Positions 1 through 64,000 of a stretch of DNA of 64,000 nt are shown piece by piece (the stretch's first letter is position 1; the number at the start of each line of letters is the position of its first letter). The translations under genes and the position numbers were made by a program. Source of the DNA: Rhynchopus sp. YZ270_cl-10 (lineage: Eukaryota); NCBI GenBank assembly GCA_964035575.1, contig OZ037846.1:186001-250000 (forward strand). Direction: 5' to 3'. The notes beneath the pieces are model-generated. The model did no database searches and was not told the DNA's origin. It saw only the letters and a list, made by a program, of their open reading frames with translations.

Positions 1-45
1 GTTCTCGTCCAATGTAGTGTCCACATCCACGTGTCGCTTCGACAT
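1..45 (-). CDS. 5' end of a gene running off the window (MSKRHVDVDTTLDEN...)
   Basis: ATG at 45-43 preceded by an A-rich context and a CA-rich tract like other genes here; same strand as all host genes; only 15 codons visible. Confidence 0.35.
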   Translation of the reverse strand, partial: MSKRHVDVDTTLDEN

Positions 46-1019
46 GGTTTTTATTTAGTATGCTGGTGGGTGGTGTGTTCTTCTCTCCTAATTGAGGGCT
101 AACACACGACGACCCTTCTGAGTTCTGACAGTTCGTTTGAGCACCTGGTGTCTGAATATGCCTAGGGGGGTTCCGACCTAGGGGCTATCAAATGGGGTAA
201 CATTGGGATTTTTTTCAAATAAAAAACGTGTTTCTGTGTTCTGATGATGAAATCCACCCCACAGCCCCATAAAAATGACACATGAGCCCAAAAACCCCGG
301 TTTTGGGGTGATACTCCTGGGGGGGTGGGGTGGAAATCAGAAGTGCCTCGTGCCTGGGTCGGAAGACGTTTGGCAAAAAGGCTCTTCAGAAACAAAAGTT
401 GACTTGAACTACAACAGCCCTCTCGTGACAGTGTGTACCTTTGGTACATCTGCACCGGGTGGAAACAAGATTTTGATCCTAAACCTCTCTGTGCTTAGAA
501 CCGTTGGGAACCGTCGGGGGGGCGCAGTGTTCGCTCTGCAACGCCACTAAAAGGTTAACATTGAAAGCAGAAGATGAACGAGGAACCAAATACTCACAGT
601 GTTCCAGCTACATACTACCTTCAAGCAAGCTGCCCCCTTACCCCATCCCGTCAGTTGGCACAACGGAAGCACTTCAAAAGACAGCCACGCCCGGAAGAGG
701 TGGGTTTATTTTGTGCTGTTCTGGAAAAAGTAAGTGTAAAAAAAAAAAATAGTGTACTTTGTGTCCACTTCTTTCTGAGCGACCCTTCCCTCCCTCCCCC
801 TTTTTTTGCGACAAAAAAAAAGGCATTTGAAAAGAGTGTAACGGTACCCACAAAACAAATAGGCGAGGAACCGGGGGGGGGAAAGAGAGAGGTGTCTACA
901 CGTCATCAATTAATCAAACGTACCAAAAAATACCGTGAGGTTTGAGACGAACCTCACGAAATGACCGCATTTTTGTATTAATGTAGCCACCCTAAGTGTG
1001 CTCCAGTATTTTCATCCAC

Positions 1020-3128
1020 TCAACACACAAGCCGATAGACGTCGTGGCTCCCTTTGTGCGGGACCAGCACATCCCCGAGGGAGGTGGTGACGTGCCCCTC
1101 TGGTGGTGCGAAGAGACACACATTGCCACAGCGCACAGCCTCCTCGCAGAGCGTCCAGGAGCGGCGCACGCAGCGGCCGACGACGGTCACGAAGCGTTGG
1201 CTGCGTGCTCCGACGTCGCCGTGCTGCACGACCCCGCTGACGAGACCTGCGCCGTTGACAACGCAGGAGGCGTTCATGAGACGCGAGACAAAGCGCACCG
1301 CCGCTTCTGTGTGCGCTGGCGCAGAGCGTGTCACGTTCCACCCAACGCAGACGTAGCTGCCCAGGAGCGTGACCACCACACCACCGCTCTGATCCAAGGC
1401 TACTGTCAGTGTGGTCAGCGCAACGCTCATGTTGTGCAGCGCAACGGGGCTCTGCTCGTCGCCAACAGACAGCTCTGTGACACCAACCGTGGCGGAGACC
1501 AGGCGTGCCGACCCAGCGATGATCCTGCTTGCCTCGCCAGCCAGATCGCTGCGCTCTGTGGCGCGGGAACGGAGTGAGCTCGCAAGAGAGTCGCAGCATG
1601 TGTCGTCTGGGGCAGCGCGTCCTGTGGTTGGGTCGCGGAGGAAGACGTGCTTGCGTCCTGCAAGTGACTTAGCCCATATGTTCGAGACAAACGTGTTTCC
1701 AGACACACCCTTCAAATCAAGAGCCGCAGTATCACCAACTATGCCGTTGCAACCATTGCATTCAGAAGACCACAATGCAGAGCAAATCGCCACAGCGCCA
1801 GGTGAGCAAATGGTTTCAAGGCGTGATGCGACGTTGACAGTGTGTCCGAAGTAGTCCATGCGTCCAGTGAGTGTGTTCAGCTCCGCAGTGACAGGCCCTG
1901 TGTTGATCCCAATGCGGACAGTGAGGCCACACCACAGCAAGCCCTGCTTAGCGCAGATCGGTGCGTCCTCCATAAGAGACGGCGGCCACTCCGCCTCGCG
2001 CAGCCGTTCGTGCACCTTCAGCGCAAAGTCCATCCCGTCCTGTGTCGTCGCAAAGGCAATCATGAAGGCGTCGCCAATCGTCTTCACCTCGTAGCCGCCG
2101 AAGGTGTGCATCACGTCCCGTATCACAGTGTTGTGGATGCGCAGCCCAGCACGCATCCCGTCAGGTGCAGCTTCCCAGATCGACGTAGACGCACGGATGT
2201 CTGTAAAGACGATGGTTGCTACGTTGTCCAGCCCTGGCGGTACAACGGCGTTGCGTCGGACGCTACTGACGTCCTCTGCATCCATCTCCTCAAACAGCGC
2301 AGCAGGGAGGTAGGGACGGTACTTCCGCAGGTTGCCCTCCATCTTGCGCAGCGTTGCGTGCATCTCCTCTGGGAGCAGCGTCTCCTGTGCATCAAGCATG
2401 CGCGCCACACCCTCCACGTCGTACCTTGCCAGCAGCGACGCAATCTCCTGCACAGCGTTGATCGTACGCTGCATGGCTGCTTGCTCCTTCACTATCACAC
2501 TTGCAAAGCCTCTTGTCGCTAGAAAATCTATCACAAACACTTGCAACGAAACGAACAAATACACCAACCGATTATTCCGTCCACATGGAACACTATCGCA
2601 CTGCGACAGCTCCGCCAACCGCTCTCTTCTCTCTGAATACGACAGCAGACCTGGAAGGTCGAGCAGGCCAAACCTGAAACGCTCCTCCATCGCCATCACC
2701 ACAATCCACACCACACTCGCACACACGAACCAGAAGCAGCACCGAGGGTCCACCTGCATTACAAGCAGCAGGTCCACCACAAGCACCAAGAGGATCGCGG
2801 TTTCGGAGCCTGCACAGCGCGCCGTCAGGTCTGCCAGCGCAATGTTCACACCATGCCCCAGCACCACGCCCAGGATCACCTTCGTGGTCAATTCCTTCTT
2901 GAATAGTACCGCTGCCATGGCAAAGCACCCAGCACATAGACCAGTCACCAAGGCTACAACGAGAACGTACCGTTCCTTCACATCAAGCAGGATGACGATA
3001 AGGTACAGAAGCACAAACATCACCTCAACAGCATTGATCCAGAAGAACAGATATCGGCGGCGCCGTTCGCGTACGGTCACTGTGCCGTCCATCGTGAGCG
3101 AAGGTTCAAGCCACTCAAATGCTTTCAT
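1020..3128 (-). CDS. Membrane-anchored class III adenylate cyclase (multi-TM N-terminus, one intact cyclase domain plus a degenerate C-terminal cyclase-like domain)
   Basis: 702-aa ORF; about 5-6 hydrophobic segments; motifs TIVFTDIRAST (Asp1), YEVKTIGDAFM (Lys, Asp2), RMDYFGHTVNVASRLE (Asp, Asn, Arg) typical of trypanosomatid/fungal-type ACs. Confidence 0.9.
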   Translation of the reverse strand: MKAFEWLEPSLTMDGTVTVRERRRRYLFFWINAVEVMFVLLYLIVILLDVKERYVLVVALVTGLCAGCFAMAAVLFKKELTTKVILGVVLGHGVNIALADLTARCAGSETAILLVLVVDLLLVMQVDPRCCFWFVCASVVWIVVMAMEERFRFGLLDLPGLLSYSERRERLAELSQCDSVPCGRNNRLVYLFVSLQVFVIDFLATRGFASVIVKEQAAMQRTINAVQEIASLLARYDVEGVARMLDAQETLLPEEMHATLRKMEGNLRKYRPYLPAALFEEMDAEDVSSVRRNAVVPPGLDNVATIVFTDIRASTSIWEAAPDGMRAGLRIHNTVIRDVMHTFGGYEVKTIGDAFMIAFATTQDGMDFALKVHERLREAEWPPSLMEDAPICAKQGLLWCGLTVRIGINTGPVTAELNTLTGRMDYFGHTVNVASRLETICSPGAVAICSALWSSECNGCNGIVGDTAALDLKGVSGNTFVSNIWAKSLAGRKHVFLRDPTTGRAAPDDTCCDSLASSLRSRATERSDLAGEASRIIAGSARLVSATVGVTELSVGDEQSPVALHNMSVALTTLTVALDQSGGVVVTLLGSYVCVGWNVTRSAPAHTEAAVRFVSRLMNASCVVNGAGLVSGVVQHGDVGARSQRFVTVVGRCVRRSWTLCEEAVRCGNVCLFAPPEGHVTTSLGDVLVPHKGSHDVYRLVC

Positions 3129-4034
3129 TGTTTATTTTTTATTTTGTTTCTTGTGTGGAAAAAAAGTAGGACACTTTTCTAGTGTAGTTTGTTTTTTGTT
3201 GTGTAATTGAATACTGTTATGTCATTTGTGTTGGAGCAAGAATTTGGGAGGTGGGATTGGGCGAAAAAAAAAAAACATAGATTGAGAGGATAGGTAGGGG
3301 CTGTGATGTGCTATTGATGATTTGGTACGCAGAAATCACTGAGGGCGTGGGGGAGGATCAGTGAAGGATATTTTAGAACCAACTACACGACGCTGCATGC
3401 GGGACTTGGCATGATCAAAGAGCACAACTTCTTTACAAAGTCTTCACAGGGTCAGGGTCACATATTACAGAAAGTGTCGCTTGTCGTCCCCTTCTTGTAG
3501 TTATTTGATGCGTTGACGCTTCCACACACATTAATCTCACCTGTTGAGTGGTGGTGTTGCGGAGCAAGTGAACGACGTTGACACTCCACTCACAAAGTAG
3601 CGTGCGTAACAATAAAAATTACCCCTGAACAAGTTTTTACAAAGTCTACGGTACTATGTTACCTTTGACAACACCATGACATGTCAGACATGGTAAAAAC
3701 GATGATGTATCAAATACACACGTCATCCGACGCAAGCGAGGGAGACACAATCATAGAACAAATAGAATAGACTATAGACAACAATTGTAGGGCAGCAGTG
3801 CCCCCCTTCCGCGCAGGTATACTATAGTAGGTAAAAAAAGGTGCCCTCCGAAAAGAGAAAAAAAAAAATGCACATTGCACAAAACAAATACACGCGTGGT
3901 CAGAATAACCTTTCAATATAATATTATTGAAAGACACCTGCTGTCAACTTCGTTCTGCTGCACCCTATTTGCCAGTAAACCAAGAACTGTGAAACTGTGT
4001 GGGTTCAAACAGTGTTTTATTTATTTCGTGTCAG

Positions 4035-4206
4035 ACAGTTTCCGTAGGCGCGTAAAAAGTGAAAAAAATACGCGCGTAAAAAAAATCAGAAAAAAGTGCG
4101 TACGCGCGTTTTAAAAAAAAGAGAGAAGTCTCTTTTTTTACGCGCGTAAATGACGCCTTTTTCCTCTTACGCGCAGAAAAAGGGCCTATGCGCATACGGA
4201 AACTGT
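4035..4206. mobile_element. Small MITE-like inverted-repeat element
   Basis: ACAGTTTCCGTAGGCG ... CGCATACGGAAACTGT ends; internal CGCGTAAAAA repeats; no clear TSD. Confidence 0.45.
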
Positions 4207-4244
4207 GATCACCTTGCAAAAGGGAAAAAAAAAGGCATCATGGA

Positions 4245-5362
4245 CAGGGCTCTCAAGATCCTCCACGAAAAAAGCAGAATTTTCGAAATGAGGAGGATTC
4301 ATTTTTGCAAAAAAAAAACCCCAAAAAAAAAAATTTTCCCCCGCAACAAGCGGTCGTCGCGCGCTTCGCGCGCGCCTCCCTGACAGGGGAGAGCGGAGAG
4401 GCGAGTCAATTTTGCGAAATAATAAAAAAAAACGGAAATCTAAAGGGGCCCCCCGAATAAGTTCTTTATTTGGGGGGTGGTTGCTCGAAGAATAAAAGAA
4501 GTTATTTGGAATCGAAGTTATTTGGGGGGGAAGTTATTTGGGCAAAAAACACCGTACCATAATTTTTTTTCGCCTGCGGCGCCATTTTTTTCTGCTTTTT
4601 TTTGCTCCGCAAAAAAAATATACAGTAGTACTGGGTACACTATCAGTTTGGAGGAAATTTTTGAAAAATAAAAAAGGAAGTGGAAGGGGGCGAAGTTATT
4701 CGGTAACTTTTTCGGCACCTAAAATCTGGAAAAAAAAGAAGTTATTTGGGAAAATGCCTATTATTTGGGGGGGAACTTATTCGGGGGGCCCCTTTAATCC
4801 TTTCTCTTGCACCATACGCTCTACGAACCGTACAAAACCAATACGTCTTCCAGAAGCAGGGGCTGATGCAACGGCGGGCCATTTTTTTAAAAATGGCAAA
4901 ATTTTTGCAGCTTTGGCCAAGTTGTATTTTTTGGCTGCAAAATGCAAGGGTATCCAAAGACATTGCCAACTCTATTTTTTTGCGGAGCAAAAAAAATAAT
5001 ATAAATGGCGCCGCAGGCGAAAAAAAATTAGGGTACGGTGTAAAAATGCTTCCTTTTACACCACATAATCACTCAGCGAACCCTTTTTTTGAGTAGCAAA
5101 AAATGAAAATGGCGCCGCAGGCAAATTTTTTTTTAAGGTGCAGCCCTGGACGGTGCATACAAGCTCGGGAAAATATTGGCTCCCTCGGGGGAGACAAAGT
5201 GACCCCCACTATAAAACCCCTAGGAGGATAATCCTCCACCCGAGCCCGCCAAAAAAAAAAAAAAAAATGGAGGAAATCCTCCACCAAAAAAGCCTGAAAA
5301 AAAAAAAAAAAAAGCCCCTGGAGGAAATATCCTCCCCTACGTGGAGGATCTTGAGAGCACTG
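4245..5362. mobile_element. Non-autonomous hAT-like DNA transposon
   Basis: TIRs CAGGGCTCTCAAGATCCTCCACG / CGTGGAGGATCTTGAGAGCACTG; perfect 8-bp TSD ATCATGGA at 4237-4244 and 5363-5370; no coding capacity. Confidence 0.85.
4441..4796. mobile_element. MITE nested in the hAT-like element (possibly Kolobok/TTAA-type)
   Basis: TAAAGGGGCCCCCCGAATAAGTTC ... GAACTTATTCGGGGGGCCCCTTTA inverted termini; internal AAGTTATTTGG repeats. Confidence 0.6.
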
Positions 5363-6071
5363 ATCATGGATCGCCTGGCAATTTTTTTTAAAAGCGGGAA
5401 AGATGAGTACAAAACCTACAGATTTTTTAGATGACCCTAAGCCTCTCGTGCTTAGTCACCTTTTTGTCAAGGCTTGAAGGAAGAAGAGTAGAGTTGAAAT
5501 ACAAAGCCCTCTCGTGAACAGTGCACCTTGGTACATGACTGGCTGTACCGGGGGGGTGGACACCCCAACCATGCTGTCCTGCGTTTACATCTGATAGAGA
5601 AAGTCGATGAAACATACAGACACCCTTCTGGGCAGCATCTTGGGCGCAGGTACAACAAGAAAATGTTGTAAATATGAAACGCCTCTTGTACGCACAGCCG
5701 TTCAGGTGGTTTCTTTCTAACACCAAATGATGTATAGTGCGAAGCCTCAGTGGACTATATAGAAACCACAGAGGAGCACTGAAGAGAAAAAAAAGTTTTG
5801 GTAAAGATAAAACCTAGCCACGTCTTATCTTAGTATCTTGTATCAAAAAAGAAATCAACATTTTAGATGATCCTTAGTCACCTAATAAAAATCCTTCAGA
5901 ATGGAGCAAAAAAAAAATATGCTAGAAAACTGTCATTATTATTTTTTTTAACCCTTGCAAAAATGGCTTTATTTTGTAAATTTTTTGGGAGAAAAAAAAA
6001 AGAAGATTTGATAGGCTACACTTCAAAGGCTGCTAATTTATTTTCCTTCTTTTTTCCCCCCTTTATTTTCC

Positions 6072-7148
6072 TCACTGCTTCGGCTGGATGGTCTCCGTCA
6101 CGTCCACGATCCCCAGATCATTTGTGACTATCCGCACCTTCCAGGGCTCGGTCGTTGCGTTCAACTTCGTCACATCCACCATCTTCCAGGTCATATCGTG
6201 CATCGTCCTGTAGTACGTCCTCCCAAGATGCGGTACCTGCAGAACTGACCAGATTGTCGCCTCAAAGTCGTACGGCACACCGGACACATTTTTAATCGCG
6301 ACACTCCCTTCCACAATCTGCACTGTGTTGATGATGGCGGTTCCTAGGGTAACAGCTTGGTCCAAGGTCACATGCGATTTTCCTTTCATCCCAAACTCCC
6401 TACCATAAAAGGATTTTACGAATCGAGACGGCGGGGAAGAGTCTCCTGGCATGCCGAGCAGCTGGGTGCCGAGGGAAACAGATTCGGGGATGTTTCCATG
6501 CTGGATGAGGTCTTTTGGGAGCATGCTGGAAAGGGCAACGTAGTTGTTCAAATTGGTTACCTGCCATTCAAAGGATGGGTCGTTGGTGAGCACCCCGACA
6601 GAGTTCTGCATCCAAGAGGGCACACCGTTGCCGATGTTGTATTCGAGCACCCAGACTTCTCCGGTTTTGTCAATCAGGTTCCAATGGCTTGCGCCGAAGT
6701 CAGCCTTGTCGGGAAGGTCGGTAACATTGAGGGTTGCAACCTTCTGCTTAGCCTCCGCAATGCTTTCGCAGTTTCCTAAGAGAAATCCCGCCATCTGAAG
6801 ATATTCCATGCCGTTGGCCCGGATCCCGGCGGGGTGGTATTTGGCGAGCTTCTGCTCCAGCATCTGCACAACAAGCCCTGCGGTGTTCTGCCCTTCCACA
6901 ACCAACCCATCCCCCAGGTTCAAATCCAGCGAGAAAAAGGCATGCTCGTTGACCCAGGAGAAGGTCGATATGATGGTCCCCATTTTCTCCCCTTTCGGGT
7001 GGAACGCAGCGACGGAGATGTCTTTCGCGTTGCCTGCGTATTCTAGTGTGCGCGCGACGAGAGGGAATGATGCGCCATTGTGCTCCACGGGGATGGAGAC
7101 AGTGGTGCATGCGAGACTGCACGCGGTGTAGAGAACAGAGGTCAGCAT
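6072..7148 (-). CDS. Choloylglycine hydrolase / penicillin V acylase family Ntn hydrolase, intronless, with short N-terminal leader
   Basis: 358 aa from ATG 7148; MLTSVLYTACSLA then CTT (candidate catalytic Cys), ARTLEY, EGQNTAGL, HWNLIDKTG, VLTNDPSFEWQVTNLNNY, LGMPGDSSPPSRF motifs. Confidence 0.85.
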   Translation of the reverse strand: MLTSVLYTACSLACTTVSIPVEHNGASFPLVARTLEYAGNAKDISVAAFHPKGEKMGTIISTFSWVNEHAFFSLDLNLGDGLVVEGQNTAGLVVQMLEQKLAKYHPAGIRANGMEYLQMAGFLLGNCESIAEAKQKVATLNVTDLPDKADFGASHWNLIDKTGEVWVLEYNIGNGVPSWMQNSVGVLTNDPSFEWQVTNLNNYVALSSMLPKDLIQHGNIPESVSLGTQLLGMPGDSSPPSRFVKSFYGREFGMKGKSHVTLDQAVTLGTAIINTVQIVEGSVAIKNVSGVPYDFEATIWSVLQVPHLGRTYYRTMHDMTWKMVDVTKLNATTEPWKVRIVTNDLGIVDVTETIQPKQ

Positions 7149-7852
7149 TTTTTTTGATTTTTTTTTTGGGCTTTCCTGTGTGATTTTTTGAACAAAATAT
7201 AGAGTAGAGCAGAGCAACTGCATGTCGTTGCATTGAGGGGAGTAATGGAATAAAAGAGCAGTTGAAAGGGAAAAGTAAAAAAAACGCAGCGACGGAGATG
7301 TCTTTCGCGTTGCCTGCGTATTCTAGTGTGCGCGCGACGAGAGGGAATGATGCGCCATTGTGCTCCACGGGGATGGAGACAGTGGTGCATGCGAGACTGC
7401 ACGCGGTGTAGAGAACAGAGGTCAGCATTTTTTTTTTGATTTTTTTTTTTTTGGGCTTTCCTGTGTGATTTTTTGAACAAAATATATAGTAGCAGAGCAA
7501 CTGCATGTCGTTGCATTGAGGGGAGTAATGGAATAAAAGAGCAGTTGAAAGGGAAAAGTGAAAAAAACGCAGCGACGGAGATGTCTTTCGCGTTGCCTGC
7601 GTATTCTAGTGTGCGCGCGACGAGAGGGAATGATGCGCCATTGTGCTCCACGGGGATGGAGACAGTGGTGCATGCGAGACTGCACGCGGTGTAGAGAACA
7701 GAGGTCAGCATTTTTTTTGATTTTTTTTTTGGGCTTTCCTGTGTGATTTTTTGAACAAAATATAGAGTAGCAGAGCAACTGCATGTCGTTGCATTGAGGG
7801 GAGTAATGGAATAAAAGAGCAGTTGAAAGGGAAAAGTGAAAAAAAACGCAGC
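7003..7852. repeat. Three ~280-bp tandem copies of the Ntn-hydrolase 5' region (upstream sequence plus first ~48 codons)
   Basis: Units start at AACGCAGC 7003, 7283, 7566, and the motif recurs at 7845; near-identical apart from homopolymer lengths and small indels. Confidence 0.9.
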
Positions 7853-9561
7853 TCGGTCGTGCTCAAAAGGGGGGGGGGGGGGGGGGGGGGTGGGGTAGCG
7901 TGAGAGAAAAATAAAAAAAGGGGAAGCGGGTTGGGATCTTTTCTTTTATGAATATCATCCGTGACCCCTGCTGAAAGTAAAACAGAAAAAAACAAAAAAA
8001 ATGGAAAAGAACTAGTTTACCGTAGGAACCGACAGTAGGGGGGGGGGGCGGAGAGGGGGTGAGGGTTTGCAAAACGCTAAATCTTAAGTTCGCCTTTTTT
8101 TTTTACATCCGCATCTCGCATCTCGTGTGGGATTTTTGCACTTATTCGCCACACTCCCAGCCAAAGCATCATGCAGAATTTAAGTAGAGCTGACATACAA
8201 AGCCCTCTCGTGAACAGTGTACCTTGGTACATGACCCGAGTGTACCGGGGGTGGACACCCAACCATGCAGCCTAATCTCTTACATCCATTTGAGAAAACG
8301 CCCTTACACCAGAGATAAAAATCGGTGACCATTTAGCCCGGGTAACGTGCTATTTTTTTCCTTATTACAGAATATAAAAACGGCAACACTGCTCGATCCT
8401 GTTATGAAACCCAAAAAGCATGTAACCATGATACCCAGGGCACATGGTCGCCGTGATGGACAGTGTGTGTGGAGAGGGGGGGCCTCAGGGGGAGTGGAGC
8501 TCTCTCCAAAAGGGTCCATTTTACCCCACCACCCCAACACTTCTGCTTTCTTCTATTTTTTTTTATTCTGTGTAGATTTGAGAAGGCAGTTTTTTGTGGA
8601 GTTTTTGTGTACACCATACCAGCAGATTTCACCCTGAATATTAGTGCCTCTCTTCACGCTGTTTTATTGGTACATGGCTGGGATCCCCAATCATGGTGTG
8701 ATCGAAAACGCAAGCCTTTTACAGACTCTTTCACATAATGTTCACAGAGTAAAAAAGGGGGTCACAGTCAAAATATTAGAGGTGAAAACAATCCGGACCA
8801 AGTTTGTACAAAGTCGTTCTCTTCGACCACATCAGATTGGGTTCTCCAATAATAAAAAATCTGAGGACATTTGAATTTTCCGTTTTGGGCGTGGTCTAGT
8901 AGATGTCTTTTGTTTATGTGGTGTACTCTTTGTTTTTGCGATTTTGTGTTCTGCATTTTTTTTTAGCTTTTTAGATCCTTAACCAAAGCGATGTGCGAAC
9001 AAACTGAGACCATTTGAAGTTTCCGTTTTGGGCGTAAGGGGAGGATGTGAGGGGTGGTGGAGGGGGGGGTTAAAGCATTCTAAATAATGGGTAAAAATTA
9101 GGTCAAAGAAAAGACCGAATTATTCCTGGACAAAATATTTTGACAAAAAGTCTTTAAAATACATTCATATACTTACTATTTATATCACAAACAGTAAGCA
9201 CTAAAGGGTGTAACACGTACATCCTTTAAAAGAATGGAAAAAAAGCTCAGACCGTGGTGGGTATAGGTCAAATATATTCAATACTAAGCAAATATTGAAG
9301 GTGATGGAGGTACTATTGATTGAAGTATCAAACAATAAACGATCAAATTACTCCACCAAAAAAAAGAAAAGAAAGCCTTTCCCCCCCTCCTCTTTTCTAA
9401 AGAGGGGCTACCGCAGTTAGTGTTTGCAATGTGAAATCCTGTCTTTTTGCCATCTATTCATACATAAGGCGCATCAGGCGAGACGTGCCAGATTTATTTT
9501 CTGATAAAAAAATTTTTCTTTTTCGTTTTCTTGGAAAATGCTAGAGTTGTGCCCACTACAT

Positions 9562-9741
9562 CATACTTCGTGGTCCGCCTGAATCCGCCAAAAAAAAAAA
9601 ATCCTACCCAGACCCGCCCGTTGAGACGGACTCAGAACCCGAGACGGACCTGAGACGGACTCGGGCGGTCTCGCGACAGACTTTCAAAGTACGCCATAGT
9701 CCGTATCATCTCAGGCGGACTCCGGCGGAACACTAAGTATG
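9562..9741. mobile_element. MITE with internal GAGACGGAC repeats
   Basis: CATACTTCGTGGTCCGCC ... GGCGGAACACTAAGTATG imperfect inverted ends (TA-flanked). Confidence 0.5.
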
Positions 9742-9772
9742 CCAAACTAGGGGAATATCTCCGCTCTTTTTA

Positions 9773-10575
9773 TGGTGTGGCTGAACCCAAAAAAAAGGGT
9801 ATTATTTAGCAGTTTGTTAGCACTTTGTTAGCATGCATTTTTGGGGGGGTGGTGTATAAAAAATTTTTTCCCCACGGGTGTTGGAAAAAAAATTTTTTTT
9901 TTCGTTGGTGAGCTTTTTAACGCCGGCATTTGCATTTCCGAAATCCGTCCGGCCAGTGGTGGGGTCAATTCGCCGAAATGGACAAGTTCTCGTTTTTGGT
10001 CAATTTCCGCAGTATACACAGTATACACAGTATACACAGTATACACAGTATACACAGTATACACAGTATACACAGTATACACAGTATACACAGTATACAC
10101 AGTATACACAGTATACACAGTATACACAGTATACACAGTATACACAGTATACACAGTATACACAGTATACACAGTATACACAGTATACACAGTATACACA
10201 GTATACACAGTATACACAGTATACACAGTATACACAGTATACACAGTATACACAGTATACACAGTATACACAGTATACACAGCATACACAGCATACTCAG
10301 GGGGAAAACTCACTTTGTGGGCGTCGCAGGCGCACGGTACGCGTTTTTAGTGATTTTTTACAGCCCCGTTCTATGCGTTCTTTTGACTCAGCGAGTCGAT
10401 AGCGTTCAACGGTGGGGTCACACATGGGTATGCAAGAGTGGAGGCGCGCCAACAGGGGGAGTGGAAAAACCAAGGTAAAAAAATGTTTTTATACACCACC
10501 CCTAAAAAAAGGGTATTATTTAGCAGTTTGTTAGCAGTTCTTTAGCAGTGAAATTTGCTGGTTTCAGCCACACCA
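9773..10575. mobile_element. Non-autonomous TGG...CCA DNA transposon carrying the 9-bp satellite
   Basis: TIR TGGTGTGGCTGAA / TTCAGCCACACCA; 5-bp TSD TTTTA (9768-9772, 10576-10580); inner inverted repeat GGGGTGGTGTATAAAAA / TTTTTATACACCACCCC. Confidence 0.8.
10011..10298. repeat. (AGTATACAC)n 9-bp satellite, 30 perfect plus 2 variant units
   Basis: Direct reading; reverse complement of the array at 36535-41966. Confidence 0.98.
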
Positions 10576-12123
10576 TTTTAAGTATTTTTTTTGAAAACTT
10601 TATGTATCAGGGTAGACACCCCGAGGATGAGCTCCACTATTATATTATATTTTTTGACAAATTGTTGGAGTAGTGCTAGTTGCCTCGTTTTGTGGCCACA
10701 GTCTGGTGCAATCTCCACTTTTATTTTTTTTTTTTATTTGGATACCGCCAAACACTACAATCAGCTAGCTAGCGAGGGTGCTTTTAGGACGGCACAGCTT
10801 TTTAACCCATCCTGAAGAGTGTTTTTTTTTTTTTTTGGCAGATAATGAGAGAAGGGCGAAGTGCTCTGTGGTCACCCCTATAGTCTAATGGTATTGGAAA
10901 TTGATTTTTGTATTTTTTTGAAAAATGAAATGTACCCTATTTGAAAACTTTGATGTTGGATGTCAAAGAAAAAAAGAACGAAGACGAACAAAAAAAGGTC
11001 TGGTACAATGAATTAGCCTCGATCGTACACACAAAGAAAGCATTATGACATGCAGAGAAGTTATTTGGCTTGAAATGTGACGCCCAAACCATGCAGTCAG
11101 TCCTACATCCATTTCGTGGTTTATGTCTTGACACAAAAAGAAAGTGTTGACGCCACCCAGGGACGGCGCAACACGTCTGAAATAGAATGTTCGCGTAGAG
11201 TTGGTGCACACTGTTCCAAGAAACGCAGCCACTGGAACGCATGATCTCGATCGCACGTTGCTTTGGCATCTGCTAGTGCATTTGTATCTGTTGAACAAAA
11301 AAGAAAAGTTGAAAGTGCAAAAACCTCACCGTTCATCAGCGTACGCAGGCACTGAACAAAGAAAACAATTGATACCTGTGCAATACGTCACTTTTGTGAC
11401 ATCTCCACAAAATTTTATTTGTATTTTACATTTTTTTTTTGTTACACGCGTTTTGAAACACCGTCCTACTTTTTTTTCCATAAAACATCCTTACGACATC
11501 TTGTACAGGCCCCCTCCTTTCCATTTTCACTTTTTTTTTGAGAGTTTGGTACTCTTGGGTACCTGAGCGGAAAATGCACTTTCAAACCAACCATTTTGCG
11601 TCGCAGGGCGCAACGCAAGTGGCCATGAAGGTAGAATGATGAAATAAAAATATGTGAACCCCTCTGCAATAGTGGAAGCTAGAACGCTGCGAGGCATCAG
11701 TTAGAACTGTGCACAGAGAGAGAAAGAGACAAACACCTCTCACAAAACCTAAAGAAATATGGTTGCGAGACTTTGAGACAATAAACCTGAGGATGAACTC
11801 CGCTTTCTGTTTTATTTTTTTGTTTTTTTTTGCAAAGTAATCCATGGTGTCCAACCTAAAGACAAACCACATCGACAAAAAAAAAAAAAACACAAAAGGG
11901 CAGACCCTGCACTTCACAACAACAACATCACCTCCCCCCTCCCTCCCCCCCGAATCAAGAAGCCTAACCTGACCAATTCACTGCATCTAACTCAATTTAA
12001 AAAAAAAAATTTATAGTAATAAGCCCATTTGCCACCCCCCCTCCTCCCACCCTCCCACATCCTATTATACCTTTTCGCTTTTCGCGATTCTCCTTTTAAT
12101 AATTTTCCCCCCATTTTTTCCTT

Positions 12124-15100
12124 CTACGGTTTTTCGTACAACATATAGGTGGAGTTGCGTCTGTGCATTCTCACTATCTCTTCCGTATGGCTGTACACAC
12201 AGGGATACTGATGGTACTGCGAGGTAAGAGAGGTCGTTCTGGGGAGCGTGTCAGGGTTGAGGTTCGTTCGTGTGAGGATGCCGACCGCTTGATGCGCTTG
12301 GTTTACTACACAGAGCTGTCTGAGACCGAGGAAGCGGAAGAGCCGGTACGCCTGGCGGAGCGGCGCGCTCTCGAGAACGAAAAACGGGGACAAATTCATG
12401 TAACTCCGGAGGTCCAAAAGAACGTCTTGGTCTATGTCGATTTCACGGCCGTCTCTGCATGCATCTTCCCCTGCGAGCGTTTGCCTCGCTGCGTCTATAG
12501 CATCTAGAAGTTGTTCTTGACAGATCACCCCAACAAAGACCATATCCCCTCTGTCGTTTACTACCGGAAAGGCGTTTTGTTGTGTAGTAAAAGCATGTTG
12601 AATTTCGGCATATCGTGCGATTTTTGGCAAAACCTGAGGTTGTTGCGTCATAACGTCCTTAACCGTTTGCCGTGTGATGCGAGGAGGCATGGATGAAGGG
12701 AGGAATATGACTCCCGTGTTTTTCATTGCGATAGCATAAATGGAAGGTGTAAAACGGTCGCCAATGGATTTGCTAATAACGCAGGCGGTCATGATCGGGA
12801 GGAGGGTGTCGATGTCGTTGGTGAGCTCGACCATGATGGCAGCGAGGGAGATCGTCATGCGCGTGGTGCCGCCGAGAACGGAGGCAGCCCCCACCAAGGC
12901 GTAGAGACCAGGGTCAGCGTCGGAGGAGCCGTGTGTGTGGAGGACTTCTCCGGCAAGACGCCCGAGAATCGCCCCGATGGTCATCGACTGTTGTGGTGAG
13001 GAGGAGGGTTGGGTGGAGGTGGGAGCAAAGCATGTTTGGGCCATCTATGATCGTCTCCGTGAGACACGTAACAGGCTGTGAGAGCTTGTGAGAGTCTATG
13101 AGAGCTTAGTGAGAGCTACTAAAAAAATCTCTCCCCGTTCATAGATTACACAATGTTCCCAGATTCGCGTGATTTTGACCAGAATTTTGGGCACAACAGA
13201 AGGACAAAACTTTAGTGATTTAACGTTTTCGCGTTATCAGCAGGGAGACCCCTGCCACACCGCTGGGGAAAGGTGTGCCTCCCCTTCCTCCCCTTCCTTG
13301 TGGCCAGGAGAGGTGTCTACACCGTGTTGCAAATAAACGATGTGGCAATCCGCGGTCCGCAACAAGGGAAGAAAAAAGACAAAACTGTAGCGTGGGTCTG
13401 ACCATACCGGGATGAAGGCACCTACAGGCACGGCAATGCCAAAGACTGTGGAGGCGAGCACGAAGTATGTGAAGAGAAAGACAATCAGGGCCTCGGGGGA
13501 GAAGTACTTCTCGGTTTGGCGGGAGAAGAGCTGTGTGTGTGTGCATGGGTGTGTTGGTTAAAAGCAGTGGGGGTGGTTCAACAGAGCGGAACATTTGCCC
13601 AAAAAAAAAATGTGTATTTTTGTTCTCCCCAAACCCCAAAAAGATAGTGCAAACTACTCTGGTTCTGTGTTGACATTTTTATTACTGCAATACGCTCCCA
13701 CTATCTAGGAAAACCTCTTTTGAGGCCAAAAAAGGTACATACCTGAGTCAATAAACGCTCTTGTGGGTTGTGCGCGAGGGTTGCCATTTCATTGTACTCA
13801 GTCCCCTCTTCGCATGTCAGACGCACAAAGTGAATTCCGCTTTTGTTAAATTCCTGCCCTGTTGGGATTTCAAGACACCCATAGAACGTCGGCAGCCAGT
13901 AGAACACACTCATCACAAGCATAATCATGATGAAGGCCTCGACCACCTTCCAGCCCTTCCTACCCTTCATGACCCTTTTCCGCAACTTGCTCATCGAAAT
14001 GTGAATGTAATTGTACAACGCGCCAAGCAGCCCTCCCACCACCCCTAGAGCCATGAACAAAGGGATTTCCCATGAAGAAAACTCATGGGTGGGCCCGTCT
14101 GATCCAAAAAGCACCCAACCCTCATCGTGAACAGCAGTCCTGGAGACGAGAAGCGCCATGATGTACCCTCCCACGCAGGCAGCAACGAAGGTTTGAAAGG
14201 TAAGGTTAGGTGACCAATAAGAACTCATTTCCTCAAGGGCAAAGAGGATGGCGCCTATAGGCGCGCCAAAGGCAACGGCAACACCACAGACGGACCCGAT
14301 GATGACGTAGTCTCTTCGTCGTTCTGGTGTGTCCATCGAGCCCCATAAACGCAGCTTTTCCCCGACCAAAACACCGCAAATCTTTTTGCTGTACCCCCGA
14401 GAAAGCCCAGCCCCAATGCACGCACCAATATGCACCATCGGCCCTTCACGTCCAGCAGGGAAGCCTATCCCGAGACACGCCACCATGCCAGTCACCTTAG
14501 CAACGAAGGTGGACATGCTAAAGGAGTCAGGGATTTTGACGCCGTTGAGAAATGCTTTGACCTGGGGGATGCCGGAGCCGGCGGCGCAGGGTTCCCAGTA
14601 TGTGACGGCGGTGGCAACTCCGGTGAGTGAGAGCCAGAAGAGCGAGGAGAAGAGAAATCCTGTACGGGAAAAAATGGGGTTATTGGAACAGAAGAGGGGA
14701 GGGGGTGGGTATTTTTGATAGTAATAAGTAGAAATAAAGTGAAGTTATTAATGCAGGCACCTCCGACTGACCCACGTACGATGCCAGCCATCCGGATGAA
14801 AGCACAAAGTACTCTGTGCCTACAACAGTAGAAATAAAGAGGAGATGGGAGGAGGAGGAGGGGTCAACAGCATCTTGAAAGTTCCGAAGAGAAATGATCG
14901 AAAGAACTGGCTGTTGATGCAGGCACCTCCTACTGACTGTACATCCGGCACAACCCTGTGGCCTACCACAGTAGATGTAAAAAGGAAACCTAAATAATAA
15001 TAAGAAAGGGGAATAGTCAGATTTACCCTACCCTATTTTGAAAAAGTTCAGACTTGCCCGAAAATAAGTTCAGACTTGCCCTAAAAGTGTTTTTAGGGCA

Positions 15101-18100
15101 AGTCTGAACTTATTTCGGGCAAGTCTGAACTTATTTTTAGGGCAAACACTTTTTTTAGGGCAAGTCTGAACTTTTTTGGGGCAAGTCTGAACTTATTTTT
15201 AGGGCAACCCTGAACTTATTTTTAGGGCAAGTTGGGGGCTCTTGGGTCACAGAGCCCGGCGGTCGTCGTTTTTGCGTTTCTGTTTAGGGCACCTAAATTA
15301 TTTTTGGGTACTGGGTACTGGGTACTGGGTACTGGGTACTGGGTACTGGGTACTGGGTACTGGGTACTGGGTACTGGGTACTGGGTACCCAGAACGAAGG
15401 CACCTTGACAGCAGCGAAGGCAAGACAAGGTATGTACCGTGGGGGTAAATACGTAACTTTCTGGTGAATATTCAACAAAATAATTGCGCTTTCTTCGCCC
15501 CAAGGTGTGGCAGAGCCTACTGACTCTGGGCTGACGACAAAAGGGGACATGCCCCCCCCCCGTTTTTTGTAGTAGAACATTTCACAACGACGTTTCAAAG
15601 TATATTATGTATTGCATAATATTATGCTGCTCGGCCCTGAAAGCTGTCGACTCGTATTTCCTCCAAAAAGTCTCCAGAACAATATTTTAAACCCTCAAGC
15701 CAACTTATTTTTTTAAGAATTCACCTTCTTTAATTTCCCCACCACTCACAACTTCACTTTTAAACAGGTATCGCGAGTGCAGCATCGAGAACCAACTGTG
15801 CAGAACGAGCGCATATGCGGTGGAAAGGGTGGTGGGAACACTCTGTCAGTCACTGCTATAGCCATTTAACCCAGGGAGCATAGCTAGTGCAAGAAATTCG
15901 ACTTTGGAAACCTTCCGGAAAGTCTGTCCTCTGCTTACGGAGGACGAGGCACAAGAAAATATTGCGTTCCCCCAGAAAACCAGTGCACAATTCACACTCC
16001 TTGTGGGTGGTCTTGTTGCCTTTTTGTCACAGTAATTTTGGCCCAGGCATGCTCTTGAAGCATGACAATTTAGTGTGTATGGGGCAGGGTGTTGTTTTGT
16101 TCTGAATTCTCTTTGTTATAACATCTAAGTCAATCGCGGGTGGTGGTTTGTGTAGCGTGAGGCACTCTTTTTAGCAAACTTCCTGCGGCTGCTAAAGTGT
16201 TATTTCTTCGGATTTAACAACGTACAGCGTAACATAGTGGTTTAGCCTGGTCGACACAACCTTTGATAGATACGGGATAACCAACCCCCTTCGACCCCTT
16301 GTGGGTTCACTGAACAAGCCCTAGTGGTAGTTAAACGCGATTGACATTTACATTCCTAGAGATGAAAGAACAAGATAACACTTCTGTACCCGCTCATCAA
16401 AATTGTGGAAAACTTTGCACCCCAAACACCCTCAACAACGCCCGCCAAAAGGCGCCCCTTGTTGCTGGGAGTTGGTTCTCATGTTTGATACCTGCACAGC
16501 AGGCATTCCTCTGAGTCCAACGCATGTTTGGCCTGTCTGCGGCGTTGTACTTCAGGTGCACGAAGACAGGGTCTGGTGGTAAATTTTGCGTAGTGTCGCA
16601 TTCCCTCATGTGTGGGTCACTCACACTTGGCGGTCATGTGCCACTGCGTGGGTCTGGGAATTTGGGTACCTGGGTACAGGAAATTTGTTGTGGAAGACAT
16701 CAACCACCATGCATTGAGGAGGGTAAGACAGTGTTCGCAGTTTCTACCTGATAGCATTACAACATTTAACTTCTCCACGGGGGTCTTGGGCCGTTCATTC
16801 GGTTCTACCTTGACTACCGGAAGATATTCTTGAGGCCTTTTTGGTCTCTAGAATATCCGGTCTTCCCGAACGGAGGCACACTTTGTGTGTTACTACGACC
16901 TGGCAATTTCCAGCAGTAGGTTAAGTAATCTTTCTTGTAAATTGTTGGATCATTATCTCCTCAGTGCATGAATGCCCCACGTGACTGGACACTTTTGTGT
17001 TTGTCATGTGGAGCTGTGGTTGCTCTTTCACGACTTTTTTCCTGTTCCTGGGTACCTGTTCCTGGACCTGGGTACCTGGGTACCTGTTCCTGGACCTGGA
17101 CCTGGGTATCTGGGTACCTGGGTACCTGGGTACCTGGGTACCTGGGTACCTGGGTACCTGGGTACCTGGGTACCTGGGTACCCAGCCAAAGTGGCCTGAC
17201 TTGTTGCCCTAAAATAATTTCAAACTTACCCTAAAAATAAGTTCAGACTTGCCCTAAAATAAGTTCAGACTTGCCCTAAAAAAAGTGTTTGCCCTAAAAA
17301 TAAGTTCAGACTTGCCCTAAAAACACTTTTAGGGCAAGTCTGAACTTATTTTCGGGCAAGTCTGAACTTTTTCAAAATAGGGTAGGGTAAGTCTGACTAT
17401 CTCCCAATAAGAAAATATCTTTTGCAAAAAAAGTCACCTCCCACCACATACCTCTTCCTGTTCCGTGCTCGTCTATCGCGGTCTGCACTGTTTCCAGTTT
17501 CCAGTCGTGCATTCCCTTCACCGAGACCACGATTGCATAGTTGGTCACCGCCACCACCGCCGCCGTCAGCAGCGAGAGCAGCCAGGGGAGGAGTGTGTCG
17601 CGCAGGAAGTTGGGGGTCAGCTGTACCCGCGCCATCATCTCGAGAGAGGACTCTCTGTCGTAGTCAATTGATTCATAGTTGTTGTGCGGCAGAGGAGGCG
17701 GCACAGGTATCCCCACACCATCTGCACCAAGCTCATCGTCCTGCGGCAGCAACGGCTGCGGCGGGCACGACGAATTCCTCTCCCCCCTATGCAACGGCGG
17801 CAATGCCGACGGCGGTGTCGACCCCACAGTAGTGTCTCCCTCCGTTCTCTCTCTTGGCAGCATCTGCGGAATCGGGTTTGTTGCCGGCCGTCGTCGTGTC
17901 CCCATTGCAGCAGGGGGAGGGACCCCAAGGTGCTGCTGGTGGGTAGGCTCGGGGGGTGGGCTTGAGAGGCTGGCGCTGCTCAAGGCATCGAGCCCGACGG
18001 TGTCGTTCAGATTGAAGCTAATCCCGTTTCGAATCGGTGCAGCTGCAGGGGGAACGACAGCTTTTGCATTTGAGATTGGAGAATCTGGATCGTCATAACA

Positions 18101-18262
18101 ACTTTCTGTTCGCCCCAACGCATATGACTCAGGTGAGTCGAGGTCGTGCGACGTCAACGTAGGGTCCTTATTCGGCGAGAGCGTCAACGGCGAGCAAGGG
18201 TCCTCCACAAGCGTGTCCGGCCCTGCGTCAGAGGAAGAGTCATTCCCTGAGACATTGGACAT
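12124..18262 (-). CDS. CLC chloride channel/Cl-/H+ antiporter with C-terminal CBS domains, 4 exons
   Basis: Exons 18262-17452, 14659-13743, 13530-13408, 12987-12124 joined by GT-AG introns with consistent phase; motifs GSGIP, GREGP, FALEE, GAFIP, LGGTTRMTISL, SIY; CBS pair; N-terminal YESIDYD as in CLC-6/7-like proteins. Confidence 0.92.
15306..15390. repeat. (GGGTACT)n 7-bp microsatellite inside the MULE-like element
   Basis: 11 units ending in palindrome CTGGGTACCCAG. Confidence 0.95.
17050..17185. repeat. (GGGTACCT)n 8-bp microsatellite inside the MULE-like element
   Basis: 8 perfect units 17112-17175 plus degenerate upstream units, ending in CTGGGTACCCAG. Confidence 0.93.
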
Positions 18263-20371
18263 GAAGGGTTGGAGAGGGGGTGTGTGGTGGTGTTGTGTAG
18301 CGCAGTACACCCAAACCCCAGGTTCCCACTGTGGAGGGTGTTTGATGAGAATAAGGGAGGGGGGGGGGGAAGATAATTATAATATGGAGCAAAAAAAGAG
18401 CCCCAATATATTACTAAACGTGGCATATTTTTGGAGATACACACGGAAATGACAAAAGCAAAGGCGCAGATCATCACGCGTTAGTGAAACTTAAAGCCGC
18501 AACCGATAAAAAAAAAGGCACTTTTGTGTGGCATGCAACCAATCAAGACCTGCAAAATGTGCTGCCAAGGAAGGGGATAAGGCTCAGATAGCGAAGAGGA
18601 AGACAAAACGGCAGAACGAGAAGCTTGGCTGACGGGAAGACCTTGGAGAGTGTCGTAATGTTGAGAGGGTTGGGCGCAGAGATTCTTGCAGAGATTTTTT
18701 CGGTCTTAGTGTAACGAGGACGGCATATTTTGGGACATATCCTCAATTCATAACTCAGAAAGTTTACAAATACTGAGTCCTACACCTTCTGCACCGTGTT
18801 TTAGCCAAGCCATGGCGTGCAAGGGAGTTTCGGGGGAAAGTGAATGAGGGTGTAAGCATTTAGTATGCATCAGGAGAGGCTGCAGCATAATCATAAGGAA
18901 GCCGAAGGAAACACACGAATATTCGCTGCATTGTTCTTTTCAACGCTGTAATGTGAGAAGAACCTCATCAGAGGAATGCGGAAGTGTGTTCCCGGTGTGT
19001 CTCGAATCGCGGAGACCGTGTTGTGTTGATGAAAGCCGCAAACGGGTTTGCAGAATAAGCCAGCGGATTCGCCAACCAGACGTAGACTGTGGGTTTTTTT
19101 TTATACAATAATTGTTCTGTTCAGAGATTCCTCCTGTGATTCGTCTTCAAACCTTTCGGCGCTTTCGAAGCGTCTTCTACACAAGCCTGTTCCAAGTTGT
19201 GCGCATCGACGTAGGAAGGGAGGGAGGGAGGGAGGAGAAAACTGGCAAGGTGGACGTAACTCTCGTGCACACCCTAATACGAAGGTTCGCTTTTTTCGCT
19301 CTCAAAAAACCACTTTTTTTCCCCCCTTTCTTTTGGGATCCCGAACCAAGCTGGCTACGGAAAAAAAAAACGTTTAAAATAGAATCTGACTTCAGGATTG
19401 TGCACCTTTCCTGTCGATTCTATTTCCTCTTTTGCCAAAATGCTTGACACACATAAACACAACTACACCACTACACACAACAACAACAAAGGGCCATATT
19501 CTGCGCAAGAATTACCCTCACTAGGCATCAACTACACAACACCAGTGGCCACAGGGAGGGGGAAACATTGAGCGAAGAACAAAAATAGGACATTCACATT
19601 GAGAGAAACCTACTTACAGTACTCACCTTCGAAAAAAAACAAAAAAAAGGTGAAGTTGATAGTGCAAACGTCCTCTGGGACGCAGGCACTGACCCGGGTT
19701 TACCGAACCCCCCCGGAGTGTTGCGGGACTAAGGGCGGTGTGAGTATGCATTTCCAGAGGTAATGGATACTCGTACAAAAGTATTTTCATTCTTTTCTTT
19801 ACACCGTTTTTTCAACAATTTTTTTGTGTGCGAGTTAGGCACCGCACCACACTATTACTCGAGTAGTGGAGAAAGTGCATTACTGCCAAAAAAAAGAAAA
19901 CACAAAAATTCTAAAAACGGTGTTGAAAGAAGGCTATCTGCATTACTGGGGGGGAGCTATTAAAGTATACGTATACTTTATTCGGCGGGAATTACTGCTT
20001 AAATGGCCAAAAAACGAAAAATGGAAGAAAAAAAAAATCACTGTTATTTTGGGGTTTCTAGTAGCCGAAACCTCGCGAAAACACCACCATTGGCATTTTT
20101 GGGCCAATCCCAGCCAGTGGTGGGGTCAATGTGGAAAAATGAACAATTTTTTGGTGACTTAAATTTTCACAAATCTGAACCCCATCAGCACCAATCGTGT
20201 AAAAACTGATACACGCGTTTTAGGTCAAAAATACTCGTTTCTCAGCGCAAAGTGACCCCATCACAGCACGTACAGAATCCGGACCACCGAAATCAAAAAA
20301 AAAAATTTTTCGATTTTTTGTGCAAAACTTGCTGAAAAATTTTTTTAGTAAGAAAAATGTACACAAAAACC

Positions 20372-21316
20372 GTATCAGTCCTATTCGTGGTCATTTACCC
20401 CCCCCCCTTTGGGTCGGTGAACCGGAAATTTTGGAAATAAGGGGGTAAAATAAGGGGGGGGGGGGGGGGGTAAATGAGGGGGTAAGGGGGGGGGGTAAAT
20501 TACCATGTTATGGGTTAGGTCATGTTTTTGGGTGGGAAGGGGGGACTTTTTCATACACGGTGGGGTAAAATTTTGCACAACACAGTGTGACGACACATGC
20601 TCTCATGACAAATGTGTCATCTGAAAAAAATTCCTCACTTCCTTGCGACATCGCAAGCAGTCATGCATCATGGATCCACATCATCCACATCATCTTTCTG
20701 CCCGTGCCTGAACCATGACTGGTCAGGGATCACGGTGTTGCCTCAGATTCCGTGAGGTGTCCCAAACGTATCGCCCACGCAGCACAAACGTACCCACCTG
20801 CACCCATCTACCTGCACACGTGATGTAAAACAGGGTGAAAGATTATTTGCACTTTACCCCTTTCCTCATTTCGAGCTTGTCTCCAGCTTCAAATCAGACG
20901 AGTCCTACAGTCTCCGGATGTACGACCCGCTGAACACATCAGCCCCTCCCAGCAAACCATAAAACAAAACAGGTATGCGCTGCACTAAGTGAAACTATTA
21001 CCCCATAATTACACGCCAGGTGGTGTTTTGCCACTCGTTCCCTGAACCCCCTCGCTTCGCTCGTGGGTTTAGGTCACTCGTGACAAAACACCACCTGGCG
21101 TGTTGCGGCGATAATTACCCAAAAATTACCTGGTGGCTGGTACTTTACCCCCCCAGGGGGGTAAAGTACCAGCCACAACAGGGTATTATAAGGGGGGGGG
21201 GTAAATTACCATGTTATTTTGGCCTGAACCGTTTTTTTCTGAAAAAGGGGGTAAAATAAGGGGGGGGGGTAAATTTAGGGGGGGGGGGGGTAAATGACCA
21301 CGAATAGGACTGATAC
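20372..21316. mobile_element. Non-autonomous TIR element (TA-flanked)
   Basis: GTATCAGTCCTATTCGTGGTCATTTACCCCCCC ... GGGGGGGTAAATGACCACGAATAGGACTGATAC; GGGGGTAAA subterminal repeats. Confidence 0.75.
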
Positions 21317-21954
21317 TTTATTTCACATATTTCCACGCTCAAAATGGGTTTCCGCACCGTATACTTTATTACCCCCGTATACTTTATTAGCACCGTATAC
21401 TTTATTAGCCCCCCCCCAGTAGGACTCTAATGAAATAGCCAGAAGGCACATGGACAAAAAACTGATGAGAAAAAAAGTTGACTTTGAAATACAAAGCCTG
21501 TGACAATGTACCGGAAAAAAATCTTGTGTTCTCTCAATTCTGCTGAAGAGAAGGAACAATAGGGTGCACTAAATGCACCCAAACTTTTTTTTCGCTTTTT
21601 TGTGGATTGTTTGTTTTTTTTTGTGACGGCCTCGTCACTTAAAAAAAGAAGACGACCAAATGAAAGATGACTACTCTCATTAACACACATACCCAACGGC
21701 ACTCATACAACAAACATCGGTGGGGTACAAACCCTCCTTAGAGTTTTGAAATCCCAAAATTTGCCTTAGTTTTGACCCGTGGTGTAGATTATTTCTCCAG
21801 GGTGGAGTTCCAGGAGCGTGGGTCTCCCCATGTCCACACACCCCATTTTTTTTCGATCGCAATTACTTGTTTTTTTTTTGATAAATTGTTGGAGTAGTGT
21901 AGTTGCCTCGGTTGTGTTGCCACAGTTGTGCAATCTCCACTGTCTGTGGGGTAA

Positions 21955-22064
21955 AATTCATATCGGAACCGAAACTTTGGGGAACCGGGAACCGGGGAAT
22001 CGGTTCCCTGGTTCCCGGTTCCGAAATGACCCGGTTCCCCAAAGTTTCGGTTCCGATGTGAATT
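21955..22064. repeat. ~110-bp hairpin/MITE
   Basis: AATTCATATCGGAACCGAAACTTTGGGGAACCGGG ... CCCGGTTCCCCAAAGTTTCGGTTCCGATGTGAATT. Confidence 0.8.
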
Positions 22065-22106
22065 CTCCGCTTTTTTGTTTTGTTTTGTTTTTTGTTCCTT
22101 TTTTTT

Positions 22107-23261
22107 TCACTCTGCCAGGAGCACGTCTGTTGGCTCGTACATCTCTTCAGGCGGCATGTAGGGTGCGGATGTTGTTTCTTTGGGGTCCTCTTGCTCTTGC
22201 GTTGGTGCAGCGTTCTTTTGCCCAAAGAGCTTGCGGATGATGAACAGAGACACCACAAGGGCGGCAAGGGTACCGCACACCACAGCGACCACAACGTAAA
22301 GCGAGACACCGTCATCTGTATCTTCGACAGGAAGAGTCCGCCACGTGAGCTCGAAGCTTTCTTCTGACAGCCCTTCCGTTGCAGCCACACGCAGCAGCAC
22401 ACACATTTGCTCTGCCTCTGTGTTGGCCATCTCAACCACGTCCCCACGCGTGCCACACCCCACAACCCCACCCATGCCCTGCACCTCCAGCAAGGACCCC
22501 TCAGTAAGCCCTGCAGCAACTGTCGTGAACTGCACCCGCTCAGGTGCCTCGAAACACCAGCACAGCACGCCTGCATAGCCTGTAGAGCTGGTGAGCGACT
22601 TCTTCAGGTGGCGCGCGTCAGATGGCAAGGCAGTGCAGTCCGCAGGGGTGACGGGTGGTGCAGGTGTCGGTGCGGCCGTCGGTGGTGCGGGTGTTGGTGG
22701 CGACGTGGGTGGCATGGGTGTTGGAGGTGGCCGAGTTGTCGGTGCAGGTGTGGGTGCCGATGTTGGTGTTATCAGTACAGGTGCAGGCGTTGGCAGCGCT
22801 GTTGGTGGGGACGGCGTAGGTGGTGCGGGTGTTGGCGACAATGTGGGTATCCCAGTAGGTGCAGGTGTTGGCGGCGCTGCTGTCGGTGCAGGAGTCGGTG
22901 GTGTAGGCGGTGGCAATGTCGGTTCAGATGTTGGCGCAGTTGTCTCTGATATAGGTGCTGTGGGTGCCGATGTGGGCGTTGCAGATGGCACTGCTGTGGG
23001 TGGGCTTGTCTGCAGTGGCGCTACTGTCGGCGCTGCCGTTGGCGCCACTGTGGGCACTCCTGTGGGTACCGCAAGTGGGGCTTCTGTAGGTGCGGCAGTT
23101 GGTGGAGCTGCTGTGGGCACTGTTGTGGGCTCAGCTGTGGGTGACGCCGTCGTTGGCGCAACTGTTTCAACGACACCTGCCTGCGTGTGATAGCCCCCTG
23201 GCAGAAACACCACGAGTATGCAGCAGGACCACCACATCGGTGGCATGGACGCCGACCTCAT
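22107..23261 (-). CDS. Type I membrane protein with Pro/Thr/Ala mucin-like stalk and small Cys-containing (CUB-like?) domain
   Basis: Signal-like segment (MWWSCCILVVFLPG), ~185 aa PTAAPT repeats, C-x-rich ~100-aa domain ending SFELTW, TM VSLYVVVAVVCGTLAALVVSLFII, short tail; start codon choice uncertain. Confidence 0.8.
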   Translation of the reverse strand: MRSASMPPMWWSCCILVVFLPGGYHTQAGVVETVAPTTASPTAEPTTVPTAAPPTAAPTEAPLAVPTGVPTVAPTAAPTVAPLQTSPPTAVPSATPTSAPTAPISETTAPTSEPTLPPPTPPTPAPTAAPPTPAPTGIPTLSPTPAPPTPSPPTALPTPAPVLITPTSAPTPAPTTRPPPTPMPPTSPPTPAPPTAAPTPAPPVTPADCTALPSDARHLKKSLTSSTGYAGVLCWCFEAPERVQFTTVAAGLTEGSLLEVQGMGGVVGCGTRGDVVEMANTEAEQMCVLLRVAATEGLSEESFELTWRTLPVEDTDDGVSLYVVVAVVCGTLAALVVSLFIIRKLFGQKNAAPTQEQEDPKETTSAPYMPPEEMYEPTDVLLAE

Positions 23262-25121
23262 CCACAGCAGGATGCGTGCTTTGTGTTGTGTTGCGTTGTC
23301 TGTTGTCTGTTGGTAGGGGTAGGTTGATGAAGTGAACGATGCTGGGCTCACCTTTTGGTGCCAAAACAACACACAGACAAAGAAGAAACATGCAAGATGA
23401 AGCAACTCAGGGTGGTGTAGGAATACTGCATTAAAAAAGTGAAGAGGGAGGTGGTGAAGATCTGTTTGTTGTTTGCAAACAAAAGCAACCAAAAAAAGGA
23501 GGGCAGAAAACCCTTTTAGGACCGCGCGTACAGGTCTGTGGTCCTGTTTTTTTTTCAGTACCGCGCCACCAAAAATAACAAAGTCTATTAGGTGAGAATG
23601 CCGTAGGTGAACACTGAGTTGGTCCCAACCTGTTTTCCCACCTTTTCCTCCCCCCTTATTTTTTGGCAATACTGGTGTTCCCGAAAGGGCCCATATTGAC
23701 AGGTCCTTGACATGTCCTTGACACAAGGTTTACAGGGGAAAATGACACACCCCCCCCTATATTGACATGTCCCCGACAGCAGATCGGTAACACCAAATCA
23801 GGGGCTCCGCTACCGTATAAAGTTCTGTTGCGGCGCAACAGAAGTCTGAAAAAAAGGGGGGGGGAAAAAAAAAAAAAAAAATCCCATGGTGTTGAACCAC
23901 GGGAGTACCATGGGAACTGGGTTGCTGACCGCACCATCCGGGCTGTACCTCAATTTTTTTTTGCCTGCGGCGCCATTTTTCCTTTTTTGCTCCGCAAAAA
24001 AGGATTCGATGTGTGACTCTGTGCTGAAAAAGCTAGATTTTTACACCGTGCCCTAAATTTTTTTTCGCCTGCGGCGCCATTTGTTTGATTTTTTTTTGCT
24101 CCGCAAAAAAAATACAGTTCCCAATGTCCCTGGTCAGCAGGGCCGAAAAATTTTTGGGCACAAAAACAGCTGACCCCCCAATCTTGAAATCTGAATTCCT
24201 GGATAAGACACTGGCGCAGGGTGAAAAAAAAACCCCCGCAACAGAACTCAAAAAAAATCTGAAAACGTAGCGGAGGGGCTGCACCAAATACTCAATAATA
24301 AAAAAGAGAAAGGCACCCCCGTACGTGCGGTAGTTACACGGATTTGGCCTTTGACCTCACCTCACCCCACCCACCCACCCACCCACCCATATCCCCTTCC
24401 CTTCGCTGCATACAGTTAGTGTAATAACAGGTTATGTGCAAACCACAACCATGCTTATCTGCCTCCCCCATGAACACGTAACCCGTGTTTTGTTGTTAGG
24501 CTTTTAAACAATACAAACAAAATGTGTGTGTGGCATTTTGTTTTCTTAAAGCGCAAACAGCGTCCCCCCCGTACCCCCACTGCTGCGTGAACAAAAAAAA
24601 GAAAAGTTTATAAGATGATCCTAAGCCTCTCTGTGCTTAGTCACCTTATCATATTCGTTATCGCACAGCAAAAATGGAAGAAGAGTTTATAAGATGAACC
24701 TGAGCCGTGCATAGTCACATAAGTTTGTCTTGAAATACAAAATACAACTTCATGAACAGTACCTTTGTATTGATCGGTAGGTGGACACCCCCAACCATGC
24801 AGTCCTACAGAGAAAACTTTGAATTGATTGTTAAGCCTTTCTCTTGGCCACCCTTGAAAAGAAAAGAAGCAAACGTTATAAAGCAAAACCGGTGTTCGGC
24901 ACCTACGGCCTGAAAAACGACTTATTACAAAAGTGAAATGCTGCGGATACAGTCGACCTGACCCACTGTTCCGGAATGTAACCCCAGAACCCAACAACCA
25001 CAGTTCCACTAACGCAAGGGAAAGAACGAAAAATAGACACTTTCCAAAAAACCCCCCTCGACTTCGAGGACCCACCATCACACAACCAACAGACCCCACC
25101 TTTCCACCCCAAGGGTATGCC

Positions 25122-26246
25122 TTAATACCGGAAAGCGCCGCTGTCAGCAAGAAGCCAGACAAGAAGCCCTGCACACACCACCCCTCCCGCCTTCCCCTTC
25201 CACGTGTGCAGGCGTGGAACGGATCCATCGCTGAAGTAGACGTACACCAGCACCAAAGGAACGATAAGCGGCAGCGCGTCGTTCACATCAGTCACAATTC
25301 TCTGTGGGGGGAAAAAATGGGCATTTTTTTGCATTTTTTGCACCCCCCCCAGCGTTCGTCAACCCTAAGAAATTCCCTTCGGGGTAACTGCTTGAAAAAT
25401 TAGATTAGTGTACACACCCAGAACGACTCCACTTTTTCGAGATATACAATACATAAAAAGATCGGGTCTTTTGTTTGTGCTCTCAAAGCCGTTTTGTTTG
25501 CCCTGCAGCGCTGCCTCCAATCTTTTTAGAATTGACAACGAGTTGTTTTATCAAAAAATGAAATCCACCCATTTCCATGCAATAAAACACACAAAAATGG
25601 GGAATCGATACTCTCTCCCCCCTCCCCCATCCCCCCTTTTTTGTCCTCCACCCCCACATACCTGCAGAACTGCCTTCCCTTTCGCGGCGGAGTCCACATC
25701 CGATATTGGGGCTGCAGTGCGTGGCTGCGCTCCCCCTTTCCTCTCATCGACCGTCTCATCATCACACCTGAACCGAAGGTACGACCCGGAACCTCCTGGG
25801 AGACATAGCTGCGTACGTGCGTCACGTTCACCACGTTCTAGGGCGTTGACGATGTCTGCCGCCTTTCGGTCACACTCGGTTTTGGTAGGCGCATCAGCGT
25901 TGAGCCACAACCCATCCTTGCACACCACCGCCATATACTGCAGGGGCCTCAGATAGCTTGCATCCACAAACTCATGCAGCCTCCGCACACCTACCTCATG
26001 GCACATCCCATCTGCCTCGGGCACCACTAGCTCAGCGATCAGCTCCTCGGCAGCGCACTTCCTGCACTCCGGCCGCTCCACCGTGCAGGCACACGATATG
26101 CAGGCACAACCTTTACATCCTTCGTGATGTGGTGCACCAAACATCTCAATCACAGCCTCACCAGAAGTCGATGGGAGCATCATGAGGAGCATCGAGAAGA
26201 GCACCAAAAGGGGGACCGAATACGAGAGTGAGGCATGAGCAGGCAT
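25122..26246 (-). CDS. Cys-rich membrane protein of unknown function, 2 exons
   Basis: Exon 1 26246-25662 (signal peptide, CxxCxCxxCxC cluster) ends CAG|GTATGT; exon 2 25301-25122 after CCCCACAG gives two hydrophobic segments in frame. Confidence 0.7.
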
Positions 26247-26588
26247 GGGTGTGTTGAGTGACCCGTTGTAGGGGGGGTCGGAGGGGGGGTGTCCTGTGTG
26301 TAAAAAAATCTTTTTGGAGAGTGTTTTTTGAATGGATTGAAAACAAAGGAGTTCTAGTTGCTATTGGGGGAAGGGGTTGTGGGCAGTTTATAGAATATGT
26401 GCATTTCCTTTTTTGTGGAAACAAAAAAGGGTAATTTTTCAGATTATTTTCTCCGCCTCACCGTATCACCCTTCCCTACAAACAACAATTTGTTTTTTAG
26501 ATTCATATACTTTCAGTTCACAGAATTGAAAGCATTTGAGAGGGGTCAACACATCCCAAATTACAAAAACTGTTAAAACCCCCTACCT

Positions 26589-29500
26589 TTAACCCCCTTG
26601 CGTTTTGAGGCTTGCCCTATGCCGAGCTTTGGCTTGTTGTGATCGACGTATCATTGACAGCGCTGCAGCCACATTCGCCTGCAGTAATGGGTCCGTACTT
26701 CCTAACAGCTGTACTAGGAACCCCACGAGGCCTGTCTGGATGCACGCTACGTAGCTCAACGGCTGGGTCGTCACCAGCACCTTCACTGTAAGCACTATGT
26801 ACAAATCCGCTTTTGGGTTTCCATCACACAGCTTATCGGCTAGAACCTGCAGGGCACCATCCTCCGCGACCCGCTTCGGCACCGTCTCCGCACACAACCA
26901 CAAACAGTGCGCTGCAGACGCAAGCAACGCTTTGCTCTTATTCTCTTTGCATAGACGCAGGATTATTGGCAAGAGGCCTTGCGTTTCGAGCAATCCCTGT
27001 GCATTTGTAAAGTGACTGACATGGGCTATCACGTCACACAGCGCTACCTGAACCTCATGGTAGTTGTGTGTATCGACCAAAGCATTGATGCTGTCTTCGA
27101 CATCCAAATACCGAACCAACAACTGCAATCGGTCGCCAAGGCATGACAGAAACCCTTCTGTTAGTTTGTCGCAGGGTAGTCCCGCTGTAGCATGGTTCTC
27201 TTCTCCTGGATGGATCAATGCCGCCAAGCAGTGCGCAGCTTCACGCCGTACAGACGGTGAAATACTCTGAAGAGACTGCCACAACACCCCAAGATTCCCT
27301 TTTTGGAGTAAAAATGAGCGGATTTCGAGGTCCGAAGACGCATAACGGAGAGCCTTGCAGAGCGACGCTGCGACAGAAGGGACGTCCGACAAATGGATTT
27401 CCTTCAAAAAAGAAAATGAGTACCGCGATAAAATTGGGTGACGTCTATCCAACCAGGAGACCTGAGCGACGAACAACGCTGCCTTTGACTTAACACTCAC
27501 CAATATCCTGGTAACCTTCGGAGGTGAAGACGACGCCAATGCCGGCGCTTCGAGCGTCACCAGCTTACACATGGTTGTCACCAAATTTTGATCCCCCGCG
27601 AGATACATTCTATACGCACCATCATGAAGCATGATGTTCGCAAGAACCCCAGTCAACCCTGAAAGAAGCATCAATGGATAAACATATCGATCTAAACAAT
27701 CTTCCGACTGCCCTTTCTCCAATAAAAGCCCTCCTAAGCTCGCAAACGAAGAAAGTACCTTAGTATCGGATGTAGGCTGTTTCATCTCTTCGTCCCCCAA
27801 AACCTGTTTTGCAAGGGCTAATTGGACTGCAACGATGTGCTCAAAGGCTGTCCCTGTAATGAGATTCGCAGACCCTTCTGTCCGCGCGCACACTTCTATC
27901 GCAAAGATCACTGCAATATAGGTAAAAAAATTGCACAAAAAAAGCTCCTGGCTTTCCTGTTCCCGCTCGGATCGGACGGGAGGGGTTATATGGCTAGGCA
28001 TCATAGGGGAGCGTGGAGCATGAAAAGCGCCAGCAAAATGCGTTGTTTGGGGTGAATTGCTGCACAAATTTAGGTCTGAACGAGAGAGTGCGGTTTGTGT
28101 ATCTTCCAGCGGTTTGAGAAGGTATTTTACCGCGTTTGCGTCGGCAAGGATCTGCAAAAGGTTTGTGTCATAGGCTCTACTGCACACCACCCCACACAAT
28201 GCCTGCACCTCCCTTGAAGAAGGCTTCGACTTCAAAATTTGAACCAATTGAGTTGCCAGATTTGGCGGAGTTTTTGGCACCTTTCTTCCCCTTTTCCCTT
28301 TAAGCTTTGGTTTCACCGCCAACGCGCGGAGGAGAAGCAGCAGACACACCCGAACCGCCTCTGTCGCAGGAACTTTGTGATAACGTTCTAAAAGCTTGAC
28401 AGCGTGCGCTTCAATGTCTCCTTGTCGCTGCGCGGTTTTTGCCCTTGCAACGGTCATCGCTAAGGAGGCAAGACAAAACCCGACCACCGTGACAAACTCT
28501 TTGTGTCCACATTGCGCTTCCTCCCCTTGTTTAATGGTAGGGGACGTGGCGACTTCTGTCGCAAGCTTTGCCAAATGCCCGCTTTTTAGTGCCTTTTTAA
28601 ATTTATCTTTCGACGGTTTTCGAGGAGGTGCTGGGTTCTCTGTCGAAACAAACGCGGTAATCAACTTTGGGATAACATCGGACGACATTATCTTTGCAGC
28701 CGCAACATTTTGGAGACAAACGAGCAGCGCACGCCCAGCACAGACCTTCAACCGAGTATCCGCTTTGCGGGACACAATATTCGCCAGGGAGGCGAAACCG
28801 TTGTTACGAAACAACGCAGCTTGGTTGGCAGGTATGGACAGATCTGCCTCAAGCATACAGCGCAACGCGAACAACGTTCTTGCTGGACGAACATGAGGCT
28901 GGAGGAATAATACCCATTGCGGCGCTAAGGTGGAGTCCGCCTTCTTCAACGAAGACGGCGCAATGCCAGGAATGAATTGAAGGGACTCTATAACAGCTTC
29001 GTCCTCCAATGGAAGCATGCTTGCGTTTGCGTGGGTAGTTTCCTGCAGAAGGCCGTGTGCCATCAGATCGGACACCACAAAGTGAGAGAATAGATCGTCA
29101 GAAACAAATGCATTGTAATTCCGTACAGATGTCGGCAGCCTGCGGAGCACCCCGGACACCGTTTCTCTATAATCTGAGTCGTCGGAGGAGGAGCCGTACT
29201 CAGGGGTAGGTTTCTTTGCTTCTGTTGGGTTTGTCTCTTTCTCTGGTGACATGAATGTTTGTAGTGCCTTGGTGACGTGCATGACTTCGGTCGTTTTCTG
29301 TATGAATCTCCTCTCTGGGCCATAGTCAAGAATGCTCACCCCACCCGACAAATCCTCCCCTTCACTCGACCCCGAGGAAATGTCGTCGTCCTTGCAAACC
29401 GCAGTGGCTTGGTATTTCTTTAGTGACATAACCACCTCCTTCTTCCTCCGTTCTCTCTCGGTAAACGCTTCTTTGAGCTGTTGAGGTACCGATTTGTTCT

Positions 29501-32500
29501 TCTTCCGGTATCGTAAATTCCGCATGCTCGGAACAGTGGGAACACTTGGCATTCTGCTTTTCCTTCGCACCCCTTTTCCGACGGTGAACGGTTTTGTTGG
29601 TGCAAAGGGTTGAGTTGTTGGAGATTCCACCTCCCGTTTTTTTTCTACCTTCGCTGCGTATCCGGCTATGTCGAATTTCCGAAATGCCTCGGAGTGTTCC
29701 CCAAGGAGCACCGCTAGGGAACAGTAATATGCAGAAGATTTAATGCCAAGCTCATTGCCACTGTCCTTACCCAACACCGATGCAGGAGGAGGTGCCGAGG
29801 TTATCCCACGGTGTGGCATATTGTTGGTACACGAGAGCAGCGCCCAGCCGAGGTTTGTTGCTTTAGCTTTTATGATACCATCTTCAAGGGTGCAGTGCAC
29901 CAGCAGCAGTTCACCGGACACCACCCTCCAGGGGACTAAATCTACCTCGCGTACCAAAGAGTGTAGAGGTGAAGTGTCAACATCGACGAAGGTTTCGAGT
30001 ACTGCGATTTCGCGTTCGGCGGTGGGGAGGGTGAGGGCACCGCGGAGGGCTTGTTGCGCGAGGCAGATGCTTGTGAGAAGGGTGCTTTCGACCTTTTGCC
30101 ATACCATAGTGAAGACGAGGCGTTGGACAGCAGAGAGTTTGTCGACACTGATTTTGGTGGCAGCGCTGGTGAAGGTGCGTTTAATGCCGATTGGCACTGC
30201 AGGGCCAGAGCGGACCATAAGCGTGTTGGTGGATGAGACGCCAACCTGGTGGAACATTAGCTGGTTGAATTTGCTGTGACGCGGCTCGAATTGACGGAAG
30301 TCGTCGTCATCAGAGTCTTCATTGCAGGTCTTTTCCCATTCATTGTGGTCGTGCACCGCCTTATCCGCGTTTCTCTGTCTCCTCCGGTGTTCTGTTGTTG
30401 CCGAGCATTCTGCGTCTGGCATATTAGCGGTTTCCCAGGTTTGTCTCCTTTGGCTTTGTTCGTTTCGGCTGAGATAGCTTGATAACGAAGGCTTTCCTAG
30501 AGCCTCGCTGAGAAGCCCCTTAGGCGCCCCTTCTGCATGACGCTGCCATTTTGCAAGCTCTGTTGCACGCTCTGCTTCGCTTACGTCTTCGAATTCTTCG
30601 CGTTGGTTTTGCGTTAGCAGAGCGGAGGCAATTTCGGATGGAGCAAGCGCACGAAGGTCTCCGGTCACATCCATCATTGCGGGAGGGGTTTTCCTGCGGT
30701 CTCGATATGAAGGAGGTGCAGGCTGTTGCATCTCCGATTTGTCTGAGCGAGAGTGTTCTGATTCATGCTCTTCACTATCTTCCAATTCTGGCGGTGCTTC
30801 GGCAGAGATAGGCACGTCAACCTCAAAAGGTTGGCGAAACCCATTCTCTGGAGTAGGCGGAGAGGACTGCAACCCAAAGCTCCGATTCGACTCCGAATCC
30901 CCCCCTTCCACAAACGTAGTGTGCTTTTCCCTCCCACGGGTAGAAGTTTCCTTGAGGTCCGACCGCTTCCTTTGGCGCACCGCCTGACTCTTTCGCGCCT
31001 CCAGCGAATGTTTGACGGACGGATTATTCACTCCCTCCGCCTGCATACTGTTCGGATCGACCAGAACCGTATTAAGTTGTTGCAATGCGATTGCAGTCAG
31101 GGTGTTTATCGGATCCTCCACCGTTTCCTCTTCGTGAGAGTCATCAAGATTTAACCTTGCTGCGGAAACTCGTTTTCTTAACAACGCGGATTTCGCTGTA
31201 TCTGAGGTTGTCACTTGATGCGCTTCTACAGGCCGTCCTATCACCGCCTTCTGCCACGCCTTCGCAATCGCAGAATCAACAGACATCCCCTCCCCTCTCT
31301 GTGTCGCTCCACTATTCACCAAACTCTCGACCACCCTCGAAACCTCTTTGATCAACAGATCATGCAATGCTTGCACACCCACAAAGGGAAAGCTCATGTG
31401 GTCTTTATCCATGAAGAGATAGGCCCTGCTGAGGCTGTGTCGTACAGCTTGGATGGCTTCGATGGAATTGACGGGGGCAGTAAGGGATGGGGTCAGCATC
31501 ATCTCCGGATGTCCTAGGGAGATGACGAAGGCGACGTGGTGGATGGCGTGCTGCAGGGTCCAGGCAGTGACCGCGTAGTTGTCGCCCGCGTCGTCTGCGA
31601 GGGTGTAGGCGGCGGTGGTTTCTGGTTTGGAAAACCCGCTGATGCTCGCAGGCTCGCCCGAGACACGTGTACTATCATCGGGCCTGACGTACACCTTCTC
31701 CACACTGCTCATGGCAACGGCAGAGTCGCTCAGTTTATATAACATCCAAAAGGAGTCCGGCAGGCGGGACCATAAAGTGAGAACAGCGTCGGTGCTTTCT
31801 AGGCCTGCGATGCTGCCGCGTTTGGCGTGTCTGCGGAAGGGGGTTTGATTAAAAGTTTGTAAAACGAAAAATTGGTTCCTCTCTTGCTTTGGCTTTTGTT
31901 TTTTTTGCTGAAAACATTTTAGTTTGATGTTAAAGGACAAGCAAGATTGCTTTAAACATTGTGGAAGGGGGGTGCGAGGGAGGGGTGGGATAGCGACTCT
32001 TGGATAAAGATTGTATCGTGTGCAGACGTTCTCAAAAATATATCCGTTTCGCTTGCTCAGATCTCGACCGTTTTTGTTGCATTGCACACTTCCACAGTAT
32101 CGTATGCAGACGTTCTCACAAAAAAAAATCGCCTTTAAATATTATAAATCAACTCTCCCCCTTTGCATACCTTTCGCGTCTGTGGACATGGCATTTCGAT
32201 GTGTTAGCCTCGATGTATTCACTCTTATCTATGGCTAGCTCTTCGGAACGACGTTGCTGGATCATGAGCGCGTGGAGGCGTGTCTGAGAGTGCACACCTC
32301 CCGCTAGGCCGGACACATCGACGGTTGAGACGAATCTGAGCGGTGTACGGAAGGGTGTAGTCAAGAGCATCGCCGTCTCCGTCTTGCCGTCGTTGTTGTC
32401 CGGAAACGAAAGGTCCTGTTGTTGGTACCAGTCTGCGTACATGACGGAAAGCTCGAAGTACAGTGAGTACAGTGCTTCCGCATTGCGCTGTGTCTGCGGT

Positions 32501-32559
32501 AATGCCCACCCTGTTTCCGAGGACTCCCAGTCCAGCTGTGTTGACAGATACAGCCCCAT
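26589..32559 (-). CDS. Large protein with C-terminal armadillo/HEAT-like repeats, 2 exons
   Basis: Exon 1 32559-32171 (AG|GTATGC), exon 2 31830-26589 (CCGCAG|A) in phase; ARM-like repeats such as GLVGFLVQLLGSTDPLLQANVAAALSMI. Confidence 0.78.
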
Positions 32560-32673
32560 AACGCAAGCTGTTATCTCAGGTACATTGTTTAGAAAAAAGG
32601 AGAGATTTTTGTGCTGCTATAATTTGGGGAGGAGAAAAAAACAAAAACAAAAAACATCAATTTCATGTACTTT

Positions 32674-32789
32674 TAGGCTGATTGACGCGCTGGGATTGGG
32701 TGGTGGTAATCCATGGTGATCGGTGGTGATCGGTTTAAATCGGTGGTAAAAAGTGAAAAATGGGGCATGCCAGGCCGTCAATCAGCCTA
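32674..32789. mobile_element. Small MITE with 5-bp TSD
   Basis: TAGGCTGATTGACG ... CGTCAATCAGCCTA; ACTTT on both sides. Confidence 0.65.
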
Positions 32790-33525
32790 ACTTTCCATTA
32801 AGAAAAGCGCACAAAAAAAGTTGACTTGAACTCCAACAGCCCTCTCGTGAACAGTGTGTGCCTTGGTGGCATGACCCCTAACCGTGCAGTCCTACGTTCA
32901 TTTCGTGGTTTACATCTGATATACAAACGGTTTATGAGATGAACCTAAGCCTGTGATAGTCACTTTGAGAACTTTGAAAATTATTATGAAATACGCCCTT
33001 GATGGTCTATCAAAAAAAAAAAAAATTGCTCCGTTTTTTTCAAGAAACAAGGGGAAAAGGGGGGAAAAAAGTAAACGAGAAAAATAGTAAGATTCATACG
33101 CCTCGCGTGCATACGTATCTTAAAAAAAGGGGGAAAAACCCCCCTCTGCTTCTGGGAGAAATATAGGATAGCGAGAGAGAAGCACTGCTGAGGGTTTTTT
33201 GTTGACCTATGGCTGATGAAGGGGGGCTAACAGCGATGAACGTTAGGGAGTTTTGTTGTTGTCCATTTGACCCGGCTTTACAATCCATTTTCTTTTTTTT
33301 TTTCCCCATATTTTTTACTTCCCATCTTATGGATTAAAGAAATGAACCCCCGCAATGAAAAACAACCTTTTAGGGTTGGACAAACTCCCTTTTGACAATT
33401 CTGATTTTTGATAAATTTAAATAAAGAAAAACTGATAAAAAAACCTGGGTTAGTACCACAAAAAAAAAAAACGTGGCTTTTTTTGACAATAAAACACAAA
33501 TACCCAAACCCCTTTTCAATTATTT

Positions 33526-35816
33526 TTACCATCTTCCTCCTCCTCCCCAGCCTCCACCGCCGCCGCCTTGCTTGCCCTTGAACCAACCCTTCTTTGCGTC
33601 TTTCCATTGGTTCTCGCCACGCGACTTGCGGCCAAGAGGCGGGAGCCACTCTGGGATTTCGGTTCCGCTGTTCTTAAGGAGCTCGAGAAGGTCGTCGGCG
33701 TGTTTGCGCTCGACCCCCCATTGGTCGAAGAAGGTGATGGCTTTACCCGTGCGGCCGGCACGTCCAGTTCTCCCGACACGGTGAACCCAGATGTCACACC
33801 CCGATGAAGGGAAGTCGTAGTTGATCACCATCCCGACACCGTCAATGTCAAGACCACGTGCCGCAACGTCGGTTGCAACAATGATGCGCACCTTGCCGTC
33901 CTTGAACTCCTTCAGGGCCCACATCCGCGAGGCCTGGTCCATGTCACCATGGATCGCGAGCGCCTTCATCCCCCCACGCTTGCAGCTCCGTGCCAACCCG
34001 TCGCAGGCGTGCTTCCTGTTGCAGAAGACAAGGATGCTCTCCTTAGTGTCCTCAAGCTTGGCAAGCTCCTTCACAAGGGCAGCCTCCTTCTCGTGTTCGG
34101 GGACGAGCATGAAGGTCTGGGCAATAGAGGAGTTCGCCTTGAGGCCGTCTCCGCCGACCTGTTTGGGATGTATTTTGTTTTTTGAAAAAATTTACAAAAA
34201 AAAAAAAAAAATGAAGAAAGTGTGGAGGAATCCGGACCATCTCAAATAAAAGTTTCGTCTTGAAATACAACAGCCGACACTCGAGTGTCGAGTGGCCCAT
34301 TTTTTTCATTTTCGAGTACTCGTTACTCGTCGAGTACTTTGTACAACCATGCTCTTTGATAGCAATCATCGTAACATACCTGAATGTGGAGCGGGTTCTT
34401 CAGGAATTTGTACGCAATTCTTTGGATCGCCTTGGGCCATGTTGCTGTGAACATAAGGGTCTGGTGCACCTCTGGGAGCTTGCCCATGAGCGCTGTGATG
34501 ACGGGCTCGAAGCCCATGTCAAGCATCTGGTCCGCTTCGTCGAGGACTGCGTACTGGACGCTGTTGAGGTTGGTCACTGGGGGGTTGTCGAGCTCGAGCA
34601 GGTCGGAGAGACGGCCTGGGGTTGCGATCACAATGTGGGAGCCACGACGGAGCTCGCGGATCTGCTTGCCGGAGGGCAGCCCACCGAACACATTTGTCGA
34701 CACAATGCGGGAGGCGTTGCCGAACTTCACGCTCTCGTCGTTGATCTGCACCGCCAGCTCTCTCGTCGGTGCGATGACCAAAGCAAGAGGAGGCTGGCCG
34801 TGCATGATGCGCGGCTGTCTCGGGTCTGTGGGCATGCTCTTCAGGATCAGGCGGAATGCAGGGATCAGAAACCCCAGGGTCTTCCCCGACCCGGTCTTGG
34901 CAATCGCGATCAGGTCGCGTCCGGAGAAGGCAGCAGGCCAGCAGACAGATTGGATGATGGAAGGGGCCTTGAAGCCGGCCTTCTCGAAGGAGCGCTGCAT
35001 GGGTCTGTGGTAGGGGATGTGGAGGGGGTGGGGTGGAGGGGGTCAAAAAGCTTACACGACGGACTTTCCATGTCGGACTGACTAGTCGGGGGTATTACAA
35101 AGTGGAACTTCCTTTCTTTCTTTTGAAATTTCTTTTTTTAGTCGTAACGTTGCGAACTCTACTGATATCGTAAAACTAGTCGTCAAATATTGGTCATTTG
35201 GACCAGTAGAACTACTAGTAGTCCTCCTCTAGTCGGTCGTGGAGAATGGATTCCGGTGGAAGAATTATTCAAAAAAGGCAGATCATAAATGACTGGTGTA
35301 AAAAAAGTGTGGTGATTGTGTGAAGTTCTGGCAATGCGGAATATTTCCCATTTTTTGTGGTGTGTTGTGTCTTCCTTGAACATATTGTTTTCTTTCACAA
35401 AAAAACCCATACTTGTTAATGTAGCTCTCAATGTCAGCGAAGGACTGGTAGGGCCGCTCGACATCACCGTCCCAGAACTTAATGTCGTGCTTCTCGTAGT
35501 ACTGCTCGCGGGTGAGGACGCCGTTCTCCTCTGCCTTTGCCTCCTCAACCTTCTCCTCCTTCTCTGCAGGCACAACGGCGTCACCAGAGTTGGTCTTAGC
35601 CTTCTTCGACGGTTGTGCGTCGGTGTCCTTCTCCTTCTTCTCCTTCTTGCTCTTCTTGGTCTTGGTCTTCTTCGGGGAGTCGGTGGGGAGCGTGGCGAGC
35701 TCGGCATCGCGCTTGCGCTTCTTGCTCACCTTCTTGTCAGCCTTCTCAGCTTTGACAGGTGCTGTTGCAGGCGACATGACAGGGGACGCCTTCGTGTCAA
35801 CATTAGAGTTGCACAT
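33526..35816 (-). CDS. DEAD-box RNA helicase, DBP3-like (DDX5/DBP2 clade), 3 exons
   Basis: Exons 35816-35413, 35004-34380, 34158-33526 (GT-AG, in phase); AKTGSGKT, PTRELA, TPGRL, DEAD, FTATWP, ARGLD, HRVGRTGRAG; Lys-rich N-terminus. Confidence 0.9.
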
Positions 35817-36534
35817 CTTTGAGTTTGTGTAAAATGATTCAATCTGTGAGAGGGGGTTGAAAAAAAGGGGGAATTTTTTGAATAAAACAAAACGAGAAAC
35901 GTTGAGAACATCTGAAAACAGCGAACAGTTTGATGCAATGTTGGCGACAAAAAAAAAGGTCGCCAATATTGCAAGAAAAACCCTCAAAAATCCGCCAATA
36001 TTATTCCGTCAAGGTTCTTGTCCAATTGTATACGGATGTGATCACAGTTTCACGAAAGATAGGGTGTAACTCTGTGTCATCCCGCCGCCGTCGGGAAGGA
36101 GATCAGTGAAGTGGGCAGGGTCATTACGTTTAGGGTAGGGAGAGGCAGGAGAGAGGGATCGTATTACTTTATTTTTTGAGTTTTTTTTGTTTAAAGTGGC
36201 ACCAAAACCTGTCGTATCTCAACCTTTTTATTGCATGCTGCAGAATTTCTTTTTTTTTTTTGTCGTTTTTCTTTAATTTTTTCTGGCGTAATAGAAGTTA
36301 ACCAAAGAAAGGGAAAACACCTCACCTTTCGTTTTAACTGGCATTTGGTTGCACAAAAATCAACCTCGGCTTTTTTTTGAAAACCTGGTTGTATTAGTGA
36401 AGCCACCCTAGAGTGTGCTCCACTATTATTTATTTATGTGGAGCGTTTTAGGGTCTGTGGGATGACGCCCGATGACGGCTGATGACGCCCGATGACGGCC
36501 GATGACCGCACGATTACGTTTTTCTTTTTTTGGG

Positions 36535-36806
36535 TACTGTGTATACTGTGTATACTGTGTATACTGTGTATACTGTGTATACTGTGTATACTGTGTATAC
36601 TGTGTATACTGTGTATACTGTGTATACTGTGTATACTGTGTATACTGTGTATACTGTGTATACTGTGTATACTGTGTATACTGTGTATACTGTGTATACT
36701 GTGTATACTGTGTATACTGTGTATACTGTGTATACTGTGTATACTGTGTATACTGTGTATACTGTGTATACTGTGTATACTGTGTATACTGTGTATACTG
36801 TGTATA
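36535..36806. repeat. (TACTGTGTA)n satellite, left part (30 units)
   Basis: Direct reading; ends ...GTATA at the retroelement boundary. Confidence 0.98.
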
Positions 36807-36996
36807 TTGGGGTTTACCGAGGGAATAGCAAAGCCGAAACTAAAACGTGTAACCCCCCAAAACCCCCCTTGCTTTTTGGGGTTGTTGTTCAACGGGAAAC
36901 CTCCTCGCCAACCACGTACCATCACTGAATTAGGTTCGGGTGGTTTTCCCTTTCAGCTTTTTGTGTCGTAAAAGCTTTTGTATTTTTTATTTAAAA

Positions 36997-38577
36997 ATGG
37001 CACTCCGCGAGCTACCCGAAGAACTGGCGAAGCTGCGTACTCGGTTTGAGTCCGAAGAGGAAGGAGCGCGGTTCTTCTGGAACCCCCAAACTGGCGAGGG
37101 GTCCGCCGACGCTCTTGGCTTCCCGCCGAAACACGCCGCCATCCTCAAGGAACGGTTTTCGTACCCGTACCGCGTGCTCAGTGGCACCTTTGAGGCGGTG
37201 GTGGCAGCGTGGACGGGGGACACTGTCGCGGAGAATGTGTTGACGGTGTACCTGCGTGAGTTCTGCGAAGCCGATGTGCGACCGGACTGGAATCTGATGA
37301 AGATGGTGGGAGCCATCCACGCCCTGAGGGTTCGCTCTTCTTCTGACGAGGCGGATGAGGAACCTGTGCCCGTTTGCAGGTCCAAGAGTCAGTTTGCTTT
37401 TGCGGAGGCGCGGAAGGGCACACCCCATGCCTCCGCCGGTCAAGGCGACGTGCCCGCACCCCAGCAGATGAAAGAATGGATGCTGGGTGAGCAGGCGCAG
37501 GTGCTCCTTGGGCAGGAGGTGGTGATCTCCGGGTACCCCCCTGGAGGGAAGGAGACCCTCCATCACGCAGGCAAGCTGGTTGGCCTGGGGAATAAGGTGT
37601 TTGGTCTTGTGCGCAGCAGTTGCTACAACAACGTCGCAGAGGGCTGTGTGCCCCATGAGGGAGGTGATGAGTTGGTGGCGTTGCCTGTGGCCGGATGGCG
37701 CTACACGCGCATTGTGGCGCTGTCTCTGCATCAGACAGAGCAGGCCCGCCAGAAGATGGGGCACCAGGCAGAAGCGGCGGAGAAGGAGGCGAGCTCGATC
37801 CGGAGTTCCGCAGAAGCCGCACTTGCGCAGCGCGACGCGGAGATTGCCCGCCTCCGCCAGGCGAACCGGCAGCAGGAGGAAGATGCCCGCCTGCAGAGCG
37901 GCATCAACAGTTCGATGGAGGTGCAGATGAGGGAGCTGCAAGCCGAGGTGGACCGACTGAAGGTGTCGCAGTCCTCATCACAAACACACACACACACGGC
38001 CCCCACCTACACACGGGTAAAGACGGACGTGGCGGACGACGGGCTCTGGCACGATGCTGTGGCTGAGAACGGACCGCTACCACCACGCACCAACCCACAA
38101 CCTACAGACGAGCTCGACATGTGGGTCAAAGACCCAGTGGTGGCGGAGACGGTCGAGGAGTGGGCGGACCGTATCCGCAACGACTCGGCGGGCCTCATCT
38201 TGGAGCTCAACCAGTACTTTGTGTCTGGATTGAAGCATGGACCGGGGGGGGCGGCCCTGCAGTTGACGTTTCAGTGGATGCGTATGTGGATACTGGCTGC
38301 GGAGTGGACGCCGTCGTGGAAGGGCACCCCCCACCGCGTCCTCGGCAACATGCTTCTTCGGGAGTTACACATACAATACGCTTTCGCGTCAGAGCGTGTC
38401 CCTCGCAAGGACATCACCCGTGCCACCGCACAGTCGACTCCGGGACATGAAGTGGCTCGGTATGTGCAGACGCGCCCTCCTCCAAAATCACACAAGGGAG
38501 GCAAAGGCGGTGCGGCAGCGCATGGACAGAAGACCGGCCCACCGGGAAACGGGAAGGCCGGGAAGGGGAAACAGTGA
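36997..38577 (+). CDS. ORF1 gag-like protein (526 aa)
   Basis: ATG immediately after repeat A1; central coiled-coil; basic Gly/Lys-rich C-terminus; assignment rests on position only. Confidence 0.75.
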   Translation: MALRELPEELAKLRTRFESEEEGARFFWNPQTGEGSADALGFPPKHAAILKERFSYPYRVLSGTFEAVVAAWTGDTVAENVLTVYLREFCEADVRPDWNLMKMVGAIHALRVRSSSDEADEEPVPVCRSKSQFAFAEARKGTPHASAGQGDVPAPQQMKEWMLGEQAQVLLGQEVVISGYPPGGKETLHHAGKLVGLGNKVFGLVRSSCYNNVAEGCVPHEGGDELVALPVAGWRYTRIVALSLHQTEQARQKMGHQAEAAEKEASSIRSSAEAALAQRDAEIARLRQANRQQEEDARLQSGINSSMEVQMRELQAEVDRLKVSQSSSQTHTHTAPTYTRVKTDVADDGLWHDAVAENGPLPPRTNPQPTDELDMWVKDPVVAETVEEWADRIRNDSAGLILELNQYFVSGLKHGPGGAALQLTFQWMRMWILAAEWTPSWKGTPHRVLGNMLLRELHIQYAFASERVPRKDITRATAQSTPGHEVARYVQTRPPPKSHKGGKGGAAAHGQKTGPPGNGKAGKGKQ

Positions 38578-39769
38578 CTCCCCCTCTTCTCGGCCCGCCC
38601 CCCCTGTACATCCCCAGCAAGTTATTCCCATTGTCCCAACCGCCCCACCAACGCGCGTGTGCAAACGAAGGTGTCCACCTCCGATGCAGCTGTGCCCGCC
38701 AGCCTCCCCGCCAAGTCAAGGGTCACTGCAGCCCCCAGCAGCAACACCGCCGCGCAGCCCCCCCCCAACACACTTACCACACCACACAGATCCCTACCCC
38801 CATCCCGGTATTACCCCCCCATCTCTTTTTGGAGAGGCCGTACTGACGCATGTAGCCACCTCCGGGCGGGTGCGTCCCATATCTCGAGTGAAGGAGACAG
38901 AGGTCAACCCGAAGCAAGCGACCGAGTGGCTGCTAGGCGTGGTGGAGGACATGTGGGCCAAGCGCACGTCGCAACAACGCAAATACCTGTGGTCCAGGTT
39001 CGCAGTGTGGACGGGCCTGCACCAGCTGCCGATGACAGCCGACACAGCGGTGTTGTTCGTCCTTGCCACTCAAGTGTCAAAGCAAGGGCAGCTCACCTAC
39101 GCCAAGGCCCTATCAGGCACCTTCACCCACATCGGCCTGGGCAACCAACCGCTGCTCAGCTTTGCAGCAGCGCTGCGGGCCGCAGGGGCGGCAATTCCCA
39201 CAAGCCAAGCCACCCCGATTCCTCGCAGAACCCTCCTCCAGTGGGCAGAGCACCAGCAGAACGACCTGTGCCTCTGCGCAATGCTAGCTTGGAAAACGGC
39301 CAGCCGTTGGGACGAAGTGCAGAAGTTGGGATCAGAGCAGTTTGTGAAGGTGACGCCCACAGAGGTGATAGTGGATTGGCACACCCTACCGAAGGGGCGC
39401 CGGGGGGACCCCTTCACGCCGTCGAAGTTGGTAGTGGTGACAGGCGCGCTCACGGAGAAAATTGCGTCCCTCTACGGACGGCTGAAGCCCTTCCGCTACC
39501 TCACGGAGACCACCACCGAGGCGCTGACGGAGAAGTGGCACCACACGCCAGGGATGACCTCATTCTCGGGGCACAGCATCAAGAGAGGGGCAGTGACCCA
39601 TCTCCTGTCGTTGCTGGCGGAGAAAAAGCCCGTGAACCCCTCCCTCATTTCCGTGCTGGCGAAGCACAAGGTGGAGGTTGCGCTGTCGCCCACCACCATC
39701 AGGTACGCAGGGGACCCAGTCGCTCTGGCGAAAGCAATCGGCACGCAGGACGTGACGAAATGGCTGTGA
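38447..39769 (+). CDS. ORF2 tyrosine recombinase
   Basis: Catalytic set visible: WKTASRWDE (R), LPKG (K), GHSIKRGA (H-x-x-x-R), LAKHK (H), TTIRY (Y); first ATG 38447, true start uncertain. Confidence 0.9.
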   Translation: MKWLGMCRRALLQNHTREAKAVRQRMDRRPAHRETGRPGRGNSDSPSSRPAPPVHPQQVIPIVPTAPPTRVCKRRCPPPMQLCPPASPPSQGSLQPPAATPPRSPPPTHLPHHTDPYPHPGITPPSLFGEAVLTHVATSGRVRPISRVKETEVNPKQATEWLLGVVEDMWAKRTSQQRKYLWSRFAVWTGLHQLPMTADTAVLFVLATQVSKQGQLTYAKALSGTFTHIGLGNQPLLSFAAALRAAGAAIPTSQATPIPRRTLLQWAEHQQNDLCLCAMLAWKTASRWDEVQKLGSEQFVKVTPTEVIVDWHTLPKGRRGDPFTPSKLVVVTGALTEKIASLYGRLKPFRYLTETTTEALTEKWHHTPGMTSFSGHSIKRGAVTHLLSLLAEKKPVNPSLISVLAKHKVEVALSPTTIRYAGDPVALAKAIGTQDVTKWL

Positions 39770-41421
39770 TGGTGGACAAGTTCGCCCGCAAGCAACACCG
39801 CATCACCAAGCGGTCCCAACACACCCGCCTCCCCTGCACGGACGAAGAACGGGCCTCCCCCCTGCATGCTGTGAACGTGTCCCCCTTGGTATTGAGCAGA
39901 GTCAAAGGCATGATGCGTCCTGCCATCCTGGACAGGTTCAACGAGGTTTGGCAGGCAGCTTTCTACCCCACGGAGCTGTCAGGAGAGGCTTCTGCACATC
40001 CTTCTCGTCTGAGTGCAGAACACGCCGCTGTACTCCAGGATACAGGCATAGCTGTGCGTGCAGACGGACCCGGAGTATGCTGCAACATCCCCTTCACTGT
40101 TGTGGAAGAGAAGCCCACAGGTCTCCGCCAACGATTCATCCTCTGGACTCGTGAGGCCAATGACGTCTTGGATGCTGCCGGCTATGAAGCTCAGGTGCCT
40201 CTGGGTCATGTGTCGAGGTACTTGTCTGCGGTTGAGAAGGAGTGTGGTAGTGTTCGCGACCTGCGATGCGGGTTTTTCCAGGTCGAAATCCCAACTGAGT
40301 CTCGCCGCTACTTCCGCTACACGGACGACAATGGTGTTTGGTGGGAGCTGACGAGACTACCGATGGGTCACTCCTGCGCCCCAGAGCTCATGCACACCAT
40401 CACAGCAGTGATCGGAGGCGACCCCGCATATGTCCAAGAGAAGCACGTCGCGCAGGGAGTGACCGTGCATACGTGGATCGATGGAGTGCGCTTGTGTGGG
40501 TCGCGTGACGACGTAGTTGCTGCAACGAAGCGGATGGACTCTCGCGCCAGCAGCTGTGGGATTACGTGGAAGCCGGAGGACTCTGTCACGGCTAGTGAGT
40601 CATATGTGTTTATTGGTGTTGATTTTAAGCATACGTCCAGTTCAGTGACCCCCTCTCCCAAACTGTTGGACAAAATTTTTTCCCTTGAGTTAAGTGTTGC
40701 ATCTGCGAGTTCTTTGGAGTCCCTGGCGGGCAGACTGCTGCACGCCACCGCCATTGCGGGGGTCTTTCCGGGAAAGTTTTGGTTTACGGTGAAGTTTTTG
40801 AGGCGTATTTCGAACGCTCTCAATGCGGGCAGACGTCTGCCCAGCGACTCTATTGTTATCCCTGCTTCGGTGCGTAAGGAGTTAGCCAGTTGGCGCTCCG
40901 CTGTGTGTATGCCGCGTGTTTTTAAGCCCCCCTCCCCCCATTCTTCCCTTGCTGTTTTTATTGATGCTTCTCTGAAGGGTTGGGGCGGTGTCATTGTGGA
41001 CCGCCGTAGCAACGAAATGACTATTGTAGGTGCTAGTTGGGACTCCCAGGAGTCTGAGCTACACATTAATGTGCTGGAAGCTCTTGCGTTGCGTAACACT
41101 ATAGCCGCCCTTCCCGACTCCGCGGCCGGTGGTAAGGTGGATATCTGGGTTGACAACACTTCTGTGGTGGGTGTGGCCCGGAAGAAAATTTGTACGGCAT
41201 CCAAGATTCTGAATGACGCGGTGGTGCAAGCTCTTGCGCGTTTGGAGCACTTGTGGTGTACAATTTCATTACAGTGGATCAGTACCAAGCTCAACCCTGC
41301 TGACAAACCCTCTCGTGTTCCCCCTTCCTCCCTCTCCTCTCCCAACCTCATGTTTGAGGTCCAACGTGCGGTGCGGTTGTTCTTTACTGGCGTCGGGGCG
41401 GATTCGACTAGCTCGGCCTAG
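39760..41421 (+). CDS. ORF3 reverse transcriptase + RNase H (frame is open upstream to 38578)
   Basis: RT: DLRCGFFQV, RLPMGHSCAP, WIDG (YxDD position), YVFIGVDF; RNase H: FIDASLKGWG, HINVLEALA, VDNTS, NPADKPSR (DIRS-type). Confidence 0.92.
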   Translation: MAVMVDKFARKQHRITKRSQHTRLPCTDEERASPLHAVNVSPLVLSRVKGMMRPAILDRFNEVWQAAFYPTELSGEASAHPSRLSAEHAAVLQDTGIAVRADGPGVCCNIPFTVVEEKPTGLRQRFILWTREANDVLDAAGYEAQVPLGHVSRYLSAVEKECGSVRDLRCGFFQVEIPTESRRYFRYTDDNGVWWELTRLPMGHSCAPELMHTITAVIGGDPAYVQEKHVAQGVTVHTWIDGVRLCGSRDDVVAATKRMDSRASSCGITWKPEDSVTASESYVFIGVDFKHTSSSVTPSPKLLDKIFSLELSVASASSLESLAGRLLHATAIAGVFPGKFWFTVKFLRRISNALNAGRRLPSDSIVIPASVRKELASWRSAVCMPRVFKPPSPHSSLAVFIDASLKGWGGVIVDRRSNEMTIVGASWDSQESELHINVLEALALRNTIAALPDSAAGGKVDIWVDNTSVVGVARKKICTASKILNDAVVQALARLEHLWCTISLQWISTKLNPADKPSRVPPSSLSSPNLMFEVQRAVRLFFTGVGADSTSSA

Positions 41422-41815
41422 CCGATTTACCCCAACGTCTTTTTGCAAGTATATGATTAAAAGAAAAAATAAAGGAACATTTTTGAGTAGGCTAAAGCTA
41501 TTCTTGGGGTTTACCGAGGGAATAGCAAAGCCGAAACTAAAACGTGTAACCCCCCAAAACCCCCCTTGCTTTTTGGGGTTGTTGTTCAACGGGAAACCTC
41601 CTCGCCAACCACGTACCATCACTGAATTAGGTTCGGGTGGTTTTCCCTTTCAGCTTTTTGTGTCGTAAAAGCTTTTGTATTTTCCCTCCCTCCCTCACCT
41701 CCGCCTCCAGCGGATTCGACTAGCTCGGCCTAGCCGATTTACCCCAACGTCTTTTTGCAAGTATATGATTAAAAGAAAAAATAAAGGAACATTTTTGAGT
41801 AGGCTAAAGCTATTC

Positions 41816-41966
41816 CTGTGTATACTGTGTATACTGTGTATACTGTGTATACTGTGTATACTGTGTATACTGTGTATACTGTGTATACTGTGTATACTGT
41901 GTATACTGTGTATACTGTGTATACTGTGTATACTGTGTATACTGTGTATACTGTGTGTACTGTGTA
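41816..41966. repeat. (TACTGTGTA)n satellite, right part (~17 units)
   Basis: Resumes in exact register (CTGTGTA...) after repeat B2. Confidence 0.98.
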
Positions 41967-43033
41967 CTTGTCCATTTCGGCAAATTGACCCCACCACTGG
42001 CCGGACGGATTCCGGAAATGCAAATGCCGGTGTTTAAAAGCTTCACCAAGGATTTCACCGAGGAAAAAAAAAATTTCCCCTAGCACGATGATTCCCGATT
42101 ATGCACGATTATGCACGATTACTCAGGATTACGCACGATGACACCCGATGACGGCCGATGACACCCGATTTAGCGCGATTCACCCCCCCGGAAAACGCTC
42201 CATTATGAGAGCAAATTTTGGGTCTGAAAAACTCAACTCCATTTTTGATTCCCCACAAAAAGGAAGAGAAACGAAAGTTCTGTAAGGGGGGAGGGTTTTT
42301 TCCCCCCCATTTTTTTTTCTTTTTTTTCTTCTTTTTTTCTTATGTTCTTGTGTTCTCCCTGCCTTCACACAACGTACCACCCTAAAAGGTCTTTATCTCT
42401 TATTTTTTCTTCATTTTTTTGACATACGACTTCACGGACCTTGACACTCACATATCTTTCCAAATATTTGTTTTTTTTTTTTTACGATTCGCTTTTGACA
42501 ACCAGAAAACCCCCCGATAGCCTAGTCATGCAAAATAAAAGCGTGGAAACTCAAAAATTTGATTTTGCTTTTCATTCAAAAGCGGAGAGAAACAGAGAGA
42601 GAGAGAGAGCGAGAGAGACGGAACAATAACAATGAATGCCCTCTCCTCACTTCGAAATGTCAAACACGTTCACGGCAGTGTCATCGAAAATACGCTGACT
42701 TTTGTCCAGGGGGATAAAGAAAAATGCAAAAAGGAAAGCTTTGAAGGCATACCATACACATAACCACTTCCTCTTGAGCGCCGAACGCAGCCCAGTAAGA
42801 TAGTGTGTGGTGTTGTATGAGGGAGGGGATGGGGCAGAACGCACGACACGAAAGGCGTGTCGAATATAGATTCCTAATTTAGCGAAAGAACGTTGGTGGG
42901 ATGAGAAAAGCCACAACGCTTATGTCATCTTCACATTCGAAACAAAATCAAACAATTTTTCAAAACAAAAAACAAAAAAACAAAACAAAAAAGTCATGTG
43001 TACGGGGTGCGTAGTGTGTGTGCATGTGTGTGC

Positions 43034-45245
43034 TCACAGCTTCGCCTGCTGCGCAAGCTGCTTCTCACGCTTCTTGCTCCACGACTCAGCAGTGCTGCCG
43101 TCCTCAGCAAGCTTCGCCAGCAGCGGGCACGGCTCCTCACCTGCTGCACGCAGACCCTTCACAACCTCGTCCAGGCCAAGGAGGTCGGCGTACTGTTGTG
43201 GTGTGGTGGTGGTGGAGGATAGAGGATAGAGGGTAGAGGGGGAAGACATCGGTGTGAAACAATAAACATACCTTCATCGGGCCTCCCAGGTAACGCGGGA
43301 AGTTGTACCCGTAGACAAGCGCAACGTCGATGTCGGACGCACGCGAGACAACACCCTCCTCCAGGAGACGGAAGCCCTCGTTGATCACAGGGAAGTACAC
43401 ACGCTGTGCAAGCACCTCGGGGGTGAGGTTCGGGCGTGTCACACCGGTCTCCTTCCACACACGCTGCATGAAGGCTGCCACCTCAGGGTTGGGCTGTGCA
43501 CGGCGCTTCGCGTCGTACACGTACAGCCCCTTCCCGCTCTTCATCCCGAAGTTTCCGTTTGCGAACAGGAAGTCCGTCACGTTCCCCTTGGTGTCCAGTG
43601 TGCCCGCACGCTCCTTCTCGCGTCCGAACAGGTCCAGTCCCACCAGGTCGTTCATGCGCATAGGGCCCATGCGCATACCGAACTTCTCCGCAGCAGCGTC
43701 AATCTCCTCGGGCAGGAAGCCAGAGTACAGCATCGAGGTCGCCCCCTGCTTCCCCATCATCCTGTTCGCAACAAACCCGTGGCAGTTGTTCACAAGCACA
43801 CAGATCTTCCCAATACGCTTTCCAAACGCCATCGCCGTCGCAATCGTGCGTCCAGACGTCTTCGACCCACGCACGTTCTCCAGCAGCGGCATCACGTTCG
43901 CAGGCGAGAAGAAGTGGCACCCCACCACATCCTCAGGACGCGATGTCGACGCAGCAATCTCGTCGATGCTCAGGTAGCTCGTGTTCGTGGCCAGGATGCA
44001 GCCCTTCTTGCACACAGCGTCAAGCTTCCCGAACACCTCCTTCTTGATGTCCATGTTCTCGTACACAGCCTCAATCACCATGTCGCAGTCCTTGAACACT
44101 GCGTAGTCCGTGCCAGACGGCTTGATGTTGCCAAACGCACGCTTTGCACGTGCCTCCTTCATGCTCCCACGCTTCACAGACGTCTCGTAGTTGGCACCAA
44201 TCACCTTCATCCCCTTCTCCAGGAACTCCGGCTTTGCGTCCACAAGAAGCACCTTGATCCCTGCGTTTGCACAGGACATCGCAATGCCTCCACCCATCAG
44301 GCCAGCTCCGATGATCCCAACTGTCTTCAGGGGGGCGGGCTTCGTCTTCAGGCCGGGCACCTTCCAGCAGGCACGCTCTGCGAAGAACATGTACTGCATT
44401 GCCTTGGCCTGGTCGTCGGTCATGAGCGCCATGAACTCTTTCCTTTCGGTGGCCATACCAACCTTGAAGAAGTCACCAGCCGTGGCAGCCTGCACACAGT
44501 TGATGATGGCCTGCGGCGCGTTCTCCCCACGGCGCACCTTGCCCCACTTCTTGCGTGCCATGTCGAACACGGCAGGGCTGCCCACTGCGTTACGGCTGCA
44601 GATCCTGCGGTTCGCAAGGTTCACTCCACGCGAGGCAACAGAGGCACAGAGCTGCACACCTGCAACGACGATGTTCCTGTCCACCACCTCGTCCAACACG
44701 CCCAGCTGCAGCGCCCTCTGGCTGGGGAGGGGTGCACCCTTGCACATCAGCTCGATCGCCTGCTCGCATCCGAGCAGACGGGGCATTCTCTGGGTACCTC
44801 CGGCACCAGGCAGAAGGCCGAGGTTCACCTCAGGCAAACCCAGCATCGAACGGGACGTGGCAATGCGGTAGTGGCAGCCAAGCGACACCTCGCACCCACC
44901 TCCAAGCGCAACACCGTCAATGGCAGCAACAACAGGCTTCGTGCTGGCCTCGATGCTGTGGATGAGCTCCACAAGGTTGGGCCCACGCATGCCTCCGCTG
45001 AACTCAGAGATGTCAGCCCCAGCACAGAAGGCACCGTGTGCACCGGTGACAACAATCCCGTCGACGGTGGTGTCGGCAAGCGCACGCTTCAGGTTCTCGT
45101 CAAGCCCCATGCGGATACCGCTCGAGAGCGGGTTCATCGGGGGGTTGTCGAGCGTGAAGACAGCGATGTTGGACCCCTCGCAGTGGCGCACCTCGTAGTG
45201 CACCTTCCCCTTCGGGACGAACGGCTTCTTCTGTCCACGGGCCAT
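43034..45245 (-). CDS. Peroxisomal multifunctional beta-oxidation enzyme (enoyl-CoA hydratase / 3-hydroxyacyl-CoA dehydrogenase), copy 1
   Basis: Exons 45245-43272, 43192-43034; FCAGADI, ALGGGCE, LPEVNLGLLPGAGGTQR, GAGLMG, EAVYE, TNTS, HFFSPA; C-terminal PTS1 AKL. Confidence 0.93.
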
Positions 45246-47497
45246 TGGAGAGGTTGGGTCTTTGTCTTGTCTGTGGGGTGGTGTGAGTGGAGGGGGATAA
45301 GGGACACATTCGCATATGGGTATCGGGCAGAAAATATCACAACAAATAAAAAGATCCAGCACTACACACCTTTGGGGATATGGAACCCGGGGTGTTGTAA
45401 TAGGAAGTTGCCTACTGGAAAGCTACATTCCAAACTTTTAATTTTAAATATGACATGGCGCGATGCAGAGGAGGCAGGTTGGAGAACAGGGTGGCCTTCA
45501 AAGTCCTGCTCTCCGACGCTGTGGAAGGCGCGACCAAAGTGGGTGGTCTCATGTTGTAGGACGTATGAGACACAACACCATCATGTCACAACATCATCAG
45601 GACTTTTTCCTGAAATCGTATCCTCTGACGAATGACGCGTGTGAGTCGGTCATCGCAGTACTGAAGAGTGGTGGACCAGGCGGCAGGTAATTTGGGGGGA
45701 AACCGGAAGGGGTACCAAAAAGACTGCAGCCATAGCTCACTGCCCCGGTGGAATATTGCGCAAGCTGTGTGACTTCGGTTGGTCACTGTTGCTGAGGCTT
45801 CGGGTCATTTCCTCAGTGCAGACGGAACGTTTGGCAGCTGGGTCGTGAAAGATGGCAATCATCAAAAAGGCAAAGGGGGAGGCGGCAGACAGAGCTGATG
45901 GGGAGCAATGTGATCAACACACACCTGCACCAGGTTGTGTGGGGTTTTGCTTCTTTTTTGATAAATTGTTGGAGTAGTGTAGTTGCCTCGGTTGTGTTGC
46001 CACAGTTGTGCAATCTCCACTGTCCAAAAGTTCACTCACTTTTTTTGAGATCCTTATTTGAAACAGTGCCAGGACACCCCGAGGATGTGCCCACGCTACA
46101 TTTTCATATCAGTGACTGAATCCATCACGAAATGTCAAACTTTTGCTAAATCTGAGTAAAATCTGGCTCATTTCGGGTATTCCCCTCAAACATCCCAAGG
46201 ATATGCAGTTAAGTTTCATGCAAAACTGTGCTAAAGCTAAGTAAACTGCATTTTTCCGGAGTACTGCGCAATAAAATGCAAAAGAAAAATAATCAAATAA
46301 GAAAGCCCTAGTTGAACCCAACTTAACGGCGGGCCACCACGTTGACACATTCCGTGACAGCCACTAAGATGATAGATTTATGCGCGTTGATGCTAAACGG
46401 GAGACAGATCTACATGATATATAACGAAGTGAAGTTGACACAGCGCAAAACGCCTCTGACAGTAGGCACTGACACTTCGCATGAATACTTCGCGTGAATA
46501 AGGATGAAGCCAAGCCTCGCTTAGTCACCTGTATAAATATCAGTGAAAATTTCAAAAAAGAAAAAAAAAAAAACAGACAATGGATATTGCACAACTGTGG
46601 CAACACTACTGAGGCAACTACACTACTCCAACAATTTATCAAAAGAAACAGAAAACCCGGAAAAGTTGGCAAGGTAAACCTGCCTCGTGTTTGGCCAACT
46701 GTTTCTCCATGAAATTGTGGTTAGAACGAAAAATGGATTGCCTGACGGCGATATAACACTTTTCTCGTTAGCCTGCTATAAACACGAATACGTCCGTTTA
46801 CGACGCATCCTTGGGGAAAGAGAACAAAACAGAAACGAAACAATTCTTGGGGGGAAAAAATAACCACTACTAAAAAATGAACCTTCTTCCACAGCAATAA
46901 CACACACGAGAAGCCGTCTTCTTCGCTGGGGGGAATAAATTTCTTTCAGCATCACAACACTCATCACACGGCAACACATGCCCAAGAGGAACCTTGGGCT
47001 GTACATGACAGGGAGGGTATGGGCAATGACATGCTCTTGCCTGGGGAGGTATATTTTTTTTTGTATTGTGCTCAGGTAGCTACGTGCCTTTTAAAAGGCC
47101 ATCGTATATTTTTGTTTCGATACCAGAAGAGAAAAAAAAACAGAATTGGGACGGAAATTGAGAGAAAAAAATAAATGGCAAATATGCAAATGGAATATGC
47201 ACTGCTTAGTCATTGTAGTTGTTTGATGCATTGACTCTTCCACACACACAATCTCACCTGTTGGGGTGGTGGGAGCACGGTTGGATGAGTGAACTACGTT
47301 GACACTTTCCGCTCACAAAGTAGTGTGCGTCAAAAAAAAAAAAAAGAACTTGAAACATACAACCCCCACCCTCCCATCCACTAACCAAAACAAAGTTTAT
47401 AAACTACCCAACTTTCCTCTTTTTTTGATTTTTGATTTTGTTTTTTTGAAAACTTTTAGCACCAATAGTAGACATCCCGAGGATGAGTTTCCACTAT

Positions 47498-47630
47498 TGG
47501 TGTGGCTGAATGGGGGCAAAAAGTACGCAAAAAAAAAAGTGTCAAAAAAATGCGAATCAGCCCTCAAAAATTTTTGGTGCGGGTGAAAAAAGCGCGCATG
47601 AAGTGCGAATCCCCGCCTTCAGCCACACCA
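47498..47630. mobile_element. 133-bp MITE of the TGGTGTGGCTGAA family
   Basis: Same TIR as 9773-10575; 5-bp TSD ACTAT (47493-47497, 47631-47635). Confidence 0.85.
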
Positions 47631-47695
47631 ACTATACCTTATTTTTTCCACCATTGATTTATTTTTTTATGCCATCTTTTCTTTTTTCCTTTTTT

Positions 47696-48325
47696 TCAGT
47701 AATGCTTCCCCCCGACTGTCCCGTACTCTGTTGTTCTTGGGTTCACAATGCCGACGTCGTGGAGATCATCAAACTCACGTGGCGATGCGAAGCCTCCGTC
47801 GCTGTCAATAGTGGACCTGCAGCAGAGGAGACAGAGAATGGCAATCTCGAACACCGTTGCAACACTACATGCGTAGATGCCAAACCCGAGCGAGATGCCA
47901 GAGATCTGCATCAGGCTCTTGTCACCGCATTCTGTCACCGGAAAGTCGATGACGTACGCTGCGACGAAGCAGGGCACGATCAACAGAAACATGGCAAGAG
48001 CTACCGAATGAACGACCTTTAAATATCTGCGTACATATTTCTTAAGAACGGTTGCAGCAGCGAATGCCAGGATCATATGCAAAACGAGCCCAATAAACAG
48101 CATAGTCGCGGCCACAATCGCAAAAACCTGAATACCTTTGAGGCAAAGTCCGCGTGGGTTGCATGAGTCATCAGCGGGGTTCGCGTTGCCAAGGGAGCAG
48201 CGGAACACACCACAGCTCTGGTCGCCTATCTTGCCCAAGAAGCTGTTGTCCATAATCAGCATCGCAAGCACAGCCCCCAAAGAGGCTGCAGTAAAGACAC
48301 CTTGGATCAGAGAGTCCACGAGCAT
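47696..48325 (-). CDS. Four-TM amastin/claudin-superfamily-like membrane protein
   Basis: 209 aa, four hydrophobic segments, Cys-containing first loop (SCGVFRC...C...C), GISLGFGIY before last TM. Confidence 0.7.
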   Translation of the reverse strand: MLVDSLIQGVFTAASLGAVLAMLIMDNSFLGKIGDQSCGVFRCSLGNANPADDSCNPRGLCLKGIQVFAIVAATMLFIGLVLHMILAFAAATVLKKYVRRYLKVVHSVALAMFLLIVPCFVAAYVIDFPVTECGDKSLMQISGISLGFGIYACSVATVFEIAILCLLCCRSTIDSDGGFASPREFDDLHDVGIVNPRTTEYGTVGGKHY

Positions 48326-50246
48326 TGTTCTTTGTTGGGGTAAAAAAAAATGTGTTCTGTTGTGTGAGGACGTTTAAGAATAATCTAAAAAAAATAGAAG
48401 TTTTGACTAATACAAAAAGCCGTCCATCCATTTCGTTATGAGAATGTGTTTACTCCCGCTTCCACTCAGAGAAATGGAACGGGAAAAAACAGAACGGAGG
48501 CAAGAACGGAAGATTTGTTGAAGAACTTGGCCATTTCGTCCACAGCGCGGACGGATTCCGGAAATGCCAATTGCGGCATGTTTTGGGGCTGAAAACCCAC
48601 CTTTTTTCCAGGGAAAAAATTTGCTTCCGGTGTTCTTCGCCTGCTGAACCATATCCCAATACTCACGGAGATGGTGAGGATCGACCCAGCGACCGGGCCT
48701 GCACAGGCTGCACCAGCGCACTCCCTCAGCCGGCGGATCCACAGCATCCACGTCAATCACCTCGATGACGGGTGCACAGGCATCATCAATGGGATGTGTA
48801 GACGACATTGTAGTCAAAGTTGTCACCAGGGTGAAGTACGTTCTACGTGAGTTACGCAGAACTGAGTGGTCGAATGCAATGCAAGGCGCCCTCTGCAACA
48901 CTCAACAAAACCCCCCCGCAGGTTTGACGTTTTATTCAGGCATTCAGGGTTTCCGCAATGGAGGAGAAAAAGGAAGAGGTTCTTTAGTTCTGAAGAAGGA
49001 AAAGGGGATTTACAAGAGCCCCTTCAAAAAAAAAAAAGGGGGGGTTTTTTTTTTAAAGCAATCCACGAAGAAAAAAATGCCGTCCTTATCCATGGCAAGC
49101 AAAACTATAGAAACCAAAAAACAAAAAAGAAAGCTTTTGAATGAATGTGTCTTTCGTCTCTCATTCACATACACTCTGTCAAAAAAAAAAAAATAAATAG
49201 CGAAGTCGAAACGGGCCCCTTACCTGAGGGATTTACCAAAAGACAAGGTTCCAAATAAAAAGTAATGAAATTTGTTTCATATACTAACTATTCTACTGAA
49301 TAGATGGTATAATAGGGTGCACTAAATGGACCCAAACTTTGAAATTTGAAATACACTCTCTCTGTGACAGTGGATCTTTAAAAAAAAGGAAGTATTTCAA
49401 CATTTGCGATCAATAAATTGATAGCATCGGAGGAGGGATAACAAAAAAAATAAGAAAAATCCTTGTCAAAGTGATGAATGCACCTCTCGTGCGCACAACA
49501 CCTTGAGGAGAGAGAAAGGATCACCTTAGGCGGAAATTCCATCAGGCCGCCCTTCTTTCCAAGCAATCTTAAAATAACAGGAACACCAACAACAATAAAA
49601 AAAAAATATGCAGATATATTTGGTCAAGTGAGCAGCTCACATTGAAAACCATGTGCAAAAAAACACTAAAACAAAATAAAACAAAACCCGAGGGCACGTT
49701 GCTGGAAAAAAAGCAGGGGAAAAAAAAAAAGCAAAAAAGAAAAACACACACAAAAAGGACGAACGCCTCTTTGTTCACCATCAATAAAGTAAATTAACAA
49801 TACAGACAAAGAGAAGACCCAACAGCCAATGTGTCCTAATGGGGCGAGTCTTGCCCACAGGAGGGTAATAGAACAAGACGGAGAAGGCTCCGATACGTTC
49901 AGGGTGAAAAGGTATTTTTTTAAAAAAACATTACTGTGCAGCTTTGCAAGAAAAGCAGGAACAGATCACGCTGCTTTTGCCCGAGGTCATCAAGAGAGCA
50001 TCGCCAATTATAGGTACACTGCTTTTCAAAAACAAAATATGAAAGAAAAGGTGAAACTGGTACCTCAAGGGAATAAAAGAGATGGCTAAAGTCTCGAGAC
50101 GCGTTTTTGCGGACATCGGTGACAAACGATTTGTTCCTCCTTTATGCTCGACCGGATGAGAAGATGGGGGAAAAGCGGGTGGTGCATGGTGCGTAGTGTG
50201 TAGTGGGGGTGTATAGTGTGCGTAGTGTGTGTGTGCATGTGTGTGC

Positions 50247-52870
50247 TCACAGCTTCGCCTGCTGCGCAAGCTGCTTCTCACGCTTCTTGCTCCACGACTC
50301 AGCAGTGCTGCCGTCCTCAGCAAGCTTCGCCAGCAGCGGGCACGGCTCCTCACCTGCTGCACGCAGACCCTTCACAACCTCGTCCAGGCCAAGGAGGTCG
50401 GCGTACTGTTGTGGTGTGGTGGTGGTGGAGGATAGAGGATAGAGGATAGAGGATAGAGGATAGAGGATAGAGGATAGAGGATAGAGGATAGAGGATAGAG
50501 GATAGAGGATAGAGGATAGAGGATAGAGGATAGAGGATAGAGGATAGAGGATAGAGGATAGAGGATAGAGGATAGAGGATAGAGGATAGAGGATAGAGGA
50601 TAGAGGATAGAGGATAGAGGATAGAGGATAGAGGATAGAGGATAGAGGATAGAGGATAGAGGATAGAGGATAGAGGATAGAGGATAGAGGATAGAGGATA
50701 GAGGATAGAGGATAGAGGATAGAGGATAGAGGATAGAGGATAGAGGATAGAGGATAGAGGATAGAGGATAGAGGATAGAGGATAGAGGATAGAGGATAGA
50801 GGATAGAGGATAGAGGATAGAGGATAGAGGATAGAGGATAGAGGATAGAGGATAGAGGTAGAGGGGGAAGACATCGGTGTGAAACAATAAACATACCTTC
50901 ATCGGGCCTCCCAGGTAACGCGGGAAGTTGTACCCGTAGACAAGCGCAACGTCGATGTCGGACGCACGCGAGACAACACCCTCCTCCAGGAGACGGAAGC
51001 CCTCGTTGATCACAGGGAAGTACACACGCTGTGCAAGCACCTCGGGGGTGAGGTTCGGGCGTGTCACACCGGTCTCCTTCCACACACGCTGCATGAAGGC
51101 TGCCACCTCAGGGTTGGGCTGTGCACGGCGCTTCGCGTCGTACACGTACAGCCCCTTCCCGCTCTTCATCCCGAAGTTTCCGTTTGCGAACAGGAAGTCC
51201 GTCACGTTCCCCTTGGTGTCCAGTGTGCCCGCACGCTCCTTCTCGCGTCCGAACAGGTCCAGTCCCACCAGGTCGTTCATGCGCATAGGGCCCATGCGCA
51301 TACCGAACTTCTCCGCAGCAGCGTCAATCTCCTCGGGCAGGAAGCCAGAGTACAGCATCGAGGTCGCCCCCTGCTTCCCCATCATCCTGTTCGCAACAAA
51401 CCCGTGGCAGTTGTTCACAAGCACACAGATCTTCCCAATACGCTTTCCAAACGCCATCGCCGTCGCAATCGTGCGTCCAGACGTCTTCGACCCACGCACG
51501 TTCTCCAGCAGCGGCATCACGTTCGCAGGCGAGAAGAAGTGGCACCCCACCACATCCTCAGGACGCGATGTCGACGCAGCAATCTCGTCGATGCTCAGGT
51601 AGCTCGTGTTCGTGGCCAGGATGCAGCCCTTCTTGCACACAGCGTCAAGCTTCCCGAACACCTCCTTCTTGATGTCCATGTTCTCGTACACAGCCTCAAT
51701 CACCATGTCGCAGTCCTTGAACACTGCGTAGTCCGTGCCAGACGGCTTGATGTTGCCAAACGCACGCTTTGCACGTGCCTCCTTCATGCTCCCACGCTTC
51801 ACAGACGTCTCGTAGTTGGCACCAATCACCTTCATCCCCTTCTCCAGGAACTCCGGCTTTGCGTCCACAAGAAGCACCTTGATCCCTGCGTTTGCACAGG
51901 ACATCGCAATGCCTCCACCCATCAGGCCAGCTCCGATGATCCCAACTGTCTTCAGGGGGGCGGGCTTCGTCTTCAGGCCGGGCACCTTCCAGCAGGCACG
52001 CTCCGCGAAGAACATGTACTGCATTGCCTTGGACTGGTCGTCGGTCATCAGGGGCATGAACTCCTTCCACTCCGTCTTGAGTCCCACCTTGAAGAAGTCA
52101 CCAGCCGTGGCAGCCTGCACACAGTTGATGATGGCCTGCGGCGCGTTCTCCCCACGGCGCACCTTGCCCCACTTCTTGCGTGCCATGTCGAACACGGCAG
52201 GGCTGCCCACTGCGTTGCGGTTGCAGATCCTGCGGTTCGCAAGGTTGACTCCACGCGAGGCAACAGAGGCACAGAGCTGCACACCTGCAACGACGATGTT
52301 CCTGTCCACCACTTCGTCGAACACACCCAGCTGCAGCGCCCTCTGGCTGGGGAGGGGTGCACCCTTGCACATCAGCTCGATCGCCTGCTCACATCCGATC
52401 AAACGTGGCATTCTCTGGGTACCTCCGGCACCAGGCAGAAGGCCGAGGTTCACCTCTGGAAGGCCCACCACCGAACGGGACGACGCAATGCGGTAGTGGC
52501 AGCCAAGCGCAAGCTCGCACCCACCTCCGAGCGCAACACCGTCAATGGCAGCAACAACAGGCTTCGTGCTGGCCTCGTACATGTTGAACACCTCTCCAGG
52601 CGAAGGTCCCTTCATGCCCCCGCTGAACTCAGAGATGTCAGCCCCAGCACAGAAGGCACCGTGTGCACCGGTGACAACAATCCCGTCGACGGTGGTGTCG
52701 GCAAGCGCACGCTTCAGGTTCTCGTCAAGCCCCATGCGGATACCGCTCGAGAGCGGGTTCATCGGGGGGTTGTCGAGCGTGAAGACAGCGATGTTGGACC
52801 CCTCGCAGTGGCGCACCTCGTAGTGCACCTTCCCCTTCGGGACGAACGGCTTCTTCTGTCCACGGGCCAT
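50247..52870 (-). CDS. Peroxisomal multifunctional beta-oxidation enzyme, copy 2
   Basis: Exons 52870-50897, 50405-50247; near-identical to copy 1; PTS1 AKL. Confidence 0.93.
50428..50854. repeat. (GAGGATA)61 intronic microsatellite
   Basis: Perfect 7-mer array within intron 50406-50896. Confidence 0.98.
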
Positions 52871-53002
52871 TGGAGAGGTTGGGTCTTTGTCTTGTCTGTG
52901 GGGTGGTGTGAGTGGAGGGGGATAAGGGACACATTCGCACAAAAATTCAACAAGAAAAGAAAAAAAAACTGACTTTGTGTAGTTCTAGTGTACCACTTCT
53001 GC

Positions 53003-54781
53003 TCAGGGATTTGGTGAACAACTCTTTGAGTAGAGCAACACAACACTGCACGTCCCAGAAGGAACTGCGCGTGCTGGTGTGCCAACCCCTCCCGCAGCTG
53101 TCCATGCCTCAGCAACGTCAAGGTCAGACTGCTCACCACGCAGGTACCCACGCACGGTATTGTTGTACTCCTCCCAATGTTTCTTCCCACCTATCATGTA
53201 CATCCACTCGTCTATCACTCCACCTGCATCCTGGGCCTTCACAGACTCATCCAAGATAGTGCTTCTGCGAGAAGTACTCACGTCAGCAAGTTCCGCCACA
53301 ACCTGTGCCTCACAGCCAGAGGCAACCTCCACCTTGCACGGAAGCAGACGCAGCTGGTGTTCGCACTCAGCATCGCTGAAGCACATCCTGTTGCACACCA
53401 CATCACACCCCAGCATACGCCCCACACGTTCCAGCCCGTTCACATCACGCACAAGCTCCCCCACCATGCTGAACCGACGCATCACCTCGCAACCCATGTC
53501 ACCACGCAGCACCTTCCCAGTCGCAACACCAGCATTCACCTTCTCACAAAAGCTGCTCGCACCCTTCAGAAGCAGGCTTGCTGCGTGCAGTGCAGATGTG
53601 GCATGTGTCGCACACTGCTTCGAGGCGTTGAACGAACAGTGGATCCTGTCCCCGATGAACACGTCCACCATCCCACGTCTTGTCTCTGTTGCCTGCAGGG
53701 TCTTCAGGAGGAGAGTGGTGAAGAAGGAGGAGTAGGTCGCACTGTCCTTCTCCAGCAAATGCAGGGTGTCCTTCACGTTCAGTGTCAGCAGGGTTGCCTT
53801 GACCGAGGACAGACCCAGTGGCAGGCACACTGGCAAGTCTGAGCCTCTCGAATCAAACGAGTCTGAGCCTCTAAGTGTACTTTGCGTGGACTCCGACTGT
53901 TCATCCACAACTCTGTCCACCTTGTCCACCTCATCCTGAAACGGCAGACACGTCTTCGGGAGGTACGCTTTGTACATGCACAGGTTCTTCTCCAGTCTCC
54001 ACAGGGCAGCAGTCATCCCCTCAGGCAGGTCACCCCCATGCACGTCCAGCATCTCCGCCACCTGTTCCACGTCGTACCCCGCAAGAAGCGACGCAATCTC
54101 CTGCACAACGCTGATCGTGCGCCGCATTGACTCCTGCTCCTTCAGCAAATTGTGCGCAAACCTGCGTGTCACGAAGAAGTCGATCAGGAAGACAGTAATG
54201 GTTGAAGTGAGTGCAGTCGGGGGAAATGATTTCTTGCAGGGAAGGAACTCGCAGTCAGTTTCGCTCCTGAATTTCTCTCTCCTGCTGTGTTCACCCTCCT
54301 GCGGTGTCAACCCAGGAAGGTCAAACAACCCAAACCTGAAGGATTCCTCACATGCCATCAGGAGAAGCCACACCACTATCATAGCAACGAAGCCTGCACT
54401 GTACCGTGCTGCGACTTGCATCACAAGCAACAGGTCCACAACCACGATGAGAAGTGGCCAACCAGAATAACTAAGTGCACGTGTGTCCAAGTCCCATGCG
54501 AACATACAAATGCCGAACAAGTACAACATACCCACCACGAACCTGGTGTGCAGATGCTGTTTGCAGAGCACCTTACCAACAACAATCCAGCAGCCAATGT
54601 TGAATGCAATCACCCCTATCATGTTAAGGTTGCGTCCGTGTCCGTAGTACCCGTATACCACATAAGTGAAGAGACTCGCGACAGTTGAGGCCACACAGAA
54701 CGCAAACATGATGGTGCGCTTCTTCACCTCGTCCGCACTGAGAGACCCGTCAATGGTCAGTGCGCTGTTCAGGCACCGCAT
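53003..54781 (-). CDS. Multi-TM protein with degenerate class III cyclase domain (pseudo-cyclase), copy 1
   Basis: TM region homologous to 1020-3128 (EESFRFGLFDLPG, VQEIASLLAGYDVE); cyclase-like IGD, NAGVATG, FSMVG. Confidence 0.85.
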   Translation of the reverse strand: MRCLNSALTIDGSLSADEVKKRTIMFAFCVASTVASLFTYVVYGYYGHGRNLNMIGVIAFNIGCWIVVGKVLCKQHLHTRFVVGMLYLFGICMFAWDLDTRALSYSGWPLLIVVVDLLLVMQVAARYSAGFVAMIVVWLLLMACEESFRFGLFDLPGLTPQEGEHSRREKFRSETDCEFLPCKKSFPPTALTSTITVFLIDFFVTRRFAHNLLKEQESMRRTISVVQEIASLLAGYDVEQVAEMLDVHGGDLPEGMTAALWRLEKNLCMYKAYLPKTCLPFQDEVDKVDRVVDEQSESTQSTLRGSDSFDSRGSDLPVCLPLGLSSVKATLLTLNVKDTLHLLEKDSATYSSFFTTLLLKTLQATETRRGMVDVFIGDRIHCSFNASKQCATHATSALHAASLLLKGASSFCEKVNAGVATGKVLRGDMGCEVMRRFSMVGELVRDVNGLERVGRMLGCDVVCNRMCFSDAECEHQLRLLPCKVEVASGCEAQVVAELADVSTSRRSTILDESVKAQDAGGVIDEWMYMIGGKKHWEEYNNTVRGYLRGEQSDLDVAEAWTAAGGVGTPARAVPSGTCSVVLLYSKSCSPNP

Positions 54782-56262
54782 CGTTGGCCTTTTGATCCTC
54801 ACAAACCTTTGCTATGTGTGGAGCAGGGGTGTATGGATGTGTGTTGTGTGCACTGGTGGGTGGTGTGGGTTCTGTGTTGGGAGATGGACGTAACCACCAC
54901 AACCAGTACTTCACACAGAACTTAATCTCACAGGTAACCAACTATACGTGTCTCAGTCCCATATGACAACACCCTATCCCGAAGAAAGACACGCAGCCGT
55001 CACCTCACGTATCTCCAATTCGTGGACTTTTGCGACTTCGTCCCCAGCATCTGCTCTCCATGCAACCAACGGGGATCAGTGGCACCTGGTTTTGGCTGCA
55101 TACAAAAGCTCCCGCTTCTGGTTATTATTCCGTTTAGCAAAGCGAGAGAAATACTGTATTTTTCGTTTGCATTTCTCGGTGGGTTTTTATGTCCTGTTGT
55201 TAGCTGCAGCAAACGTTTGAAACGGGGGTTTTTTTTTTCGCACTGCTTCCCCGTTCTGGAGTAAAACATTCACCAAATGCCAGTTACCACCAAACCATCA
55301 TGTGCACACAAAATATGCAAGCCTAGCAGGCAGCAGCAAAACCAGCTGCAAAAAAAGGCAGCGAAGCCACCACCAAGGCACCGACCAAGCAAACGCCAAA
55401 CGCAAACCAGCACCCTAGAGCAGAGCGTCCGCAAGCAACAGACAAGCGCATGGCACAGAAACGGCCTAGGCAGGAATAGTGCTGCTGGAGGAGAAGAGGA
55501 AGAGCGGAACCTGCAGTGCCGGTTTCGTGACCACACCTTTCGTGTCACCGGCGTCGCAAGGCTGCGGTCTCATCCCCCGGACACTGCGGGATCGGGGTGA
55601 GGGGGCGAGGGGGTGCGTGGTGCGTGCCCAATGAAGGGATCACCTGACTGGTGTCTCCAACGAGGGCTCACTGGAAGACCAGCGGGAGCAGCTGTCTGAT
55701 GGAAGACGAGGAGAGGCTGAAGCGGGTCCACGAAGCAACGTCGTCGTGCACTCTCGTTGGGTAAGAACACCACATTCTCATCTCGTTCATCACTCGATAA
55801 ATGACGGCGTGCTTTACATTTCGTAGAATCATGAATTCGACACAGATTGGTACTAAACTGGACCAAACATTTCCCAAACACAGTTATCAAGAAAAGTCTG
55901 TTGAGCATGAAGCAAGTGCCAGATGTAAATCTGAGCAAACACAACAGGAGGCTAGTGGCGGCAGGAGTTTGTCTATTTCTCTAGGAAATCGTGTCCCAAC
56001 CCCCCTTAAACATTCCCACACCTGCCATTCGAAAATCACCTTCTCGTACAGGATTTTAACTCATCGCGCTCATCTTGTCAAAAACTAAAACCTTGACCTT
56101 GCGACACCAAATTATAAACGACTGGGCTTCCTGTGCTCTCGCAAGGGAGGTGTAGCTACACATCTGTCCGAAGACCGCGCCGCCATCTTTCTTTCTGGGT
56201 CATAATGTCACAACGCCCCAACCCAAAGGTCGCTGACATCAACTCGCCTAAACAGTCTACTT

Positions 56263-57984
56263 TTAGGAACACATCTGAGAGCAACACACAACACTGCACG
56301 TCCCAGAAGGAACTGCGTGTGCTGGTGTGCCAACCCCTCCCGCAGCTGTCCATGCCTCAGCAACGTCAAGGTCAGACTGCTCACCACGCAGGTACCCACG
56401 CACGGCAATGTTGTACTCCTCCCAATGCTTCTTCCCACCTATCATGTACATCCACTCGTCAACTGCTCCTGCTGCATCACTTAGCTGAGCCATCACTTCC
56501 GCCACAACCTGTGCCTCACAGCCAGAGGCAACCTCCACCTTGCACGGAAGCAGACGCAGCTGGTGTTCGCACTCAGCATCGCTGAAGCACATCCTGTTGC
56601 ACACCACATCACACCCCAGCATACGCCCCACACGTTCCAGCCCGCTCACATCACGCACAAGCTCCCCTACCATGCTGAACCGACGCATCACCTCACAACC
56701 CATGTCACCACGCAGCACCTTCCCAGACGCAACACCAGCATTCACCTTCTCACAAAAGCTGCTCGCACCCTTCAGAAGCAGGCTTGCTGCGTGCAGTGCA
56801 GATGTGGCATGTGTCGCACACTGCTTCGAGGCGTTGAACGAACAGTGGATCCTGTCCCCGATGAACACGTCCACCATCCCACGTCTTGTCTCTGTTGCCT
56901 GCAGGGTCTTCAGGAGGAGAGTGGTGAAGAAAGAGGAGTAGGTCGCACTGTCCTTCTCCAGCAAATGCAGGGTGTCCTTCACGTTCAGTGTCAGCAGGGT
57001 TGTCTTGACCGAGGACAGACCCAGTGGCAGGCACACTGGCAAGTTCTCATTTCTCGTATGTGAGGACTCTGTGGATGTATCTGCTGTCTCTGTCACGTCG
57101 CCCACTTCGCTCTCTAAGTCCACCTTGTCCACCTCATCCTGAAACGGCAGACACGTCTTCGGGAGGTACGCTTTGTACATGCGCAGGTTCTTCTCCAGTC
57201 TCCACAGGGCAGCAGTCATCCCCTCAGGCAGGTCACCCCCATGCACGTCCAGCATCTCCGCCACCTGCTCCACGTCGTACCCCGCAAGAAGCGACGCAAT
57301 CTCCTGCACAACGCTGATCGTGCGCCTCATTGACTCCTGCTCCTTCAGCAAATTGCGCGCAAACCTGCGTGTCACGAAGAAGTCGATCAGGAAGACAGCA
57401 ATGGCGGGAAGGGCGCCAAGTGGGGGAAATGGTGTCTTGCAGGGAAGGAACTCGCAGTCAGTTTCGATCCTGAATTTCTCTCTCCTGCTGTGTTCACCTT
57501 CGTACGGTGGCAACCCAGGAAGGTCAAGCAAACCAAACCTGAAGGATTCCTCACATGCCATCAGGAGAAGCCACACCACTATCATAGCAACGAAGCCTGC
57601 ACTGTACCGTGCTGGGACTTGCATCACAAGCAACAGGTCCACAATCAGGATGAGAAGTGGCCAACTAGTATAACTAAGTGCACGTGTGTCCAAGTCCCAT
57701 GTGAATATACAAATGCCGAACAAGTACAACATACCCACCACGAACCTGGTGTGCAGATGCTGTTTGCAGAGCACCTTACCAACAACAACCCAGCATCCAA
57801 TGTTAAATGCAATCACCCCTATCATGTTAAGGTTGCGTTCTTGTAGGTAGTACCCTTGCACCTCATAAACGAAGAGATTCGCGGCACTCGCGGCCGCACA
57901 GAACGCAAACATGATGGTGCGCTTCTTCACCTCGTCAGCACTAAGAGACCCGTCAATGGTCAGTGCGCTGTTCAGGCACCGCAT
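56263..57984 (-). CDS. Pseudo-cyclase, copy 2
   Basis: Highly similar paralog of 53003-54781 with different C-terminus. Confidence 0.85.
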   Translation of the reverse strand: MRCLNSALTIDGSLSADEVKKRTIMFAFCAAASAANLFVYEVQGYYLQERNLNMIGVIAFNIGCWVVVGKVLCKQHLHTRFVVGMLYLFGICIFTWDLDTRALSYTSWPLLILIVDLLLVMQVPARYSAGFVAMIVVWLLLMACEESFRFGLLDLPGLPPYEGEHSRREKFRIETDCEFLPCKTPFPPLGALPAIAVFLIDFFVTRRFARNLLKEQESMRRTISVVQEIASLLAGYDVEQVAEMLDVHGGDLPEGMTAALWRLEKNLRMYKAYLPKTCLPFQDEVDKVDLESEVGDVTETADTSTESSHTRNENLPVCLPLGLSSVKTTLLTLNVKDTLHLLEKDSATYSSFFTTLLLKTLQATETRRGMVDVFIGDRIHCSFNASKQCATHATSALHAASLLLKGASSFCEKVNAGVASGKVLRGDMGCEVMRRFSMVGELVRDVSGLERVGRMLGCDVVCNRMCFSDAECEHQLRLLPCKVEVASGCEAQVVAEVMAQLSDAAGAVDEWMYMIGGKKHWEEYNIAVRGYLRGEQSDLDVAEAWTAAGGVGTPAHAVPSGTCSVVCCSQMCS

Positions 57985-58120
57985 CGTTGGGCTTTTGATC
58001 CTCACAAACCTTTGCTATGTGTGGAGCAGGGGTGTGTGGATGTGTGTTGTGTGCACTGGTGGGTGGTGTGGGTTCAGTGTTGGGAGATGGACGTAACCAC
58101 CACGCTAAATATGCCTCCTG

Positions 58121-58250
58121 CACCTCATCCTGAAACGGCAGACACGTCTTCGGAGGTACGCTTTGCACCTCCTCGGGTTGTTCTCGCCAAGGTCAGAATG
58201 TGTAACTAGGAAGGTACCCACGCACCACTGTGTTGTGCTGCTCCCTTTCT
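58121..58250 (-). pseudogene. Internally deleted relic of a pseudo-cyclase paralog (second copy at ~62066-62195)
   Basis: CACCTCATCCTGAAACGGCAGACACGTCTTCGGAGGTACGCTTTG matches coding 57130-57175 with a 1-nt deletion, followed by a decayed match to the C-terminal coding region. Confidence 0.6.
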
Positions 58251-59196
58251 TCTCATCTGTGCAGCTGCTGACTACCAATGTGTGGACCTAGGTGGGTGTC
58301 CTTGTCTCTGGAGGGGGGAGGAAAAAAACTGTGTACTGAGTATTCGTCTTGCTTTCATCTGAGATAACCGTTCCCCCCACAGCTTAATGTCGCGAGGGTT
58401 CACTTCCTTATTGTTTAACCACGCCACCAGCTGTAAAACTGTATGTAGTAGTGGTCGCAACTATGTGAAGGTTGTGTCAAAGCGTCAGGAATAGACGTCT
58501 TATCAGGTGGAGAAGTGCCCTCACTATGCAATATGAGATTCTCTGGGTTTAGTAATGAAACCCGGTCTGCAGACACGAATCCCGGGACCAAGAACAAAAA
58601 TTTTACTTTTGCCATTTTCAGGTGATCACTACGGTTCTTGTGGTAAATTTTGTGCACAAACTGGCTTCTGGAACCCAAAAACCAAACGACAGGGTTCCCC
58701 CCCAATATTTTCCCCAGAAAAATCCGGATTTTTACAGGGGTTCGGGAGGGACCATGGCCCCCGCGAGAAAATGGGCTTTGGAGGTTGTAGATGACCCCCC
58801 GTGGTAATGTGACCCCAGCATACAGAACATGTGGCTCGCTGTGTCAAAGAAGTAGAATAAAAAGAGATGGTAAAATCTAAAAAAATATAAAAAAAGTAGC
58901 GTACCGTGCGCCCGCGGCGCTGTGTTGCTGGCTATTTGATGCTGATATATTCCCATTGATCTTCCGTGCATTGCCCTTTTTTTTTAAGGGGGCTTCGGTG
59001 CAAGCGACGAGTACATTCACTTTCAACAACATGTTCCAACTGCAGCACTGTAATGACTGCGTAGCGCCATACAATGAATAAAGCAAATACCCCTTGCCCA
59101 CCTCTACAAGACAACACAGCTATCAAGCTTAACATGGCCGCTAGCAAACCCAAAACGTTTTCTCAACGCTGCGGCAGAGCAGACTTGTCTTTGCTG

Positions 59197-61929
59197 TCAA
59201 GAAGGAGACTCCCAGCAGTTCGAGTGTACTACTTCTGTTAAGGGGTTTGCGGAACAACTCTTTGAGTAGAGCAACACAACACTGCACGTCCCAGAAGGAA
59301 CTGCGTGTGCTGGTGTGCCAACCCCTCCCGCAGCTGTCCATGCCTCAGCAACGTCAAGGTCAGACTGCTCACCACGCAGGTACCCACGCACGGCAATGTT
59401 GTACTCCTCCCAATGCTTCTTCCCACCTATCATGTACATCCACTCGTCAACTGCTTCTGCTGCATCACTTAGCTGAGACATCACTTCCGCCACAACCTGT
59501 GCCTCACAGCCAGAGGCAACCTCCACCTTGCACGGAAGCAGACGCAGCTGGTGTTCGCACTCAGCATCGCTGAAGCACATCCTGTTGCACACCACATCAC
59601 ACCCCAGCATGCGCCCCACACGTTCCAGCCCGTTCACATCACGCACAAGCTCCCCCACCATGCTGAACCGACGCATCACCTCACAACCCATGTCACCACG
59701 CAGCACCTTCCCAGACGCAACACCAGCATTCACCTTCTCACAAAAGCTGCTCGCACCCTTCAGAAGCAGGCTTGCTGCGTGCAGTGCAGATGTGGCATGT
59801 GTCGCACACTGCTTCGAGGCGTTGAACGAACAGTGGATCCTGTCCCCGATGAACACGTCCACCATCCCACGTCTTGTCTCTGTTGCCTGCAGGGTCTTCA
59901 GGAGGAGAGTGGTGAAGAAAGAGGAGTAGGTCGCACTGTCCTTCTCCAGCAAATGCAGGGTGTCCTTCACGTTCAGTGTCAGCAGGGTTGTCTTCACCGA
60001 GGACAGACCCAGTGGCAGGCACACTGGCAAGTTCTCATTTCTCGTATGTGAGGACTCTGTGGATGTATCTGCTGTCTCTGTCACGTCGCCCACTTCGCTC
60101 TCTAAGTCCACCTTGTCCACCTCATCCTGAAACGGCAGACACGTCTTCGGGAGGTACGCTTTGTACATGCGCAGGTTCTTCTCCAGTCTCCACAGGGCAG
60201 CAGTCATCCCCTCAGGCAGGTCACCCCCATGCACGTCCAGCATCTCCGCCACCTGCTCCACGTCGTACCCCGCAAGAAGCGACGCAATCTCCTGCACAAC
60301 GCTGATCGTGCGCCTCATTGACTCCTGCTCCTTCAGCACGTTCTGCGCAAACCTGCGTGTCACGAAGAAGTCGATCAGGAAGACAGCAATGGCGGGAATG
60401 GCGCCAAGTGGGGGAAATGATTTCTTGCAGGGAAGGAACTCGCAGTCAGTTTCGCTCCTGAATTTCTCTCTCCTGCTGTGTTCACCTTCGTACGGTGGCA
60501 ACCCAGGAAGGTCAAACAAGCCAAACCTGAAGGATTCCTCACATGCCATCAGGAGAAGCCACACCACTATCATAGCAACGAAGCCTGCACTGTACCGTGC
60601 TGCGACTTGCATCACAAGCAACATGTCCACACCCAGAATCAGAATTGGCCAACTAGAATAACTACAGTCCCGCCTCTAATTAGTGAATTTCTAATTTATA
60701 AATTCGACCAAATCTGAAAATATTTAATTAGCGACTTTATAAATTAGAACGTCACTAATTAAGATTTTATAAATTAGCTTGTCCACCCAAATCCCAGTCT
60801 GAATCTCTACAAGACTATCTGCATCTTTCTCTCCGACCATCATGTCTGTCTCCACCACGGAATGAACGGAAAAAATGAAAGAAATATGCCGAAGATGTGA
60901 CCCTCGTCGAGCAGGCTGTCCTCACCGCCCCGGAGATTGTCACCATCACAGACAACGCCATGGCGGATGACAGAGAAGTTGAAAGTGCCAGCCTCACCGT
61001 TCATCGGCGGACGCAGGCACTGATGACAGACCGCACGCTGATGTGATGGCGTGGTGGAATGACGCTCACCCAGGACGCCATATTTCTGCTCCCACCATCT
61101 CCAAGTACAAAACCCACAAAAAGAGAGCGGTTCGTACTTCACCCAAGGCTCTTTTGAACCCCGAGGAGCTGAAGAGGTTTCTCAACCTTACGGGGATGAC
61201 CCGCAAGTTCAACAGCCAACCGATTTGCGTCGCTTGCGAGGGGGATGGTGGTGAAGACGAGGCGGGACACGCCTCGGTGTAACCGACTCCTGGTGCCAGG
61301 TCTTTTCATCTCGTGGGCGAAATAGACCATGGAGGTGAACGGCATGCGCGTCCGCACAGCCACCACCGACCGCACCGTTTTTTACCTCCGTGTATCACTG
61401 ATTACACACCTCCTTTTCCACATATTCCTCCAACAGAACCCGCACAAACCCGTCGTCACTTGTGCAGGCAAAAAAATTTTTTTCGGCTCCGCCGGGGAAA
61501 ATAAATTCAATAACTTAGTATTCCCCCCCGAAAAATAAATTAATTCACGACTTTATAAATTAGAACGTCACTAATTAGGATTTTATAAAATAAAACGCTA
61601 TTAATAATAGGCGGGACTGTAAGTGCACGTGTGTCCAAGTCCCATATGAATATACAAATGCCGAACAAGTACAACATACCCACCACGAACCTGGTGTGCA
61701 GTTGCTGCTTGCAGAGCACCTTACCAACCACAATCCAGCAGCCAATGTTGAATACACTCACCCCTATCATATTAAGGGTGCGTCCTTGTCGGTAGTACCC
61801 GTATGACCAGGAAGTGAAGAGATTCCCGACAGTTGAGGCCACACAGAACACAAACATGATGGTGCGCTTCTTCACCTCGTCAGCACTAAGAGACCCGTCA
61901 ATGGTCAGTGCGCTGTTCAGGCACCGCAT
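59197..61929 (-). pseudogene. Pseudo-cyclase, copy 3, interrupted by a Tc1/mariner-type insertion
   Basis: 5' part 61929-61620 and 3' part 60664-59197 restore the paralogous reading frame (ALSYSSWP) when the insertion and one TA are removed. Confidence 0.85.
60665..61619. mobile_element. Non-autonomous Tc1/mariner (pogo-like) element, 955 bp
   Basis: TA TSD (60663-64, 61620-21); termini CAGTCCCGCCT / AGGCGGGACTG; subterminal TTTATAAATTAG repeats; empty site visible in paralogs. Confidence 0.9.
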
Positions 61930-63311
61930 CGTTGGGCTTTTGATCCTCACAAACCTTTGCTATGTGTGGAGCAGGGGTGTGTGGATGTGTGTTGTGTGCA
62001 CTGGTGGGTGGTGTGGGTTCAGTGTTGGGAGATGGACGTAACCACCACGCTAAATATGCCTCCTGCACCTCATCCTGAAACGGCAGACACGTCTTCGGAG
62101 GTACGCTTTGCACCTCCTCGGGTTGTTCTCGCCAAGGTCAGAATGTGTAACTAGGAAGGTACCCACGCACCACTGTGTTGTGCTGCTCCCTTTCTTCTCA
62201 TCTGTGCAGCTGCTGACTACCAATGTGTGGACCTAGGTGGGTGTCCGTGTCTCTGGAGGGGGGAGGAAAAAAACTGTGTACTGAGTATTCGTCTTGCTTT
62301 CATCTGAGATAACCGTTCCCCCCACAGCTTAATGTCGGGAGGGCCTTCCTTAATGTTTAACTACCTCCCCCACCGCCCCCCACCCCTCCTTATTATTTGC
62401 CTTGTACTTTCCGAGGCAAGAGCAAGGCCGCTCACACCCTCCCCAACGTTGCAAGTATCCCCTTCTCCAATTCAAGGCAACACAACTGTTGCTTTCCCCC
62501 TCGTTCCCGTACATAATGCATACTGTGAAGAGGCTAAGGGTAGAAGAACACAGAGGAAGGAAATGCTTGTACTACAGGGAAGTCATGTAGCTGTAAAACT
62601 GCATGTGGTAGCCAGTAAAGAATAGGCATAACGGTGAACAATATAGGTTGCAACAGTGCGCCATCTGACCGCACAATGGTATCTACTTCTTCACCTCCCC
62701 GAACCGCCACCCAGCTGTCTTGAAAAAAACTGTATTTGCCGATGCAGGCAGACCCACGTACGATGCCAGCCATCCGGATGAAAGCACAAAGGACCCTGCG
62801 GCCTACAACAGTAGATGTAAAAAGGAAACCTAATGACTTGCCCCTTGAAGAAAGAAGTGGCAAAGGCAAAGCGAAAAAAACAGACACCCTCCTTTCCCGA
62901 CTTTTTGTGGGCAAAAATCTTTTTTCCCCTCCCGACCCCCCAAAGGTTTCTGCAGGGAAATAATTTAAAGTAGTTTCCTTCCTTGCTTTCGTGTTTTTGT
63001 ATTCTTTATCCATGTGGGTCTCCCCCCAGTGGACCGGGAGGGACCCCGCTCTGCCGTGGCAGTCGTGGTTAGCGTTGTCATGTTTGTCTGTAGCACACAA
63101 GTAAGAAGAGCAACTCTAGCTCTCATTGGCGTCTGTTTCTCAAGCGTTTATGTCACTGCTCCACTCTTGTGGGCTGCCGTTAAATTGAAGGGCCCTCATC
63201 ATTTACCAGGCAGCACACCTGCTCTTACATAAGCCACGGTATGTACTCATTACGCGACGTACGAACGCGGTTAGTAACAGATGTTGTGCAGTTCCAGTGC
63301 AATATTTCTGA

Positions 63312-64000
63312 TCAGGAATTTGGTAAGCAACTCTTTGAGTAGAGCAACACAACACTGCACGTCCCAGAAGGAACTGCGTGTGCTGGTGTGCCAACCCCTC
63401 CCGCAGCTGTCCATGCCTCAGCAACGTCAAGGTCAGACTGCTCACCACGCAGGTACCCACGCACGGTATTGTTGTACTGCTGCCAATGCTTCTTCCCACC
63501 TATCATGTACATCCACTCGTCAACAACTGCTCCTGGATCACTTAGCTGAGCCATCACTTCCGCCACAACCTGTGCCTCACAGCCAGAGGCAACCTCCACC
63601 TTGCACGGAAGCAGACGCAGTTGGTGTTCGCACTCAGCATCGCTGAAGCACATCCTGTTGCACACCACATCACACCCCAGCATACGCCCCACACGTTCCA
63701 GCCCGTTCACATCACGCACAAGCTCCCCCACCATGCTGAACCGACGCATCACCTCACAACCCATGTCACCACGCAGCACCTTCCCAGTCGCAACACCAGC
63801 ATTCACCTTCTCACAAAAGCTGCTCGCACCCTTCAGAAGCAGGCTTGCTGCGTGCAGTGCAGATGTGGCATGTGTCGCACACTGCTTCGAGGCGTTGAAC
63901 GAACAGTGGATCCTGTCCCCGATGAACACGTCCACCATCCCACGTCTTGTCTCTGTTGCCTGCAGGGTCTTCAGGAGGAGAGTGGTGAAGAAGGAGGAGT
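63312..64000 (-). CDS. Pseudo-cyclase, copy 4 (3' part; gene continues beyond window)
   Basis: Near-identical C-terminal half of the paralogs. Confidence 0.85.
   Translation of the reverse strand, partial: SSFFTTLLLKTLQATETRRGMVDVFIGDRIHCSFNASKQCATHATSALHAASLLLKGASSFCEKVNAGVATGKVLRGDMGCEVMRRFSMVGELVRDVNGLERVGRMLGCDVVCNRMCFSDAECEHQLRLLPCKVEVASGCEAQVVAEVMAQLSDPGAVVDEWMYMIGGKKHWQQYNNTVRGYLRGEQSDLDVAEAWTAAGGVGTPAHAVPSGTCSVVLLYSKSCLPNS

Follow-up and report, generated by a model that had tools for sequence, protein, structure and literature searches.

VIPER-like retrotransposons have the gene order gag, then tyrosine recombinase (YR), then reverse transcriptase/RNase H (RT/RH), and carry split direct repeats in the order A1...B1-A2-B2 (PMC6681497). 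VIPER itself is described from Trypanosoma cruzi and Crithidia fasciculata (PMC6681497), and the available parts of PMC6681497 and PMC12278014 name no target for it. TATE of Leishmania braziliensis is likewise a YR retrotransposon with this organization, and its insertions keep a fixed phase within a tandem repeat (PMC2696322, PMC6681497). This repeat is the telomeric hexamer, which TATE enters at one precise position, duplicating TT (PMC2696322). Preferences for repeats or for other mobile elements are described elsewhere: some CryptonV families are microsatellite-specific in their insertion (PMC8869645), CryptonF-1 recombined CACCG with CAYCG (bioRxiv 10.1101/2022.05.23.493040), Tx1 targets Tx1d DNA transposons (PMC6719617), Ngaro elements of types 1 and 2a show a preference for virophage elements (PMC8547959), and DIRS-1 seemingly prefers insertion into itself, its YR target choice having seen no experimental investigation as of 2020 (PMC7192593). 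The genome paper of Diplonema papillatum names TATE, MULE and Helitron (PMC10161547), and the available part of PMC12278014 mentions a diplonemid only for its low transposon diversity.

We analysed a stretch of 64,000 nucleotides (the window; 64 kb) from a host that is likely a diplonemid. The initial annotation had described three nested layers at one locus, a YR retrotransposon within a 9-mer array within a TGG...CCA element, and each of the three is present at the coordinates given. The features of the locus, with target-site duplications (TSDs) and terminal inverted repeats (TIRs), are listed here; a slash marks a junction.

36434..36438, no strand: TSD TTATG, left copy
36439..42202, no strand: outer TGG...CCA element, non-coding, 755 bp minus the insert, with 11-bp TIRs at 36439-36449 and 42192-42202
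36461..36518, plus strand: subterminal 10-mer repeats of the left side, in direct orientation relative to the repeats at 42083-42169
36535..36806, plus strand: 9-mer array, left part, 30.2 units, 100% matches
36807..41815, plus strand: YR retrotransposon, classed as VIPER-type, 5,009 bp
36807..36986, plus strand: repeat A1, 180 bp
36997..38577, plus strand: ORF1, 526 aa, gag-like by position only
38267..39769, plus strand: ORF2 frame, predicted tyrosine recombinase, conserved from roughly 38897 onward
39760..41421, plus strand: ORF3, reverse transcriptase and RNase H, 553 aa counted from its ATG; the frame is already open at 38578, just past the gag stop
41398..41503, plus strand: repeat B1, 106 bp, with a 24-bp overlap with the RT/RH stop
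41504..41683, plus strand: repeat A2, 180 bp; B1/A2 is the predicted circle junction
41710..41815, plus strand: repeat B2, 106 bp
41816..41966, plus strand: 9-mer array, right part, 16.8 units
41967..42049, plus strand: non-repetitive module adjoining the array, 83 bp, 94% identity to 9905-9986 of a second element
42203..42207, no strand: TSD TTATG, right copy

The insert has the organization of a VIPER-like element. A1 and A2 are identical over 180 bp and B1 and B2 over 106 bp (100% identity in both pairs), A2 and B2 are separated by a 26-bp spacer, and the repeats lie in the order A1...B1-A2-B2. All three ORFs are unbroken and follow the order gag, YR, RT/RH of VIPER-like elements, and the length and gene order first given for the 5,009-bp insert hold. 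The A repeat is 173 bp in T. cruzi VIPER and 180 bp here, and the long overlapping RT frame of VIPER, with a 948-aa alignment, has its counterpart in 947 codons (PMC6681497). Supplementary files 10 and 11 of PMC6681497 were taken as VIPER and TATE copies, respectively, according to their headers and Tables 1-2, and were compared by eye: a C. fasciculata copy in file 10 has the same TASRW, HSIKRGA and LAKHK motifs in the YR and LTRLPMG in the RT as the element in the window, whereas the copies in file 11 carry AARAGD, SLRKGA and TLPTG. From these motifs, together with gene order and repeats, we therefore class the retrotransposon as probably VIPER-type rather than TATE-type. Its host is likely a diplonemid; those of VIPER are T. 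cruzi and C. fasciculata (PMC6681497).

Other affiliations were considered. TATE insertions lie in the telomeric hexamer and duplicate TT (PMC2696322), whereas the flanks here are an interstitial 9-mer lacking such a duplication; with its differing motifs the element is not a member of TATE, and no tandem TTAGGG occurs in the 64-kb window. The inverted terminal repeats with internal complementary region of DIRS1-like elements are absent, there being no inverted pairs of at least 20 nt within 35000-44000. In Ngaro elements the YR lies downstream of RT/RH; it lies upstream here, which excludes Ngaro membership. A quick tree, built without labelled VIPER or TATE rows and read without the row of related locus L003, places the element with weak support among D. 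papillatum and unnamed relatives and away from Trypanosoma theileri. Scans for related loci returned no viral, three metagenome and one genome locus, all of them relatives at 29-45% and three of them shorter than 2 kb; L003 runs into bacterial-looking genes and has no split repeats.

ORF1 has no Pfam match at the curated cut-off and no CCHC box. ORF2 contains the motifs TASRW (39296), HSIKRG (39572), AKHK (39659) and IRY (39698); Pfam gave no YR match for it, and a sequence search against solved structures found nothing. A structure model of ORF2 (pLDDT 61, built from a 4-row alignment) was compared with known folds using Foldseek, with Cre/Tre as top matches (E 3e-5) and 29 matches with an E-value no higher than 0.001, and using VIA-align, in which phage integrase catalytic domains were matched and the best was HP1 integrase (Z 10.7, rmsd 3.9, 143 aligned). 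The putative catalytic residues R137, H226, H257 and Y270 are invariant in all four alignment rows. Judged from the modelled fold and these residues, ORF2 is a YR, as the initial annotation had proposed, and has a Cre-like fold. Matches of ORF3 to RT and RNase H profiles are weak and fall under the curated cut-offs, and its RT motif is WIDG, compared with W[IV]DN in most relatives. It has 69 homologues, the named ones mostly from D. papillatum (38-55% identity) with one from T. theileri (34%). The latter is annotated as a TOR kinase, yet its alignment spans the RT/RH of ORF3, and this annotation is therefore likely wrong. That the host is likely a diplonemid is judged from these nearest named relatives and from a GT-AG intron in a neighbouring gene.

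Near-identical proteins occur elsewhere. The RT cluster has six members on nine contig records, eight of the nine in entries with a longest contig of 0.46-1.56 Mb, and the gag cluster also has six members; the contig records of both clusters may derive from several assemblies. Between full-length members and the proteins of the window there are 0-6 differing residues beyond the start residue, and one substitution in the gag of the window is present on one contig only, from which the members are judged to be distinct copies or alleles. With near-identical RT proteins on nine contig records, we regard the VIPER-type family as young and multi-copy by sequence comparison. The earlier suggestion of a recent insertion is supported by the identical split repeats and by proteins of 99-100% identity on several other contigs. 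A search with the minus-strand frame of repeat A recovered only P0081, an internal B1/A2 frame on three contigs, and the single candidate in the plus-strand search did not score. None of 10 junction-spanning frames was found in the protein collection. These negatives are uninformative, as the window's own junction frames are not called there either. The 5′ end of the element has no match among viral contigs, and a search with the 9-mer array gave one match, at a contig end.

The outer element has the TIR TGGAGCGTTTT, 11 bp with no mismatch between the two ends, and is flanked on both sides by TTATG, in agreement with its first description as a TGG...CCA element with a 5-bp TSD. The agreement of TIRs and TSD on the two sides of the insert contradicts a mis-join of two loci. 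More than half of the length of the empty element is 9-mer array, and the composite of outer element and insert, at 5.8 kb, is seven times as large as the empty one. In one reading, the retrotransposon entered an array once and was then moved or duplicated with the TGG...CCA element, its other copies being passengers. Perfect outer ends and near-identical copies are what such amplification would leave; the retroelement, however, has intact machinery of its own, the identical split repeats indicate recent reverse transcription (PMC6681497), and a passenger of this size would have to be carried. We assign this reading a low probability.

The window was scanned for further elements with TG...CA ends, an inverted repeat of at least 11 bp and an exact 5-bp TSD. 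Three elements were found, compared with none in each of 30 block-shuffled control windows. In addition to the outer element, the scan and the array search define the following features.

9773..10575, minus strand: second TGG...CCA element, 803 bp, 13-bp TIR, TSD TTTTA, with a 9-mer array inside and without a retroelement
10010-10300, opposite strand to the first array: second 9-mer array, 32.3 units, empty
47498..47630, no strand: third TGG...CCA element, 133 bp, 13-bp TIR identical to that of the second, TSD ACTAT, without an array

The three elements (133, 755 and 803 bp) have two TIR types, and with TIRs, TSDs, several copies and no coding content they have the properties of MITEs or non-autonomous DNA transposons; the long ORFs inside the TGG...CCA elements of the window include no transposase. 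Both 9-mer arrays in the window lie inside such elements, and the second array-bearing element, which the initial annotation did not include, lends weight to its proposal that non-coding TGG...CCA elements disperse the 9-mer. The two array-bearing elements differ in TIRs and subterminal repeats and have the array and the adjacent 83 bp (94%) in common, and the array and 83-bp module were therefore probably swapped recently between TGG...CCA subfamilies. The fold of the array-adjacent module is not unusual (z -0.6 to +1.4), which gives no support to a structured SINE or to a Helitron with a hairpin end, and an Rfam search returned no matches. The ends of the outer elements may alternatively derive from a solo LTR. 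Ginger2/TDD elements are similar in their LTR-like TG...CA ends and in the 5-bp TSD of TDD-4 and TDD-5, but their TIRs are about 50-180 bp as opposed to 11-13 bp here, where the ends are TGG and no transposase was found, and on TIR length the outer elements fall outside this group as characterized in the available part of PMC2836005. Tetris and other array-carrying transposons are likewise non-autonomous inverted-repeat elements that spread a tandem array (PMC4079207), with 220-bp units within long TIRs as compared with the 9-mer here; a retroelement tenant is not mentioned in the available part of that paper.

Across the insert the first array amounts to 30.2 + 16.8 = 47.0 units, close to the 47 estimated originally. 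The junctions are ...GTATA/TTGGGG on the left and ...CTATTC/CTGTG on the right. No TSD of 1-8 bp is present, as in VIPER-like elements; within a 9-mer array, a duplication whose length is 9 bp or some multiple of it would look the same as none. The in-register split lacking a TSD had been noted correctly within this 1-8 bp range, but an array resumes in register after any clean TSD-less insertion, and the exact register therefore says nothing on specificity and is not a sign of targeting. Nor is the array a by-product of the insertion, since the same array lies at 10010-10300 with no retroelement in it.

With a confidence slightly better than even, and from a single insertion, we propose that the YR of the VIPER-type element prefers a short motif that is concentrated in the 9-mer array. 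The two 9-mer arrays make up 1.2% of the window minus the insert, or 2.2% when only its non-coding DNA, as roughly estimated, is counted, and all short-period arrays together make up 4.2%; these figures are based on one 59-kb stretch and a rough list of coding regions. That the arrays are only about 1-2% of the window favours a preference. Of 87 TATACT sites in the window, 75 are in the arrays, as are 75 of the 76 TATACTG sites, and a preference of 6-7 bases would therefore be enough to send most insertions there. Choice of repeats by YR enzymes also has precedents, in TATE (PMC2696322), CryptonV (PMC8869645) and CryptonF-1 with CAYCG (bioRxiv 10.1101/2022.05.23.493040). Over assumed priors of 0.02-0.2, the posterior for repeat targeting is 0.29-0.96.

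An alternative is chance nesting, in which the VIPER family has little sequence preference and this copy survived because it landed in dispensable repeat DNA. The intergenic DNA is repeat-rich and crowded with nested repeats, which makes such nesting plausible; there is one insertion, the second array is empty, and the element is VIPER-type, not of the TATE type. The predicted circle junction TATTC/TTGG and the target TATA/CTGT have no bases in common at the crossover, and TATTC and TATAC agree in four of five bases but one base out of register, whereas in DIRS and Crypton models recombination proceeds via a shared short motif (PMC7192593; bioRxiv 10.1101/2022.05.23.493040). A prior of 0.02 for targeting with a 5% target size gives a posterior of just 0.29. 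Against this, roughly 1-4% of the DNA available for insertion is target, assumed priors of 0.05-0.2 give posteriors of 0.51-0.96, and TATE, a sister element, targets a repeat (PMC2696322). We regard chance nesting as possible but doubtful.

Preference could also be exercised at the level of the host element or its chromatin, with TGG...CCA elements or their repeat clusters favoured rather than the 9-mer. There is precedent in the type 1 Ngaros, of which 91% are in EMALEs at varied positions (PMC8547959), and each of the three TGG...CCA elements of the window is no more than about 15 bp away from the same dispersed motif, which marks these loci as insertion hot spots. With array forming over half of the empty outer element, the two kinds of preference are inseparable in one case; we assign a preference at the level of the element or chromatin a low probability.

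Established models of split-repeat YR elements suggest that the RNA would be copied into a circle with the internal B1/A2 as its junction, and that the YR would recombine this circle into the target. The proposed preference would be for a few bases around TATA/CTG and not for the entire host element. Arrays spread by DNA elements would then act as sinks for retrotransposon insertions and offer harmless landing sites, and the 5.8-kb composite could hypothetically be co-mobilised, given that its two outer ends are intact. A more speculative scenario, which we put forward only tentatively, is that a VIPER family of a diplonemid has changed its target to a fixed phase of an interstitial 9-mer, one that is mainly cargo of TGG...CCA elements and passes from one of their subfamilies to another. 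Landing sites would be bred by the DNA elements, which might also take the retrotransposon along as a passenger of 5.8 kb; the dependency among the mobile elements would then have three tiers and be run by a scarless recombinase.

The arrangement had been thought undescribed, and we found no description of the three-tier combination in searches of open-licence papers, nor is it described in the available parts of PMC10161547 or PMC12278014. Its ingredients, however, have precedents in TATE, Tx1, Ngaro and CryptonV. Tx1L in Tx1D of Xenopus laevis is likewise a retrotransposon with its target inside a DNA transposon, but Tx1 is a non-LTR element of established specificity (PMC6719617), whereas the VIPER-type element here is a single insertion with a conjectured preference. 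Ngaro in the EMALEs of Cafeteria burkhardae is likewise a split-repeat YR retrotransposon nested in a mobile element of a flagellate; its host element is an autonomous virophage in which insertion positions vary (PMC8547959), as opposed to the non-coding TGG...CCA element here. CryptonV shares YR-mediated insertion into microsatellites, but is a DNA transposon without RT (PMC8869645). The nested locus is cleanly resolved and represents a new VIPER-type family within a known class, for which the satellite is a plausible candidate target.

Should the preference prove false, the locus would still document, for a host that is likely a diplonemid, small TGG...CCA elements and a VIPER-type family that is intact and present in several copies. 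Should it be true, a YR retrotransposon that is intact and was recently active would come with a simple, defined target, so that the target choice of a YR could be tested directly, repeat targeting in VIPER-like elements would extend beyond TATE and telomeres, and the abundance of a retrotransposon's target could be set by another transposon.

The gag open reading frame (orf) of the VIPER-type retrotransposon, the 5,009-bp gag-YR-RT/RH insert, ends in a single TGA, and the RT/RH frame opens at once in the same frame (38575-38580) and stays open for 947 codons. Judged from sequence, a predicted Gag-RT fusion could be produced by read-through of this stop. Repeat A, the split direct repeat with which the element starts, was compared over its first 10 bases (36807-36816) with repeats of the units TTAGGG and TTTAGGG and matches at 7 of 10 and 9 of 10 positions, respectively. 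This likeness is possibly either a product of chance or a relic of telomere targeting.

Distant relatives of the element were found at two loci outside the window:

L003, 121-6299: distant VIPER-type element on a metagenome contig that continues into bacterial-looking genes
L004, 1-1819: distant VIPER-type element in a bacterial MAG

The bacterial context of both is likely to reflect eukaryotic contamination or chimeras.

Other features of the window are:

15009-17405: Mutator-like element with inverted ends and an apparent target site duplication (TSD)
43137-45245 and 50372-52870: two gene copies, 97% identical
53003-63938 and 1020-3128: tandem membrane-protein gene family, related members
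36370-36427, 10586-10641, 47441-47497 and 973-1010: dispersed motif, ~60 bp

The membrane-protein genes, which we presume to be receptor adenylate-cyclase-like, are 94–98% identical within the array. The two gene copies differ in a 7-mer array in a GT-AG intron, with ~63 units in one and ~3 in the other. At 7003-7852, a 283-bp unit is present three times in tandem, spanning a gene's 5′ end, which resembles the repeat-bounded genes of D. papillatum (PMC10161547).

The Mutator-like element has inverted ends of ~200 bp (88% identical), an apparent TSD of 9 bp, read by eye, and (TGGGTAC)n and (CCTGGGTA)n arrays within both ends; it is an array carrier of a second kind, besides the TGG...CCA elements.

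All three TGG...CCA elements of the window, which are small non-coding inverted-repeat DNA elements, have a copy of the ~60-bp dispersed motif no more than ~15 bp away, and a partial fourth copy in the window is without such an element. The adjoining motif may reflect a target preference of the TGG...CCA DNA elements themselves.
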